A program made the translations under genes and the position numbers. 64,000 nt of DNA from Syntrophales bacterium (GTDB lineage: Bacteria > Desulfobacterota > Syntrophia > Syntrophales > UBA2210), in NCBI GenBank assembly GCA_963662405.2, contig CAXXKT010000001.1, positions 1,984,001 to 2,048,000 of the forward strand. The letters run 5' to 3'. Position 1 is the first letter of the stretch. The number at the start of each line of letters is the position of its first letter. Under the pieces are notes generated by a model. That model had not been told where the DNA came from and made no database searches. It was given only the letters and a program-made list of their open reading frames with translations. Shown here piece after piece: positions 1 through 64,000 of this stretch.

Positions 1-810
1 ATTGAGGTTTTCCAAGAGGGCCCCATGTCCTCCGGGTCTGAACATCAGCGTGCCGGCCTCATCGCGGAACGGCTTGCCCTCATCGTCGATCGCTATGGTC
101 CCGGTTGACGGTAACTGAATGGAAAGAGCAATGAGAAACCTGACATCATACTCGGTTTCATAGTCTCCTCTCACATCCGCAAGGTATGCTTCGACCTCCC
201 GCCGGTGTTCTTCCGAAACGGTGATATGCAACCGGCATCCGTGCCGGTCATCCTTAACGTACAGGGCGGCCTCGACCAGGTGCTCTTCGAGAGGGGTGCG
301 ACTGCTCCCCGGGTACGGGTGAAACTTGAGGAGTGCCTTGGGCAGATGCCCGTAGTCCAACCCCTTTGCCGTCAGGATATATTTCAGTATCTCCCGGGGA
401 TTCTCACGGTGAATGTCACGGCCGTCCCGGGACAGGGCGCGTGACAGCTCCTCGAAAAAGGCGAATTGAGGGAGCTGCTTTTGAAAGATCCGGGCATCTT
501 TTGTCGTACTAAACCCTTCCGTTTCATACCAGGTGAACCACCGCTCGAACATACGGCTGGCCGCCCCGGAGGCGGGAACAAACTTGATCATCCTTCCCTG
601 TGCCGCCGCCCGGTCGTGCTCGGATATCAACCTCTCCCGGTCGGAATCGGGGATGGCGACGATCCCGTCACCGATCGAACAGGCCCCGGCCAGCGTAAGA
701 GGGATCGTTTCCCCCTCCAGTGCCTCGAGTTGCGACGATATATCCCGTGCAGTCAATCCGATTTTCTTGATGGATTTCAGGTCATCTTCAGTAAAAAGCT
801 TTTCAGCCAT
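1..810 (-). CDS. DUF4301 family protein, partial (3' end runs off the window)
   Basis: Not in the ORF track. Manual translation from ATG at 810 gives MAEKLFTEDDLKS...KFVPASGAASRMFE...GLDYGHLPKALLKFH...FRPGGHGALLENLN, which are DUF4301 motifs; frame open to position 1. Confidence 0.85.
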   Translation of the reverse strand, partial: MAEKLFTEDDLKSIKKIGLTARDISSQLEALEGETIPLTLAGACSIGDGIVAIPDSDRERLISEHDRAAAQGRMIKFVPASGAASRMFERWFTWYETEGFSTTKDARIFQKQLPQFAFFEELSRALSRDGRDIHRENPREILKYILTAKGLDYGHLPKALLKFHPYPGSSRTPLEEHLVEAALYVKDDRHGCRLHITVSEEHRREVEAYLADVRGDYETEYDVRFLIALSIQLPSTGTIAIDDEGKPFRDEAGTLMFRPGGHGALLENLN

Positions 811-1036
811 CGGGCAATTCACCTTGTCTTGATTCGCTTGCTGTAATTATAACGGATGAACCAGCAAAAAACAAACAGAGCCGGCATTTCAGGTACTCTT
901 CGACGTAAAAGTATGGTAGGTGGTTCGATATGATCGATTCTGATCGAAAACGGTTTCTGAAAAAACATGCTACAAACGACGGATTCTGATTGCAGTCAAC
1001 AACCCGGAATAATTGCGCAGAGGGGGAGGGCCCTGT

Positions 1037-2152
1037 ATGGAGATATTACCTGATTTTTACGAGGCAGTATCTGAAACACAGACGTATGTGGAACGTCTGA
1101 AAAACACGGGTCAGAAGATCATCGGGTACCTGTGTTCCTACACCCCCGAAGAGATCATCCTTGCGGCGGGGGCTCATCCTTTGCGACTCTTCGGCACGAA
1201 GGGGACGATCTCCCTGGCCAACGCGCACCTGCAGTCCTACAGCTGTTCTCTCGCGCGGGGCGTGCTTGAAGACGCGCTCGCCGGGAGGCTGGCCTTTCTC
1301 GATGGCGCCGTCTTTCCCCACACCTGCGATACCATTCAGCGCCTCTCCGATATCTGGCGCCTCAATATCCGGTTTCCCTTCTTCGCAGATGTCGTCCTGC
1401 CCGTGAAGCTGGATACCGAGAGTGCCCGGGAATATATGGAGGATGTCCTCCGGAAGTTCAAACGCGACCTGGAAACGGGGTTGGGTGTGACGATAACCGA
1501 TGCGGCGCTGGGGGAGGCCGTCGATACCTACAACCGGATACGAGGCTGCCTCAAAACTATTTACGAACTGCGTTCCACCCATCCCGGTATCCTGACGGGA
1601 AGCGAGCTGTATGCCATCGTCAAGGGCTCGATGATTATGGACCGGCACTCCCTGGCCGAGAAACTCCCCTCGGTGATAGATGACCTCAAAGAAAAGATCC
1701 CTGCGGCGGATACCGGAAAGAAACGGATCATCCTGAGCGGCAGTATCTGTGACCAGCCGGATCTCTATGCCGTCTTCGAGAAGGCGGGGGGTGTCGTTGT
1801 CTGGGACGATCTGTGCACCGGTTCGCGCTGGTTTGACGGGGCTATCGAAGGCGGTGGCGACCCCATTGCGGCGATCGCGAAGCGATATAGCGGTCGGGCG
1901 CTCTGCCCCGCCAAACACCTCTCAAACACGATCCGGGGAGAGAGACTCTTGGAGCAGGCCCGAGAACATGGGGCCGACGGTGTTGTCTTTCTCCTGATGA
2001 AATTCTGCGATCCCCACGATTTCGATTATCCCTATCTGAAGGGATTTCTGGATCGAGAGGGGATCCCCAGCATGCTGCTGGAGATTGAGGATCAGCTTCC
2101 CTCAGAGGGGCAGCTCTTGACCAGATTTGAGACATTTATCCATATGCTGTAA
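1037..2152 (+). CDS. 2-hydroxyacyl-CoA dehydratase/benzoyl-CoA reductase family subunit (HgdB/BcrC-like)
   Basis: GYLCSYTPEEII, HTCD, DDLCTG and KFCDPH motifs; GGAGG before ATG 1037. Confidence 0.85.
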   Translation: MEILPDFYEAVSETQTYVERLKNTGQKIIGYLCSYTPEEIILAAGAHPLRLFGTKGTISLANAHLQSYSCSLARGVLEDALAGRLAFLDGAVFPHTCDTIQRLSDIWRLNIRFPFFADVVLPVKLDTESAREYMEDVLRKFKRDLETGLGVTITDAALGEAVDTYNRIRGCLKTIYELRSTHPGILTGSELYAIVKGSMIMDRHSLAEKLPSVIDDLKEKIPAADTGKKRIILSGSICDQPDLYAVFEKAGGVVVWDDLCTGSRWFDGAIEGGGDPIAAIAKRYSGRALCPAKHLSNTIRGERLLEQAREHGADGVVFLLMKFCDPHDFDYPYLKGFLDREGIPSMLLEIEDQLPSEGQLLTRFETFIHML

Positions 2153-2179
2153 CATGTGCTCGAGAAGAGGAGCGAAGAG

Positions 2180-3415
2180 ATGATGGATACCGATGCGGGG
2201 AAGAGCGAGAAGAAGATGCTGTCCGAAAAAAAGATGAAGGAAATCATGACCGGCTACTACATCGAGGCTAAAACGGCCGAGCAGGCGGGGAAGAAGGTCG
2301 CCTGGATCACCAGCGGAGGACCGGTGGAACCGCTGATAGCGATGGATATCATCCCTGTCTATCCGGAGAACTACGGGGCGATGATCGGGGCATCGAAGAT
2401 GGGGGCCGATCTGTGCGCGCGGGCCGAAGAGATGGGATACAGCGGAGACCTCTGTTCCTACGCGCGGGCCGATATCGCCTCTTCTTTGGTGGACGGCGGT
2501 CCCATCGGAGGACTGCCGAAGCCCGACATGCTGGTGTGCTGTAACAACATATGCGGGACGGTCCTCAAGTGGTACGAGGTGCAGGCCCGCCATTACGACG
2601 TCCCCCTCTTTATCCTTGATACCCCCTTCTGCCACACCGAATACAGCGACGAAGCAAAGAAATACGTTCGGAAACAGATACTCGAATATGTTGTCTTCCT
2701 CGAAGAGGCGACAAACCAGCGATTCGATTATGACCGGATGGCGGAGGTTGGAAAACTCTCCCTGGAAGGGCAGCGCCTGTGGCAGGCCGTTCTCGACACC
2801 GCCATGAACAGGCCGTCCCCGATGACCTGTTTCGACGCGTTCTTTCATCTTGCCCTCATCGTCACCCTGCGCGGGACCCAGGTGGCGGTGGATTACTACC
2901 GTATGCTCCTGAAAGAGATGGAGCAGCGTGTCGCCGATGGGGTCAGCGCAATTCCGAACGAGAAGTACCGGCTCTTGTGGGACAACCTGCCGATCTGGTA
3001 CCGGATGCGGTGGCTCTCCGAGCAGTTCGCGTCCCATGACGCCTGTCTCGTGGCGGACACGTACACCACCGCGTGGTGCATGAGCCTGAAGTATATGGAC
3101 GAGACCGATTTCCTCGATTCCATGGCCGAAGGATACACCAAGTCATATCTCAACATCGGGGTTGATGGGATGATCAAGATCATTCTCGAGATGGTGGACA
3201 AATATGACGTGGACGGTTTTGTCATGCACTCCAACCGGAGCTGCAAGCCTTACTCGCTCGGCCAGTACGATATCCAGCGGGCCGTTCAGCGGGAACGGGG
3301 GATTCCCTCCGTCACCATCGAATCCCACATGGTGGACGAACGATCCTTCTCCGAGAGCCAGACGGAGACACGGATCGATGCCTTCATGGAGATGATCAGT
3401 CAGAAAAAGGGATAA
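2180..3415 (+). CDS. 2-hydroxyacyl-CoA dehydratase/benzoyl-CoA reductase family subunit (HgdA/BcrB-like)
   Basis: YPENYGA, DLCSYAR, GGLPKPD, CNNICG, NRSCK and TRIDAFMEM motifs. Confidence 0.85.
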   Translation: MMDTDAGKSEKKMLSEKKMKEIMTGYYIEAKTAEQAGKKVAWITSGGPVEPLIAMDIIPVYPENYGAMIGASKMGADLCARAEEMGYSGDLCSYARADIASSLVDGGPIGGLPKPDMLVCCNNICGTVLKWYEVQARHYDVPLFILDTPFCHTEYSDEAKKYVRKQILEYVVFLEEATNQRFDYDRMAEVGKLSLEGQRLWQAVLDTAMNRPSPMTCFDAFFHLALIVTLRGTQVAVDYYRMLLKEMEQRVADGVSAIPNEKYRLLWDNLPIWYRMRWLSEQFASHDACLVADTYTTAWCMSLKYMDETDFLDSMAEGYTKSYLNIGVDGMIKIILEMVDKYDVDGFVMHSNRSCKPYSLGQYDIQRAVQRERGIPSVTIESHMVDERSFSESQTETRIDAFMEMISQKKG

Positions 3416-3441
3416 ACAGGAGACAGTGAGGAAAGCATTTT

Positions 3442-4209
3442 ATGATCACCGCAGGGATAGATATCGGATCCATAACCGCGAAGGCGGCGGTTCTGTCGGA
3501 CGGGAGGCTACTCGGGTCGAAGGTGGCCTTTACCGGATATAATGCGCGGCAGGCGGGGGAGAGCATATTTGAGTCCCTCCTCACCGATCTGGAGATGGAG
3601 GCCTCGTCGATCGAGCGGATCGTATCCACCGGTTACGGGCGAAACAGCGTGGCCTTTGCCGACAAGGCCGTAACGGAGATTATCTGTCACGGGGCCGGGG
3701 CGTACTACCTGAATCCCGCGGTCCGATCGATCATCGACGTGGGGGGGCAGGACAGCAAGGTCCTGGCGATCAACCCCGACGGAACGGTCAAGGATTTTTC
3801 GATGAACGACAAGTGCGCCGCCGGCACCGGCAGGTTTCTCGAGGTGATGGCGCGCGCCCTGGAGGCGGATCTTGACGATTTCGGGTCTCTTTCGCTCCGG
3901 TCTGATAATCCGTCGAAGATCAGCAGCATCTGCACGGTCTTCGCCGAATCAGAGGTGATCTCTCTCATCGCGAAAGGGGAAAACCGTGAGGATATCATCG
4001 CGGGGATCCATGAATCCGTTGCGTTGCGTATTTCATCAATGGCACGGAGAGTGGGGGTGAGGGAACCCGTGATGATGACGGGCGGTGTTGGCCGGAACAT
4101 CGGGGTGGTCAGGGCTCTGGAGCGGGCGCTCGATGTTCCCATCGAGGTCTCTGAATATGCCCAGGTCAACGGTGCCATCGGGGCGGCGGTCATAGCCACG
4201 AGGATTTGA
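3442..4209 (+). CDS. ATP-dependent acyl-CoA dehydratase activase (HgdC/BadFG family)
   Basis: GIDIGS, STGYGR, DVGGQDSK, MNDKCAAGTGRFLE and CTVFAESEVIS motifs. Confidence 0.92.
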   Translation: MITAGIDIGSITAKAAVLSDGRLLGSKVAFTGYNARQAGESIFESLLTDLEMEASSIERIVSTGYGRNSVAFADKAVTEIICHGAGAYYLNPAVRSIIDVGGQDSKVLAINPDGTVKDFSMNDKCAAGTGRFLEVMARALEADLDDFGSLSLRSDNPSKISSICTVFAESEVISLIAKGENREDIIAGIHESVALRISSMARRVGVREPVMMTGGVGRNIGVVRALERALDVPIEVSEYAQVNGAIGAAVIATRI

Positions 4210-4380
4210 CTGTTTCCCGTTTGGCGTCCCCACAGGTGGACTGCTCATGCTTGGTCGTTTTCCCCCTGAGAAAGAACAAACAAAATTCGGCTACGGGACG
4301 GAAATGGAACGTGATTCTTCGACCCGATCAGGAAGAAAAAAATACAGCAGCGGTGGAGAAGAAGGCCCTCGTCCTGAACG

Positions 4381-4644
4381 ACACAGGGGGAGACCTTGGC
4401 TTATTGATCAGGTCCATGCCTGCACTGTTTCATGACGACGAAGGATCGTATTCTGCATGGGCATTTCAAGCAACCGTGTCTGAATGCGGCTGAACAGGGT
4501 GTCCTCGAGGATACAATCTTTGACGGCGACAGGGAAACGGGGTCTTTGTTTGCCGGGTAGGAGATCGTCGGTATCCATCACATCCCAACCGTACAGGGAC
4601 TCGTCGAACGGATCATCGCAGAGACCGAGCAGGCAATAGATTAG
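4381..4644 (+). pseudogene. Decayed fragment of a nitronate monooxygenase/FabK-like gene
   Basis: One frame reads FMTTKDRILHGHFKQPCLNAAEQ...FDGDRETGSLFAG*EIVGIHHIPTVQGLVERIIAETEQAID*, resembling the family C-terminus with TAG in place of the AGQ glutamine. Confidence 0.6.
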
Positions 4645-4711
4645 TTTCGGAGAAAACGTATTGCGTCATGAGCCTGCGAAAGGTGCATGCGATATAAGGG
4701 AGGATATGACA

Positions 4712-5581
4712 ATGGAATGGCGAACGAAGATAACCGATTTATTCGGATGTAAGTATCCTGTTTTGCTCGGGGCCATGCATAAACTCGGGATATGGCAATT
4801 TGCTGCGGCCGTCGCCGAGGCAGGCGGTCACGGAACAATTACGGCGGCCATATCGGCGATGCCGGAACAACTGGAAAAGGATATCAGGAGTTGTAAAAAA
4901 TCCACAACAGGGAGCTTCGGGGTGAATCTGAGCGTCGGTATGTGCCCCAGAATAGATGAGATGCTTGAGGTGTGCATTTCAGAAAATGTGCCAATCGAGA
5001 CCTCATTGTATAAGCCGGATGACCTGGCGGCGCGCATTAAGGAATCCGGCCTGCCGTGGATTCACAAAGCGGCTCGGGTAAAAGATGCCGCCCATGCCCA
5101 GGAATTAGGTGTGGATGCAATAATAATAGTCGGATTAGAAGGAGGGGGTATAAAAAATCCCACACAACTTCCCACGCTGACAACCATTCGCCATGCTGTC
5201 AGATCTTTGTCGGTTCCTGTGATTGCTGCAGGGGGCATTGGTGATGGTCCAAGTTTTCTGGGGGCCTTGGCCCTTGGGGCCGAAGGGGTGATGTTGGGAA
5301 GCGCCTTTTTGATGACGAAAGAAAGCCCGATCACGCAGGAAGCCAGGGAAACCATGATCGCTCTGAATCTCGATGATCCGGAATTTCGCACCCGAGTGAT
5401 GACTCCAAGACTCTTTGACCCGAAAGCACCACACAAGACATCTACCGAGATCAACTGGGCCAAGGCCGCTTCGTTCGCCGCAGCCGGTATTCCCCGAATT
5501 TTCAGTGTAAAGGAACTGCTCGACCATATCACATCCGAAGCGGCGGCTGTGTTAAAGGAGCGGCGCTTTCAGATAGACTGA
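4712..5581 (+). CDS. Nitronate monooxygenase/FabK-family flavoprotein
   Basis: TKITDLFGCKYPVLLGAM, VGLEGGG and VIAAGGIGDG..ALALGAEGVMLGSAF motifs; GGAGG RBS. Confidence 0.85.
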   Translation: MEWRTKITDLFGCKYPVLLGAMHKLGIWQFAAAVAEAGGHGTITAAISAMPEQLEKDIRSCKKSTTGSFGVNLSVGMCPRIDEMLEVCISENVPIETSLYKPDDLAARIKESGLPWIHKAARVKDAAHAQELGVDAIIIVGLEGGGIKNPTQLPTLTTIRHAVRSLSVPVIAAGGIGDGPSFLGALALGAEGVMLGSAFLMTKESPITQEARETMIALNLDDPEFRTRVMTPRLFDPKAPHKTSTEINWAKAASFAAAGIPRIFSVKELLDHITSEAAAVLKERRFQID

Positions 5582-6219
5582 TACTCATATGATCTGGTCT
5601 ACGACATCCTTCGGCGGTTTGCTCAGGGGTGTCCGCGGTATCAAAAGAGAAACACCGCGTGATGCGCTCTATGGGGGACCGTCTTGGCCGGTCACTCGAA
5701 TGGTGGCCCGAAGGACCGTCCGTCCTCCCACCGTGTCGCTGTCGCAACAGCGGCGGGAGAGCCTCCGGGTTGGTCTCATGGGGAATGCAAAAGTACAGGA
5801 TATCTATATTGTGGTTTATACCTATATTCCTGCCTGGGTGCTCAATCAGACCGTTAGGGGTGCCGGCGAGTATCCCTGTCTACCGTGGCTGATTTCCGGA
5901 GGAGATATATCGGAAGATCCTGTGGCGGATGATCTGTCTACTATTTTTTTCGAGGGTCTTATGATGAAACAAGGTAGAGAGAGACCTGGCCGCCCTTCAA
6001 CGCCGTGAAACGCTGGTTCCGCGAAACCGGTGCCGTAAATACCGCAACGGGTCTCGGTTTTTTCACTGAACGGCGTTTAGCGTTAAAAAAGTCTATTTCC
6101 CATATCTTAAAGCCTTCTCTTGATTGACCTTCAGTCACAAATCTGGTAGAAAGACCTTTCCTGATAGAGGTATGTCCTTTTTTTCACTCTATTCCCGGGG
6201 GGTAATAAAATATTCACGC

Positions 6220-7494
6220 ATGATGGAGCACACGGCTTCCAGATCACCCAACCAGAGCGATCCGCTCAGGATATGTCTCTTGACCTACCGGGGCAATCCC
6301 ACGTGCGGGGGGCAGGGGGTATACATCAAGTATCTCAGCAGGGCGTTGGCGGAGTTGGGACATACCGTTGACGTCGTGTCGGGCCCTCCCTATCCGGAGC
6401 TGACCGATGGGATCGGACTTCACAAACTGCCGAATCTCGATCTGTACAATCCCGAACACCTCTTCAGACCGGCGAGCTACAGTGGTCTCTTGCGGTCGCC
6501 GATCAATCAAATAGAGCTCCTCGGGGTTTCGCTGGGGGGATTCCCTGAGCCCCTGACCTTCGGATTAAGAACCTATCATCACTTCAGGAGAAAGAGGCCG
6601 CGCTACGATATCGTACACGACAATCAGTGCCTCTCGTACGGACTCCTGGGTCTCCCCGGTCTCGGATTTCCCACCGTGGCAACCATCCACCATCCGATCA
6701 CCGTTGACCGTGATGTGGAGATCAAATCTTCCCCCTCTCTCTTTCAGAAATTCAAGACATGGCGATGGTATTCCTTTCTCGGTATGCAGAAGCGCGTCTC
6801 GCGCCGTCTCTCCCATATCATCACCGTCTCGGAATGTTCGAAGAAGGATATCAGCAGGGACTTCCGGACATCGAGCCACCGGTTCCGGGTCGTCCCGAAC
6901 GGGATCAATACCGACTTCTTCTATCCCCTCCCGGATGTGGGGCGGAGTGATAACCAGATCCTGGTCACCAACAGCGCCGACACCCCCCTCAAGGGGCTCA
7001 GATATCTTCTCGAGGCCGTGGCATCGATAAAAAAGAAGCGGAAGATCGGTCTCACCGTTGTCGGGACCCCGAAGAAGAAAGGGGTGATCGAAGGCCTTGT
7101 GAGGACCCTTGGAATCGGCGACTGTGTCCGGTTCACGGGGCGTATCGCATACGAGGAATTTGCCTCCTACTATGCCCGTGCCACGATGGCCGTGATCCCC
7201 TCCCTGTACGAGGGGTTCGGGATGCCGGCCGGTGAGGCCATGGCCTGCGGCGTGCCGGTGATCAGCACCGTGGGGGGAGCCCTGCCCGAGGTGGTGGGCG
7301 ACGCGGGGATCCTGGTGCCGACCGCCGACAGCGGGGCGCTGGAAGGGGCAATCGTATCGCTCCTGGATAATCCGGACCTGCGGGGCCGGCTGGGGGAGGC
7401 GGGAATCAGACGGGTACAGGATTCATTTACGTGGCGGCACGCGGCACAGAGGACCGTCGACGTATACCGGGAAGCCATTCATGCTCACTGCTGA
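6220..7494 (+). CDS. Glycosyltransferase family 4
   Basis: YRGNPTCGGQGVY N-terminus; PSLYEGFGMPAGEAMACG GT-B motif. Confidence 0.9.
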   Translation: MMEHTASRSPNQSDPLRICLLTYRGNPTCGGQGVYIKYLSRALAELGHTVDVVSGPPYPELTDGIGLHKLPNLDLYNPEHLFRPASYSGLLRSPINQIELLGVSLGGFPEPLTFGLRTYHHFRRKRPRYDIVHDNQCLSYGLLGLPGLGFPTVATIHHPITVDRDVEIKSSPSLFQKFKTWRWYSFLGMQKRVSRRLSHIITVSECSKKDISRDFRTSSHRFRVVPNGINTDFFYPLPDVGRSDNQILVTNSADTPLKGLRYLLEAVASIKKKRKIGLTVVGTPKKKGVIEGLVRTLGIGDCVRFTGRIAYEEFASYYARATMAVIPSLYEGFGMPAGEAMACGVPVISTVGGALPEVVGDAGILVPTADSGALEGAIVSLLDNPDLRGRLGEAGIRRVQDSFTWRHAAQRTVDVYREAIHAHC

Positions 7495-8182
7495 TTTTGA
7501 CCTGCTAGGGATACGGCCGGGAGACCGGGTCCTCGACGCCGGATGCGGTACCGGACGCCACGCCTGCGAGATATTCCGGACCAGAGGGGCGGACGTCGTC
7601 GGTGTGGATCTGAACTGGAATGATCTGCAAAAGACGGCCTTCCTCCTGGATAATATGGAAGACGGGCATGATCGTTCGTGGTTGGTGTCGCAGGCCGATG
7701 CCACCCGGCTACCCTTCAGGGACGAGACCTTTGACGTGGTGATCTGCTCGGAGGTCCTGGAGCATATCCCCGCGAACCGGACCGCCATAGCGGAGCTGGT
7801 GAGGGTCCTGAAACCGGGAAAGAATATGGCCGTCAGCGTCCCGCGATTCTTCCCGGAACGCATCTGCTGGGCGCTCTCGTCGGCCTATCACAACGAACCG
7901 GGGGGGCATATACGGATTTACACGAAGAAAGGGCTGATTTCACTGCTGGAGGAGGCGGGGACCCGCTGCTGGCGGATTCGCTACAAACACGCCCTGCATG
8001 CCCCGTACTGGTGGCTGAAGTGCCTCGTCGGCCACCAGAACGAAGAATCCCGGTGGGTCAATCTCTACAAGAAGTTCCTTGAGTGGGACATTATGAAACA
8101 TCCTCCCCTGACCAGGGGACTGGATCGGATCTTGAACCCACTGATAGCCAAGAGCGTGGTCTTATACCTCAGAAAAGGATGA
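7481..8182 (+). CDS. Class I SAM-dependent methyltransferase
   Basis: VLDAGCGTGRH, DATRLPF, SEVLEH and RVLKPG motifs; overlaps the GT stop. Confidence 0.9.
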   Translation: MLTADFDLLGIRPGDRVLDAGCGTGRHACEIFRTRGADVVGVDLNWNDLQKTAFLLDNMEDGHDRSWLVSQADATRLPFRDETFDVVICSEVLEHIPANRTAIAELVRVLKPGKNMAVSVPRFFPERICWALSSAYHNEPGGHIRIYTKKGLISLLEEAGTRCWRIRYKHALHAPYWWLKCLVGHQNEESRWVNLYKKFLEWDIMKHPPLTRGLDRILNPLIAKSVVLYLRKG

Positions 8183-8187
8183 CGGAT

Positions 8188-9291
8188 ATGGAGCTGAATC
8201 TTTCAAGGAACATCGTGGGGCAGTTTGTCAACTGCGACCAAATGGGGGTGTTCATCTGCGGCCTGCAGAGGGAGAGCGGAGAGATCCCGGGATCGAAAGA
8301 GGGGCAAACGGACCCATGGGATCATATCGAAAGCGCCATGGGACTCGCCGTTGCCGGATATGTCGATGAGGCCCGGCGCGCCTACGGGTGGATGAGGGAG
8401 GCGCAGCTCGATGACGGGAGCTGGTGGGCGGCCTACCGTGACGGTGTCCCGGAGGACCGGAGAAGGGACGCCAACTTCTCTGCCTATATCGCCGTGGGTC
8501 TCTTTCATTATTATCTGATAACGAAGGATCTTGTCTTTGTGCGGGAGATGTGGCCCACCGTCAGCGCCGGTATCGATTTTGCGCTCAGCCTCCAGGCCCC
8601 GACGGGCGAGATCTACTGGTCCATCGATCCCGACGGCGTCGTGGACCGGATGGCACTCCTCACCGGTTCCAGTTCCATCTATATGAGCATCAAGTGTGCC
8701 CTGGTTATCGCCCTGCTGGCGGGTGAAGACCGCCCCCAATGGAGGGTCGCCCTCGAAAAGCTGGGGAATGCCATCCGCACACTCCCCAATCGCTTCAACA
8801 TGATCAAGTCGCGCTACTCTATGGACTGGTACTACCCTATCCTGTGTGGTGCCGTTGCGGGAGCCGAAGCCGACAAACGGATCGACAAATCCTGGGACAA
8901 GTTCGTCGAGCCCGGCTGGGGGGTCCGGTGCGTCTCGGATCGCCCTTGGGCGACGATGGCGGAGACATCCGAACTGGTCATGGCCCTCATGGCCATTGAT
9001 CGGGTCGAGGAGGCGCGGGTCGTCTTCAGGTCCCTGGAGGGAAAATGCTATGACGACGGTTCGTACTGGATGGGCGTGACCTTCCCCGACAAGGTCATAT
9101 GGCCCGAGGAACGGACCTCATGGACAACGGCCGCCGTCCTCCTTGCCTATGACGCCCTTAACAGCCTGACCCCCGCGAGTTGTCTCTTCAGTCACCATTT
9201 CTGGTGGAGCTGCGGGGTCGGTCGTGCCCGTGGACGTCACCTGTGGCTGGATCAACAGGCCACGGAACAGATCGGGGGAGAGGTCCTGTGA
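8188..9291 (+). CDS. Prenyltransferase/squalene-oxidase-repeat or six-hairpin glycosidase-like (alpha/alpha)6 protein
   Basis: DPWDHIESAMGL, QLDDGSW, YSMDWYYP, WATMAETSE and DDGSYW motifs. Confidence 0.7.
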   Translation: MELNLSRNIVGQFVNCDQMGVFICGLQRESGEIPGSKEGQTDPWDHIESAMGLAVAGYVDEARRAYGWMREAQLDDGSWWAAYRDGVPEDRRRDANFSAYIAVGLFHYYLITKDLVFVREMWPTVSAGIDFALSLQAPTGEIYWSIDPDGVVDRMALLTGSSSIYMSIKCALVIALLAGEDRPQWRVALEKLGNAIRTLPNRFNMIKSRYSMDWYYPILCGAVAGAEADKRIDKSWDKFVEPGWGVRCVSDRPWATMAETSELVMALMAIDRVEEARVVFRSLEGKCYDDGSYWMGVTFPDKVIWPEERTSWTTAAVLLAYDALNSLTPASCLFSHHFWWSCGVGRARGRHLWLDQQATEQIGGEVL

Positions 9292-10010
9292 GGAGAGACC
9301 ACCGACCTTATCTTCTCAAGCAGTGGGACATCAGATTTCAGAGATGGTACACGAAGCGGTTCCTGCGTCCTCAGTTCGAGCACCTGGGTGAACGTCACAC
9401 CTTCATGAAACCGTGGTACGTCGAGTTATTCGGCGGACCGGTCTTCTTGGGGAGATGCGCCCACGTCATTGCCGCCCCGGACAAGAGAGTGCGGTTGACT
9501 GTCTGGACAATTCCCGATGAAGCGGGAGCCATACGGATCGGTGATTACTGCCTCATCTGTCCCGGCGTCCGGATCAGCGCGGCCAGCGAGATCACCATCG
9601 GCGACAGCTGCATGATGGCACAGGGGGTCTTGATCACCGATGCGGACTGGCACGGGGTGTACGACCGGAGCCAGTCGGTAGGGCAGGCGGCTCCCGTCAG
9701 GATCGGTAACAACGTCTGGATCGGCGACAGCGCGATCGTCGGGAAAGGGGTGACGATCGGTGACAACAGCATCGTCGGCGCGGGCGCCGTCGTCACGAAG
9801 GATATCCCCTCCGATGTGATCGCCGCCGGCAACCCGGCGGCCGTCGTCAAGAAACTCGACAAACGGCGGCGCATGACGACACGCGCCGACTGGTTTGCCG
9901 ATCCCGATGACCTAGCGAGACGGTTTCAGGAGATCGACTGGGAACGCATGGGGGGAAACACGACCGTGGGGTGGCTCCGATCCCTTGTCTTCCCGAAGAA
10001 GGGAGACTAA
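9288..10010 (+). CDS. Hexapeptide-repeat (LbH) acyltransferase
   Basis: VRIGNNVWIG, GVTIGDNSIVGAGAVVTKD and AAGNPA motifs; GTGA overlap with the upstream gene. Confidence 0.88.
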   Translation: MRRDHRPYLLKQWDIRFQRWYTKRFLRPQFEHLGERHTFMKPWYVELFGGPVFLGRCAHVIAAPDKRVRLTVWTIPDEAGAIRIGDYCLICPGVRISAASEITIGDSCMMAQGVLITDADWHGVYDRSQSVGQAAPVRIGNNVWIGDSAIVGKGVTIGDNSIVGAGAVVTKDIPSDVIAAGNPAAVVKKLDKRRRMTTRADWFADPDDLARRFQEIDWERMGGNTTVGWLRSLVFPKKGD

Positions 10011-10035
10011 AAAACAGCGCCCATTTTGACAGTAG

Positions 10036-10254
10036 CTACTCCACCTCTTCAATAAAACCTTCCTTTATGAGAAAGTCGCAGAGATGCAGGATGGCCCATT
10101 CGATAGGGACTTCCTCGTATATGGAATAGTGGCAATCGTACACCTTCGTCAATGTGCGGGTGTCATCGTCTGAGCACCCCGCGCGGATAAGGTCGAAGAG
10201 GGTTATTTTCTTCAGTTGGCGGTATGATGTGCCGTTGTGTGTGCAGGTTTTCAT
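10036..10254 (-). CDS. Small hypothetical protein
   Basis: 72-aa ORF MKTCTHNG...EGFIEEVE fills the gap with plausible composition; start uncertain. Confidence 0.5.
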   Translation of the reverse strand: MKTCTHNGTSYRQLKKITLFDLIRAGCSDDDTRTLTKVYDCHYSIYEEVPIEWAILHLCDFLIKEGFIEEVE

Positions 10255-10571
10255 CTCTTCTGTGCCCACGTCACCACGTTCATACATATGTCTGTTGATT
10301 GTTTCTCTCCATCTGCCTGATATCAATATCCGGAAAATCACCGGTTTTCAACCCAATCTTTTCCATGGCGGGGTATGGAGGCGTGATGCCCCGGTTTGTC
10401 GGACACTTCAGGTATTTATGTTTGACGGTCGGTGAGGATCAGAGTAAAACGACGTCTAAACTGAGCGTTCCCCGTGTCATGTGCGCCCGGTGGGAGAAAA
10501 ACGATTTCATGGGGGGCGAGTTCCTGTCGCTTCCTGCACATCAGTATCAGTTTTTATATATAGGGATTTCT

Positions 10572-13445
10572 ATGAGCACCCACCCATTTTTGCGACTGGC
10601 GGTATATACGCTCTTTTTTGTCTCGGGCCTTACCGGATTGGTGTATGAAGTTACGTGGACACGGATACTCACGACCGTTTTCGGGAGTACCACCTACGCA
10701 GTGACATCGGTTCTCTCCGCCTTTATGGGAGGACTGGCCGTCGGCAGTTTTTTCATCGGGAGGTATATCGAAAGAAGACGGAATCCGATCGTAGTCTATG
10801 CTGTTCTTGAGATCGGGATCGGGATAACGGCCCTCTTGATTCCCACTGTCTTCAAGGTCCTGGATACCGTCTATCCGTTCATCTATGCATATACCACCCA
10901 TTCCGTCTGGGCGCTGGTACCGATAAAGGTCGTTTTGTCTCTCCTGGTGCTCTTTGTTCCCACGTTTCTCATGGGCGGGACACTCCCCGTTCTCTGTAAG
11001 TTGTTTATCCACCGGCCACAGGAGAGCGGGAAAGAGGTCGGAATCCTGTACGCGATCAACACGATCGGCGCGACGGTCGGGGCCTTTGTCGCGGGTTTCT
11101 TCCTTATCGAACTGCTGGGAATCCTGAAGACGATTCAGGTGGCTGCGGGGGTCAACATCCTGCTGGGGGTCGCCTTTCTGATCCTCAATCTTTTCTCCAA
11201 AGACATGATGGCGGAAAGAGAAACGGCGACACCGGACGAAGAAGATTCCCGTGGTATCGATACCATCTCACCGTCATATTCCGTTCTGATCCTTGTCGGG
11301 TTTTTCCTGGCCGGTTTCGTGTCCCTTTCCTATGAGGTGCTCTGGACACGTCTCCTCGTCTTCAAACTGAAGATGACCATCTATGCCTTTTCGATCATGC
11401 TGACCACCTTTCTTCTGGGGATCGGTATCGGGAGCATGGCGGTTGCGATCATCGAGAAATATCATCTCATCAGGAATCACGCCCGGGCATTCGGGGTGGT
11501 GGAATCGTTGATCGGTATTCTGGGGCTGGTGACGATCGTCCTTTTCAGCCGGATCGATTCCATCCACCTCTTCGATACGGTTGGATTTTTCAAATCGTCA
11601 CTCTCCTGGCACAGGCTGGTCTTCACGGAGATCCTGTTGGCGGGGATGATCATGATCGTTCCGACGATCCTGATGGGGATGACCCTCCCCCTGGTGAGCA
11701 GGATATTCACCCGGGATATCCGGATCGTCGGTAAAACCATCGGTGGCATCTATGCCGTCAACACCGTGGGCTGCATCCTGGGCTCCTCTGTGACCGGTTT
11801 TGTCCTTGTCACGGTATTGGGGACCCAACACAGCATCATCCTCATATCGCTGATTGCCCTGGCCGTCGGGACGGTCATTGTCCTCATGAACCGGCGGGAG
11901 TTGCGTGAATCGCAAAGATTCGGACGTTCCTCCGTGATATTTTCGGGAATCATGTGGACCGCCGCCGTCGCCGTGATTGTGTGGCTCCCGAAGGATATCC
12001 TTTTCCGGTACTACAATATATTTGAAGAGCAGTTTTTTAAGGATACCAAGATCCTGTACGCGAACGAGGGCATCGAATGCATCACCACCGTCCATCAATA
12101 TCCGGACGGGTTTAGGGGTCTTTCAACAAGCTCGGTGAACATCGCCGGGACGCACTACACGCACCGGACCACCCAGAAGCTCCAGGCCCATGTCCCCATG
12201 CTCCTCCATCCTGATCCGAAGGAGGTTTTGCAGGTCGGATTCGGGAGCGGTGAGACCAGCCACATCGTGACGACGTATGACATAGAACGGCTCGATCTGG
12301 TGGAGATCAGCCGCGAGGTCATCGACACGGCGACACGGTATTTCGGAGAGATCAATCACGATGTGGCCCAGCATCCCCGGTTTCATCCCATCATCATGGA
12401 CGGGGCAAACTATGTCCACCTGACCGGGAAGAAGTACGATCTTATCCTGAACGATGCCTCATGGCCGGGGTATACCGGATGCTCGGCCCTCTATTCGAAA
12501 GACTACTTCGAGAATGCGAAGAAGCTTTTGAAACCCGGCGGCATGATGACCAGCTGGTTTCCAATCATGGAAGGGGATGATTTCAAGATCCTGCTCAAGA
12601 CCTTCCATTCGGTTTTTCCCTATGTCTCCGTGTGGCTGGCCATGACTCACGTCAACAAACATGCCCTGGTCGCCGGATCTTTGCATAAACCGGAGATCGA
12701 CGCGAAACAGTTCCTGAGACGGTTCGTGCGGTATGCCCGGGATGATCTGAGGGTCGTCGACCTGGACAACCCCGTCTTCTTCCTCGATGCCTATCAGGTG
12801 GATGAAACCGCTCTGGGTGATGTGCTCGATTCCGTCCCCCTGCATACCCGTGATCATCCCATACTGGAGTTCACCGAGCGTAAAAAGGACCCGGTCGAAA
12901 ATATCTCCGCCCTGCGAACGATTACGGGGCATAATGTGTCGGCGATACCATATCTGAAAAACGGAGAGGACATATCCATCAATGAGGAACCCTTTCTGCA
13001 GGCCCTTGCGGACGCGCGTGAGGCAACCGGGCTGGTCATGGAAGGGTATATCCGGGTCATTGGTTCCGGTGGGTACCAGCCTCAATATGAATCAGAATTC
13101 AAGGAGGCATTGCTGATCGACCCCTTCCATCCCGGGGCAAACTACTTTTTCTTCCGCATGTTCAAGATCCATTGCAATCTGGCGGGAGACTATGCGGAAA
13201 GCCGGAATGACCAGTATGCCGCGTACTGCTACCGGCTGGCCTTGCGGGAGATCAATTTTTACCTCTCACTGCGGCCGGATGTTGCGGCGGCGTATCATAA
13301 CCGGGGGCTCATCTATCTGAAGGGAGGAACCTATCTGGGGCTCCAGGGAGAAGAGAGTGAAGAGAAGGCCAAGGAAGATTTTGCCAGGGCACGGATGCTG
13401 GAATCCCAATATGCCCCGCCGGAAGATGCCGGCGACAGGTCGTGA
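10572..13445 (+). CDS. Fused MFS-like membrane domain/spermidine synthase-like protein with C-terminal TPR
   Basis: SGLTGLVYEVTW repeated in two TM blocks, LYAINTIGA, VLQVGFGSGET, DGANYV and AYHNRGLIY motifs. Confidence 0.88.
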   Translation: MSTHPFLRLAVYTLFFVSGLTGLVYEVTWTRILTTVFGSTTYAVTSVLSAFMGGLAVGSFFIGRYIERRRNPIVVYAVLEIGIGITALLIPTVFKVLDTVYPFIYAYTTHSVWALVPIKVVLSLLVLFVPTFLMGGTLPVLCKLFIHRPQESGKEVGILYAINTIGATVGAFVAGFFLIELLGILKTIQVAAGVNILLGVAFLILNLFSKDMMAERETATPDEEDSRGIDTISPSYSVLILVGFFLAGFVSLSYEVLWTRLLVFKLKMTIYAFSIMLTTFLLGIGIGSMAVAIIEKYHLIRNHARAFGVVESLIGILGLVTIVLFSRIDSIHLFDTVGFFKSSLSWHRLVFTEILLAGMIMIVPTILMGMTLPLVSRIFTRDIRIVGKTIGGIYAVNTVGCILGSSVTGFVLVTVLGTQHSIILISLIALAVGTVIVLMNRRELRESQRFGRSSVIFSGIMWTAAVAVIVWLPKDILFRYYNIFEEQFFKDTKILYANEGIECITTVHQYPDGFRGLSTSSVNIAGTHYTHRTTQKLQAHVPMLLHPDPKEVLQVGFGSGETSHIVTTYDIERLDLVEISREVIDTATRYFGEINHDVAQHPRFHPIIMDGANYVHLTGKKYDLILNDASWPGYTGCSALYSKDYFENAKKLLKPGGMMTSWFPIMEGDDFKILLKTFHSVFPYVSVWLAMTHVNKHALVAGSLHKPEIDAKQFLRRFVRYARDDLRVVDLDNPVFFLDAYQVDETALGDVLDSVPLHTRDHPILEFTERKKDPVENISALRTITGHNVSAIPYLKNGEDISINEEPFLQALADAREATGLVMEGYIRVIGSGGYQPQYESEFKEALLIDPFHPGANYFFFRMFKIHCNLAGDYAESRNDQYAAYCYRLALREINFYLSLRPDVAAAYHNRGLIYLKGGTYLGLQGEESEEKAKEDFARARMLESQYAPPEDAGDRS

Positions 13446-13806
13446 TGTTTTCACTTTCTTTTCGTAATTTCCGGGAGGTTGAGGATGAAACAGCTTGCAA
13501 AGTTGATGCTCATCGTGTTTATTGTGGTCTGGTTTTCAGGATGTTGCAGCATCCCGGATCTCCCCGGTCCTGTGGGGATTCCCGGACTTTAGAAAAAGCC
13601 CTCCTGGAGGGTACGGCGAGAAATTGCCGGATCGGGTGGATTGAGAGCTGTATCTTCAGGTAGCGCTTGCAGCCGCTCCCTGAAGCTGTCCGTCTACACA
13701 ATATACAGCATGAGGATAACGGATCTTGTTTTCGCACCCGTGACGCGAGTGCCGAAACGAGATCGATTACGGAACAAACAACATTATCAAAGGGAAGGGT
13801 CATGTC

Positions 13807-15417
13807 ATGATTACACGTGCACCGTCATTTTTCGCGAGGGTTTCCTGTCGGTATCTGCTCCTCATAGCCCTGATCGTTCTGGCGATTCACGCCGGGACGG
13901 TGACGGGGGTGAGGGCCGATGATGCCGCCACGGTGGAGGTCGACGCGAATGGCATCGTTGTCACCCCCGCCACCTCCGCGGTGACCTACCTCCTCCTCCG
14001 AGTCGCCGATCCCCGGGGAGATCTGATCAGCGAAGAGAGCACCGCGGGGACCGGGATCACCTGGGCACCGCCGGCGGGGGCGGCGGACGGTTTCTACACC
14101 TGGGAGGTGCGCGCCGGTTTCAGCGCACGGAAGACATCGCGGGATGAGGCCGTGCAGGCACAGGAACAGACCCGCCCGTGGAGTCGGTCGGAGACCTTCC
14201 TCGTCAAGGAGGGTACCATCGTTTCTCCGTCCGGCACGGAAAGCGGTCTCCTCGATAGGCTCTTCTCCACGGCCTCCGCCGCCCTCGGGGTGTTTATGGA
14301 CCTCATGGTCCCGCCGGCCTGGGCGGATCAGGTCTTTCAAGACGATGTTATCGTCCAGGGAAGCCTCGGTGTCGGGATGGACAACGACAACGGTGAGCCC
14401 TTCGGGTACGACACGATCCGCCTCAAGGAGAACAACCTGCGGATCCGTTTTTACGATACCAGCAACAGTGCCTCTTTCCCCACGAACGACTGGCAGATCG
14501 TCATCAACGACTTTTCCAACGGCGGGGCAAATTACTTTGCCGTGGAAGATTTGGATGCGGGGAGGAGACCCTTCACGATAGAGGCCGGGGCACGCAGCAA
14601 CTCTCTGTATGTCGATAACGCGTACTACAGCCGTATCGGTATCGGAACGTCCACGCCGGGCATAACAGGGGGGGTCCACACGGTATGTGGCAACACCCCC
14701 ACCGTCCGGCTCGAGCAGGACGGATCGAGCGGATGGGCGCCACAGACATGGGACGTGGCGGGGCACGAAACCTATTTCTTCATCCGCGACGTGACACACG
14801 GTTCAAATCTCCCCTTCCGGATTTTCCCCGGCACGCCGAGCGATACCCTCTGTGTGGGGTCTGGTAATGGTGCGGAGATGCGTGTCGGGATCGGGACCAG
14901 AAAACCGGCGGCGACATTGGATGTGCAGGGGGACGCACGGATCGGGATCGAATCAGGAACGACGGCGAATGTGGTAGAGGTGTACGGGACCGTCAGGGTC
15001 ACGGCCGGAACGTCCTTTCCTGCGAAGCTGGAGGTGAATGGAAACGCCTTTGTCCTGGGGAATCTCGAGATGGGGAGCAGCAGGGAATACAAGGAAAACA
15101 TCCGGACGCTCGAGGTGGAGGAGGCGATGAAGGCCTTGCAGGAACTCCGCCCCGTCAAATTTCATTACACGGTCGACCCGGACGAGGAATCGGTCGGCTT
15201 CATAGCCGAGGAGGTGCCGGATCTGGTGGCTACCAACAGCAGGAAATCACTGAGCACCATGGATATTGTGGCGGTCATCGCCAGGGTCACCCAGGAACAG
15301 CAGGGGGTTGCACGGGAACAGCAGAAGGTGATCGAACAGCTCACGCTCAAGATCGCCGATCTGGAGAGCAAACTGAAAACGCTCTCGCGGAACACCCACT
15401 CCGGGGGTGCGCTCTGA
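13807..15417 (+). CDS. Secreted tail-fibre-like protein with peptidase S74 (intramolecular chaperone) domain and coiled coil
   Basis: Signal peptide; IGIGTSTP/VGIGTRKP spike repeats; SSREYKENI...GFIAEEV S74 motif; C-terminal coiled coil. Confidence 0.75.
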   Translation: MITRAPSFFARVSCRYLLLIALIVLAIHAGTVTGVRADDAATVEVDANGIVVTPATSAVTYLLLRVADPRGDLISEESTAGTGITWAPPAGAADGFYTWEVRAGFSARKTSRDEAVQAQEQTRPWSRSETFLVKEGTIVSPSGTESGLLDRLFSTASAALGVFMDLMVPPAWADQVFQDDVIVQGSLGVGMDNDNGEPFGYDTIRLKENNLRIRFYDTSNSASFPTNDWQIVINDFSNGGANYFAVEDLDAGRRPFTIEAGARSNSLYVDNAYYSRIGIGTSTPGITGGVHTVCGNTPTVRLEQDGSSGWAPQTWDVAGHETYFFIRDVTHGSNLPFRIFPGTPSDTLCVGSGNGAEMRVGIGTRKPAATLDVQGDARIGIESGTTANVVEVYGTVRVTAGTSFPAKLEVNGNAFVLGNLEMGSSREYKENIRTLEVEEAMKALQELRPVKFHYTVDPDEESVGFIAEEVPDLVATNSRKSLSTMDIVAVIARVTQEQQGVAREQQKVIEQLTLKIADLESKLKTLSRNTHSGGAL

Positions 15418-15558
15418 GTAACAGCGTCGAACGACCCCCGGATCTTGTGAAACGGGATGGTTCCGATGATTCGCTTCTTCCTGATGCCGGTACACGTGCT
15501 ACGGTCCATGCGTTACGCAGAGAGGTAAAGCGACCATACTCCACTCTATGATGAGGCA

Positions 15559-18234
15559 ATGATGAAAAGGCCTGTTTCTTGTGTAGCATTGCTCCTCTTT
15601 TTCGCTGTTCTGTCATTCGGGACTCTTCCGGCTTTAGCGGGCAGTATAATTATCCATAACGGAGCCACCCTGACCCCGAACGGATCAACGATCGATCTCA
15701 ACTGTCAGGACCTCACCGTAGAAGATGGCGGGACATTTAACCTGAACAGTGGTGCGGTTTCGGAATGTGGGAACCTGATTGTCGAGAGCGGCGGGTTTTT
15801 GATCCAGGGTTCGGGGACGATATCTTATTGCACCCCCACCGTCACAACCGAGGCGGTGACTGGCATCGGGACAACCACGGCGACCGGGAACGGAACGATC
15901 ACGGACCTCGGTGTATCAAATCCCACGGCACATGGTGTCTGCTGGAACACGACCGGTGCCCCCACGCTGGCGGACGACAGCACGGACGAAGGGGCGGCGG
16001 GGACCACCGGTACGTTTACATCCGCAATGACGGGGCTTTCGCCAAATACCACCTATTATGTCCGGGCCTATGCTGCCAATACGGAGGGGACGGCCTACGG
16101 TAATGAGGTGTCCTTTTCTACAGCGGCAGCCGCGGTTGCACCGACGGCCACCACCCGGGCGGCCAGCGGGGTCGACGACACGACGGCCACGCTGAACGGT
16201 ACCGTCAATGCCAACGGTGCCAGCACGACCGTCGCATTCGAGTATGGCACCGATACGAGCTACGGGACCACCGTCACGGCCGACCAGAGCCCGGTCGACG
16301 GTTTCACCGATAGGGCCGCCAGTAAGATCATCACCGGGTTGACCACCGGGACCACCTACCACTATCGTGTCGTGGCAACCAATGTCAACGGCACCACCAA
16401 TGGCGCTGACATGACCTTTACTCCCGGAGCCACGCCTCCGATGGCCACCACCCAGGCGACCACGGCAGTCGGGACCCAGGCGGCCACGCTGAACGGTATC
16501 GTCAATGCCAACAATGACAGCACAACCGTCACCTTCGAGTATGGAGAGACAGCCGCGTACGGCAGTTCGGCAGATGCCGATCAAAGCCCGGTTTCCGGCA
16601 CGACCGATACGATCGTCAGCGCGACCATCACCGGTTTGACCGAAGGTGTTACCTATCACTACCGCGTCGTGGCGACCAATGCATCCGGCACCACCACCGG
16701 CGCCGATATGACCTTTACGACCGGTGTTACCCCTCCGACGGCCATCTCCCAGGCGGCCACGGCGGTGGGTACCACGACGGTCACGCTGAACGGTACCGTC
16801 AATGCCAATGGAACCAGTACGACCGTTACCTTCCAGTACGGAGAGACGACCGCGTACGGGGCCACGGCGAATGCGGTTCAAAGCCCGGTTTCCGGCACAA
16901 CCGACACGGCTGTCAGTGCGGCGATCTGCGGTCTTACCGCCGGTACCACGTATCACTATCGTGTCGTGGCCCAAAATGGCGGTGGCGCGACTTACGGCAC
17001 TGACCTGACCTTTACGACGGGAACCATGCCCCCGACGGTCACCACCCAGGCGGCCACGGCAGTGGGCACCACGACGGCCACGTTGAACGGCATCGTCAAT
17101 GCCAACGGTGCCAGTACGGTTGTTTCTTTTCAGTGTGGGACAACTGTTGAGTACGGGAGGACAATCACGGCAAGCCAGAGCCCGGTCACCGGGTCCAGTA
17201 ATACTGCCGTCAGCGCCGCTATGGATACACTCACTCCAAACACCCTCTACCACTATCGGGTATGCGCCGTGAATGGAACGGGAACCACATACGGTGCGGA
17301 TATGACCTTTACGACCAATCCGCTCGGGGCTCCCACGGTCACAACCACCACGGTGAGCGATATAACGATGACGACGGCGACAAGCGGAGGAACCGTCACC
17401 GAGGAAGGAAACGCTCCGGTGACGGCGCGGGGAGTCTGCTGGGGTACCTCGTCAGGTCCGACCATCGATGACTCCATCACCTCGAACGGCACGGGCACCG
17501 GTGCATTTACCAGCGACCTCGCCGGCCTGAGCCCGCTCACGACCTATTACGTCAGGGCGTACGCGACCAATACCATCGGGACTTCTTACGGGGATGCAAT
17601 GCAGTTCCCGACCGATGACGACGGCACGGGGGTGGAACCCGAAACCCAGGCTGCCGGGCCGAACGGCGGGGACGGGAACGGAGATGGGATGCAGGACAAC
17701 CTGCAGAGAACGGTCGCCTCGCTCCCCTCGGCAACCGGCACCGGATATCTGACTGTTGAGATATCCGGTTGTGACCAGATCGAACAGGTGAGGGCGGTCA
17801 CGTACGATTCAGTGGGATTAATCGATCCCGGATACGCTTATCCCTTCGGCCTGCTGAAATTTGAGATTCCCTGTTCACCGGTGACGGTCAGAATTTACTA
17901 CCACAGTGCCGAGACCCTTGAGGGGTACCGCTACCGGAAATTCGGACCCACTCCGAATAACTGGAGCAGGTCGATCTGGTATACCCTGCCGGAGGTGACC
18001 TTCGGCACGGCACTGATCGGAGGGCAGACTGTGTGCTATGCAGAGTTCATCCTGACGGCAGGTCAGCTGGGAGACGATACCGACGGCCTTTCGATCATCG
18101 ATCAGGGCGGCCCGGGATTATTTGACCCCTACGCAGTCCCCGTTTTCTCAGCATGGGGTATGATGCTGTTCACCCTGCTGGTTGCGGGAGCGGCGATTGT
18201 ATGCGTGAGAAGAAAAAGCCATATGACGGTATAA
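15559..18234 (+). CDS. Thr-rich FN3-like repeat surface protein with choice-of-anchor-like domain and IPTL-CTERM-like sorting signal
   Basis: Signal peptide; six roughly 99-aa FN3-like repeats (GLxxxTTYxYRxxAxN); GDGNGDG..D; C-terminal VPVFSAWG + TM helix + RRK. Confidence 0.8.
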   Translation: MMKRPVSCVALLLFFAVLSFGTLPALAGSIIIHNGATLTPNGSTIDLNCQDLTVEDGGTFNLNSGAVSECGNLIVESGGFLIQGSGTISYCTPTVTTEAVTGIGTTTATGNGTITDLGVSNPTAHGVCWNTTGAPTLADDSTDEGAAGTTGTFTSAMTGLSPNTTYYVRAYAANTEGTAYGNEVSFSTAAAAVAPTATTRAASGVDDTTATLNGTVNANGASTTVAFEYGTDTSYGTTVTADQSPVDGFTDRAASKIITGLTTGTTYHYRVVATNVNGTTNGADMTFTPGATPPMATTQATTAVGTQAATLNGIVNANNDSTTVTFEYGETAAYGSSADADQSPVSGTTDTIVSATITGLTEGVTYHYRVVATNASGTTTGADMTFTTGVTPPTAISQAATAVGTTTVTLNGTVNANGTSTTVTFQYGETTAYGATANAVQSPVSGTTDTAVSAAICGLTAGTTYHYRVVAQNGGGATYGTDLTFTTGTMPPTVTTQAATAVGTTTATLNGIVNANGASTVVSFQCGTTVEYGRTITASQSPVTGSSNTAVSAAMDTLTPNTLYHYRVCAVNGTGTTYGADMTFTTNPLGAPTVTTTTVSDITMTTATSGGTVTEEGNAPVTARGVCWGTSSGPTIDDSITSNGTGTGAFTSDLAGLSPLTTYYVRAYATNTIGTSYGDAMQFPTDDDGTGVEPETQAAGPNGGDGNGDGMQDNLQRTVASLPSATGTGYLTVEISGCDQIEQVRAVTYDSVGLIDPGYAYPFGLLKFEIPCSPVTVRIYYHSAETLEGYRYRKFGPTPNNWSRSIWYTLPEVTFGTALIGGQTVCYAEFILTAGQLGDDTDGLSIIDQGGPGLFDPYAVPVFSAWGMMLFTLLVAGAAIVCVRRKSHMTV
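16141..17328 (+). repeat. Four tandem 297-nt (99-aa) intragenic repeats
   Basis: ACG(C/T)TGAACGG recurs at 16189, 16486, 16783 and 17080, an exact 297-nt period. Confidence 0.9.
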
Positions 18235-18475
18235 CAATCATGCGGCGGACCGTTGGTCGCGAGAAAAGGTCAGGGCCTTTTACATCTTTGACCTTTCGTT
18301 TCAATCGAACGGCAGGATGCACGAGATCATTCGTTGCAGGGACAGTGAAACCTCTTGAGAAGAAATATGCAAAGAATCGGCCCGGCAGGATGTTGTCAAT
18401 AAAAGGAAATAAAACGTAATAAATGCTGTAAGGCGTAGCTTTCTTGTGATTATCTGATCTTCAATTCTGACGGTT

Positions 18476-19513
18476 TTAGAATGTGTGGATTGCCGTTGAT
18501 TTAAAAGAAAAGAATGTCTCCGATCCCTCGCCGACCTCGAGGTCAAAGAGGGAGCTTTTGGTGATCAGCGATTTGAAGGTAACGTTTTCAATGCTCACAC
18601 TCACTTCGTAGTAGAGCCCCTGATCCGTCACCTCCGTGACATGTCCCTTGAAAGAATTTCTCATGCTGGAGACCAGCTTTCTCTTGCTGAGGACGACATC
18701 TTCGGGACGTATGGCGATATAGCCGTGCCCGTTTTCAGGTGTTCTCCCCAGCTCGATCTCCAGTCCGTTTATGACGGCCTTGGTATCATGGAAACGGGCC
18801 GTAAACAGGTTTTTCATCCCGACAAAATCAGCGACAAACGTGGATCCCGGTCTCTGGAAGATCTCTTTCATCCCTCCGACCTGCTTGATCCTTCCTCCGT
18901 CCATGACGGCAGCCCGGTCCGCGAGGGAGAGGGCCTCTGAGAAGTCGTGGGTCACCATGAGGAAGGTGGCATCCGTGTTTTCGTGGAGTCGTTTGAGTCC
19001 CTTTCGCAGATCCTCTCGGAATACCGGGTCCAGGGCGGAGAGGGGCTCGTCGAGGAGAAGCACCTGCGGGTTTACGATCAATGCCCGCGCCAGGGAGACG
19101 CGCTGGTTTTCCCCGCCGCTCAGGTTTGTGGGGAGACGCTGCAGGAGGTGGGCAAGGTTCAACTCTTCCACCAAGCGATCAAAGCGTTGTGTTGCCTCTG
19201 CCTTGGAGGTCTTATGGAAGTGGAGACCATAGGTGATATTGTCCTGCACCGTCAGGTGGGGAAAGAGCGAATAGTCCTGATAGACGATGGATATCCCCCT
19301 CTTTTCCGGTGGAAGTCCGGTGATGTTTCGGCCGTCGACGATGATGTGCCCGCTTTTGACCCGGATCAGCCCCGCGATCGCCTCGAGGAGCACCGTCTTC
19401 CCCGCCCCCGTGGGACCCATCAGTATGAAGAACTCGTTCTTCTCGATCGAGAGGTTGATTTCTCGGAGGTCGAATTCCCCCAGGTGGATGTCGACGTTAT
19501 CGATGTTGATCAT
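18476..19513 (-). CDS. wtpC: Tungstate/molybdate ABC transporter ATPase with TOBE domain
   Basis: GPTGAGKT, LSGGE, LLLDEP, SSMRNSF TOBE motifs; operon context. Confidence 0.85.
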   Translation of the reverse strand: MINIDNVDIHLGEFDLREINLSIEKNEFFILMGPTGAGKTVLLEAIAGLIRVKSGHIIVDGRNITGLPPEKRGISIVYQDYSLFPHLTVQDNITYGLHFHKTSKAEATQRFDRLVEELNLAHLLQRLPTNLSGGENQRVSLARALIVNPQVLLLDEPLSALDPVFREDLRKGLKRLHENTDATFLMVTHDFSEALSLADRAAVMDGGRIKQVGGMKEIFQRPGSTFVADFVGMKNLFTARFHDTKAVINGLEIELGRTPENGHGYIAIRPEDVVLSKRKLVSSMRNSFKGHVTEVTDQGLYYEVSVSIENVTFKSLITKSSLFDLEVGEGSETFFSFKSTAIHTF

Positions 19514-20295
19514 GATCGCTCGGTGCTCCTGAGGGTGAGGATCCGCAAGACCAGAAAGAGAATCAGACAGATAGATACGAGCCACACCGCCACCGGTTGA
19601 GAATATTTAAGCCCGTAGCTTTCAAACCGTTCATACAACAGGACCGGCGCGATCATGGGGTGATACGCGACAATAACGACCGCCCCGAACTCGCTGATCG
19701 CGCGGGCGCTGCACATGATGATGCCGATCAGCATGCTGCGCCAGGCGAGGGGAAAGGTGATCCGGGTAAAGGTGCTGAACATGGAGGCCCCGAGGCTCCG
19801 TGATACGTTTTCGAGCCGGGGCGGGATGTTTTCAAATCCGTTCTTGACCGCGTTGACGTAGAAGGGAAGCCCCACAAAGGTGAGGACCACGACGATCCCC
19901 GTCACACTCCCCATGATCCTGATGCCGAGTTCGTTGAAAAACTGTCCGAGCCAATGTCCCCTCCCCGCGACGCTGAGGATCGCGATCCCCACGACCGGGT
20001 GGGGAATGACGATCGGGAGGTCGATGATGCTCTCTATCAGGTGTTTCCCTTTGAAATCGCTTCTCGCGAGGATATAGGCGAGTGGGGTGCCGAAAAGGAA
20101 GGCGATGACCGCGGCCAATCCGGCTGTGTAGATGCTCAGCCAGATCGACCGCACGACATCTTTGTCTTGAATGGTTTCCTTGAGCATGGATAGAGAAGGG
20201 GCCGTCAGCATCTGAATCAGCGGAAGGAGGATGAAGGCCATGATAACCAGCCCGCACGACACGGTGATCCAGAAAAACGGTTCCTTCTTTATCAT
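19510..20295 (-). CDS. wtpB: Tungstate/molybdate ABC transporter permease
   Basis: DLPIVIPHPVVG, EAA-like loop, ARAISEFGAV..AYHP motifs. Confidence 0.85.
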   Translation of the reverse strand: MIKKEPFFWITVSCGLVIMAFILLPLIQMLTAPSLSMLKETIQDKDVVRSIWLSIYTAGLAAVIAFLFGTPLAYILARSDFKGKHLIESIIDLPIVIPHPVVGIAILSVAGRGHWLGQFFNELGIRIMGSVTGIVVVLTFVGLPFYVNAVKNGFENIPPRLENVSRSLGASMFSTFTRITFPLAWRSMLIGIIMCSARAISEFGAVVIVAYHPMIAPVLLYERFESYGLKYSQPVAVWLVSICLILFLVLRILTLRSTERS

Positions 20296-20310
20296 TGTTT
20301 TTTCTGTTTC

Positions 20311-21297
20311 CTAGTTCTTGACGGTGACGAGGCCCTGAAGCTCTGAGGGGAGCTTCGCCTTCATCGCCTCAGAGGAAACCCTGCAGGGGACAAACGGAGG
20401 CTGCCCCATCTCCTCCAATATCTTAAGACCTCCTTCAGGGTCAAGCATATACGCGAGGAAGGCAACAGCGGCTTCCCGGTTGGGGGCGTTTTCGATGAGC
20501 GTGACGCCGTACGTACAGGATTTTCCTTTCATCTCCATATAGGTCCCCGGTTTTTTCCCCGTGACCTTTACCACCGCCTTTTCGTAAATCGGATCATATT
20601 TGTAATTCCCCAGGTTCATTTCGTCGGGAAGAACGATATATCTCAGCTTATGCTGGACCGCTACGGAAAGGTATTCCCAGGCATAGTCCATATTGCCGGT
20701 CTGGAGGAGAGAAATGAGTTCAACGGATTTGGGCCGGATATTTTCCTGGGGCCTGTTGGCCAGCAATTTATCGTAGAGACCCGGTTTCCCGAGTGCCTTT
20801 TCGGCGAGCTGCATCACCATCAGCGACCGGTAGCCGCAGGGATCGAGGTTCGGGTCGGAGTGGCCCCAGACAACGCCCTTTCTCTGGAGGATTTCGTACC
20901 AGTTGGAGGCGTTGATCTCACCGGCGAACCTGCTTTTGTCCGTGTAGCAGAGGACCAACTGGTTCGTTGCAAAACGGATGTTCAGGACGGAATACTGGGG
21001 GATCAGCAGTTTGTCGATCACCTTGTAGTCGGCCGAAGCCATGATATCGCACGGTTTTTTGAGATCCGATATCTTCCGCGCGGCCTTCTGGCTCCCGCTT
21101 GCCTCGCGCTGGAGATCGACTTTCGGGTACTTTGCCTCAAAGGCCTTTTCCATGGCGGCGAAGGGGACGGTGAGGCTCCCGGCGTGGAACATGGTGAGTT
21201 TTCCCTCAGGTTCGGCAAAACCGGTTGCCGGAGCAATGAAAAAAAAGATTCCGGTCAGTAAAAACCCCAACCACCTCCATCTGTTAATGGTCCTCAT
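20311..21297 (-). CDS. wtpA: Tungstate ABC transporter substrate-binding protein
   Basis: [27 protein letters not shown] and YAWEYLS motifs of WtpA. Confidence 0.88.
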
Positions 21298-21390
21298 GCG
21301 CTGTCTCCTTTCGCGATAAAAGATAAAAAATGTAACCCTCCAAATCGATCGTTTTTCCTACCTCACCCGAATTACAAAGTCAATATCAAT

Positions 21391-21496
21391 ATAAATGGTA
21401 ATTATTGATTCAAATTAGTAATTATTAATAATGATGAGTATATCTGAGTATGTTACGGTTATTATTAGTTCTAAATAGTAAGTTTTTATCTTGACA
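21391..21496. promoter_or_regulatory. AT-rich divergent promoter region with nine 10-bp phased degenerate direct repeats ending near a TTGACA -35 box
   Basis: Decamers ATAAATGGTA/ATTATTGATT/CAAATTAGTA/ATTATTAATA/ATGATGAGTA/TATCTGAGTA/TGTTACGGTT/ATTATTAGTT/CTAAATAGTA (21391-21480); TTGACA at 21491. Confidence 0.6.
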
Positions 21497-21569
21497 AAGG
21501 TTTTTGATGTGATAGGGCATACTCGCGTTTGAAGTAATACGTAATTTCTAAGGATTGGAGGAGCGTGTT

Positions 21570-23615
21570 GTGAAGATAAGATACGTGGTTCTGTCGATAC
21601 TTGTAGGCATTCTTTTTCTCTATGGATCTCAGTGTTGGGCTGATTATGAGGTATACACGCTTGGTGAGGTGGTGGTCAGTGATGAAACCCCGGCGGTTGA
21701 GGAAACTGCTCAAGTAACCGTTATCACAGCTGAAGACGTTAGGGCGACAAACAGCCACTCGGTCGCGGATGTCCTGAAATCTGCGCCGGGGCTGTACGTG
21801 ACCACGGGGAGGAAGGCCGAGACGAATGTCTCGATTCATGGGTTTAATCAGGATAAGGCGTTGGTCCTTATCGACGGTATCCCCTACTACGAGACATATT
21901 ACGGCAAGCTGGATCTCAATAAGATCCCGGCTGATATTATCGCCAAGGTTGTCGTCACAAAGGGGGCCGCATCAGTGCTGTACGGTGCCAATGCGGAAGC
22001 GGGTGTCATTAATATCGTGACCAAAAAGGCGGGCAAAGAAGCTTCGTCCTCTGTGAACGTTGAGATTGGTGATAACCACTATCAGAAGGCGTCCGGGTTT
22101 TTCGGCGATACGAGCGGCATATTCAATTACTCGGTCAATATCCAACGAGAGGAAAGTGATGGATGGAATATGTCCGACGATTTTGACCCGGTTGTCGGAT
22201 CGTACGGGAAAAAGAAAAAGATGGTGGAGGAGGTCCTCGAAGACGGAGGCTTCCGCAATAATTCCGATTATGAGAGTACGAATCTGTGGGCGCGATTCGG
22301 TATAGAGCCGAATCCGGATTCGGAACTGTATGTCAGTTTCCGTGTTGCCGAGGGGGAGAAGGGATTCCCTCTGAACATCTACGAGAATCCGACCCATTTT
22401 ACGGACAGACCCGCCTTTTCATATCTTGCCCGATCGGAGTACCGGGACACCGGTGTTGATCTGAGCGGACGGCATGCAATCAATGACTTCGTGACGTTGA
22501 AGGCGAAGATCTTCTATCATGAGCATGAAGATGACTATATATCATACGAAGATACGACCTATGACTCCAAGATGGCGGTCAGCACCTTTGATGACAAATG
22601 TTACGGGTTAAGCCTGTTCACCGACTACAAGCCGGTTGAGTGGGATACGCTCAAGGCATCCATTCATTACAAGGTCGATTCTCACAAGAGCCGGGACGAC
22701 GATTATCTCCCCTTTGACGAAGCAAAGGCGAATACCGGGTCGGTCGGTATCGAGAACGAGTGGAATGCCGTAGAAAATCTCTCGGTAGTGGCAGGCATAA
22801 GTTACGATTGGTTCGATGTGACCAAGGCTCAGTCAAGTGAGACCGACGACAACGGTGATTTTCTCAGCCAGGAAGATCTGACTGAGCCCGGCGTCAAGGA
22901 TTGTGTCAATCCCATGATCGGTGTGGTCTATTTCTTCCGGGACACAACAAAATTCTACGCATCGGTGGCTCAGAAAACACGGTTCCCCGTACTCCATGAA
23001 CTGTACTCCAGTAAATCGGGTAACCCCGATCTTGATGAGGAAAAAAGTATCAACTATACGATCGGCGTCTCACGTCCATTCTTCGATATGGTCACCATGG
23101 AGCTCGCTTTCTTTCACCACGATATCAGTGATCGGATCGGGCGTCCCAACCGCGATTACGATTATATGAATTATGATGAGATCGCCATGACCGGTTTCGA
23201 AATCATATCGGAGGCATATGTTGCCGAGGACCTTACGTTAAAAGCGGCATATATGTACAATGACGCCCGCGATAAGAGTAGGAACCGCGTTACTGACAAG
23301 GTGACGGATGTGCCCGAACATAAGATAGATCTGAGCGCTGAGTATGTTATCCCCTCCGTCAGGACAAAACTGAATGTGACCGGTTCATACATGGCCACGA
23401 TCTATTCGGAACTTCCTACGACAAGCAATCCGGACGATCCTGAACGTGAAGCGGACAATTATTGGCTTTTTAATATGAGGATCACGCAACCATTGACGGA
23501 GCACCTGGAGGTCTATGTCGCGGCCAATAATATATTCGATAACGATTATGAAGAAGAATGGGGATGGCCGGGACACGGGAGAGAAGTATGGGCCGGTCTG
23601 AGCGCTCGATTCTGA
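21570..23615 (+). CDS. TonB-dependent outer-membrane receptor
   Basis: Signal peptide; TonB box EVVVS; plug LVLIDG..KGAASVLYGANAEAGVINIVTK; NNIFD; C-terminal Phe; GGAGGA before GTG. Confidence 0.93.
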   Translation: MKIRYVVLSILVGILFLYGSQCWADYEVYTLGEVVVSDETPAVEETAQVTVITAEDVRATNSHSVADVLKSAPGLYVTTGRKAETNVSIHGFNQDKALVLIDGIPYYETYYGKLDLNKIPADIIAKVVVTKGAASVLYGANAEAGVINIVTKKAGKEASSSVNVEIGDNHYQKASGFFGDTSGIFNYSVNIQREESDGWNMSDDFDPVVGSYGKKKKMVEEVLEDGGFRNNSDYESTNLWARFGIEPNPDSELYVSFRVAEGEKGFPLNIYENPTHFTDRPAFSYLARSEYRDTGVDLSGRHAINDFVTLKAKIFYHEHEDDYISYEDTTYDSKMAVSTFDDKCYGLSLFTDYKPVEWDTLKASIHYKVDSHKSRDDDYLPFDEAKANTGSVGIENEWNAVENLSVVAGISYDWFDVTKAQSSETDDNGDFLSQEDLTEPGVKDCVNPMIGVVYFFRDTTKFYASVAQKTRFPVLHELYSSKSGNPDLDEEKSINYTIGVSRPFFDMVTMELAFFHHDISDRIGRPNRDYDYMNYDEIAMTGFEIISEAYVAEDLTLKAAYMYNDARDKSRNRVTDKVTDVPEHKIDLSAEYVIPSVRTKLNVTGSYMATIYSELPTTSNPDDPEREADNYWLFNMRITQPLTEHLEVYVAANNIFDNDYEEEWGWPGHGREVWAGLSARF

Positions 23616-23732
23616 TAGGGTACGAGTTGATATTGTCCCGGAGGCGAGGGTGAGTAATGGGAGAGGGTCTGATGGACGGGGATGAAACCGGCCACAGACC
23701 CTCCATACCGTACGCAAGGTTAGTCCGGTAAC

Positions 23733-24437
23733 ATGAAATTTTGGCAATGTGTGGTTGCAGCCCTCTTGTTGCACATGGCGATTCTGATGATCCCGATAAC
23801 GGTGACGGACATAACTCGTGTGGGAGAATTCCGGCTGGTGATCTCTGAGACGGTTTCCACTCCGTCCGTATCGGCTGTGGTACCGGCCGTAAGACCACCT
23901 CAGGTGAAGAAACCGAAATCTATCATAAAACCGAAATCCATTGTGAAACCAAAACCAAAACCGAAACCGCCTGCGAACACGCCTGAGATCAAACCGCTCA
24001 AGAGGGACAGCATATCCGAACCTGTGGAAGGCCCATCGCTTCCGGCAGCCCCCGCACCGGAGACCATTGAGGTCGGGAACACCGATCCTGTCGAGGAAGT
24101 TCCTTGTGCCGGGCCGGAGATTTCTCAGACCGCAGAGGAGCGCGAACCGGTGGAGATGTCCTTTGGTACCTCGGGAGGACCGAAATTCCTCAAGCAGGTA
24201 CAACCGGTATATCCCCGGAAGGCAAAAATGTTACGGAAGAGAGGGGTCGTAACCCTCATGCTGACCATAGATAAAGACGGAACCCTGATTGATGTAGAGG
24301 TTGTGAAAGGCGCGGGGTACGGCTTCGATGAAGAAAGCATACGGGCCGTGAAGGAATCAACGTTCATCGGCGCCCGGAAGAACGGCAGGCCAATCGCCTG
24401 TAAGGCCTTACTGCCGGTACGATTTCGATTGAGGTGA
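23733..24437 (+). CDS. tonB: Energy transducer TonB
   Basis: N-terminal TM with His, KP-rich linker, PVYP..A..G.V C-terminal domain. Confidence 0.9.
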   Translation: MKFWQCVVAALLLHMAILMIPITVTDITRVGEFRLVISETVSTPSVSAVVPAVRPPQVKKPKSIIKPKSIVKPKPKPKPPANTPEIKPLKRDSISEPVEGPSLPAAPAPETIEVGNTDPVEEVPCAGPEISQTAEEREPVEMSFGTSGGPKFLKQVQPVYPRKAKMLRKRGVVTLMLTIDKDGTLIDVEVVKGAGYGFDEESIRAVKESTFIGARKNGRPIACKALLPVRFRLR

Positions 24438-24985
24438 ATGCGGTGATTGATTTGTTTGTGAAAGGGGGGCCGTTGATGTGGCCCATCGCCCTCTGTTCCG
24501 TTATCATGGTTGCCATCATTATCCACAAGACGGTCCAGTTCACGGTATTACTCCGGCAGCTTTCATGGCCCCGACAACGAATCCGCGAACAGAGACCCCG
24601 CCATATTGCACTCCTGCTGGATGTACTCGCTGCGAAACGGGATGAGGAGGAAATCGTTCTGGCGGGGAGCAGGAATCTGAAGATCCTGGAAAGAGGGGTC
24701 GGGGCCCTTTCGCTTATAGCGGCTATTGCGCCTTTGATGGGGCTCACCGGTACGGTTCTCGGTATGATCGAGAGTTTCAGGATTATGGCTGCCTCCGGCG
24801 GAACTGCCGGTATCGGGCTTCTGGCGAAAGGCATATGGGAGGCGCTCCTGACAACGGCGGCGGGACTCCTTGTCGCCATTCCCGCGGAGATCGGCTACCA
24901 CTATCTGGAACGGCGGCTGGATGAGATATCGATTGCCATGAAGTCTCTCGTGTTACGGTTTAGAGGTGCGGACGATGCAGTTTGA
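24434..24985 (+). CDS. exbB: MotA/TolQ/ExbB proton channel protein
   Basis: KGGPLMWP, APLMGLTGTVLGMI and GIWEALLTTAAGLLVAIP motifs. Confidence 0.9.
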   Translation: MNAVIDLFVKGGPLMWPIALCSVIMVAIIIHKTVQFTVLLRQLSWPRQRIREQRPRHIALLLDVLAAKRDEEEIVLAGSRNLKILERGVGALSLIAAIAPLMGLTGTVLGMIESFRIMAASGGTAGIGLLAKGIWEALLTTAAGLLVAIPAEIGYHYLERRLDEISIAMKSLVLRFRGADDAV

Positions 24986-25373
24986 GCGAAAAAAGAGGGC
25001 TCCGATCCATACCAATATAGCCCCCCTTGTCGATGTCGTCTTTCTCCTTCTGCTCTTTTTTATGGTGACGTCTCATATCGCGCTGGACCCCTCCATCGAT
25101 ATCAGCCTGCCCCAGTCAAAGACTGCGCAGCATCATGAATCGGATCCTGTGACACTTTCCATATCGAGGGAAGGGGAGATCTTTATCGGTGGAAAACAGA
25201 TTACGATAGAAGAAATCTGCGGTGCCGTCCGAGCACATCTGCAGGGTTCCGATACGAAAACGATCAAAATAAGGACGGACAAAGATATCCCTGTGGGAAC
25301 CCTGATACGGGTGGTGGATGAGGTACGGCTTTCAGGGGCGCATGGGCTGAGCATCCTAACGGAAAGAATATGA
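24975..25373 (+). CDS. exbD: ExbD/TolR family protein
   Basis: NIAPLVDVVFLLLLFFMV motif. Confidence 0.9.
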   Translation: MQFERKKRAPIHTNIAPLVDVVFLLLLFFMVTSHIALDPSIDISLPQSKTAQHHESDPVTLSISREGEIFIGGKQITIEEICGAVRAHLQGSDTKTIKIRTDKDIPVGTLIRVVDEVRLSGAHGLSILTERI

Positions 25374-25399
25374 GAAACGAGATGAATGGGAGGTAGAAG

Positions 25400-26533
25400 A
25401 TGTCGAATAGGTCTGTATATCTGTCTGTGGTCATGAGTGTCCTGCTCGTCATTTCTGTGTTCGGATGTGACCGTTCGGACAGGGCATCGAGGCTGGCGGA
25501 AAAAAACGATACCCACAAGGCTGGGGTCACCAAGAAAAGCGGGGGGATAAATGACCCGGTCATGTCTCGGGGGAAGGCCGGCGTCCATTCGGGATTGCAT
25601 ATTTCCGGCGAGGTTCGGCAGCAACTCACCTTGCAACGAGAGGACCTTGAGCGGTTGCATGCAGCGACCACACGAACGAATGAAGTTTTACGATCGGGTC
25701 ATTATCGCGGCGCGTTTACGTACCGTGGCCCCTCTCTCAGATCGCTCCTTGAATTTGCGGGCATAGATAAAAAGAGCTCCGATTTCAACAAAGACCTTGA
25801 TCTGGTGATCGTGGTGGAAAACGGCGAAGGTGAAGAAATCGCCCTCTCCTGGGGTGAGATCTTTTATCGGAACCCCGGAGATATAATCGTTGCCGTGGAG
25901 GCCGCGCCGATCCGACCGCATCATGAAAGAGACCGCATCCCCCGGGCCTATTGGCCGTGGCTCGATCAACTTGACCGTGAAATCGGTTTCCCCAAGCTTG
26001 TCGTTGCAAATGATTTTTATTCGGATCGCTCCCTCGAAGGGATTCGGCGTATTCAGGTGATCGATCTGCACCCCGCTGTGCAGCGGAAGAAGCAGAAAAT
26101 GCTCTTCTCGCCTTCTTTTTCCATATGCGGTGCCGTGGCCAATCCGGTTACCATATCGGTTCTCCCCGAGAAAAACTATGACACTGTTGTGTTCAAGGAA
26201 GTGGGGGACGGACAGGGATATCACGGGTTAAAAACGTTCGGGGGTGTGCCCCTCGTCGATCTGCTTGAACAGGCAGGGATGAAGGGTGATCTTGACACGG
26301 CCGTTGTCATCTCCGCCCCGGATGGGTACAGAACGACCCTCTCATATGGGGAGCTGTTCCTGTCGAACGGGGGGAAGGATATCCGTATCGGTGACACAAT
26401 GGGAGGTGAATATCTCACCAATAGAGGCAAATTCTTTGTGTTATTGCCGGACGACCTTTCCGCCGACAGGTCCGTCAAGGCCATTCAGGAAATCAGAGTG
26501 GTACCGCTGAGCCGAGAGAATCCCTCTGAGTAG
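25400..26533 (+). CDS. Lipoprotein with two molybdopterin-oxidoreductase (SUOX-fold)-like domains
   Basis: Lipobox VFGC; twice G.V...LT....L / GxxLxxLLExAG / (D/E)GY..xLSxGE / R.vk.i..I.V pattern. Confidence 0.65.
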   Translation: MSNRSVYLSVVMSVLLVISVFGCDRSDRASRLAEKNDTHKAGVTKKSGGINDPVMSRGKAGVHSGLHISGEVRQQLTLQREDLERLHAATTRTNEVLRSGHYRGAFTYRGPSLRSLLEFAGIDKKSSDFNKDLDLVIVVENGEGEEIALSWGEIFYRNPGDIIVAVEAAPIRPHHERDRIPRAYWPWLDQLDREIGFPKLVVANDFYSDRSLEGIRRIQVIDLHPAVQRKKQKMLFSPSFSICGAVANPVTISVLPEKNYDTVVFKEVGDGQGYHGLKTFGGVPLVDLLEQAGMKGDLDTAVVISAPDGYRTTLSYGELFLSNGGKDIRIGDTMGGEYLTNRGKFFVLLPDDLSADRSVKAIQEIRVVPLSRENPSE

Positions 26534-26542
26534 ACGAGATCC

Positions 26543-27307
26543 ATGGAAAACGATGTACTGTTTATCAAGAACTGGATGATGGCGGCATGCGGCTTCTATC
26601 TGCTGTCGAGCCTTGCCTATCTTGTGGGTCGGAAACGCATAGCGGTTATATTGCTTGTCACCGGGTTGCTGTCCAATGGTGTTGCCCTCGTCGGCAGGGG
26701 ATATATCGAAAAAGCCTGGTATCCAGCCCTCATGGTGCCTGAGCTGTTTGTCCTTCCCGCGGCCATGGCCTTGACGATCGGTTTCCTGTTCAAGCGGCAA
26801 AGGGTCATCGAGGGCAGAGTGGCGCTTATTCCCTTTGCTGCCTGTTGTTGCGTAACGATGCTTCTGCCCGTTGAAGCAGCGCTCCCCTGGGTTAAACAGC
26901 AAACCGCCTCGGCCGCCCTCTTTTTCCTCACCGAAGCCCTGAGTTGCGCCTTATTGGTGATCGCCGGCGCCTGTGCATGTGCGTCTCTCGTTCCGAGGAC
27001 CGACAACAGTGTAATATCCTATAACGGGCTGGTCCTCTGGGGTTTTCTCGCCTTTACGCTCTGCCAGATATCGGGAGCCGTCTGGGCATATCTCGGGTGG
27101 TCATACCCGTTTTCATGGAGTCCACGGCATTTGACCAGCGCTTCCCTCTGGTGCCTGTATGCCGCTCTTATCCATGCCCATTTCACGGGGATACAGGAAC
27201 GGCTGAAGGCGATCCTGACCGCTTTTGGTATCATTCCAATCACATATATGGTCTATCATCATGAGATAGTCACACTCCTGCAGGTGGTATCGGCGAGGTT
27301 CACATGA
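26543..27307 (+). CDS. CcsA/ResC-like (cytochrome c assembly family) membrane protein
   Basis: Multi-TM; SGAVWAYLGWSYPFSWSPRH..W.LYA..IH resembles the WWD domain. Confidence 0.7.
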   Translation: MENDVLFIKNWMMAACGFYLLSSLAYLVGRKRIAVILLVTGLLSNGVALVGRGYIEKAWYPALMVPELFVLPAAMALTIGFLFKRQRVIEGRVALIPFAACCCVTMLLPVEAALPWVKQQTASAALFFLTEALSCALLVIAGACACASLVPRTDNSVISYNGLVLWGFLAFTLCQISGAVWAYLGWSYPFSWSPRHLTSASLWCLYAALIHAHFTGIQERLKAILTAFGIIPITYMVYHHEIVTLLQVVSARFT

Positions 27308-28047
27308 ACCGGTTCATTCGATTTCTGACCCGTATGGAAACAGGTTTTTTCCTGTTGATCGTTGCGTCGGCACTGTTATTGACGGGGGGCATTATAGCCG
27401 ACGTGCATGACACGTCGCTCAGGGCATTAAATTTTCTCACCTTTCAGAAATGGTTTCCAAAACACTCCATGAGACCCCTCCTGTATGTGTGGATATTGCT
27501 GCTTTTCGGCATTTTTTTTCTTCTTGCCGTCAACACGTTTCTCTGCACGGTTTCCTATGTGAGAAACATGTCGAGGAAGGGACTGTCGGCGAGGAGATGG
27601 GGGATTGTTCTGTTCCATTGCTGCTTTTTGATGTTTCTCTCGGGACATTTTCTGTATGGATTTACGGGAATCTGTGAAAAAGTGATGGTTGAAGAAGATA
27701 TCCCCTGCACGATCCCTGCCCTCGGTCTGTCCCTTGTCCCCTTCGCGGTTGAAAAGGGTGTCCTGTCCGTTTACGGGCAAGAAGTCCCCGCGGCGGTAAA
27801 GGCGGGGATCACGGTGTCGGATGAAAGGGGCGGGGAGACGACAATACATCCGGCAACGCTGAGACCGAAGCGCGCATTGGGATACACCGTTCATATCTCC
27901 ATGAAAGATAAAGCCCTTTCTCATTCGCAGGTCGGCATCATCGTGCGCAAGCAATACGGTCTCGACCTTTTGATTGGAGGGGGGATCACCATGCTGATGG
28001 CCATGGCGCTCTTCCTGCCGAGCGTGTTTCGTTCCCGTGGCCGTTAG
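27304..28047 (+). CDS. ResB/CcsB-like membrane protein (short)
   Basis: LLAVNTFLCT and WGIVLFH..F...L.GH TM pattern, periplasmic segment, final TM; ATGA overlap. Confidence 0.6.
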   Translation: MNRFIRFLTRMETGFFLLIVASALLLTGGIIADVHDTSLRALNFLTFQKWFPKHSMRPLLYVWILLLFGIFFLLAVNTFLCTVSYVRNMSRKGLSARRWGIVLFHCCFLMFLSGHFLYGFTGICEKVMVEEDIPCTIPALGLSLVPFAVEKGVLSVYGQEVPAAVKAGITVSDERGGETTIHPATLRPKRALGYTVHISMKDKALSHSQVGIIVRKQYGLDLLIGGGITMLMAMALFLPSVFRSRGR

Positions 28048-28163
28048 TCTTTGCCGTCCGCCGTTATGGCCTGGATCATCGGAAGAGCGCATTCTGTTTT
28101 GAGCCGTGATTCACTTCGCAATGTCGTTGACCATCATACCGGAACATGGTAAAAACCACGAAT

Positions 28164-29045
28164 ATGGAGAAAGAACTTCTCACCACGAAAGAACTGGCGG
28201 GTTTTCTGCGGTTCAACGAGAAGAAGATCTACCAACTCGTCAGAGACAGTGGTATCCCCCATGTCAAGATTGCCGGGAAGTGGTTGTTCCCCCGGCGGCA
28301 TGTCCTTCGCTGGATAGACGAACAGGTGCAGAGGGAGAAGGATGTCCTGATTGTCGGGAGCGACGATGCCCTCATGACGAGGCTCGTTTCCCTCTATTCT
28401 CAGGAAAATTTCCCCGAGTCCCAGGCCTTCTACTCGTCCGTGGGAAGCCTGAAGGGAATCCAGTCTCTGATGCGGATGAAGGGGCAGGCCTGCTGCACCC
28501 ATATCCTGGATATCGAGACAGGCGTGTATAACCTTCCCATCCTCGAGAGGATGCTTTCACCTCAGAGATATGTGGTCATTCACCTCTGGTGCCGGGAGCA
28601 GGGACTGATCGTGGCGAAGGGGAACCCCCTCGGGATAAAGACACTCGAAGATATTGCGGAAAAAGGGGCGCGATTCATCAATCGGAATGTCGGTTCAGGG
28701 ACGCGGGTCCTCATCGACTATCTGATGAAAGAAAGAGGACTCGACGGACGAGAGATTACCGGTTTTACTACTGAACAAGACAGCCACATCGGGGTGGCGC
28801 AGAGGGTCTTCTTCGGAGAGGCCGATGTCGGTGTGGGAATCGAGTATGTGACGCACCTCCTCGGTCTTGACTTTATCCCCCTCAGGGAAGAGAACTTCGA
28901 TCTTGTCATCCCCGAGGCGCTCTGGTCCACGGTCCCCATCAAACGCTTTGTCTCCTATCTGGACCCCGCACGGATCAAGGGACTCTCTGCAAATCTGCCG
29001 GGGTACAACCTGAAAGATACGGGAAAGCTGGCCTTCCAAAATTGA
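28164..29045 (+). CDS. Excisionase-type HTH_17 + PBP_like (molybdate/tungstate-binding) transcriptional regulator, TaoR-like architecture
   Basis: LLTTKELAGFL..IYQLV..GIPHVKIAGKWLF; VGSLKGI, REQGLIV..GNP, FINRNVGSGTR and LDFIPL.EE.FDLV motifs. Confidence 0.85.
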   Translation: MEKELLTTKELAGFLRFNEKKIYQLVRDSGIPHVKIAGKWLFPRRHVLRWIDEQVQREKDVLIVGSDDALMTRLVSLYSQENFPESQAFYSSVGSLKGIQSLMRMKGQACCTHILDIETGVYNLPILERMLSPQRYVVIHLWCREQGLIVAKGNPLGIKTLEDIAEKGARFINRNVGSGTRVLIDYLMKERGLDGREITGFTTEQDSHIGVAQRVFFGEADVGVGIEYVTHLLGLDFIPLREENFDLVIPEALWSTVPIKRFVSYLDPARIKGLSANLPGYNLKDTGKLAFQN

Positions 29046-29073
29046 TCCTCGAAGGGATCGAGTGAAAAAAAAG

Positions 29074-29102
29074 TTGCTTTCTCCTGTCGATTGGATTAGC
29101 AT
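29074..29102 (+). promoter_or_regulatory. Putative sigma70 promoter for leader 1
   Basis: A-tract, TTGCTT (29074), 17-bp spacer, TAGCAT (29097). Confidence 0.6.
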
Positions 29103-29131
29103 CCCTCCGAATCTGGGAGGTGAGTAAGGTC

Positions 29132-29206
29132 ATGATGACGATTGTACGGTACGATTCTTACTGGTGGTGGCAAAACAACATAGGGAGTCGTCCGTCCGCA
29201 GGCTGA
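29132..29206 (+). CDS. Tryptophan-rich attenuator leader peptide 1 (MMTIVRYDSYWWWQNNIGSRPSAG)
   Basis: TGGTGGTGG at 29162-29170; GGAGG upstream; followed by an intrinsic terminator before the ligase gene. Confidence 0.85.
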   Translation: MMTIVRYDSYWWWQNNIGSRPSAG

Positions 29207-29228
29207 TGCCAGCAACAACCGGAAACCG

Positions 29229-29264
29229 AAGGCCGTGGGCAGGCAGTGCTCGCGGCCTTTTTTT
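29229..29264 (+). terminator. Attenuator terminator 1
   Basis: AAGGCCGTGGGCA-GGCAG-TGCTCGCGGCCTT 13-bp stem (2 G-U pairs) plus T7; lies in the 5' leader. Confidence 0.88.
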
Positions 29265-29297
29265 ATGGTGAATCAAGATACTGTGAAGGAGCATACG

Positions 29298-30590
29298 ATG
29301 GATCAGACATTCATGCCGAAGATCAAGGCAGAGAAAGAACTTCAGGCACTCCAGCTTGAGGGGCTCAAATGGACCGTTGCCCATGCCTATCAGGGGTCGG
29401 ATTTCTATCGCCGACGGTTCGATGAGGCGGGGGTGAAACCGGAGGACATCCGAACCCTCGATGACCTGCGCAGGCTCCCCTTGGTCACCGCCCAGGACCT
29501 TCAGGAGCAGTACCCGTGGCCCCTCCGATCGGTTCCCTTCGATCAGATCGTTCGCCTCCACGCCTCCTCGGGGACGACGGGGAAGCGGAAGGTGATGATC
29601 TACACGGCGCGCGACATCGACGACTGGGCAAACATGTTTGCCCGCTGCTACGAGATCGCCGGCCTGACGCGGGAGGACCGGATTCAGATCTGTGTCGGGT
29701 ACGGAGTCTGGACCGCCGGTGTCGGTTTCCAGCTTGGGTGTGAGCGGTTCGGTGCCCTCGCCGTCCCTGCCGGACCGGGGAATATGGAGATGCAGATGCA
29801 GTTCCTCGAGGACTTCCAGCCCACCGTCATCTGCGCGACGGCATCCATGGGGCTCCTGATGGCCGAGGAGGTCGAGAAGAGGGGATTGAAAGACAAGATC
29901 AACGTCAAGAAGGTGATATTCGGGGCGGAACGTTCCAACGACGCCATGCGGGAGACCATCAAGGGCCTGCTCGGCGCGGAGCAGACCTTCGACATCCCGG
30001 GCCTCACGGAACTGTACGGACCGGGGACCGGCCTGGACTGCGAACACCACACCGGCATCCACTACTGGGCCGATTACTACATCATGGAACTCCTTGATCC
30101 CGATACACTCGAACCGGTCTCCGACGGTGAGATCGGTGAGATGGTCTATACGACCCTCCGCAAGGAGGGGGCGCCCCTGATCAGGTACCGTTCCCGTGAC
30201 CTGACGCGGTTGATCCCCGGCACCTGTCCCTGCGGGTCGATCTTCCCGCGGCACGACCGGCTGCTGGGGCGGTCGGACGATATGTTTATCATCCGGGGGG
30301 TCAATATCTATCCCGGCCATATCGACGAGATCCTCTCGGGCCAGGAGGGGATCGGGACCGAGTACCAGATACATCTCGATCGGCGGGATGACGGAAAGGA
30401 CTACATGACGGTACGCATCGAACGGGTCGAGGGAAACCGTGCCGACGACGACAGCAGGATCGCCTCCCGGATCGAGAGCGCTGTCAAGAAGGGGATTATG
30501 GTAAGCGGGAAGGTGGAGATCGTCGATTATCACGCTCTCCCGAGGACGGAGCGTAAGTCGAAGCGTCTCTTTGACCACCGTGATGAATAA
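29298..30590 (+). CDS. Phenylacetate-CoA ligase family protein (proposed indole-3-acetate CoA ligase)
   Basis: RLHASSGTTGK, GLTELYGPG, PLIRYR, GRSDDMFIIRGVNIYP motifs of PaaK. Confidence 0.92.
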   Translation: MDQTFMPKIKAEKELQALQLEGLKWTVAHAYQGSDFYRRRFDEAGVKPEDIRTLDDLRRLPLVTAQDLQEQYPWPLRSVPFDQIVRLHASSGTTGKRKVMIYTARDIDDWANMFARCYEIAGLTREDRIQICVGYGVWTAGVGFQLGCERFGALAVPAGPGNMEMQMQFLEDFQPTVICATASMGLLMAEEVEKRGLKDKINVKKVIFGAERSNDAMRETIKGLLGAEQTFDIPGLTELYGPGTGLDCEHHTGIHYWADYYIMELLDPDTLEPVSDGEIGEMVYTTLRKEGAPLIRYRSRDLTRLIPGTCPCGSIFPRHDRLLGRSDDMFIIRGVNIYPGHIDEILSGQEGIGTEYQIHLDRRDDGKDYMTVRIERVEGNRADDDSRIASRIESAVKKGIMVSGKVEIVDYHALPRTERKSKRLFDHRDE

Positions 30591-30603
30591 ATGTGAAAAA
30601 AAC

Positions 30604-30632
30604 TTGCTTTCCGGGATAAATTGCTTTAAAAG
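30604..30632 (+). promoter_or_regulatory. Putative sigma70 promoter for leader 2
   Basis: A-tract, TTGCTT (30604), 17-bp spacer, TAAAAG (30627); shares GTGAAAAAAA..TTGCTTTC with promoter 1. Confidence 0.5.
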
Positions 30633-30662
30633 CGGAAAATCAACCGTGTGGATGGAGACGAG

Positions 30663-30737
30663 ATGAAACCGGTCAACAACCTTTCGACAAACTGGTGGTG
30701 GTGCGAAATAACAGGGAGAGGTCTGTTCGCCGTGTAG
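30663..30737 (+). CDS. Tryptophan-rich attenuator leader peptide 2 (MKPVNNLSTNWWWCEITGRGLFAV)
   Basis: TGGTGGTGG at 30693-30701; GGAG RBS; contains the antiterminator strand GGTCTGTTCGC. Confidence 0.88.
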   Translation: MKPVNNLSTNWWWCEITGRGLFAV

Positions 30738-30760
30738 ATCAGGACATTATGCAATTACAG

Positions 30761-30795
30761 AGGCCGTGAACAGATCGTGTTCACGGCCTTTTTTT
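30761..30795 (+). terminator. Attenuator terminator 2
   Basis: Perfect 12-bp stem AGGCCGTGAACA-GATCG-TGTTCACGGCCT plus T-tract upstream of iorA. Confidence 0.9.
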
Positions 30796-30834
30796 GTAAA
30801 AATCTGCGGTACAACAGGTGAAATGGAACAAACG

Positions 30835-32664
30835 ATGAAAAAGAAGATTCTGATGGGAAATGAGGCGATCGGACGGGGACTGATCGAAGCGGGGTGCACG
30901 CTCATCTCCTCCTATCCGGGGACGCCGGCCTCGGAGATCCTGGAGTCGGCCGTTACCTTTGCCGGGGACGCCCCCCGGCCCGTCCATATCGAGTGGTCGA
31001 TCAACGAAAAGGTGGCCTATGAGGTCGCCCTGGGAAACAGCTCTTCGGGGAAACGCTCCGCCGTCGCCATGAAACAGGTGGGACTCAACGTGGCCTCCGA
31101 TCCCTTCATGCGGTCTGCCTACCTGGGGGTGACGGGAGGGATGGTGGTGGTGGTCGCCGACGACCCCGGTCCCCACAGCTCGCAGACGGATCAGGACAGC
31201 CGGTTCTTTGCGCAGTTCGCGCGCATCCCGGTCTTTGATCCGTCGAATCCCGCCGAGGCGAAGGAGATGGTGGAACGGGCCTTCGAGCTCTCGGAGCGGT
31301 ACGAGATCCCCGTGATGCTCAGGCCGACGACGCGGGTCTGTCACGCCCGGCAGGGGGTGGCCCTCGAGAAACCGCAGGAGATCGAACGCCGGGCCCATTT
31401 CAAGAAGGACCCGTCCCGCTGGGTCGCGACGCCCCAGTTTATCCCGGCCCTCCACCGGCGGCTCAATGCCACGATCGACGAGATAGCCGGTCTCGAGGAG
31501 ATGTATCCTTCCCGTATCGCCGGGAGCGGATCGTCACACATCTGCATCATTTCGTCGGGGGTCGCCTGCGCCAACATCTACGAGATCCTGGACGATATGG
31601 GGCTCCTGGGAACGATCGATCTCTTCAAGGTCGATCTCCCCTATCCCCTCAACCGCGACTTCATCGAGGCGATCAATGCCGGATACGAACGAATCCTCGT
31701 TGTGGAGGAGACCTACCCCACCATCGAGATGCAGCTCGCGAACCGGTCGATCAGGGGGCGGACCCTGAAGGATGTCCCCGACTACGGCGAGCTGACCTCC
31801 GACGTGATCGAGAAGATCCTCAGACAATTTCTGGATGTCCCCGGCGCACCCGCGGGAGATACGAAAGAGGCGGGGGGCATCAGGCCGAGCCTCTGCCCCG
31901 GCTGTCCCCACCGGGCCGCCTTCTACGCGATCAGGACCACCTTTCCGAAGGGGATCTTCCCCAGCGATATCGGCTGTTACACCCTGGGGATGAATTTCGG
32001 GGGTGTCGATACGTGCCACTGCATGGGGGCCTGTATCAGCCAGGGGGCGGGATTCTATCACGCCCACGCGGCGGACGGTCCCGATTGGCCCACGGTCGTT
32101 GTCACCATCGGCGATTCGACCTTCTTTCACGCGGGGATCCCGGGGCTCGTCAATGCCGTCTTCACCGGGGCCCGGTTCATCCTCGTGATCCTCGATAACG
32201 CGACCACCGCCATGACGGGGAACCAGCCCACCCCGCAGGTGGGGCTGATGGCCGACGGGACGCCGGGACATACCGTCTACATCCCCGATCTGGTCAGGGC
32301 GAGCGGGGTGAAATTTCTCGAGGAGTGCGATCCCTACGACCTGGAGGCCTTTACCGTCCTCCTGAGAGAGGCGGATCGGTTCTGCCGGAGCGACGAAGGC
32401 GGGGTGGCGGTGATCATCGCGAAGCACCCCTGCATCATGGACCGGAAGGCGCGGGAAAGCCAGAAACGCTACCGGGTGACGGTGACCGACGAATGCACGG
32501 GGTGCAAGATCTGCATCAAGCGGTTCGAGTGTCCGTCACTCGTCTTTGACGAAGACGCGGAAACGGTATTTGTGGATGAGAACACCTGTATCGGGTGCGG
32601 CGTTTGCGAGACGGTCTGCCCCGTGGGTGCGATTGAGATAGCGGAAATCGGAGGTGAGGCGTGA
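30835..32664 (+). CDS. iorA: Indolepyruvate:ferredoxin oxidoreductase alpha subunit
   Basis: LMGNEAI, YPGTP.SEI, NEKVA.E, MKQVGLNVASD, CPGCPH, DIGCYTLG, GDSTFFH and two C-terminal ferredoxin motifs. Confidence 0.95.
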   Translation: MKKKILMGNEAIGRGLIEAGCTLISSYPGTPASEILESAVTFAGDAPRPVHIEWSINEKVAYEVALGNSSSGKRSAVAMKQVGLNVASDPFMRSAYLGVTGGMVVVVADDPGPHSSQTDQDSRFFAQFARIPVFDPSNPAEAKEMVERAFELSERYEIPVMLRPTTRVCHARQGVALEKPQEIERRAHFKKDPSRWVATPQFIPALHRRLNATIDEIAGLEEMYPSRIAGSGSSHICIISSGVACANIYEILDDMGLLGTIDLFKVDLPYPLNRDFIEAINAGYERILVVEETYPTIEMQLANRSIRGRTLKDVPDYGELTSDVIEKILRQFLDVPGAPAGDTKEAGGIRPSLCPGCPHRAAFYAIRTTFPKGIFPSDIGCYTLGMNFGGVDTCHCMGACISQGAGFYHAHAADGPDWPTVVVTIGDSTFFHAGIPGLVNAVFTGARFILVILDNATTAMTGNQPTPQVGLMADGTPGHTVYIPDLVRASGVKFLEECDPYDLEAFTVLLREADRFCRSDEGGVAVIIAKHPCIMDRKARESQKRYRVTVTDECTGCKICIKRFECPSLVFDEDAETVFVDENTCIGCGVCETVCPVGAIEIAEIGGEA

Positions 32665-33167
32665 AACAGCAGATCATTATCAGCGGAAGGGGAGGGCAGG
32701 GCGTCCTCTTCGTGACGCGTCTTCTCGCCGAGGCGGGGTTGGCGGCGGGGGCCGATGTCCTGACATCGGAGACCCACGGCATGGCGATGCGCGGGGGGAC
32801 CGTGGTCGCTCACGTCAAGGTCGGCGCATTCAAGAGCCCCCTCATTCGGATGGGGAGGGCGGATGTGGGCCTCTTCCTGACGGATGCCAATATCACCATC
32901 CACGGCGACTTTGTCGGGCCGGATGGCCGGCGTATCGTCAATACGGGAAACACCGGCGCATACGAGGGGATCGACGCGACGGCCATGGCCAGGGAGCTCG
33001 GCTCTCTCCTCGCCACGAATCTGGTCCTCCTCGGGTTTGCCGTCCGGAAGGGGGCCCTCTTCTGCGATGAAGAGGTCATGCGAAGAGTTATCACAGAAAC
33101 ATCTCGTCCCCGACAGGTCGAGCTCAATCTCAAGGGGTTCGAGAGGGGGTTGCAATTATCCGTATAA
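32661..33167 (+). CDS. iorB: Indolepyruvate:ferredoxin oxidoreductase beta subunit
   Basis: GRGGQG and SETHGMAMRGG motifs; GTGA overlap with iorA. Confidence 0.92.
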   Translation: MKQQIIISGRGGQGVLFVTRLLAEAGLAAGADVLTSETHGMAMRGGTVVAHVKVGAFKSPLIRMGRADVGLFLTDANITIHGDFVGPDGRRIVNTGNTGAYEGIDATAMARELGSLLATNLVLLGFAVRKGALFCDEEVMRRVITETSRPRQVELNLKGFERGLQLSV

Positions 33168-33186
33168 CAAAAGGAGGGTTATATAT

Positions 33187-34209
33187 ATGAGAGTACTATG
33201 CAAAACAATCGTAGTGTGTGCCGTTATGGCCACGGTCTGTATGGCGGGCGTTGTGCCCGCGTCGGCGGGGTCGACGACGCTTTCCTATGCGAACTTCCCC
33301 CCCGCCCCCACCTTTCCCTGCGTCCAGATGGAACGGTGGAAGGGGGAGGTTGAGAGACGGACGGATGGCGCCCTCAAGATCAACACCTTTCCCGGCGGGA
33401 CGCTCCTCGGGGCGAAGAACATGTTCGACGGGGTCGTGGCGGGACAGGCCGATATCGGCTGCTTTGCCATGTCCTATCATCCCGGTCGCTTCCCCGTGGT
33501 CGAGGCGATCGACCTCCCCCTGGGGTGGCCCAACGCGACGGTGGCGAGCCTCTCGCTCCTCGATCTCTTTGAGAAGTACCGGCCCGCATCATTCGGGAAG
33601 GTCAAGGTCCTGACTCTGTTCACCTGCCCGCCGGCCAATGTCATGTCGATCGATCCGGTGCGGACCCTGGCGGATCTGAAGGGGATGGAGATCCGGGCGG
33701 CCGGTACCGGCGTCAAGGTCTTCGAACTCCTCGGGGCGAGTCCCATCGGGATGCCCCAGTCGGACGTCCCCGACGCCCTCCACAAGAAGGTGATCAAGGG
33801 GATGGCCTCGTCCCTCGAGGTGATGAAGGATTTCAACTATGCCGAGTACTGCCGGTACATTACGATGACCAATCTCCAGGTGGTGACCTTTGCCGTGGTG
33901 ATGAACCGTGACCGCTGGGACTCTCTCGCTCCCGAGGTTCAGAAGGTTCTCGACGACCTGTGCCGCGAACAGACGGAGTGGACGGGGCGGTATGTGGACG
34001 CGCACGTTGATGAGGCCGTTGCCTGGTCGAAGGAAACGTACACTGTTGAGGTGATCGAGTTCGACGCCGCAGGGAAGGCAGAGATGAAGAAGAGGCTCGA
34101 ACCCCTCGTGAACGGATACATCGAACGGGTCGGCTCGAAGGTGCCCTCAAAAGAGATCATCACGGATGTCATGAAGTTCCAGGATATCTATGCCAAGAAA
34201 TATCGGTAA
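33187..34209 (+). CDS. dctP: TRAP transporter substrate-binding protein
   Basis: Signal peptide; FPGGTL, PGRFP, DLKGMEIR and VVMNRDRWDSL motifs. Confidence 0.9.
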   Translation: MRVLCKTIVVCAVMATVCMAGVVPASAGSTTLSYANFPPAPTFPCVQMERWKGEVERRTDGALKINTFPGGTLLGAKNMFDGVVAGQADIGCFAMSYHPGRFPVVEAIDLPLGWPNATVASLSLLDLFEKYRPASFGKVKVLTLFTCPPANVMSIDPVRTLADLKGMEIRAAGTGVKVFELLGASPIGMPQSDVPDALHKKVIKGMASSLEVMKDFNYAEYCRYITMTNLQVVTFAVVMNRDRWDSLAPEVQKVLDDLCREQTEWTGRYVDAHVDEAVAWSKETYTVEVIEFDAAGKAEMKKRLEPLVNGYIERVGSKVPSKEIITDVMKFQDIYAKKYR

Positions 34210-34219
34210 GAAAGCGGGA

Positions 34220-34729
34220 ATGAGGACTATGAGACACCTTGTCGGATACCTTGACCGTTCGGTGCGCTTCCTGAACGGCATCCTGATGGGAACAGCCGGT
34301 ATCTTCCTTGTGGCGATGGTGCTCCTCGCCTGCGCGAACGTAGTGTGCCGGGGTTTCAGTGTGCCCGTGAAGGGGACCTTCGAACTGATGGGGCTTTTTG
34401 GTGCCGTCGTGGCCGCATTCGCCCTGGCCGCGACACAGCTCCAGCGGCAGCACATCGCGGTCGATGTCCTGGTCAATTCCTTTCCAAAGGGGGTCAGGCG
34501 TATCCTGAGTACCCTCAACTACCTGATCGGGGCGGCCCTCTTTCTGCTGGCCGCCTGGCAGACCGGGGTCCTGGCGACCAATCTCTGGAAGGTCCATGAA
34601 CTCTCCGAGACGCTCCGGATCATCTATTTCCCCTTCGTCTACGCCGTCTCGTTCGGGTGTGTGGTGATCGCCCTGGTCCTGATCATTGAACTCTTAAAGA
34701 TTCTCAGCGGAGAGGAGGAAGGGACATGA
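34220..34729 (+). CDS. dctQ: TRAP transporter small permease
   Basis: 4 TM; NVVCR, GTFEL, HIAVD. Confidence 0.88.
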   Translation: MRTMRHLVGYLDRSVRFLNGILMGTAGIFLVAMVLLACANVVCRGFSVPVKGTFELMGLFGAVVAAFALAATQLQRQHIAVDVLVNSFPKGVRRILSTLNYLIGAALFLLAAWQTGVLATNLWKVHELSETLRIIYFPFVYAVSFGCVVIALVLIIELLKILSGEEEGT

Positions 34730-36030
34730 GCGTTACCTGTATCGGCCTCGCCGGTATCGTCATTCTCCTCTTTCTGCTCCTCTTCCTGGGGATGCCCGTG
34801 GGATTCACCATGGCCGCTGTCGGTTTCGGCGGGATCTGGTACCTCATCTCCTTCAAGGCGTCTGCGGGGATGGTCGGGGCGGAACTGTGGAACACCTTTT
34901 CCTCGTATGGTCTCACCATGGTCCCCCTCTTCGTCTTTATGGGGCAGATCTGTTTTTATTCGGGGCTCAACGAACGGCTCTTCCGGGCGACCCACACCCT
35001 GACGGGGCATATCCGCGGGGGGCTCGCCATGGCCACGATCTTCGCCTGCGCCGGTTTTTCGGCTATCTGCGGCTCCAACACGGCAACGGCGGCGACCATG
35101 ACCTCCGTCGCCCTCCCCGAGATGAAGAAGTACCGGTATCATCCGGACCTCTCCGTCGGGTCGATTGCCTGCGGTTCCACGCTCGGGGTGGTCATCCCCC
35201 CCAGCGTGGTCCTCATCCTGATCGGCCTGTACACGGGGCAGTCGATCAGCAAGCTCTTCTACGGGGGGATACCGGCGGGACTCCTCCTCGCCGCCTCCTT
35301 CATGCTGACCATCGTTATCCTGTGCAGGATCAATCCCCAGTGGAGCCCGCTCGGCGAGAGGCGGTCCATGAGGGAGAAGATGGCCGCCCTCCCCGGTTTT
35401 CTGGAGACCATTCTCCTCTTTGCCCTGGTCATGGGGGGACTCTACGCGGGGGTCTTCACCCCGACGGAGGCCGGGGCCGTGGGGAGCTTTCTGGCCCTTG
35501 CCATCAGCCTGGTCAGGAGGACACTGACCTGGCAGGGGTTCAGGGCGGCCGTTGTCGATACCCTCCAGGTATCCTGCATGGTCTTCGTCATCATCGCCGG
35601 GGCGGTTATGTTCAGTCGATTTCTGGCCCTTACCCGGATCCCCTTCGATATCGCCGACTGGGTCGCCGCCCTGCCGATCCCGCCGTTTGCCATCTTGGGC
35701 GTCATATTCGTGATCTATGTGATCGGTGGGGCCTTGATGGACGCCCTCGCCCTGCTCCTGATCACCATCCCCATCTTCTTCCCCGTCGCCGAGAAGCTCG
35801 GGTACGACCCGGTCTGGTTCGGCGTGATGATTACCATTATCACCACGCTGGGCGCCGTGACGCCCCCCGTGGGGGCCTCGACCTATGTGGTGGCTGGCAT
35901 GGCGGAGGGGATCGGGTTGGGGGGTGTCTTCCGGGGCGTTCTCTACTTTCTCCCGGCCTACATCCTGTGTATCATACTCCTGATGGTGGTCCCCGAGATC
36001 ATCACCTACCTGCCGGGCCTGGTTCGGTAG
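34726..36030 (+). CDS. dctM: TRAP transporter large permease
   Basis: PLFVFMG, GGLAMAT, GSTLGVVIPPS, TPTEA and TPPVG motifs. Confidence 0.92.
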   Translation: MSVTCIGLAGIVILLFLLLFLGMPVGFTMAAVGFGGIWYLISFKASAGMVGAELWNTFSSYGLTMVPLFVFMGQICFYSGLNERLFRATHTLTGHIRGGLAMATIFACAGFSAICGSNTATAATMTSVALPEMKKYRYHPDLSVGSIACGSTLGVVIPPSVVLILIGLYTGQSISKLFYGGIPAGLLLAASFMLTIVILCRINPQWSPLGERRSMREKMAALPGFLETILLFALVMGGLYAGVFTPTEAGAVGSFLALAISLVRRTLTWQGFRAAVVDTLQVSCMVFVIIAGAVMFSRFLALTRIPFDIADWVAALPIPPFAILGVIFVIYVIGGALMDALALLLITIPIFFPVAEKLGYDPVWFGVMITIITTLGAVTPPVGASTYVVAGMAEGIGLGGVFRGVLYFLPAYILCIILLMVVPEIITYLPGLVR

Positions 36031-36284
36031 GGGCTTCCGTCTACAAATTGTAGAAAATTCTGTCCACATGGAAGAACAACTCCCATTTTCTCATTTTGCT
36101 ATCGAATATCGTATAAACGATCCAATTTCATATTCTTAGTGATTCAACTTTTGGATGCCAGAGGTATGAAAACGCCGTGTGGCAGGGAGAAGATCTTCTA
36201 CGTAACGAAACATGACTTGACGTATTGTAGATGTTGCCTTAAAATGTGTCATCTACTAAATCGAAGGTATTCGTGAGGTGTGCT

Positions 36285-36857
36285 ATGTTGACAGAAAAAA
36301 CATTGAATCAAATCTTGGGAGTGCTTGAACTAACATCCAAATATTGTGAAACGGGCCTTCCTCTCCAAAAAGCTTATCAAAAATCTGTAAAAAATATCGC
36401 TCACAAATATTCAGTGAGATATCAGACCATTGCCGATGGCTGCCGCAGGAGATTGAATCTGGATAATATTAATGAATTTATCAGTCTATTGGATGAATGG
36501 TTAGGAGGTAACCCCAGTAATTTGAAAAGATTGCTTTTAAAGAATGTTGGTAATCTTGAGGAGTATAAAATTGAAAACTTTTTTGACCATATCAGAACTT
36601 CATCTCAAGAAGCACTAATTGAAAGAAAAGTAGAAAATTCATTTGAGGTAATTACTTTCAAAACTACAAGAGATGTGGCCAGTAAACTACGCTCATTAGC
36701 TGATGCAGAAGGTGAAAACATCCAAGATTATATGAATGTAATTATAAAAAACCACGTAGACAAACATTATGTTGAATATTTGAAGCAACTGATTAACGCT
36801 TTGCCTCATGAGCATAGAGAAAAAGTCATGGCAGAGTTGGCTAAGGGCTTGGAGTAA
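36285..36857 (+). CDS. Hypothetical AT-rich protein, possibly DNA-binding (C-terminal ribbon-helix-helix-like segment)
   Basis: GAGGTG RBS; TTGACG(36217)-17-TAAAAT(36240) promoter; ITFKTTRDVASKLRSLADAEG segment. Confidence 0.6.
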   Translation: MLTEKTLNQILGVLELTSKYCETGLPLQKAYQKSVKNIAHKYSVRYQTIADGCRRRLNLDNINEFISLLDEWLGGNPSNLKRLLLKNVGNLEEYKIENFFDHIRTSSQEALIERKVENSFEVITFKTTRDVASKLRSLADAEGENIQDYMNVIIKNHVDKHYVEYLKQLINALPHEHREKVMAELAKGLE

Positions 36858-36880
36858 GTTTATAAATTGTTATAGATGAC

Positions 36881-38209
36881 CACTAGTGTCCGGAATAATT
36901 ACCTCTAGTCACGAATAACATATTGTTAATATTTGTTAATAATTGAAAAATGACTGTCCTCGACTTGAAAATTGCCCGTTATGCCTGCCATACTTTCCCA
37001 ACAACTTCTCTGGGAAAGGATTCTTATGTACACAGGCCCGCTCGTCTTCGCCCAAGTCATGAACTTCATGCCTCTGAAGCACTTCCAACGATGTATAGAG
37101 AAGTATCAGGGCAATTTCAGTGTCAAAAGTTTCTCATGCCTCGATCAGTTTCGAGTCATGGCCTTCGCTCAGTTGACCTATCGCGAGAGTCTTCGGGATA
37201 TCGAGGCATGCCTTCGATCCCAGAGCAAGAAGCTTTACCACATGGGCATACGGGGCAAGGTATCCAGGAGCACGCTTGCCGAGGCGAACGAAAACCGCGA
37301 TTGGCGTATGTACGCCGACTTCGCTCATCATCTGATCGATATCGCTCGGAATCTGTATCTGGACGAGCCAACCGTTCTCGATCTCAATCAGACAGTCTAT
37401 GCACTGGATGCTACAACTATCGATTTGTGCCTGTCCCTGTTTCCATGGGCACTCTTCCGACAGCACAAAGGTGCGGTCAGGCTTCACACATTGCTGGACC
37501 TGCGGGGTCATATCCCGACCTTCATCTACATCTCCGACGGCAAGCTCCACGAGGTCAACGTGTTGGACATCGTCCCCTTGGAACCGGGTGCCTTTTATAT
37601 CATGGACCGTGGATATACCGACTTTCTCAGACTCTACGCGATAACACAGGCATCGGCTTACTTGGTCATTCGAGCAAAATCCAATCTGAACTTTCGCAGA
37701 GTGTACTCCCACGCAGTAGATCGAAGTACCGGTTTGATATGCGATCAAACCATACGACTATCAGGCTATTACGCATCCAGAGACTACCCGGAAAAGCTGC
37801 GCCGCATAAAGTATCGCGACAAAGAGACCGGCAAAACTTTGGTGTTTCTGACCAACAACTTTACGCTTCCTGCCCTTGTCATTGCGAAGCTTTACAAACA
37901 GAGATGGCAGATAGAGCTCTTCTTCAAATGGATCAAACAGAACCTGCGCATCAAGCGTTTTTACGGAACCTCGGAGAATGCCGTCAAAGTGCGAATATGG
38001 ATTGCCGTATCCGTATACCTGCTTGTAGCTATTATTCGAAAGAAGCTCAATATCCAGGCCAGTCTCTACACAATTTTACAGATCTTGAGCGTGTCTATTT
38101 TTGAAAGAACTATGCTAAATCAACTACTTGGATTCTATGACTACACAACAGAAACAACAGAAAACAATAACCAACTGAATTTATTTACAGATTATCCCGG
38201 ACACTAGTG
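36881..38209 (+). mobile_element. Intact IS4-family insertion sequence (1329 bp)
   Basis: 19-bp IRs CACTAGTGTCCGG(A/G)ATAAT (18/19 match); 9-bp target duplication ATAGATGAC at 36872-36880 and 38210-38218. Confidence 0.95.
37026..38207 (+). CDS. IS4 family transposase (DUF4372 + DDE)
   Basis: YRESLRDIE, LDATTI, MDRGY and LYKQRWQIELFFKWIKQ (YREK) motifs. Confidence 0.95.
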   Translation: MYTGPLVFAQVMNFMPLKHFQRCIEKYQGNFSVKSFSCLDQFRVMAFAQLTYRESLRDIEACLRSQSKKLYHMGIRGKVSRSTLAEANENRDWRMYADFAHHLIDIARNLYLDEPTVLDLNQTVYALDATTIDLCLSLFPWALFRQHKGAVRLHTLLDLRGHIPTFIYISDGKLHEVNVLDIVPLEPGAFYIMDRGYTDFLRLYAITQASAYLVIRAKSNLNFRRVYSHAVDRSTGLICDQTIRLSGYYASRDYPEKLRRIKYRDKETGKTLVFLTNNFTLPALVIAKLYKQRWQIELFFKWIKQNLRIKRFYGTSENAVKVRIWIAVSVYLLVAIIRKKLNIQASLYTILQILSVSIFERTMLNQLLGFYDYTTETTENNNQLNLFTDYPGH

Positions 38210-38288
38210 ATAGATGACAATCTTTCATGTTTGCATTTGCTAGGATGCTATTACTAAGTTCGGTGTTATCTATAAAAAGGAGAAATGT

Positions 38289-38522
38289 ATGGAATATATG
38301 TTTACAGATTGGGATGGCCGGAGCTATAAAAGGAAAACAAAAGACAATATTTCAATTGCAGCGGAATATATTTCACCGGGAAAGATAGATGTGTCTTTGA
38401 AGCAAGAATCTGGGAAAAGCTTTCTTCGGTTAATTCTTGCAAGAAAAGAAGCGGCAGCTATTATCAGTTCGCTAAATGCAGCGGGTTCTGAATGCAAGCT
38501 TTGTATTATTTCGACATCATAA
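38289..38522 (+). CDS. Small hypothetical protein
   Basis: AAGGAG RBS; 77-aa ORF in AT-rich DNA. Confidence 0.55.
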   Translation: MEYMFTDWDGRSYKRKTKDNISIAAEYISPGKIDVSLKQESGKSFLRLILARKEAAAIISSLNAAGSECKLCIISTS

Positions 38523-38676
38523 CCAAAGTAATTTGACGACGCTCTACTATTTTCTCAAGAACAAGGCGAATTTTTACGCTATCGCCGTATTCTCTAGCTC
38601 TTTTCCTAAAGAATAGGGAAATATCTTGCTCACTTCCTAAGAGACGGTTGGTTGCTACATCTTTTTGAGAGGGCTC

Positions 38677-39198
38677 ATGGGAAACACAAAAGAAGAAACA
38701 TCATGGATCGAAAAAGCGGGAGAGGATCTCTTCAACTTTGCTGTTGATCGCGAGGACTTAAAGTCGGTTATGCTGCTTCTCCCGGAGGAGGCGGACATCA
38801 AACGGGAGACGGTCGCATATGAACTCCAGGTATTGAAGTTTATCAGTACCGGATGGAGTATCCCCTATTTCCTTGAAAACTCTCCAGACAAGGACCGGCT
38901 TGCCCGGTTGTATTGGGAAACGGTGTATCAGTCTTGTCTCGGCATATCCGAGGCAACGAATATGATGATCGGTCAAAAAATAGATTATTTCGATATATTA
39001 AAGAAACGCCTTGCAATGTATGTTGAGGCCATGAAGGGGCGACCGGATGCCCCCGAACCCGCCAGTGTCGTGGGACCGGAATTCGCACGGACCTGCGGGA
39101 ATGGGGACGACGTATTCACGGTCATGGCGGGTGCACGGATGTTCAAATCGACCGTTGCCAGCGTCAAGAAATATTTAGAGACGGTGGGGATGCTGTAG
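38677..39198 (+). CDS. Hypothetical protein
   Basis: 173-aa ORF with GAGG RBS and helical globular composition. Confidence 0.7.
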   Translation: MGNTKEETSWIEKAGEDLFNFAVDREDLKSVMLLLPEEADIKRETVAYELQVLKFISTGWSIPYFLENSPDKDRLARLYWETVYQSCLGISEATNMMIGQKIDYFDILKKRLAMYVEAMKGRPDAPEPASVVGPEFARTCGNGDDVFTVMAGARMFKSTVASVKKYLETVGML

Positions 39199-39200
39199 CT

Positions 39201-39302
39201 TTCAGTGTGGCCGTCTCCGTCTTGCTTGTGTATATCGCGTGCATGATCCCTGTGATGATGGTTCCCGAGATCCTTCCCTGCCTGTCCGGTCTGGCTCGAT
39301 AG
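39201..39302 (+). pseudogene. Diverged orphan copy of the last 34 codons of dctM
   Basis: Colinear with 35929-36030 without gaps, 66/102 nt identical by manual count; VPEILPCLSGLAR* vs VPEIITYLPGLVR*. Confidence 0.75.
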
Positions 39303-39408
39303 GGAAGGAGAGTCTTTTCCTTTCCCCGCTGGAAATCGAACGGGTTCTGCGCATCCTCGATCATGACCCGGTGGCGCCCCGGTTTCCGCTGAAACAATCC
39401 TCGAATTA

Positions 39409-40108
39409 ATGAAAGCGTATAAGACAAATAACTTTTATCAGGTTTACGGAATGACTGAAACAGGACCGAAGGGTATGACCTTGGCTCCGAGAGACCAACT
39501 CCGGAAAGCCGGTTCCATCGGCTGTATCGGCAGTTATGGGTGCAGCATGAGATTAATGAACAGTGATGAGGTGGAAGCTCTTCCCGGTGAAGTAGGTGAG
39601 ATTTATCTCAAGACCGATAGTGTGATAACAGGTTATTATAATGATCCTCAGGCAACGGCAGCCGCGTTTCACAATAGGTGGTACAAGTCCGGTGACGTGG
39701 CCCGCATGGATGAGGACTGGTTATCTATTCATTGCGGATCGGACGAAGGACATAATTATCACCGGTGGTGAGAATATGTATTCCAAGGAAGTTGAGGACG
39801 TGATCCGGGAACATCCTGAAATCGCCGATTGCGGTGTCATTGGGGTTTCCCATCCTGACTGGGGTGAAACGGTGGTTGCGGTTATTGTGACGGTTCCCCG
39901 GGCACACCTGACCGCTGATATCATTTCCGCGTATCTGAAAGACAAATTGGCAAGGTATAAGATTCCGAGACGATATGAGTTTGTAGACGAATTACCCTAT
40001 ACCCCTTCCGGTAAGATTATGAAATTCAAGCTTCGTGAAACCTTTTCCAGGTCAGCTCGAATGTTTGGTGAGTGTATGGGTCAAGATGTCGGCGCCGCGA
40101 ATCTTTGA
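39409..40108 (+). pseudogene. Truncated, frameshifted acyl-CoA synthetase (AMP-binding) C-terminal fragment
   Basis: YGMTET, GEIYLK, WYKSGD in one frame; DRTKDIIITGGEN, LARYKIP, SGKI in another; N-terminal half absent. Confidence 0.85.
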
Positions 40109-40275
40109 TCCTCTGTACGGGAGCATCTCTTTTTGAGCGAGATAGACGATATTCCTCCGAGTGATCTGATCCCCCGGTTTTGCCGGGGGATCGCTCAATC
40201 TTGGTTTTCCGCTTATATCAGGCTTAATCGGTTTCAGGGCTGGTGGTCGTGCTGTGTCTTGCACCTGCGTGAGGG

Positions 40276-41448
40276 TTATTCCGTTTCCCCGGACCGTTTC
40301 CTGGAGCCGCCGTACAGATCGTATCCGAAGAGCCGGCATTCGATGTTGCTGTTGTGAAAAGGGGTCCGGGTTTTCGCCCGCAGCCCCACCTGCTTGGCGA
40401 GTTCCCTGTTCCCCGTGAAGATGTAGCCGCGGTACCCGGTACACCGCTGTTTGAAATAATCGCCCATCCGCCGGTAGGTACCCTCCAGCTGTCTGATCTC
40501 TCCCATCCGCTCGCCGTATTCCGGGTTCAGGACGACCACCCCCGGTCCATCCGGGACCGGAGTGTCGGCAAAGTCGCAGACCTCGAACTCGATGAGGTGG
40601 GCCACCCCGGCGGCCGTCGCGTTTTTCCGGGCCGCCTCGACTGCCTTCGGATCTTGATCCGTCGCGATGATCCGACCGGGTGTTGCCTTCCTTCTCTTTT
40701 CCGCCTGCCCCTTCATCTTTCTCCAGAGGGTCCGGTCGAATCCCGTGAGGTGCATGAAGCCGTAGTTGCCGCGCAGGGAACCCGGATCTCTCCCGGCGGC
40801 GATGAGGGCCGCCTCGATGGCGAGGGTTCCGCTCCCGCACATGGGATTGACGAAGTTCTCCGAGACTTGCCACTCTGAGGCGAGGACGACCGCCGCCGCG
40901 AGTGTCTCCTGCATCGGGGCCGAGAGGGGGATCTTCCGGTATCCCCGGCGGGAGAGCGATTCTCCCGAGGTGTCCAGATAAACGCTGCACCGGGTGCCCT
41001 TCCAGTAGATGAACACGACCGACTGGTCTCTCTTCGGGCCGGAATCGGGTCGATAGTCGAGCTTTGCGTAAAACCGGTCGACAATGGCATCCTTCCCCCT
41101 GAGGTTGGCAAATCGGGTATCCTTCACCGATGGGGTCTCGACGGCGGAGGTGACACAGAGGTATCCTCTGGGAGAGAAATAGTCTTCCCACGGGATCTTC
41201 CGCATCTGCGCGTAGAGATCGTCGGTGGTTTTCGCCTGGAAGGTCCGGAGAAGGTAGAGGGCTCGCTGCCCGGTCCGCACCGAGAGGTTAATCCTCATGG
41301 CGTCCTCGAGGGTGCCTTTCGTCTCGACCCCCGCGATACGTTCCGATCGGACGGGAAGGCCCAGGGCGGCGATCTCCCCCTTCAGGAAGGGAGCGATCCC
41401 CTTCGAGCAGGTGACGAGGATGATGCTGCTGTTCGTAAAAACGGCCAT
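40276..41448 (-). CDS. THUMP-domain class I SAM RNA methyltransferase (RlmL-like)
   Basis: DTSGESLSRRGYR, APMQETLAAA, PMCGSGTLAIEAA and NPEYGER motifs. Confidence 0.9.
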   Translation of the reverse strand: MAVFTNSSIILVTCSKGIAPFLKGEIAALGLPVRSERIAGVETKGTLEDAMRINLSVRTGQRALYLLRTFQAKTTDDLYAQMRKIPWEDYFSPRGYLCVTSAVETPSVKDTRFANLRGKDAIVDRFYAKLDYRPDSGPKRDQSVVFIYWKGTRCSVYLDTSGESLSRRGYRKIPLSAPMQETLAAAVVLASEWQVSENFVNPMCGSGTLAIEAALIAAGRDPGSLRGNYGFMHLTGFDRTLWRKMKGQAEKRRKATPGRIIATDQDPKAVEAARKNATAAGVAHLIEFEVCDFADTPVPDGPGVVVLNPEYGERMGEIRQLEGTYRRMGDYFKQRCTGYRGYIFTGNRELAKQVGLRAKTRTPFHNSNIECRLFGYDLYGGSRKRSGETE

Positions 41449-41489
41449 GCGGTTACTTTCGGCGACCTCGCGGATAACGGGTCTCTCAA

Positions 41490-42191
41490 CTATTCACCGT
41501 CGGCAAATTTATACCCGAATCCGCGTACGGTGAGGATATACTGAGGGCGCGATGTACTTTCCTCGATCTGTGCCCTGAGACGCTTGATGTGGACATCGAC
41601 GGTCCTCGGTTCCACGAAGGCCTCGTCCCCCCATACCCGGTCCAGGAGCTGGCCCCTTGTATAGACCCTTCCCGGGTTCAGGGCAAGGACTTTCAAGACT
41701 TTAAACTCCGTGGGGCTCAGATCGATCTGCTGGCCGTGGGCCATCACTCGATGGGATGCAAAATTGATATGAAGATCTTTGTAGCCGAAGGTGTTGTCCT
41801 CCCCGGTCTCATTCCCCCTTGTCATCCTGCGCAGGAGGGAACGAACGCGGGCCACCAGTTCCTTCACGCTGAATGGTTTGGCCATGTAGTCGTCCGCCCC
41901 GACCTCGAGCCCCAGGACCGTGTCCGTCTCCGTCCCCTTTGCCGTCAGCATGATGATGGGGAGGGCGGCATGTGCCGGATCACGGCGGATCCGCTTGCAG
42001 ACTTCGATCCCCTGGATACCGGGGAGCATGAGATCGAGAAGCAGCAGGTGCGGCTCTTCCGCCTCGATCTGCCTGAGGGCCGTCTCTCCATCGTAGGCCT
42101 TCACGACGGCGAACCCTTCCTTTATAAGGTTGTACGCGATCAGTTCGACGATGTCTCGTTCGTCATCCACCACCAGGATCTTTTCAGCCAT
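41490..42191 (-). CDS. phoB: Phosphate regulon response regulator (OmpR/PhoB family)
   Basis: ILVVDDE, LDLMLP, GADDY.KPF, RTVDVHIKRLR; follows the pst-phoU genes. Confidence 0.88.
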   Translation of the reverse strand: MAEKILVVDDERDIVELIAYNLIKEGFAVVKAYDGETALRQIEAEEPHLLLLDLMLPGIQGIEVCKRIRRDPAHAALPIIMLTAKGTETDTVLGLEVGADDYMAKPFSVKELVARVRSLLRRMTRGNETGEDNTFGYKDLHINFASHRVMAHGQQIDLSPTEFKVLKVLALNPGRVYTRGQLLDRVWGDEAFVEPRTVDVHIKRLRAQIEESTSRPQYILTVRGFGYKFADGE

Positions 42192-42204
42192 ATCCCTCCA
42201 CTTG

Positions 42205-43971
42205 TTATGCGGTGATATCTTCATAATACACCGGGAAGACGAGAGAGACCGTGGTTCCTCTCCCCAGTTGGCTCTCGATTTTCATCCTCCCGTCGTGGGC
42301 CGCCACCAGGTGCTTGACGATAGACAGTCCCAGGCCGGTGCCCCCCAGTTCCCGGGAGCGGGTCTTGTCCACCCGGTAGAAGCGTTCCCCCAGGCGGGGG
42401 ATCTCATCGGGCGGGATCCCGATCCCGGTATCGGTAATCGTGACGGAGACCGTGCCGTCTTTCCCGTCGGCACCCCGTATCGATATCGTGCCCTCATCGG
42501 GGGTGAACTTGACGGCGTTATCGAGAATATTCAGGACGATCTGGTGCAGGCGGTCCCGGTCGCCCCGGATCGACGGGAGGTCCTGGGGCATCCTGGTCTC
42601 GATGTGGAGCTCTTTTTTCGATGCCCCCGGTTCGATCACGGGGAGGACGTTCTCGATGATCCCGCCCAGGGAAACGGGTTCAAAGACGAATTGCATTTCT
42701 CCCATCTCGACGTTGGAGATAACCAGGAGATCATCCACCAGCCGGTCGAGGCGCTCGGCATTCTTCTGGATGGTTTCAAGGAATCCCTTCGCCGTTTCCT
42801 TCTCCTCAATGGCCCCCTCCCGGAGGGTCTCGATAAAACCGAGGATGGCTGTCAGGGGGGTCTTGATCTCGTGGGTGACGTTCGCAATGAAGTCGGCGCG
42901 GACCCGTTCCAACTGTTTGAGGCGGGTGACGTCGCGCAGGACGATCATCGTTTTGTCCTCTCCTTCCGGGAGCCCCTGAACCGGCGAGATGGTGGCATGC
43001 AGCACCGTGGGTTTTTGTTTTCCCAGGACGAGCTCTTGGAAAAGGGGAGTACCGGTCTTTTTGAATTGGTCGAGTGCCTGTTGCAGGGGGATGTTCCTGA
43101 ATGTTTCAATGGGTATCTTCCCCACCATCTCTTCGAAGCTGAGGCCGAAGATCCTCTCGGCGGTGTCGTTTGTCGTCTCTATGCTGCCCTGGGTGTCGAG
43201 GACCAGGATACCATCTTCCATGCTGGAGAAGACCGCCTCCAGTTTCCCCCGTTCTTCATCGGCGAACCGGATCTTTTCCTTCAGCTCCGTAACCAGATAG
43301 TTGATGTTCCGGGCCAGACGTCCCGTCTCGTCGCCCGTGGCGATCATCAGGCTCCCCGTCTCTTCTCCGTCGCGCAGGCGTTTTGTGAACCGTTCCATCT
43401 CCTGGATGGGGGAGATCAGTCTTGATGTCATAACGAAGGCGATGAAGAATGACAGGGCGCCGACAATGAGGAACGATTGCAGGACCAGCATATTGATGTC
43501 TCGGATGGACTGCCTGACCTCCACGAGCGGGCGCGCGAGCCTGACGTATCCCCGTATCTCGGGACTCTCTCCCATGGGAAAAGCGAGATACAGGGTGTCC
43601 ACGCCGAGAGTCGTGCTGAACCGCACCGATTTCCCCCTTCCCTTCACACGGGCCTCCTGGATCTCCGGACGGTTCAGGTGGTTGTCCATCGCCGAGGCCT
43701 GTTCGCTCGAATCCGTGAGGACCACTCCTCCGGGATCGATCAGGGTGATCCGTGCGTTGGAAAGGGCGGACAGTTTCTGTATGGTGCGATCGATTTCGGC
43801 ATTCGAAAAGCCGAGGGAGATCATCCGGGCATGGGCGTTCAGTTCTCCCTCTATCCGTTCCATGATCGTTCCCTTGATCTGTCCGGTTGCGTACACCCAC
43901 ACCGCAACCATCACGACCAGAGTGATGACGAGATAGGTGCCGAGAATCTTGTAAAATAGGTTATTTTTCAT
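42205..43971 (-). CDS. phoR: Phosphate regulon sensor histidine kinase
   Basis: 2 TM, HAMP, PAS, HEIKTPLT, ERFYRVDK.RSR..GGTGLGL. Confidence 0.9.
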   Translation of the reverse strand: MKNNLFYKILGTYLVITLVVMVAVWVYATGQIKGTIMERIEGELNAHARMISLGFSNAEIDRTIQKLSALSNARITLIDPGGVVLTDSSEQASAMDNHLNRPEIQEARVKGRGKSVRFSTTLGVDTLYLAFPMGESPEIRGYVRLARPLVEVRQSIRDINMLVLQSFLIVGALSFFIAFVMTSRLISPIQEMERFTKRLRDGEETGSLMIATGDETGRLARNINYLVTELKEKIRFADEERGKLEAVFSSMEDGILVLDTQGSIETTNDTAERIFGLSFEEMVGKIPIETFRNIPLQQALDQFKKTGTPLFQELVLGKQKPTVLHATISPVQGLPEGEDKTMIVLRDVTRLKQLERVRADFIANVTHEIKTPLTAILGFIETLREGAIEEKETAKGFLETIQKNAERLDRLVDDLLVISNVEMGEMQFVFEPVSLGGIIENVLPVIEPGASKKELHIETRMPQDLPSIRGDRDRLHQIVLNILDNAVKFTPDEGTISIRGADGKDGTVSVTITDTGIGIPPDEIPRLGERFYRVDKTRSRELGGTGLGLSIVKHLVAAHDGRMKIESQLGRGTTVSLVFPVYYEDITA

Positions 43972-43986
43972 GGATTCACCCGCCGA

Positions 43987-44673
43987 TCAGAGCTCTTTCC
44001 CGGGGCCGCGGTGCCGCACGCTTTCCCCCGTTACCATGTAGATCACCATCTTGGCGATACTCTCCGCGTGGTCTGATATTCTCTCCAGATTTTTCGATAT
44101 CTGCGTTATCAGGAGGGCCCGGTGGATGGTCTTGGGGTCCTCCAGCATGAAGGTGAGGAGCTCCCTGAATATCTGCTCGTTGAGGTTGTCCACAACCTCG
44201 TCTTTCTCCCTCACTGCGCGGGCCATATCGCAATCCTCATAGACCAGGGCGTCGAGGCTCTCTCTGACCATCTCCCGGGTGATGTCGGCCATCCGGGGGA
44301 GGTCGATATAGGGCTTGACGGGGGGGACTTCGTTGAGGTCCGCCGCCCGTTTGGCGATGTTAACCGCGAGATCTCCGATCCGTTCCAGGTGTCCGTTGAC
44401 CTTGATCGTGGTGGTGATGAAACGCAGGTCCTTCGCCGCGGGTTGCCTGAGCGCGAGGAGGCGTATGCAGGCACCTTCGATCTTCTCGTCGAGCGTGTTG
44501 ATCTGGTCATCCCCGGCGATAACGGATCGCGCCAGGGCGGAATCCCGCTCCAGGAGAGAGCGGACGGCGAGATGTATGGCCTGCTCGACGAGTGCCCCTT
44601 CGTAGAGGAGGTTTTTTTTGATCTCCTGCAGTTCCTTCTCGTAGTGCATGCTGGTATGCGTCTTCTCTTCCAT
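43987..44673 (-). CDS. phoU: Phosphate transport regulator PhoU
   Basis: QPAAKDLR, LERIGD, LERISDHA motifs. Confidence 0.93.
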   Translation of the reverse strand: MEEKTHTSMHYEKELQEIKKNLLYEGALVEQAIHLAVRSLLERDSALARSVIAGDDQINTLDEKIEGACIRLLALRQPAAKDLRFITTTIKVNGHLERIGDLAVNIAKRAADLNEVPPVKPYIDLPRMADITREMVRESLDALVYEDCDMARAVREKDEVVDNLNEQIFRELLTFMLEDPKTIHRALLITQISKNLERISDHAESIAKMVIYMVTGESVRHRGPGKEL

Positions 44674-44695
44674 GTATTTACCCCCGTCTCGTTCC

Positions 44696-45457
<762 letters not shown>

Positions 45458-45458
45458 G

Positions 45459-46313
45459 CTACCACCCTTTATTCTTTCTCACATAACTCCGTATGACAAT
45501 CGCGATCAGGTCGATGCCGAGAACGAGTGCCACCAGGACGAGGACGGTCCCGTACTGGAGGGGCCTCGTCTCTTCGATATGGGTTCCCGCCGTCGCCAGG
45601 ACGTACACGTGGTAGGGAAGGGCCATTACCTCGTCGAAGATCGACGTGGGCAGTTTGGCTGTGAAGAATGCTGCCGCGGTGAACATAATCGGGGCTGTTT
45701 CTCCCGCCGCCCTCCCGATCCCCAAGATTGACCCCGTCAGGATACCCGGCAGGGCGTTGGGAAGGACGATGCGCAGTATCGTCTGCCACTTGGAGACGCC
45801 GAGCCCGAGAGAGGCCTCCCGAAAAGTCTGCGGCACCGCCTTCAGAGCCTCTTCCGCCGCCCCGATAATCGTAGGGAGGATCAGAAAGGCGAGCGTCAGT
45901 GAGCCCGAAAGGATGGAGGATCCGAACTTCAGAAAAACCACAAAAAGTCCCAGGCCGAAGAGGCCGAAGACGATCGATGGCACACCGGCCAGGCAGTTGA
46001 CGCCGACCCGTATGATTCTGATTACCGGTCCCCCCTTTGCGTATTCGCTGAGATAGATAGCCGAGGCGACGCCGAGAGGGAGGGCAATGATGATGGCCCC
46101 CGCGGTGAGATAGAGGGTTCCCAGAATCGCCGGCATGATTCCTCCTTTTGTCATCGAATCCCGGGGAGGCTGGGTCAGGAACTCCCAGTTAATCGCTCCG
46201 ATCCCATTGACGAGAATATATACAAGAAACCCGCCGATCGCCACCGCGATGATCAGTGCCGAGAGGCGAACGGTCATGAAGAAAAGCTGTTGTTTCAGAT
46301 AACGCCACTTCAT
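45459..46313 (-). CDS. pstA: Phosphate ABC transporter permease
   Basis: [13 protein letters not shown] and RAAGETAP motifs. Confidence 0.93.
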
Positions 46314-47197
46314 AATGTCGCGGAGCCGACCTCCTTGAATCGGTGTGATACGTAATCGGCGATCAGGTTGAATCCCAGGGTGAGGAAAAAGAGAACGACC
46401 CCCGTCGCGAAGAGCGCGTGGTAATGATCGCTTCTGAAGGGGGCCTCCCCCATCTCCGCCGCGATGCTGGCCGGCATCGGCCTGACCGAGTCAAAGATGC
46501 TTTCGGGAATGGCCGCCGCTCCCCCGGCGACCATGAGGACGACCATCGTTTCACCGATGGCACGGGCCATCCCCAGGATCACCGCCGTCGAAATTCCCGA
46601 CAGGGCGGCGGGGACGATCACCCGCGCGATGGTTTCGAACCGCGTCGCCCCCAGCGCGTACGATGCCTCCTTGAACTCCTGCGGGACCGAGTAGAGGGCG
46701 TCCTCCGATATGCTCGATATAGTGGGGACGGCCATGAGGGCCAGGACGAGAGAGGCATTGACGATATTCAGTCCGGTGGGGAGATCGAAGGTTTCCTGCA
46801 TCCAGGGGGCCAGGACCGCCATCCCGAAGAACCCGAGAACGACGGAGGGAAGACCGGCGAGGAGCTCGACAACCGGTTTGAAGATTTCCTTGATCAGGGG
46901 AGGAGCAATTTCAGCGATATAGATCGCCGATAGGACGCCGATCGGGACGGCCAGGAGTGAGGATAGTATTGTAACGATGAAGGAACCGACAATGAGCGGC
47001 CAGATCCCGAATTCGGGGGGATCGTATGTTGGATACCACTCCATCCCAAAGAGGAATTCTCTGACGGAGACCACGGTGAATATCGGGACCCCTTCGACGA
47101 AGAGAAAGAGGATGATAAGCCCGAGGATCACCACCGATACGAGGGCGATGAGAAGAAAGGTGTTTTTTATGATGATCTCTTTTGCTTTTCTTGACAT
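46310..47197 (-). CDS. pstC: Phosphate ABC transporter permease
   Basis: ELLAGLPSVVLG and RAIGETMVV motifs. Confidence 0.93.
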   Translation of the reverse strand: MSRKAKEIIIKNTFLLIALVSVVILGLIILFLFVEGVPIFTVVSVREFLFGMEWYPTYDPPEFGIWPLIVGSFIVTILSSLLAVPIGVLSAIYIAEIAPPLIKEIFKPVVELLAGLPSVVLGFFGMAVLAPWMQETFDLPTGLNIVNASLVLALMAVPTISSISEDALYSVPQEFKEASYALGATRFETIARVIVPAALSGISTAVILGMARAIGETMVVLMVAGGAAAIPESIFDSVRPMPASIAAEMGEAPFRSDHYHALFATGVVLFFLTLGFNLIADYVSHRFKEVGSATL

Positions 47198-47281
47198 GCG
47201 ATATCCCCGGCAGAGTGACATTGGAGGGGGGATCTCCATATCGATCGGCCCCCTCTCGGTGAATCTTCGTGTACGGTCCTG

Positions 47282-48115
47282 TTAGAAGAGGGGAACAAAC
47301 CCTTCCTTCTTGACAAGTTCCTGCCCGTCTTTGCTCACGACGAAGGTGATAAAGTCGGCAACGACTCCCGTCGGCCAGCCGTTGGTGAACATGAAGAGGG
47401 GACGGGCGACGGGATATGCACCCGAGAGTGCGGTTGCCGAGGTTGCCTCGATATCGTTTACCTTGGTTGCCCGAACGCTCTTGTCCAGGTAACCGAGTCC
47501 GATGTACCCGACCGCGTACCGGTTCTTCGAAACAGTCTGGACGACCGCGCCGTTCGATGCCTGAAGCTGTGCCCGCGGTGTCACTTTCGCCTTGTGGAGG
47601 ATTTTTTCCTCCCACACCTCGTAGGTACCTGAACTGGTGTCACGCGATACCACGACGATCTTCAGGTCGTTTCCCCCCACTTCTTTCCAGTTGGTGATCT
47701 TTCCCTGGTAGATCAGGCTCAACTGTTCGATCGACAGATCGGTGACCGGGTTATTGGGGTGGACGATCGGGACGATCGCGTCGATGGCGACGCGGTGCGG
47801 AACTGGGTATCTCTCTTTTTCTTGTGCGAGTTTGACTTCTTTGTCCTTGATGAACCGTGATGCGTTGGCGATGTCGGTTGAGCCGTCGATCAGGGCCTTG
47901 ATCCCGTTTCCTGAACCACCCCCCGAGAGAGAGATGTTAACACCGGGATGAGCCTTCATGTATGCCTCGGATGCGACCTGGGCGACGGGGAGTACCGTTG
48001 TGGAACCCTTGATAACGATGGAATCACCGGCAAGGGCGGTTGATCCGCCGACAAAACCGAAAACCACAATAACCGTCAGCAAGATCTTTAACAGATTCTT
48101 TGTTACTTTGTTCAT
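47282..48115 (-). CDS. pstS: Phosphate ABC transporter substrate-binding protein
   Basis: GSTTV, GGGSGNG, DIANASR, RDTSSGT and YPVARPL motifs. Confidence 0.93.
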   Translation of the reverse strand: MNKVTKNLLKILLTVIVVFGFVGGSTALAGDSIVIKGSTTVLPVAQVASEAYMKAHPGVNISLSGGGSGNGIKALIDGSTDIANASRFIKDKEVKLAQEKERYPVPHRVAIDAIVPIVHPNNPVTDLSIEQLSLIYQGKITNWKEVGGNDLKIVVVSRDTSSGTYEVWEEKILHKAKVTPRAQLQASNGAVVQTVSKNRYAVGYIGLGYLDKSVRATKVNDIEATSATALSGAYPVARPLFMFTNGWPTGVVADFITFVVSKDGQELVKKEGFVPLF

Positions 48116-48165
48116 GGTTGTTTACCTCCATTTTTCAGTCTTGGGAAGTAAAATAACTCAAACCT

Positions 48166-48216
48166 GTTACGGCAATATGACGGTTATGTTACAGTTTAAT
48201 GACATAATTTATGACA
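48166..48216 (-). promoter_or_regulatory. Pho-box array (five half-sites) upstream of pstS
   Basis: Minus strand TGTCAT-aaatta-TGTCAT-taaac-TGTAAC-ataac-CGTCAT-attgc-CGTAAC, 11-12 bp period. Confidence 0.85.
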
Positions 48217-48477
48217 CGCTACTTGCGATGAGACGGGATCTGTGACACCGGCCTTGCACGTAACAGGCTCATGTTTCCATGATTTATTTTTGAATCGTAT
48301 TGTCCGTCATCTCTTTCTATTTTTCAAGCGGCAAGAGAGGTCTTTTGTGACAGGAATCTCTAATGCCGAATATATATAAGGGAGATGACAGGAATGTTAT
48401 GGATGTATGAAAGTTCGATTACATCTGGAGTGTGGATTTGACAGGATTGAAGGGAAAGGTTGGAATTATTGAATTTG

Positions 48478-49245
48478 CTATTTTAAATCTCTGTGAATCT
48501 CTTTCTCATCCATTATCTTCCCCACATTGTGTTCCTTAAAATGGGTGACCTCAACGGCATCTTCGCTCTGCAATAAAGTCTTTGCATTCTGAACCGCTTT
48601 GCCTAAATCCTCCTCGGGATTTGTTGATATGTTGCCGTGGCCGGGGTATATCTCGACTATCTTTCTCGTGCTCAGCGACAACATGGAATTGATATAGTCC
48701 CCCACGCTCCCTGATTCCGCTATGTATGAAAGGGTCCCACCGGCAAAGACGGTGTCGCCCGTAAAGAGGATTCTTTTCTTAGGTTCATAGAGACATATGG
48801 ATCCCGAGGTGTGGCCGGGGGTATGTATAACGTTGAGGCTGCAATTTCCCAGGTCGAAACGGCTCTTGCTCTCCAGCCAAAGGTGGACCTTCATAGGGAT
48901 CTCGTTCAGATCTGAGGATTGATAGAGGGTAACGTACTTATCGTCGAAAATCATCTTTGTTGCCGCAAAGCGGTGGGCGGCTATGAGCGCGTAGTCCTGA
49001 AAATAGCGATTGGCCCCGATGTGGTCGAAGTGTTCATGTGTATTGATGACGATATCAATATCACGGATCTTTAGCCCAATCCTTAAGAGAGATTTTTGTA
49101 GGTCGGGAAAGTTGGAATCGATACCGGAATCGATGAGGAGGTTTGCGTCGTCCCCCTTGATAATGTAACTGTGGCTGCTCGTTCCCTGTCCTTTGATCCT
49201 GAAGATATCAGGCTGCAGTTCCCGTATCCTGTCGTTTTTCTCCAT
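48478..49245 (-). CDS. MBL-fold metallo-hydrolase
   Basis: THEHFDHIG, HTPGHT, FTGD and PGHG motifs. Confidence 0.9.
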   Translation of the reverse strand: MEKNDRIRELQPDIFRIKGQGTSSHSYIIKGDDANLLIDSGIDSNFPDLQKSLLRIGLKIRDIDIVINTHEHFDHIGANRYFQDYALIAAHRFAATKMIFDDKYVTLYQSSDLNEIPMKVHLWLESKSRFDLGNCSLNVIHTPGHTSGSICLYEPKKRILFTGDTVFAGGTLSYIAESGSVGDYINSMLSLSTRKIVEIYPGHGNISTNPEEDLGKAVQNAKTLLQSEDAVEVTHFKEHNVGKIMDEKEIHRDLK

Positions 49246-49600
49246 CTCGTTTCCTCTTCCAGGGGCTGTTTTCGGCACTGTCCAGATCTTCATAGGTATC
49301 AATGATCCGGTCCAGCCTGTTTCTGTTCAGATAGCTCTTTATGCCGGGTTGTAATGAACAGATCTTCAAGGACCCGTTCAACAGATCCACCTCTTTTTTA
49401 AATGCGATAATCACGGCGAGTTGCGTAGCCATGTTACTGCTCTCATCCAGATTTTCTAAATCGAGGATCACTTTGGGTTGTCTTCCGTGGAATTCGGCAT
49501 TCACAATGCTTTTTATAAGAAAGGGGAGATTCTTTGTGATCGAACCGGAAAACTTGGCAATAGCGAAGTCTCCTTTTTCGATAATAAGACATTTCATCAT
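49208..49600 (-). CDS. STAS-domain (anti-sigma antagonist-like) protein
   Basis: KVILDLENL..SS, GSLKICSL, LDRIIDTYEDLDSA pattern. Confidence 0.7.
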   Translation of the reverse strand: MMKCLIIEKGDFAIAKFSGSITKNLPFLIKSIVNAEFHGRQPKVILDLENLDESSNMATQLAVIIAFKKEVDLLNGSLKICSLQPGIKSYLNRNRLDRIIDTYEDLDSAENSPWKRKRDGEKRQDTGTAA

Positions 49601-49724
49601 ATTGCACCTTCTCATCTGGATATTCATATAATGACCCGCATTGATTAGTCATTTCCATTTTTTGCTGTGCCGGTCTCAGGTACGAGGGTTTTTGTTTCTT
49701 CGATCGGGATGATAACAACGGATT

Positions 49725-49763
49725 ATTGCATCTTTGTGAAGGATTCATGAATGGTTGGTGACA
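49725..49763 (-). promoter_or_regulatory. Degenerate Pho-box-like array upstream of the STAS-MBL operon
   Basis: Minus strand TGTCAC-caacc-ATTCAT-gaatc-CTTCAC-aaaga-TGCAAT, exact 11-bp period. Confidence 0.5.
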
Positions 49764-49908
49764 TGTTTCTGGGTTGTATCTTTAGGATTGGAATTTGTTG
49801 TTTTAACCGCTTCACACTCGCCTGAGGCGTCACCATCATGGACCTGATCCCGGGTGATTTGGGAGAGTTCAGTCTGTTGGAGAGGTTGTCGGATAGGAGG
49901 AGAGGTCG

Positions 49909-49943
49909 ATTCCCCCCCCCGTCTTTGAGACAGGGGGGGGAAT
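49909..49943. terminator. Strong hairpin downstream of dapL
   Basis: ATT-C9-GTCT-TTG-AGAC-A-G8-AAT inverted repeat; no clear U-tract. Confidence 0.5.
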
Positions 49944-49975
49944 AACGGGTGGTGCTGTTTGTTATGGAATGAGTC

Positions 49976-51196
49976 TTATAATGCCTCTGCGATCCGATCC
50001 ATGGCGACCTCGACCTGTTCATACTGGTTGAAGGCGCTCAGGCGGATATACCCCTGACCGCACGCGCCGAACCCGCTCCCCGGGGTACAGACGACGGCAG
50101 CCTTGTTGAGGAGGAGGTCGAAAAAGGCCCAGGAATCCGCCCGCGTGTTGACCCAGATGTACGGGGAATCCTCTCCCCCGGCGCAGGTAAACCCGAGCTT
50201 TCGCATCCGTTCGAGGATCAGGGAGGCGTTTTTCAGGTAGTAGTTGGTCAGTTGACGGACCTGCTCCTTTCCCTCGTCCGAATAGACCGCCTCGGCGGCG
50301 CGCTGGATGGGGTAGGAAACGCCGTTGAATTTCGTCGTGTGGCGGCGGTTCCACAGGGAGTGAAGATCGTGGGCGCTCCCTTTGGCATCGTAGCCGGCAC
50401 ATGTCTTCGGGACAACGGTGTACGCGCACCGGGTCCCGGTGAAGCCCGCGGTCTTCGAGAATGATCGAAATTCGATCGCCACATCGCGGGCCCCGTCGAT
50501 CTCATAGATGCTCCGGGGGAGGGAATCGTCACGGATGAAGGCGACGTAGGCTGCGTCGTACAGGATCAAGGCTCTGCTCTCGCGCGCGTAGGCGACCCAC
50601 TCCGAGAGTTGTTCTCTCGTGACCGTGGCCCCCGTGGGGTTGTTGGGGAAACAGAGGTATATCAGATCAACCCGCTCGTTCGGAATCGCCGGGACAAAGC
50701 CGTTCTCCTCCGTGGCCTCGAGGTAGACGAGCCCCTCGTATCGTCCGTTGTTCCACCCGCCGGTCCTCCCGGACATGACGTTGGTGTCGACATAGACAGG
50801 ATAGACCGGATCGGGGACGGCGATCGTCATGTCGGCGGAAAAGATGTCCAGAATATTACCGGTATCGCACTTCGCCCCGTCGCTGACGAAGACCTCGTCG
50901 GGATGAATGTCGGCCCCCACCGCCTGAAAATCGTTCTGTGCGATGGCCTCGCGGAGGAACCCGTATCCCTGTTCCGGGCCGTAGCCGCGGAAGGTGCTGT
51001 CGAAGGACAGTTCCTCGACGGCCTCATGGAGGGCGGCGATACATGCCCCGGGGAGGGCACGCGTCACGTCACCGATCCCGAGCCTGATGATTTCTTTATC
51101 GGGGTTTGATGCGGCAAATGTCTGGATCCGCTTCGCGATGTCGGAGAAGAGGTATGATGACTGGAGTTTCAGGTAATTCTCGTTGATCTGTATCAT
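49976..51196 (-). CDS. dapL: LL-diaminopimelate aminotransferase
   Basis: [43 protein letters not shown] and TKFNG motifs. Confidence 0.95.
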
Positions 51197-51350
51197 GGTG
51201 CTCCCTGCTTTTTTAGATATCCTACCTTATATTCTAAAATATACAGGAAGGGATGTATGTGTCAATGCCAAAACGGAGATGCTTGTAAAAACAGCCATTT
51301 CGACAAAAAGACACACCTGTGAAAAAAAGGAGTCTTATCCGAAATAACAG

Positions 51351-51408
51351 TTGACAAAGGGTGTCAGACTTGGTAAAGGAATTTGGTAAGTAAGTGATCA
51401 CTCACTTA
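51351..51408 (+). promoter_or_regulatory. TetR promoter with palindromic operator
   Basis: TTGACA at 51351; 22-bp palindrome TAAGTAAGTGA/TCACTCACTTA (one mismatch) at 51387-51408. Confidence 0.7.
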
Positions 51409-51420
51409 AGAGAAGGTGTT

Positions 51421-52026
51421 ATGGCGGTACCGAATAACAAGCGCCTCTGCGCGGAAGAACGAAAAAAAGACGTTCTCAGAAGCGCCATCAATGCCTTTGG
51501 GAAATCAAATTACCGCGCGACGCGGATGGCGGATATCGCAGCCGAGGCCGGTGTCTCCGAAGCCATGCTCTATAAACACTTTGCCTCGAAGAAGGTCCTG
51601 TTCCTCAGTATCCTCGAGAACGTCTCCTATCGAACCGCGACCACGATCGGAAAAGGGTTCGAAGAAGAACCCGATGCCCTCAAGCTGCTGCGCCGGCTCC
51701 TCATCACCTACTATAACCAGATTCAGGAACACCCCAATCTCCTCAAGCTGCACTTCCAGGCCGTCTCCGAGATAGACGACGAGGAGATCGGGGGGAGGAT
51801 CAAGAATGATCATGAGGTGTATGTCAACAATATCAAAGAGCTTATAAAGAAAGGGCTTGAGCAGGGAACGGTTCGGAAGGATATCGAGATCGATCCGATC
51901 TCGTGGCTTTTCAACGGGATCGGTGTATTGATCAGTATGATGGTTCTACTCGGTCGTGAAGGCGAAATAAAGAGGGGTATCGCTGATAAGATGATCGACC
52001 ATCTGATAGAGAGCATCAGGGCGTAA
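51421..52026 (+). CDS. TetR/AcrR family transcriptional regulator
   Basis: MADIAAEAGVSEAMLYKHFASKKVL HTH motif. Confidence 0.92.
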   Translation: MAVPNNKRLCAEERKKDVLRSAINAFGKSNYRATRMADIAAEAGVSEAMLYKHFASKKVLFLSILENVSYRTATTIGKGFEEEPDALKLLRRLLITYYNQIQEHPNLLKLHFQAVSEIDDEEIGGRIKNDHEVYVNNIKELIKKGLEQGTVRKDIEIDPISWLFNGIGVLISMMVLLGREGEIKRGIADKMIDHLIESIRA

Positions 52027-52098
52027 GCTCTGTCGGTTTTTCATTCAGGTGACCATCTTAAAAAACCCTGAGAAGGGGTAAAGCAAAAGGAGGCAGGT

Positions 52099-53571
52099 AT
52101 GTTAAGGACGAAAGAGCAGTATATAGAAGCGCTGGGCAAGATGAAACGGAACATCTACTTCAACGGAGAGAAGATCTCTCGTACCGATGAACGGCAGATG
52201 GACTGTATCAACACCATCGGGACCACCTATGACGAGGCCCAGAGTTCCGATCCCAAGGTGCAGGAGTTGATGCTGGCCAAATCTCACCTGACGGGTGAGA
52301 CAATCAACCGGTTCACCCACATTCACCAGAACACGGATGATCTCCACAAGAAACAGGATATGACCCGGCATCTCTGCCGGATCGTCGGCGGCTGTATCCA
52401 GCGGTGTATGGGGATCGATGCCACGAACGCCATCTACAACGTGAGCTACGAAGCGGACAAAATAAAACCCGGCGAAACGGAGTATCATGAGAACTTCAAG
52501 AAATGGCTGATACGATTTCAGCAGGAAGACCTGATCGGGTGCTGCGCCCAGACGGATGTCAAGGGTGACCGGATGAAACGACCCCACGAGCAGGTCGATC
52601 CCGACCTGTATGTACGAATCAAGGAGAGACGGAGCGACGGCATCATCGTATCGGGATGCAAGCTGCACATCTCCGAGGCCTCGGTGGCGGACGAGGTGTT
52701 GGTCGTTCCGACCCGTGCCCTGGGTCCGAAGGACAAGGACTACGCCGTAGCCTTCGCTCTTCCCGGTGACTGGGACGGGATGAAGCAGGTGACAACGATC
52801 CACAACCTGCGTCCCCGGAAGCATTTCCCCCGCGGTTTCATGCCCGGCGCGACGGATTCCTACGTGGTTTTCGACGATTGTTTTGTCCCCTGGGATCGAG
52901 TTTTCCTGTGTGGCGAATACCAGCACGGCGGTGCACTTGCTCTTCTCTTTGCCCTCTTCCATCGCCACAGCTACTCGGGATGTAAACCGGCGATCGGTGA
53001 TGTGATCTTGGGTACGGCGGCCCTGGCGGCTGAGTACAACGGGATCGAAAAGGCCGGTCACGTCCGGGAAAAATACGCGGAGATCATCCTGACCACGGAA
53101 CTGGGATACGCGGCGGGGTACACCGCTTCCGATCTGGGCAAACCGGAGGTTTACATGCCCGGTGTGGGTTTTGTCCCTTACGGTCCGGGGAGCTACATCC
53201 CGAATTCGATCTACGCCAACGTCGGCCGCTGTCTGACCGGTGAGGCCGTCTACCGTGAGCAGGAAATCCTGTGCGACATCTCGGGCGGCATCGCAGCAAC
53301 CTTCCCCCACGAGGAGGACTGGGTCAACCCCGAGACGAAGGATCTGATGGAGAAATACGTCATGCGTAATCCCAATTGTTCGGCGAAGGGCGCCGCGCAG
53401 TTCTGGCGGTTTCTCGGCGACACCCTCTGCTCGGCCACGGGCGGTATCACCAACGTGGGAAACTACCACGGCGGCGGATCACCCGTTATGGAGCAGGTTG
53501 CCATCACGACGCAGTACGATATCGAGGATCGAAAGAAACTCGTGAAGTACCTTGCGGGTATTGAAGACTAA
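52099..53571 (+). CDS. 4-hydroxybutyryl-CoA dehydratase-like protein (HpaB/AbfD family)
   Basis: GCIQRCMG and HRHSYSGCK (3 Cys + His Fe-S ligand pattern), TDVKGDR, HGGGSP. Confidence 0.85.
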   Translation: MLRTKEQYIEALGKMKRNIYFNGEKISRTDERQMDCINTIGTTYDEAQSSDPKVQELMLAKSHLTGETINRFTHIHQNTDDLHKKQDMTRHLCRIVGGCIQRCMGIDATNAIYNVSYEADKIKPGETEYHENFKKWLIRFQQEDLIGCCAQTDVKGDRMKRPHEQVDPDLYVRIKERRSDGIIVSGCKLHISEASVADEVLVVPTRALGPKDKDYAVAFALPGDWDGMKQVTTIHNLRPRKHFPRGFMPGATDSYVVFDDCFVPWDRVFLCGEYQHGGALALLFALFHRHSYSGCKPAIGDVILGTAALAAEYNGIEKAGHVREKYAEIILTTELGYAAGYTASDLGKPEVYMPGVGFVPYGPGSYIPNSIYANVGRCLTGEAVYREQEILCDISGGIAATFPHEEDWVNPETKDLMEKYVMRNPNCSAKGAAQFWRFLGDTLCSATGGITNVGNYHGGGSPVMEQVAITTQYDIEDRKKLVKYLAGIED

Positions 53572-53581
53572 CAGGGACACG

Positions 53582-53612
53582 TTGCCCCGCGCCGCCCGGC
53601 GGCGCGGGGCAA
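53582..53612. repeat. 14-bp perfect GC-rich hairpin just downstream of the dehydratase gene
   Basis: TTGCCCCGCGCCGC-CCG-GCGGCGCGGGGCAA. Confidence 0.8.
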
Positions 53613-53645
53613 TAGCCCAGTAATAGAGAAAAGCGTTTTTCATGG

Positions 53646-53680
53646 ACCGGTGGCGCGTTTGAAGCGCCACCGGTTTTTTT
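53646..53680 (+). terminator. Intrinsic terminator
   Basis: ACCGGTGGCGC-GTTTGAA-GCGCCACCGGT followed by a T-tract. Confidence 0.85.
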
Positions 53681-53768
53681 CTGGGAATTCGTGAGCATGA
53701 ACGGGGAGAAACGGTTTCACCCATACTCATATCGTGTCTCGGTGTGGATTGGTAACACGTGTGGTAGA

Positions 53769-54674
53769 TTACTTCGCGTGATCGGCGATCGCGTCTATAA
53801 TCTCTTGCCATACCGGGACAAGGAGTCCGTGTCCCATTCCCTCTACGATCTTCAGTGTTGCGCCGGGAACGGCCTTCGCGATATCGATGCCGCACTCCAC
53901 CCGGAGGAGCGGATCGACGCTACCGTGGATAACGAGCGTCGGGACCTCCAGAGATCTGAGCGCCTCTCGTCTGCTCCCCGAGGCATTGATTGCCGCGATC
54001 TGCCTCGCCACGCCCGCTGGATCGATCCCACGCGCGAATGTCTCCCGGGCGTACTTGCGCGCTCTCTCTTCATCAATCGGGAATCCGTTTCTGTTAAGGA
54101 TGCGCCACATCTCCAGAAAACTCGCGATGAATCCTTCTTGATCCGAAGGGGGTGGGGTCGAAAGAATCTTGAGTGCCTCGGGTGTTGGTGGCGGGAGATC
54201 GGGGCTCCCCGTCGTGGATGACATCGATGTGAGGGACCGGATGCGGCCGGGATTCAGGAGGGCCATGGTCTGGCCAATCATTCCGCCCATTGATATTCCT
54301 ACCACGTGGACGGATGCTATCTCAAGGTGGTCGAGAAGACCGAAGGTATCTCCTGCCATGTCGGAGAGGAGGTAGGGAACCTGCACCGGTTTCCCCGCCG
54401 CGAGATCGGCCAGGAGTCGGGCGATACGGGGAACCCTCGCATGGTCGAGGTGGGTCGACAGCCCGATATCCCGGTTGTCAAAGCGTATGACGAAGTATCC
54501 CCGTTGTGCCAGTGCGCTGCAAAACTCCTCGTCCCACATCACCATCTGCCAGCTCAGCCCCTGGATGAGGATGAGTGGAATATCAGAGCGGGCGCCAAAG
54601 GTGTCGTAGATCAGCTCTATGCCGGTGTCGAGACGGGCCGTCGTGGGACCGTTGTGCGGGGGATCCTGTGTCAT
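53769..54674 (-). CDS. Alpha/beta hydrolase
   Basis: FDNRDIGLST, GISMGG nucleophile elbow, HGSVDPL, GMGH. Confidence 0.92.
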   Translation of the reverse strand: MTQDPPHNGPTTARLDTGIELIYDTFGARSDIPLILIQGLSWQMVMWDEEFCSALAQRGYFVIRFDNRDIGLSTHLDHARVPRIARLLADLAAGKPVQVPYLLSDMAGDTFGLLDHLEIASVHVVGISMGGMIGQTMALLNPGRIRSLTSMSSTTGSPDLPPPTPEALKILSTPPPSDQEGFIASFLEMWRILNRNGFPIDEERARKYARETFARGIDPAGVARQIAAINASGSRREALRSLEVPTLVIHGSVDPLLRVECGIDIAKAVPGATLKIVEGMGHGLLVPVWQEIIDAIADHAK

Positions 54675-54887
54675 CTGTTTGCTCCTCCATTGATTTCTCT
54701 CTAAGCACTCGTATACGTTCGTGAATGGAAAGTCAAAAAGTTATTGCCCCCGTATCCCGCCTCTGGTTGCGTCGAGATGGCCCCCAGCGATCCCACTGTT
54801 GTATTTTTGGCTTGACCGGGCCGGGAATAAAAGAGACTATGAATATGATTTTGAACAAATCCATCAATCTTGCAGAGGGAGGTGGTT

Positions 54888-55319
54888 ATGTTTGAGAAGA
54901 TACTGTATCCGACCGATTTTTCTGAAGAGGCGAACAAGGCATTGGATTTTGTCGTTTCATTGAAAGATGCCGGCGCGAAGGAAGTGGTGATCCTCCATGT
55001 TATCGAAAAGGGCAGCTTCGATGCCATCGCTCGGTACGCTACAAAAGACATCTTAGAAATTGAAAAAAATCTGACAAAGCGGGCGTTTGATGAGATCAAG
55101 CCGATCGAAGAACGATTGAAAAAAAAGGGGTTCAAGGTCAAGGTCGTTATCAGTAAAGCGGTTCCCTACATGGGGATACTCGAAGTGGAAAAAAAGGAGA
55201 AGACCTCTGTCATCGTGATCGGTTCACACGGTGTGACGAACATCGCGGAGGTTCTGATCGGTTCCGTCTCGGAAAAGGTGGTGAGGCGGGCAAAGGCCCC
55301 TGTCTTGGTCGTCAGGTGA
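54888..55319 (+). CDS. Universal stress protein
   Basis: KILYPTDFS, IGSHG and IGSVSEKVVRRAKAPVLVV motifs. Confidence 0.93.
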   Translation: MFEKILYPTDFSEEANKALDFVVSLKDAGAKEVVILHVIEKGSFDAIARYATKDILEIEKNLTKRAFDEIKPIEERLKKKGFKVKVVISKAVPYMGILEVEKKEKTSVIVIGSHGVTNIAEVLIGSVSEKVVRRAKAPVLVVR

Positions 55320-55334
55320 GGGCTCAACCAAATC

Positions 55335-55369
55335 CGGTGGGGGCTTGTGAGCACCCGCCGTTTCTTTTT
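55335..55369 (+). terminator. Probable intrinsic terminator after usp
   Basis: CGGTGGG..GCT-TGTG-AGC..CCCGCCG followed by TTTCTTTTT. Confidence 0.6.
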
Positions 55370-55436
55370 CCGGCAAAAGGTGTTTTACCCTGCTGTGCGA
55401 TCCGTGCCGTTCTTTGTCAGAGCGGTTTGACCGGAA

Positions 55437-55943
55437 TTAGATCTTCCGGCTGTCATACGCCCAGTTCAGGAGCGCCTGTCGTTGCCGCGGCCGACAGCTC
55501 AGGTCTCCCTTTCCGCAGTGTCTCTCGATCTGAGCGATATGCCGCGTCATCGCTTGCCATCGTTTGATCTGTCGTTCGTCATCGGGGCATCTCCTCCCCG
55601 TATAGTACCGGCAGTACCACTGGAACCACCCCCGGGGGTCTTCATGGTAGATCCAGTCTTTCTCCCGCCAGACGGATAAGGGTTGCGAGGCATTAACGCC
55701 GAAGTAATTCAGCGCCGGGTCGTGCCGTTCGTGGCAGAGTTTCGCGCGCGTGAACCATTCTGCGGGGAACTCGCCCCGGCAATCGGTCATGTACCTGCCG
55801 CCGAAGACCCCCATCTCCAGCATCTGTGGGGGTGTCAGCGCCGGTGTAAATCCCGCATGAAAGTTCGCCCCGACAGGCTCGGTACGGTAATAGACGTATC
55901 CCTTTTGCATCAGGTCGTTGACGATTACCTTGTGCCGTTTCAC
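55437..55943 (-). CDS. Conserved-looking hypothetical protein
   Basis: GVFGGRY, NYFGV and DPRGWFQWYCRYY.GRR..DD.RQI.RW..RQRQALL.W pattern; GTG start. Confidence 0.75.
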   Translation of the reverse strand: MKRHKVIVNDLMQKGYVYYRTEPVGANFHAGFTPALTPPQMLEMGVFGGRYMTDCRGEFPAEWFTRAKLCHERHDPALNYFGVNASQPLSVWREKDWIYHEDPRGWFQWYCRYYTGRRCPDDERQIKRWQAMTRHIAQIERHCGKGDLSCRPRQRQALLNWAYDSRKI

Positions 55944-56282
55944 CAGAGTCTTCCCCCGACAGGGATACAGGAACGGGTATTATTCGCGTCGTCACTATGA
56001 ATATGCGATGTAACGATATGACACTACTTTGTTCTCATCGTAACACAGGAAAGAAGGAAAGGAAAGTATGCGACAGAAGGGGCCGGAAGTGTTCATGTTG
56101 CCCGGATAACAGTTATTCTTGACGCGACGGCTTGAACTCTGTTAGGTCAGATGGTCAGAAAGACGTGTGGGAATGGCGGATATATGCCGGTAATACGAAG
56201 CGCCGCGACGGCCTGATGGTTTCCGGATGCCGGCACTCGGAAAGGGCATGCAGGCGCTAGACAGTAAGGTGCGGATGAAAAC

Positions 56283-56744
56283 ATGGACCGCGCACACTAT
56301 TCATATCTGATGCTGACCGTTGTATTTTTGTTGAGCATGACTTCAGTTTCATGTGGGGCCGGAGAAAGATCTCCGTCGAACCGAATCGTCGGCGGCCCGT
56401 GCGAGTATCGGGAATACACGGGGAAGGCGACCGTCGTTTCCGTTCGACCGAGAGAACTGCGGGATCGAGATCCCCGCCCGAATTACGAGCAGTATGAAGT
56501 CAGGTTTATCTTCCATCCTGACGAGACGATCCGGGAACGCCACGGTCAGGTCGAAGGACGGGAATTTCTGCTTCTCCAGCGAAACTCCCGGTATCCGGGT
56601 CCGGCGTTTCTCCGGAAATACGGTATAGAGGAAGGGACGGTACTCGATGGCTCTGTGAAGGTCATCACGAAGGGGACCTGCACGCCTGTCCTCTTTGATT
56701 TTCCCCTGATCAACCTCGATGGTCATTCTGGAAACGAGGATTAG
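56283..56744 (+). CDS. Hypothetical lipoprotein
   Basis: Signal peptide ending SVSC; GGPC..Y and GTCTP Cys pair. Confidence 0.7.
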   Translation: MDRAHYSYLMLTVVFLLSMTSVSCGAGERSPSNRIVGGPCEYREYTGKATVVSVRPRELRDRDPRPNYEQYEVRFIFHPDETIRERHGQVEGREFLLLQRNSRYPGPAFLRKYGIEEGTVLDGSVKVITKGTCTPVLFDFPLINLDGHSGNED

Positions 56745-56799
56745 CTGCCCCTTGAATGAAATTTCACGCATAATACCGGATCCAAGGGTGGAGAATATA

Positions 56800-58482
56800 A
56801 TGAAAAACAAATATTTTAGTAGGATTTTCCCCGTTCTTTTACTTGTCGTTCTGTTTCTGGCGCCGGTGTGGGTCGGGGCAGAGGACGGCGGGGCGGACTC
56901 AACCGGTTTGGGAGATTTTTCCAGTACCTATCCCATCATGCGCCCGGACCGCGAGACACTGAGGGAGTGGATACGAGCCTATGAACGGGCCCCCCAATTC
57001 TCCATCAAACGATTCGGGATATCCCGCCCGCTTCAGGGCTCCCAGAACCTCATCGATTACCTGCAATACACCCCTGAGGAGCGGGATCAGGGGTCCTGTG
57101 GTAACTGCTGGGCCTGGGCCGGCACCGGTGTGATGGAGATCGATTTGTCCGTCAACGAGGGGATCCGTGACCGGCTTTCCGTTCAGTACCTCAACTCCTG
57201 CAAATCCACCGGGAATTACGCCTGCTGCGGGGGCAACATGTCACGCTTCAAGGGTTTTTATCGAAACAATCCCCGGGCCGTTCCCTGGTCCAATACAAAC
57301 GGGAGCTACGCGGACGCCACCCAGCGGTGCGGTGACGGCGCATCGTCTGTCTCCTGCGGTGATATTCCGACCGAGCCCGGGTACCCCATAGAGTCCATAT
57401 CGGTCATGTCGATCGAAACGATGGGGGTTTCCCGGGAAGCGGCCATCGACAATATCAAGGCCGTACTCGATGCAAACAAGGCCGTATCCTTTGCATTTTA
57501 CCTTGCCGACGATGCTGATTGGTATGACTTTTTTGATTTCTGGAGAAACGAGGGGGAAAGTGCCCTGTGGGATCCGAACCCGTACTGCGGGCATACCTGG
57601 CTTGACGAAGAGGGGGGCGGACACGCGGTCCTCTGTGTGGGATACAATGACGAGGACCCGGATCCGGCGAATCACTATTGGATCATCCTCAACAGCTGGG
57701 GCGCAAACGACGGGAGACCGAACGGCCTCTTCCGTATGAAGATGGATATCGATTACAGCTGCTGGCTTGACGATACCGTATCTGGTCCCTTCTATGCCCT
57801 GTACTGGGAGACACTGAACATTGAGTGGGGTGAGGGAGAAGAGGGGACACCCTGCGATATTACCTATCGATACACCGATGCAATGCCATACGCCTTTGAC
57901 GACATCAGCACAACCGGTACCCCCCTGGGCCTCGGCGATGAGGGATATGCGTATTTCTCTATTCCATTTACTTTCCGTTTTTACTGTGAGGACTATACCG
58001 CTGTGGCGGTGGGTTCAAACGGTCTGATCTATTTTATCGACGACGCCTCGGGGTATAAGAATGTCTGCATTCCCGGGGCGAATGAAGACGGTATCCCCGC
58101 CTTCATCGCTCCCCTCTGGGATGACCTGAATCCGGGACGGGCGGGAGAGATCTATATCCAGGTAAAGGGGAATGCTCCCAACAGAAAACTCGTCGTCCAA
58201 TGGGAAGGAGTGCCGCATTACAGTGGTGATGGTACGGTGACCTTTCAGGCGATCCTGTGTGAAAGGAACGGCGCGATACTTTTCCAGTATCAAGACGTCG
58301 ATTTCGGAGATGCATCGTATGATGACGGTGCCTCGGCTACCGTCGGCATCCAGCTGGACCCCTCCACGGGGACCGGCTATTCTTGCGATCGGGCCGCCCT
58401 GAGTGACAAACATGCCATCCTGTTTGCACCCGTTAATCAGACAGGCTCCGGGGACACGGGACCGGTTCGGACGCGATGGTAA
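56800..58482 (+). CDS. Secreted papain-like (C1) cysteine peptidase with C-terminal accessory domain
   Basis: Signal peptide; DQGSCGNCWA, GHAVLCVGY, NSWG; C-terminal IAPLWDDL...TFQAIL...FQY domain. Confidence 0.88.
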   Translation: MKNKYFSRIFPVLLLVVLFLAPVWVGAEDGGADSTGLGDFSSTYPIMRPDRETLREWIRAYERAPQFSIKRFGISRPLQGSQNLIDYLQYTPEERDQGSCGNCWAWAGTGVMEIDLSVNEGIRDRLSVQYLNSCKSTGNYACCGGNMSRFKGFYRNNPRAVPWSNTNGSYADATQRCGDGASSVSCGDIPTEPGYPIESISVMSIETMGVSREAAIDNIKAVLDANKAVSFAFYLADDADWYDFFDFWRNEGESALWDPNPYCGHTWLDEEGGGHAVLCVGYNDEDPDPANHYWIILNSWGANDGRPNGLFRMKMDIDYSCWLDDTVSGPFYALYWETLNIEWGEGEEGTPCDITYRYTDAMPYAFDDISTTGTPLGLGDEGYAYFSIPFTFRFYCEDYTAVAVGSNGLIYFIDDASGYKNVCIPGANEDGIPAFIAPLWDDLNPGRAGEIYIQVKGNAPNRKLVVQWEGVPHYSGDGTVTFQAILCERNGAILFQYQDVDFGDASYDDGASATVGIQLDPSTGTGYSCDRAALSDKHAILFAPVNQTGSGDTGPVRTRW

Positions 58483-58676
58483 CGTTGCTGAGGTGGGATC
58501 ATGCAACAAAATCTTTTTCTGAGTTTTTCGAGAGATGTTGCCCCCGGTTATGCGCGGCGCCCATGAGAAGAAGGGGCATACCGGGGACCCGGGGTATGGG
58601 AGGGGGGATCGGGGAGTGCCGGTGTTTTTGTAAGATTCCGACGTGTGTGCCTCATAAGCCAGTCCAAAAATAAGGC

Positions 58677-58706
58677 AAGGGCTGAGGGATTTCCCTCAGC
58701 CCTTTT
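58677..58706. terminator. Terminator hairpin between the peptidase gene and the tRNA 3' end
   Basis: AAGGGCTGAGGGA-TT-TCCCTCAGCCCTT. Confidence 0.8.
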
Positions 58707-58713
58707 GATTTAC

Positions 58714-58789
58714 TGGCGTCCCCACGGGGAGTCGAACCCCGGCTGCCGGCGTGAAAAGCCGGTGTCCTAGGCCACTAGACGATGGGGAC
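58714..58789 (-). tRNA. tRNA-Glu (anticodon TTC)
   Basis: GTCCCCATCGTCTAGTGGCCTAGGACACCGGC-TTTTCAC-GCCGG..GGTTCGACTCCCCGTGGGGACGCCA; 76 nt with encoded CCA. Confidence 0.96.
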
Positions 58790-58826
58790 GTGTTATCTGT
58801 ATGATTCCACGTGAAATGAATTGCCG

Positions 58827-58855
58827 TTTATAATCTTTATCCCTCGTTATGTCAA
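58827..58855 (-). promoter_or_regulatory. sigma70 promoter of tRNA-Glu
   Basis: Minus strand TTGACA-17 bp-TATAAA. Confidence 0.7.
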
Positions 58856-58868
58856 ACACAAATTATAT

Positions 58869-59738
58869 TGTTGTCAGGAGCACGTAATATGTCCGGATTT
58901 GTAGCACGTAACCTGTCCGGTTTACAATAGCCACCCCGAGGAGGTGGTTATGAGACGGACAGAGATGCTACAGGAGGTCCGGAGGATGCGGTTTGAAGAG
59001 GCGTATGGTGTATGGACGGAGAGACGATTAACCCAAGCATTCTACACTGATCGTGGGAGTCATTACTGGTACACGCCTGAGACAGGGGGAAGAGTAAGCA
59101 AAGGTCAACTCACCCAGTTTGGGCGTGCCATGAAGTATTTAGGGATAGAGATGATTGCCGCCTATTCTCCGCAAGCACGGGGAAGGAGTGAGCGGGCCTT
59201 CAGTACGCATCAAGGTCGCCTTCCCAAAGAACTGGCCCTATATGGAATCACCACAATGGACGCTGCCAATCGGTATCTGGCCGAGGTCTATCGCCCAGCG
59301 TATAACGCCGAGTTCATGCAGCCTGCCGCAGAATAAGGTAGTGCCTTTGTACCATGGGTTGGAGCGAACCTTGACGACATTTTATGCGAGCAGCATCAGA
59401 GAACCGTGACTGCCGATAACTGCTTAAGTTTTGAGGGAAAGACACTGCAAATCCCGGCCAACCGGCATAGATGCCATTACGTCAGGGTTAGGGTGCGTGT
59501 TCATCGGTACATGGACGGCTCGCTGGCCGTTTTCCATGGCCCGAGAAAGCTGGCTGATTATGATGCACAGGGGAAATTGAAAGAAAATAAGAATGGAAAG
59601 GAAAAGGCAGCGTAAGTCTGCCGCTCGCCACTTTCTCAGAAAAGCAGATCCAGGCCATACCTTCCGCTGCTTTTCTGAGAGGTAAAAAGCGGACAACTCA
59701 TTTGCTACAAAACCGGACAGTTCTATTTGTTGACAACA
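58869..59738 (+). mobile_element. Internally deleted ISNCY/IS1202-type element with transposase pseudogene (58950-59615)
   Basis: TGTTGTCA...TGACAACA termini with repeated TGTCCGG subterminal motifs; N-terminus fused directly to FYTDRGSHY; SPQARGRSER; in-frame TAA at 59334. Confidence 0.8.
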
Positions 59739-59739
59739 C

Positions 59740-59925
59740 AGGGATTCAATGCGACTAAACCATTGTGCCCCAGAACTTCTATGCTCAAAAGAACTATCCG
59801 GAAAAACTACGGAGAATCAGGTATCTCGATGTGAACACCAACAAAAGACTGGTCTTTCTCATCAACAATTTTACGCTTCCGGCAAAAACTATCGCAGAGC
59901 ATCTACCGCTGCCGCTGGCCGGTGG
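59740..59925 (+). pseudogene. IS4 transposase internal fragment
   Basis: GIQCD*TIVPQNFYAQKNYPEKLRRIRY..KRLVFLINNF..(frameshift)IYRCRW aligns to the intact transposase at 37026. Confidence 0.85.
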
Positions 59926-61412
59926 GCGTGTCCAGACAAGGACGCATAATCCAGTCGGTGAAAGTCCGACCGAGGCTAAAAGACTCAGGGCCTCGTAGCT
60001 TGGAAGGTGCCGTGGCGCGAAAGCAAGACGGTAAAGCCCTTCGACAACATTCTTTGAAAGGAGGATGCGCAACGTACCAGGTTGTAACGTGCAGTGAACG
60101 TAGACGTAGCCTCGTTACACGCATTCCGGTGGCCGAGATGGTCGATGACGTGCGAAGGCAGCAAGAGATGGCGGTGATGAGTCGTATACGCTATTTCTCA
60201 CCGGCGGGGTATCAGCGGCGACATGGTATGAAGGATTATGCGGAAACTGGAGAAGCCTTCGACGCCCGTCGGAGAAACCTCGACGAGGAGTTCCGGCCTA
60301 TAACCTTGAGTGGGAAGTGGCGGGAAAGGCGTCAGGGTGGCGGATCGGGTCGTAGTACTTTTGATCTGTGTGCAGCAAAACGCACAGGGAGGGAAGGCCC
60401 CGGACCGGTAGACATTCCGTTTCGGCAAAGCGAGGCACGGGTGAGATGACAAAGACGCCCATCAGTGTGCAGGAGCTGCGCCGGCGGATTTATCGAAAGG
60501 CGAAGTCTGAGAAAGATCATCGCTTCTGGGGGATCTTCGTGCATGTGACGAAGATCGAAGTGCTTGCAGAGGCATACCGGCTGGCAAAGAGGAATGGCGG
60601 CGCTCCGGGTATCGACGGACAAAGCTTCGAAGACATCGATGCGGCGGGCGTGGAAACATTCCTCCAGACGATACGGAATGACCTCATTGCAGGCGACTAC
60701 AAGCCGCAAAGGAATCGTTTTGTGGAGATACCAAAGGGAAACGGCAAGACCCGCACGCTTCAGATACCGTGCATCAGGGATCGCGTGGTACAAGGTGCAC
60801 TGAAATGGGTGCTCGAAGCGATCTTCGAGGCGGATTTCTGCCCGAACTCCTATGGGTTTCGACCGAAACGATCGCCGCACCGTGCCCTTGCGGAAGTCCG
60901 GAGGAGCATTCTTCGGCGGATGAACATGGTGATTGATGTTGATCTATCCAAGTACTTCGACACGATCAGGCATGACGTTCTGTTGGAGAAAATAGCGCGG
61001 CGGGTCCAAGACCCGCAGGTGCTGCACCTTGTGAAGTTGATATTGAAAACAACGGGGAAAATCGGCGTTCCGCAAGGAGGGCCGTTCAGTCCCCTGGCTG
61101 CCAATATCTACCTGAGCGAGGTTGACTGGTACTTCGACGGCATACGGCGCAAGACGGCGGAAGGGGAGTTCGAGGCGGTAAACTATCATCGGTTTGCTGA
61201 TGATATCGTAATCACCGTAAGCGGCCACCATACCAAGCGAAGCTGGGCGCAAAGAGCCCTGCAACGACTCTGTGAACAGATCGAGCCCTTGGGCGTCAGT
61301 CTGAACATGGAGAAAACGAAGGTGGTAAACATGCTTGACGGCGGCGCCTTTGGATTCCTCGGGTTTGACCTCCGGCGGATATTGAACCGTGAAAGGAACC
61401 GGCATTACATTT
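59926..61412 (+). mobile_element. 3'-truncated group II intron
   Basis: 5' GCGTGTCCAGACAAGGACGC; domain-I-like GTCGGTGAAAGTCCGAC hairpin; about 520 nt of RNA before the RT ORF; no domain V/VI seen. Confidence 0.75.
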
Positions 61413-61435
61413 CGGAATGTCCCAGAATAAGGTAG
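60446..61435 (+). pseudogene. Group II intron reverse transcriptase/maturase, C-terminally truncated
   Basis: GAPGIDG, IPKGNGK.R.L.IP.IRDRVVQ, SYGFRP, GVPQG, RFADD, FLGF; ends at an AT-rich junction before domain X. Confidence 0.9.
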
Positions 61436-61514
61436 TGTAATTATGATTAAATGAGATTGTTTCTTGAATATTAGTATAGTATAACTCATCTCACATAAAA
61501 TAGGGGGGTGAGTT

Positions 61515-61934
61515 ATGATAAAAGGGATTTCAAATATATCAGTAATAGCTTCTTTCATCTTATATGTAATTGTGACGTTAATTGATCGGTGGGAAGCGGT
61601 TACTAAAATAGTGGGGTCAACTATGCTTACAAATATATCGTATGTATTGCTTATAATCGCAGCCATATCTGCTGGGGTTCTGTATTATTTATCAAACAGC
61701 AAGTCGCAAAAGAAACAAAAAGTGCGGCTTATTCAAGACCCAGCATCGGAGAAGTGCTATCTGGTCAGGGGTAAGACAATCTCCCATATCCCAGATCCAG
61801 AAACATTCAGGTATCTTGGAAGTTATTTTGGGTTTTCTTGGGCTAATGTTGAGACAGTTTTACAAGATGAAATTAATCGTAAATTTACAATTAGTACACC
61901 ACTGCCAAGTATTCTGAAACATATTCAAAGGTAA
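61515..61934 (+). CDS. Hypothetical AT-rich membrane protein (2 TM + soluble domain)
   Basis: GGGGGTGA RBS; two hydrophobic helices; YLV.G...HIPDPETF..LG. Confidence 0.65.
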   Translation: MIKGISNISVIASFILYVIVTLIDRWEAVTKIVGSTMLTNISYVLLIIAAISAGVLYYLSNSKSQKKQKVRLIQDPASEKCYLVRGKTISHIPDPETFRYLGSYFGFSWANVETVLQDEINRKFTISTPLPSILKHIQR

Positions 61935-62009
61935 TATTGATGCTTTTTAATCTTTGACTTTTTTTGTGGCGAGGTGTTATTGGTGGGTGCAACGGTATGG
62001 TGTCACCGT

Positions 62010-62120
62010 TTAGTTGGGCGTTGAGCGTTTGTGCCGCTTAACCCTAACTGGACGACCGTTCACAATCCGCGTGTACGGTCTAACGGGAACAACCTTCTTG
62101 TCCTCTTTGGTTTTAGCCAA
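62010..62120 (-). CDS. Unannotated 36-aa basic peptide MAKTKEDKKVVPVRPYTRIVNGRPVRVKRHKRSTPN
   Basis: Strong AGGAGGTGA RBS before TTG; clean ORF ending TAA; V.PY.R...G....V..H.RS.P pattern. Confidence 0.7.
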   Translation of the reverse strand: MAKTKEDKKVVPVRPYTRIVNGRPVRVKRHKRSTPN

Positions 62121-62216
62121 TCAGACTCACCTCCTTCCCGGCGTAGGAAGAGGTGGTCCGGTTTCTTTGGACAGGTAACAGGGATTTATAAGTGGGAAGT
62201 TGCCCTGGGTTTGTGT

Positions 62217-63047
62217 TCATGCCGCAGCCTGTCCCTGTGGTAGTGATTCAAAATAAACCATAGCCGGTGTCTTTCTGTCAAAAGTATTGTGCCACCGTTT
62301 CTCGTTGTAGAACTGAAAATAGTCGGTAAGCCCCTTCTTCAACTCTTTCATTGAACCGTATGCCTTCAGATAGATATCTTCGTACTTGACGCTCTTCCAG
62401 AGCCGTTCGATGAAGACATTGTCCATCCATCGCCCCTGACCGTCCATGCTGATAGAGATATCATGAGAGCGAAGGACATCGATGAATGCCTGTGAGGTAA
62501 ACTGACTGCCCTGATCGGTATTGAAGATAGCCGGGCGCCCATACGTGGTGAGTGCTTCTTCAAGCGCATCCACACAAAACGCACTGTCCAACGTATTCGA
62601 CAACCGCCAGGAGAGGACCATCCGACTCGCCCAGTCCATAACGGCTACCAGATAACAGAACCCTCGTTCCATGGGAATATACGTGATATCGGCAGACCAT
62701 ACGTGGTTGGGACGGATGATATCAAGTCCCCGTAACAGATACGGATATATCGGGTGCTGGGGATGCTTTATCGATAATCTCGGCTTGATGTACAACGCCT
62801 CGATCCCCATGCGACGCATCAACCGACGTACCTTATCACGTCCGATATCATACCCTCTCTGCCACAGCTCATTGCGAATCTTCCGACTCCCATAGAAGGG
62901 ATACTGAAGATGAATCTCATCAATCTGACGCATCAGCTCCAGATCCTTCGCGCTGACCGGAACCGGAGAGTAATAAACACTCGATCGGGACAGCTCCAAG
63001 AGTTCGCATTGACGGGTTATGGGCACACTCTTTTCTCTCTTGATCAT
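62217..63047 (-). CDS. IS3 transposase OrfB (integrase-like DDE)
   Basis: YGSRKI, WSADITYI, NTDQGSQFTS, DNVFIERLW; slippery TTTTTTA at 63095-63089. Confidence 0.93.
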   Translation of the reverse strand: MIKREKSVPITRQCELLELSRSSVYYSPVPVSAKDLELMRQIDEIHLQYPFYGSRKIRNELWQRGYDIGRDKVRRLMRRMGIEALYIKPRLSIKHPQHPIYPYLLRGLDIIRPNHVWSADITYIPMERGFCYLVAVMDWASRMVLSWRLSNTLDSAFCVDALEEALTTYGRPAIFNTDQGSQFTSQAFIDVLRSHDISISMDGQGRWMDNVFIERLWKSVKYEDIYLKAYGSMKELKKGLTDYFQFYNEKRWHNTFDRKTPAMVYFESLPQGQAAA

Positions 63048-63346
63048 CGCTTTGCGCTCGTTCCGTTGATGCGACCGAGCGCATGTGATAAAAAATCATT
63101 CTCCATCGATAACTGTCCGATCTTGGCGTGAAGTTCTTTTACACCCGGACCCTGGTTGTCCTTATGACCCTTGCCAAATACGTCCGATGCGTGATCCATC
63201 AACTGCTTCTTCCATGTGGTGATCTGGTTCGGGTGTACCTGATACCGCTCGGCAAGCTCAACGATCGTCTGGTCCCCTTTCAGTGCCTCCAATGCCACCT
63301 TCGCCTTGAAGGACGGTGCATGGTTCCTCCGCGGTCTCTTGCTCAT
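63044..63346 (-). CDS. IS3 transposase OrfA
   Basis: RRNHAPSFKAKVALEAL..ELAERYQVHPNQI..WK HTH; KIGQL.MENDFL. Confidence 0.93.
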   Translation of the reverse strand: MSKRPRRNHAPSFKAKVALEALKGDQTIVELAERYQVHPNQITTWKKQLMDHASDVFGKGHKDNQGPGVKELHAKIGQLSMENDFLSHALGRINGTSAKR

Positions 63347-63516
63347 ATCTCTTTCCTCCTTACGTCCACTATAGAGCAACTTTCCCACTTATGCACCTGT
63401 CCAAATTTGCCCGACCAGCTCTGGAACCGCCTTGCCCTTTGCGGTATACGTCAAGTTAAAGGATACCGTTGCACCCATTTTTTCTGATAGGGAATTTAAC
63501 CAATTAAGTCAAGAAT

Positions 63517-63545
63517 AAAAAGGCGGGGTTTTGCCCCGCCTTTTT
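63517..63545. terminator. Bidirectional intrinsic terminator after the P63C gene
   Basis: AAAAAGGCGGGG-TTTTG-CCCCGCCTTTTT. Confidence 0.85.
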
Positions 63546-64000
63546 CTAATCGTCATCTCCGAGATCAATGGTGTATTGATCTCCAAAGGCTGGGTATGCC
63601 CTTTCAACAAGTCTAACGTATTTTTTCCAATTTGTGGTAGCCCTTGCTAGCGCCAGCAGACCACCAAAAAACTCTCTTAACCTAGGCTCTCCAACTTCAT
63701 CGGTAAGAAATTGAAAGTGCTTATGCTTTCTATACCCCTTGTCTGTTTTTGAGTTTCGTTTTTCAAGTTCTCCCAATAAGTTGGGGGCCATTCTTTCGTA
63801 GATGTATTTATTGGTCCATTTTCCAATAATACTCGGTCTTTTTTGCGCATTTTCTACGCTCCATGGCCAATTATTCAACCTAAACCACTCTTTGTATAAT
63901 ACCAGTGGGAACGTAACCTCGTATTTTTTGGCCTCGTTCAAGAGGAACTGATTTAATATCTCATTTAAGACCCCCTTCATTCTAAGGTCTTGATATCCAG
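63546..64000 (-). CDS. P63C-domain protein, partial (5' end outside the window)
   Basis: Frame open to the edge: GYQDLR..LNEIL; TFP..LYKE.FRL..W; KRP..IGKWTN..IYERM; KHFQFLT..G.P.L. Confidence 0.8.
   Translation of the reverse strand, partial: GYQDLRMKGVLNEILNQFLLNEAKKYEVTFPLVLYKEWFRLNNWPWSVENAQKRPSIIGKWTNKYIYERMAPNLLGELEKRNSKTDKGYRKHKHFQFLTDEVGEPRLREFFGGLLALARATTNWKKYVRLVERAYPAFGDQYTIDLGDDD

Follow-up and report, generated by a model that had tools for sequence, protein, structure and literature searches.

Related systems

The closest regulatory relative of the locus described here is the trpL leader of E. coli and Salmonella (Rfam RF00513), in which a short ORF containing tandem Trp codons (two in E. 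coli) is followed by RNA segments that pair as 1:2, 2:3, or 3:4 and by a terminator before the first gene; the stop codon is placed so that the terminating ribosome covers segment 2. On the metabolic side, rumen bacteria are said to synthesize Trp from indoleacetate, an observation reportedly made by Allison and Robinson in 1967. IaaB, encoded in the iaa cluster of Aromatoleum, is a PaaK-family ligase. Indoleacetate uptake in that system is described as proceeding via the binding protein IaaM, followed by CoA activation by IaaB (PMC8360864). In Methanococcus maripaludis, aryl acids are described as entering aromatic amino-acid synthesis via indolepyruvate:ferredoxin oxidoreductase, IOR (PMC4162585, citing Porat et al.).

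The locus occupies positions 29074-36030 of a 64,000-nt window (the whole stretch of DNA analysed; contig CAXXKT010000001.1, 1,984,001-2,048,000) from the 3.8-Mb genome of a Syntrophales bacterium, assembly GCA_963662405.2 (GTDB lineage Bacteria; Desulfobacterota; Syntrophia; Syntrophales; UBA2210). It shares with trpL the short tandem-Trp ORF, the segment layout, the terminator, and the placement of the stop codon. It differs in having 3-4 Trp codons instead of two, in lacking a sequence or covariance-model match to RF00513, in controlling a CoA ligase and an oxidoreductase-transporter operon rather than anthranilate-pathway genes, and in the presence of four attenuator copies in one genome, which would form a regulon. 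No Rfam family matches the leaders; Trp_leader RF00513 gave no hit across the window when searched at its gathering threshold, and none at E up to 10 within 29040-30840. A literature search found no description of Trp-leader control over paaK or iorA-iorB-dctPQM.

The proposed chemistry is that of M. maripaludis, in which aryl acetate is converted to aryl-acetyl-CoA, then by reductive carboxylation to an aryl pyruvate, and finally to an amino acid; here, however, the host is bacterial, a TRAP importer and the ligase share the locus, the chemistry is predicted from the genes, and a Trp-specific regulatory signal points to an indole substrate. Indoleacetate capture through a binding protein and its activation by a CoA ligase would likewise be shared with the Aromatoleum iaa cluster, which instead degrades the indole ring anaerobically via benzoyl-CoA-type intermediates; none of those genes are present at this locus, and a synthetic role here is favoured by the control through Trp starvation.

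Table 1. Features of the proposed indoleacetate locus in window coordinates
Feature	Position	Strand	Basis
Promoter-like site 1 (putative), TTGCTT-17 nt-TAGCAT, behind an A-tract	29074..29102	+	Read from sequence
Leader ORF 1, 24 codons, MMTIVRYDSYWWWQNNIGSRPSAG, WWW at codons 11-13 (29162-29170)	29132..29206	+	ORF reading
Intrinsic terminator 1, 14-bp stem + T7	29228..29264	+	Terminator scan
PaaK-like AMP-forming aryl-acetate CoA ligase, 430 aa	29298..30590	+	Pfam AMP-binding (PF00501) and AMP-binding_C_2 (PF14535)
Promoter-like site 2 (putative), TTGCTT-17 nt-TAAAAG, behind an A-tract	30605..30633	+	Read from sequence; aligns with site 1
Leader ORF 2, 24 codons, MKPVNNLSTNWWWCEITGRGLFAV, WWW at codons 11-13 (30693-30701)	30663..30737	+	ORF reading
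Intrinsic terminator 2, 14-bp stem + T7	30759..30795	+	Terminator scan
iorA, indolepyruvate:ferredoxin oxidoreductase alpha, 609 aa	30835..32664	+	POR_N, TPP_enzyme_C, two [4Fe-4S] domains
iorB, beta subunit, 168 aa	32661..33167	+	PF01558; 4-nt overlap with iorA
dctP, TRAP solute-binding protein, 340 aa with signal peptide	33187..34209	+	PF03480
dctQ, TRAP small membrane subunit	34190..34729	+	PF04290
dctM, TRAP large permease	34726..36030	+	PF06808; TIGR00786 324 bits, above cut-off

Leader structure and probable attenuation

The two leaders are probably classical ribosome-mediated attenuators of the trpL type, reading charged tRNA-Trp upstream of genes that would salvage indoleacetate to Trp. 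An earlier note on this DNA had reported 24-residue leaders with WWW at residues 11-13, each followed by an intrinsic terminator; both ORFs are present as described, each has a Shine-Dalgarno-like GGAG/AAGG upstream, and both terminators were recovered. The hairpin of terminator 1 (29228-29260) has 8 G-C among its 14 pairs, with the T7 run at 29258-29264, and that of terminator 2 (30759-30791) has 7 G-C among 14, with the T7 run at 30789-30795; the hairpin energies are −25.5 and −22.9 kcal/mol, respectively. The same note gave each unit its own promoter; promoter-like boxes are readable at both sites, but both score below the threshold of a consensus promoter scan and are absent from its output. 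Site 1 is kept as TTGATT-17-TAGCAT in two related loci (L005 and L009); in a third (L032), the sequence of which begins inside the −35 box, the −10 box and adjoining upstream sequence are present.

The 1:2, 2:3, and 3:4 pairings before iorA agree with the classical trpL model. RNAalifold of 17 leaders returns a 1:2 hairpin enclosing the W codons together with the terminator, in which two pairs show compensatory change on both sides. Segment 2, GGTCTGTTCG (30720-30729), lies within the last codons of leader ORF 2 and has an alternative pairing with the 5′ arm and loop of terminator 2, GTGAACAGATC (30766-30776); the resulting antiterminator joins segment 2 to GAACAGATC (30768-30776) with a fold energy of −18.7 kcal/mol (z −2.2). 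Across the 17 iorA leaders this 2:3 helix is 92% paired, compared with 28-45% when slid, and contains zero pairs changed on both sides. All 40 of the 40 leaders folded have 6-17 bases of the terminator 5′ arm that can pair upstream; antiterminator z-scores across the 40 are mixed, with a mean of −1.0. Before the ligase, the candidate antiterminator GTCCGC/GTGGGC is 92% paired in five leaders against 31-49% in slid controls and has two compensatory pairs among the five sequences; the copy in the window is no better than shuffled sequence (z +0.93).

From this structure and geometry, we infer that when Trp is plentiful the ribosome would reach the leader stop and cover segment 2, the 3:4 terminator would form, and transcription would end short of the ligase or iorA. 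With charged tRNA-Trp in short supply, the ribosome would stall on the three Trp codons and cover segment 1; the freed segment 2 could then pair with the terminator's 5′ arm, allowing RNA polymerase to read through.

On both strands of the genome the WWW-encoding sequence TGGTGGTGG occurs 31 times, and only 4 of these sites combine a short ORF with a strong downstream terminator (−21 kcal/mol or better): both leaders of this locus, plus single ones ahead of trpE and of trpB2. As the latter two attenuators precede trpEGDCFBA and trpB2, bona fide tryptophan genes are under a switch of the same design; this shared design and the four-segment layout bear out the trpL-type attenuation that had been proposed.

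Conservation of the leaders

Leader conservation was scanned at 55 evaluable IorA loci from other species and at 32 evaluable paaK loci. At 37 of the 55, mostly Syntrophales, the iorA operon opens with a leader of at least three W residues and a terminator; in a further 4 the leader is W-rich but degenerate, and 14 lack one. The paaK leader is confined to the closest relatives, with homologues at 3 of the 32 loci (L005, WW; L009, WWW; L032, WW) and a degenerate copy at L014; the conservation expected from the earlier note is thus seen for the iorA operon but is narrow for the ligase. Orthologous leaders have runs of 3-4 W within peptides of at least six unrelated families, and the W run alone is kept. 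The leader is also found before the transporter in rearranged operons: in L056, with the order dctP-dctM-paaK-iorA, a WWWW leader precedes dctP, and in L010 and L011 the dctP-dctM pair is detached and inverted with its own WWWW leader and terminator.

In a quick tree, the IorA proteins encoded behind leaders fall into a single well-supported clade, distinct and far from the two other IorA paralogues of the genome. Neither these two iorA copies nor the two other paaK copies in the genome have a leader, and a set of 38 DctP loci drawn from the phylum's other families contains just one WWW leader and one WW leader. The Trp content of the regulated proteins is 0.97%, equal to that of the long ORFs of the genome, showing no depletion.

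These comparisons leave it highly improbable that the mini-ORFs are chance ORFs beside ordinary terminators or small-RNA genes and are unconnected with Trp sensing; the lack of an Rfam match and the weakness of the promoters by consensus are in keeping with such an origin, yet all four WWW-plus-terminator sites in 3.8 Mb precede Trp-linked genes, 37 of 55 loci retain the W run in otherwise changing peptides, and the leader follows the transporter upon operon rearrangement.

A catabolic role is also very unlikely. The genes would in that case convert Trp through indolepyruvate and indoleacetyl-CoA to indoleacetate with formation of ATP, the TRAP system would serve export or uptake, and the leader would be opposite in sense or a TnaC-like sensor of free tryptophan or indole. 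IorAB and PaaK are usually annotated as degradative, and TnaC, at 24 residues with its key Trp at position 12, resembles the leaders. TnaC, however, has fixed W12, D16, and P24 and depends on Rho for termination, whereas 0-16 unrelated residues follow the W run in these leaders and an intrinsic terminator is present, which speaks against a TnaC-type sensor. Stalling by free L-Trp of ribosomes translating TnaC is described (PMC8429421); the free variation of residues and spacing after the W run in the orthologues is at odds with nascent-peptide sensing through fixed contacts. Furthermore, 3-4 tandem Trp codons with an intrinsic terminator and a 1:2/2:3/3:4 layout are the design of the trpEGDCFBA leader of this genome, and TRAP systems are importers.

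The predicted pathway

Gene identities assigned earlier (PaaK-like ligase, IorA, IorB, DctP, DctQ, and DctM) all agree with the domain matches in Table 1. The ligase, IorA, and IorB nevertheless all score under their NCBIfam equivalog cut-offs: the ligase reaches 406.8 bits with TIGR02155 (PaaK equivalog, cut-off 646.3), its superfamily membership being clear, and matches the PDB PaaK structure 2y27 at E 2.7e-105; IorA scores 642.8 bits over its full length with TIGR03336 (cut-off 650.9); and the best score of IorB is 172 bits with NF004916 (cut-off 227). Another gene in the genome scores 635 bits on TIGR02155.

The comparison of DctP with solved TRAP proteins that had been suggested points to an indole acid as the candidate ligand. 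Its closest PDB matches are 4n6d (E 2.7e-108) and 4pgn, 4pgp, and 4nap (E about 2e-98); the predicted model (pLDDT 88) matches the fold of the Desulfovibrio protein Desal_3247 (4n6d) with Z 42.7 and 51% identity and that of Dde_0634, from Desulfovibrio/Oleidesulfovibrio alaskensis G20 (4nap, 4pgn, 4pgp), with Z 39.1 and 47% identity, and the next-best fold matches are aromatic-acid TRAP proteins. Two papers that cite Vetting et al. 2015 describe Dde_0634 as an indole-3-acetate-binding protein (PMC9543091; PMC9973260). By sequence and predicted model, DctP belongs with the small Dde_0634-type group of TRAP binding proteins; with just 47% identity to Dde_0634, the likeness to it and to Desal_3247 is one of overall sequence and full-length fold.

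The W-rich leaders and terminators before the ligase and the ior-TRAP operon suggest that these genes probably make Trp from scavenged indoleacetate at times of Trp shortage. DctPQM is predicted to import indole-3-acetate or a close indole acid, which the PaaK-like ligase would convert to indoleacetyl-CoA; IorAB, with reduced ferredoxin, would carboxylate this reductively to indole-3-pyruvate, from which one of the many aminotransferases of the genome could form tryptophan. Since IOR and AMP-forming ligases are reversible, it is solely the regulatory logic that assigns the predicted reductive direction.

An alternative, unlikely but weightier than those considered above, retains the leaders as true Trp sensors and makes the pathway broader or different: the TRAP system would import indole-3-pyruvate, indolelactate, or several aryl acids, and the ligase and IOR would serve general aryl-acid assimilation to Phe, Tyr, and Trp, with Trp, the costliest, as the sole signal. 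IOR enzymes accept several aryl pyruvates, and 4pgn reportedly holds indolepyruvate. The chains of 4pgn, 4pgp, and 4nap are identical in sequence and PMC10443332 lists a D-amino acid for 4nap, which suggests a tolerant binding pocket. Of the 38 DctP loci in the phylum's other families, 16 have paaK and 6 have iorA, and paaK-dctPM occurs without iorAB. On the other hand, imported indolepyruvate would make the ligase and IOR unnecessary or counter-productive at Trp starvation, yet both stand most consistently behind the leader; two further leaderless paralogues each of iorA and paaK are free for other aryl acids; and no Phe- or Tyr-rich leader of comparable support was seen.

Biological significance

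Salvage of indoleacetate to Trp under trpL-type control, as the earlier note had proposed, is supported on its computationally checkable predictions, with the qualifications that the paaK leader is narrowly distributed, that the imported substrate and the reductive direction are predicted, and that the genome, in which the note suggested checking for a lack of trpEGDCFBA, keeps the full trp operon; the route is therefore considered a supplementary and dispensable salvage rather than a replacement. The two units described here, along with trpEGDCFBA for de novo synthesis and trpB2 for the salvage of indole, both also WWW-attenuated, would constitute a four-unit tryptophan-starvation regulon.

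The wider reading, held with about as much doubt as confidence, is that in Syntrophales as many as four attenuated units make up a regulon for tryptophan starvation that is readable from sequence: the de novo trp operon, trpB2 acting on indole, a ligase for indoleacetate, and IorAB together with a TRAP importer of indole acids. If true, these syntrophs would rebuild Trp from the indole and indoleacetate that neighbouring organisms release as the two main end-products of its fermentation; the leaders would furthermore give direction and substrate for a whole IorA clade and for a TRAP/ligase family across the Thermodesulfobacteriota that is now annotated as degradative.

Tandem-tryptophan leaders and the genes they precede

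Two 24-codon ORFs are present in the window, both in the sequence and in the ORF lists: leader 1 (the paaK leader) precedes a PaaK-like ligase gene, and leader 2 (the iorA leader) precedes iorA-iorB-dctPQM. Each follows a Shine-Dalgarno-like sequence and carries three consecutive TGG triplets as codons 11-13; some 50 nt further on lie the region's two strongest terminator-like sites, each a hairpin of 14 pairs with a run of seven T. The two leader regions are mutually alignable from an A-tract through a TTGCTT box and the W codons to the terminator. Leaders, WWW runs, terminators and genes are as the earlier note described them; the promoters it assigned to each unit are plausible only, the promoter-like boxes scoring under the consensus-scan threshold. 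The paaK-leader box is kept as TTGATT-17-TAGCAT at two related loci (L005 and L009), and its -10 box is also found at a third (L032).

The ligase, IorA and IorB scores all fall under their NCBIfam equivalog cut-offs. The genes from iorA to dctM overlap or sit 19 nt apart and the terminator scan gives no terminator-like site between them, so iorA-iorB-dctPQM forms one operon.

Just 5' of leader 1 is a gene for a regulator with HTH_17 and PBP_like domains (28146-29045, +), preceded at 23733-28047 by TonB-ExbB-ExbD, a molybdopterin-oxidoreductase-domain protein and a cytochrome-c-assembly-like protein; no link to Trp genes is seen for either. The window also holds two overlapping ORFs with an AMP-binding_C domain and the last part of an AMP-binding domain (39409-40108, +), by appearance a fragment or a frameshifted acyl-CoA synthetase, as well as a tRNA gene (58717-58789, -) and a match to a group II intron domain (RF02003, 110 bits; 59952-60092, +) with ORFs downstream.

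Features of the two leader-bearing units in the window and of related loci (positions in the window unless a genome or locus, G or L, is named)
Feature	Position	Strand	Sequence, match or remark
Leader 1 (paaK leader)	29132-29206	+	MMTIVRYDSYWWWQNNIGSRPSAG
Terminator of leader 1	29228-29260
PaaK-like AMP-forming ligase	29298-30590		TIGR02155, 407 bits against a cut-off of 646
Leader 2 (iorA leader)	30663-30737	+	MKPVNNLSTNWWWCEITGRGLFAV
Segment 2 of iorA leader	30720-30729		GGTCTGTTCG; last leader codons, encoding conserved G-L-F
Terminator 5' arm and loop, complementary to segment 2	30768-30776		GAACAGATC
Terminator of leader 2	30759-30791
iorA	30835-32664		TIGR03336, 643 bits against a cut-off of 651
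iorB	32661-33167		PF01558; IorB models under cut-off
dctP	33187-34209		PF03480
dctQ	34190-34729		PF04290
dctM	34726-36030		PF06808
trp leader region	G000:C1:2089077-2089260 (L002 6078-6260)		WWW leader, then two successive terminator-like hairpins
trpEGDCFBA operon	L002 6285-12838		complete
trpB2 leader region	G000:C1:784476-784590 (L003 2478-2600)		MAYGTEDSRFFWWWRVCIDLST and terminator, then a second hairpin and T run
Stand-alone TrpB-like trpB2	L003 2663-4024
Detached dctP-dctM leader, Smithella-type genome	L010 12717-12855	-
Detached dctP-dctM leader, second Smithella-type genome	L011 12627-12765	-

A predicted trpL-type switch

Each leader folds as a hairpin enclosing the W codons plus the terminator, and RNAalifold returns the same two elements from 17 aligned iorA/dctP leaders, in which two terminator pairs show G-C to A-U and C-G to U-A exchanges. 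The region can be divided into the four segments of a trpL-type attenuator, with a 1:2 hairpin, a 2:3 antiterminator and a 3:4 terminator. Segment 2 is complementary to the 5' arm and loop of the terminator and similar to its 3' arm; segment 1 (consensus GAACAGA, 5' of the W codons) is similar to segment 3. The 2:3 helix is 92% paired in the 17 iorA/dctP leaders compared to 28-45% when slid, and is nearly invariant there, with no two-sided changes; in the small sample of five paaK leaders it is again 92% paired compared to 31-49% when slid, with two pairs changed on both sides. With the 3' arm omitted from the fold, the terminator 5' arm pairs with upstream sequence over 6-17 bases (-12 to -26 kcal/mol) in 40 of 40 leaders. 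Against shuffled sequence, strong z-scores come only from the iorA leader of the window and those closely related to it (-2.2 to -4.2) and from the trpE leader (-3.7); the paaK leader scores +0.93, and the mean over all 40 leaders is -1.0.

Segment 2 begins 18 nt 3' of the W codons, and the stop codon lies 5 nt after it. This geometry fits the textbook trpL attenuation model: a ribosome stalled at the W codons would cover segment 1 and leave segment 2 free, and one that reaches the stop codon would cover segment 2 itself. Rfam families, Trp_leader included, give no match to the leaders. A TnaC-like sensor of free tryptophan is considered unlikely, since what separates the W run from the stop codon varies freely in both residues and length and the terminator is intrinsic.

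The same device before tryptophan-supply genes

The window corresponds to G000:C1:1984001-2048000. TGGTGGTGG occurs 31 times in the whole 3.8-Mb genome, and a scan of amino-acid-run mini-ORFs finds only four WWW mini-ORFs before a hairpin and T-run genome-wide; their terminators have energies of -21 to -26 kcal/mol. Two are leaders 1 and 2; the third, MTQTTSEQHNYWWWRISEERFVCR, is immediately 5' of a complete trpE-G-D-C-F-B-A operon, and the fourth, MAYGTEDSRFFWWWRVCIDLST, is immediately 5' of the TrpB-like gene trpB2. The putative WWW leader and terminator device thus also governs genuine tryptophan-supply genes in this genome, which calibrates its meaning. The earlier note had raised the question of whether the genome lacks trpEGDCFBA; it does not, and since the operon is kept, under its own WWW leader, the function of the ligase, IOR and TRAP genes is taken to be additional to de novo synthesis.

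In the genome-wide scan, runs of other amino acids before terminators are mostly noise, and no convincing Phe or Tyr leader is found beside the other ior or paaK paralogues. The regulated proteins are not Trp-poor (0.97% Trp compared to 0.97% in the genome's long ORFs). Side observations from the genome include a prephenate-dehydrogenase-like gene 3' of trpA (L002 12860-13624), a canonical PaaK gene (635 bits, TIGR02155) 3 kb from trpB2 on the opposite strand (L003 6802-8103), and a repeated mini-ORF, LTIHHH(R/S)(V/A)(S/N), about 100 nt 5' of a hairpin and T run at several sites (G000:C1 near 158479, 299384, 306424, 2644654 and others).

Conservation of the leaders

A search with IorA, using one genome per species, gives 61 loci, nearly all of them (59-84% identity) in metagenome genomes of Syntrophales type, Syntrophaceae and Smithellaceae among them, with a few distant ones. 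Many contigs are cut; paaK lies 5' of iorA on the same strand in at least 34 loci, and dctP is within the locus in at least 35 (32 3' of iorB, two inverted, one upstream). Fifty-five loci, those that include the start of iorA with 150 nt or more before it, are evaluable, and 37 of them carry a full W-run leader, with at least three W and a terminator: within 330 nt of iorA in 33, a further 270-350 nt from iorA in three (L010, L012, L036), and before dctP of a rearranged dctP-dctM-paaK-iorA operon in one (L056). Four loci (L018, L019, L045, L048) have a degenerate W-rich leader. The remaining 14, about a quarter, are leaderless; these include three distant loci (Methanothrix, Thermoplasmata and Sumerlaeota), two whose operon head lies past the contig end (L026, L039), and five of a Desulfobulbaceae-type clade where an ABC transporter takes the place of the TRAP genes. 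In L042 (8450-10761) and L053, which show this, the gene order is iorAB, branched-chain-type ABC transporter genes and then paaK.

At least six sequence families with no relation to one another are represented among the iorA leader peptides, for example ...LSTNWWWW..IPGRGLFTA, ...NLWWWRSSHKGSGVRV, ...YATAWWWIMTSSGLRLVH and ...LTFWWWQSINKRGKTVRYLQEF, and all that is common to them is the run of three or four W. In L010 and L011 the TRAP genes are detached and inverted and have their own WWWW leader and terminator, which argues that the TRAP transporter is an independent member of the regulon rather than a passenger; in each of these loci the two leaders, before dctP and before iorA, have almost the same design.

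Conservation of WWW leaders at orthologous loci, a point on which the earlier note's proposal was to be checked, holds for the iorA leader. The paaK leader is far rarer, kept only in L005, L009 and L032 (ligases 85-91% identical) among 32 evaluable paaK loci. In L009 a variant (4289-4426) has the stop codon directly after the third Trp codon. A homologous paaK leader in L014 (3244-3380) is reduced to one Trp codon (...CCWRRR) with terminator and antiterminator kept, and may be a decaying or retuned attenuator.

Phylogeny and spread beyond the clade

In a quick maximum-likelihood tree of IorA, from which seven loci with a partial, split or stop-containing match are omitted (L050, L055, L057, L058, L061, L062, L064), the window's IorA and its Thermodesulfobacteriota-type relatives, 53 rows in all, group as a single clade whose long stem branch has full support and which is far from the two other IorA paralogues of the window's genome. 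Leader-bearing loci occur in every major subclade; the leaderless ones, among which L044 is scored by default as its upstream region is missing, fall into a set of six, a pair and a single locus, a pattern suggestive of an old leader with a few losses.

Of 401 genomes sampled from the phylum's other families, 102 encode a DctP homologue (46-67% identity). Among 38 loci taken around such homologues (L065-L102), a PaaK-like ligase gene is near the DctP gene in 16, often with no iorAB, and iorA in six; one WWW leader (L073, same order) and one WW leader (L075) are the only W leaders, so the attenuator is for the most part limited to the Syntrophales-type clade. The genes are associated across the phylum, but the predicted attenuator arose at the level of this clade; the pair of ligase and TRAP genes may be the older unit, under other regulation.

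Substrate, direction and function

For IorAB, PaaK-like ligases and the TRAP systems that accompany them, either the reaction is reversible or the substrate is unknown, and they are routinely annotated as aromatic-degradation genes. Besides the attenuated set, the genome of the window encodes two more iorA paralogues (34% identity) and two more of paaK (40-44%, one scoring 635 bits on the PaaK model); no leader is found before any of these four, so that the attenuated set has the look of a specialised group of paralogues. A role of the ligase, IOR and TRAP genes in tryptophan breakdown is hard to reconcile with their inferred induction by starvation jointly with trpEGDCFBA and trpB2, which runs against it; a role in tryptophan supply fits the predicted regulation.

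The earlier note proposed that these genes convert indole-3-acetate (IAA) to tryptophan. An alignment-based model of DctP has a pLDDT of 88 (the single-sequence fold reaches only 34), and its closest structure is 4n6d (Desal_3247, a Desulfovibrio TRAP binding protein; E 2.7e-108, Z 42.7, 51% identity), followed by 4nap/4pgn/4pgp (Dde_0634, another; E about 2e-98, Z 39.1, 47% identity); the best matches after these two are aromatic-acid TRAP proteins, e.g., those for coumarate and 4-hydroxyphenylacetate. For the activation step there is IaaB, presumably a PaaK-like enzyme. In PMC8360864, IaaB is a CoA ligase specific for indoleacetate; PMC9543091 and PMC9973260 name Dde_0634 as an IAA-binding protein, each with reference to Vetting et al. 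2015, and PMC10443332 lists IAA among the ligands of the DctP family. PMC4162585, citing Porat et al., describes aryl acids feeding aromatic amino-acid synthesis via IOR in M. maripaludis. In the proposed route indoleacetate would be imported, activated with CoA, reductively carboxylated and transaminated; the chain is coherent, and each part has a precedent. No linked aminotransferase gene is found in the loci; there are 14 class I/II aminotransferase matches elsewhere in the genome.

Significance

Leader-peptide attenuation, the aryl-acid route and an IAA-binding TRAP protein are already known singly; what is new is to find them combined, with a conserved Trp attenuator standing before iorAB-TRAP and before the ligase, which would make these genes part of a tryptophan-starvation regulon that also includes the trp operon and trpB2. 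Full-text searches give no paper in which a Trp attenuator or leader peptide is tied to ior, paaK or TRAP genes, though subscription journals and supplements may contain one; PMC545781, as far as its text is accessible, does not treat tryptophan. The conserved switch, as read from sequence, is direct evidence that this IorA clade works towards tryptophan, and it points to indole acids as the substrate. An ambiguous annotation is turned into a testable physiological claim, in a clear case of attenuator leader peptides being used to assign function to genes that do not look biosynthetic. If the claim is true, metabolic models of syntrophic and sulfate-reducing anaerobes would change, because salvage can meet apparent tryptophan costs and auxotrophies, and a cross-feeding link from amino-acid fermenters would become predictable.
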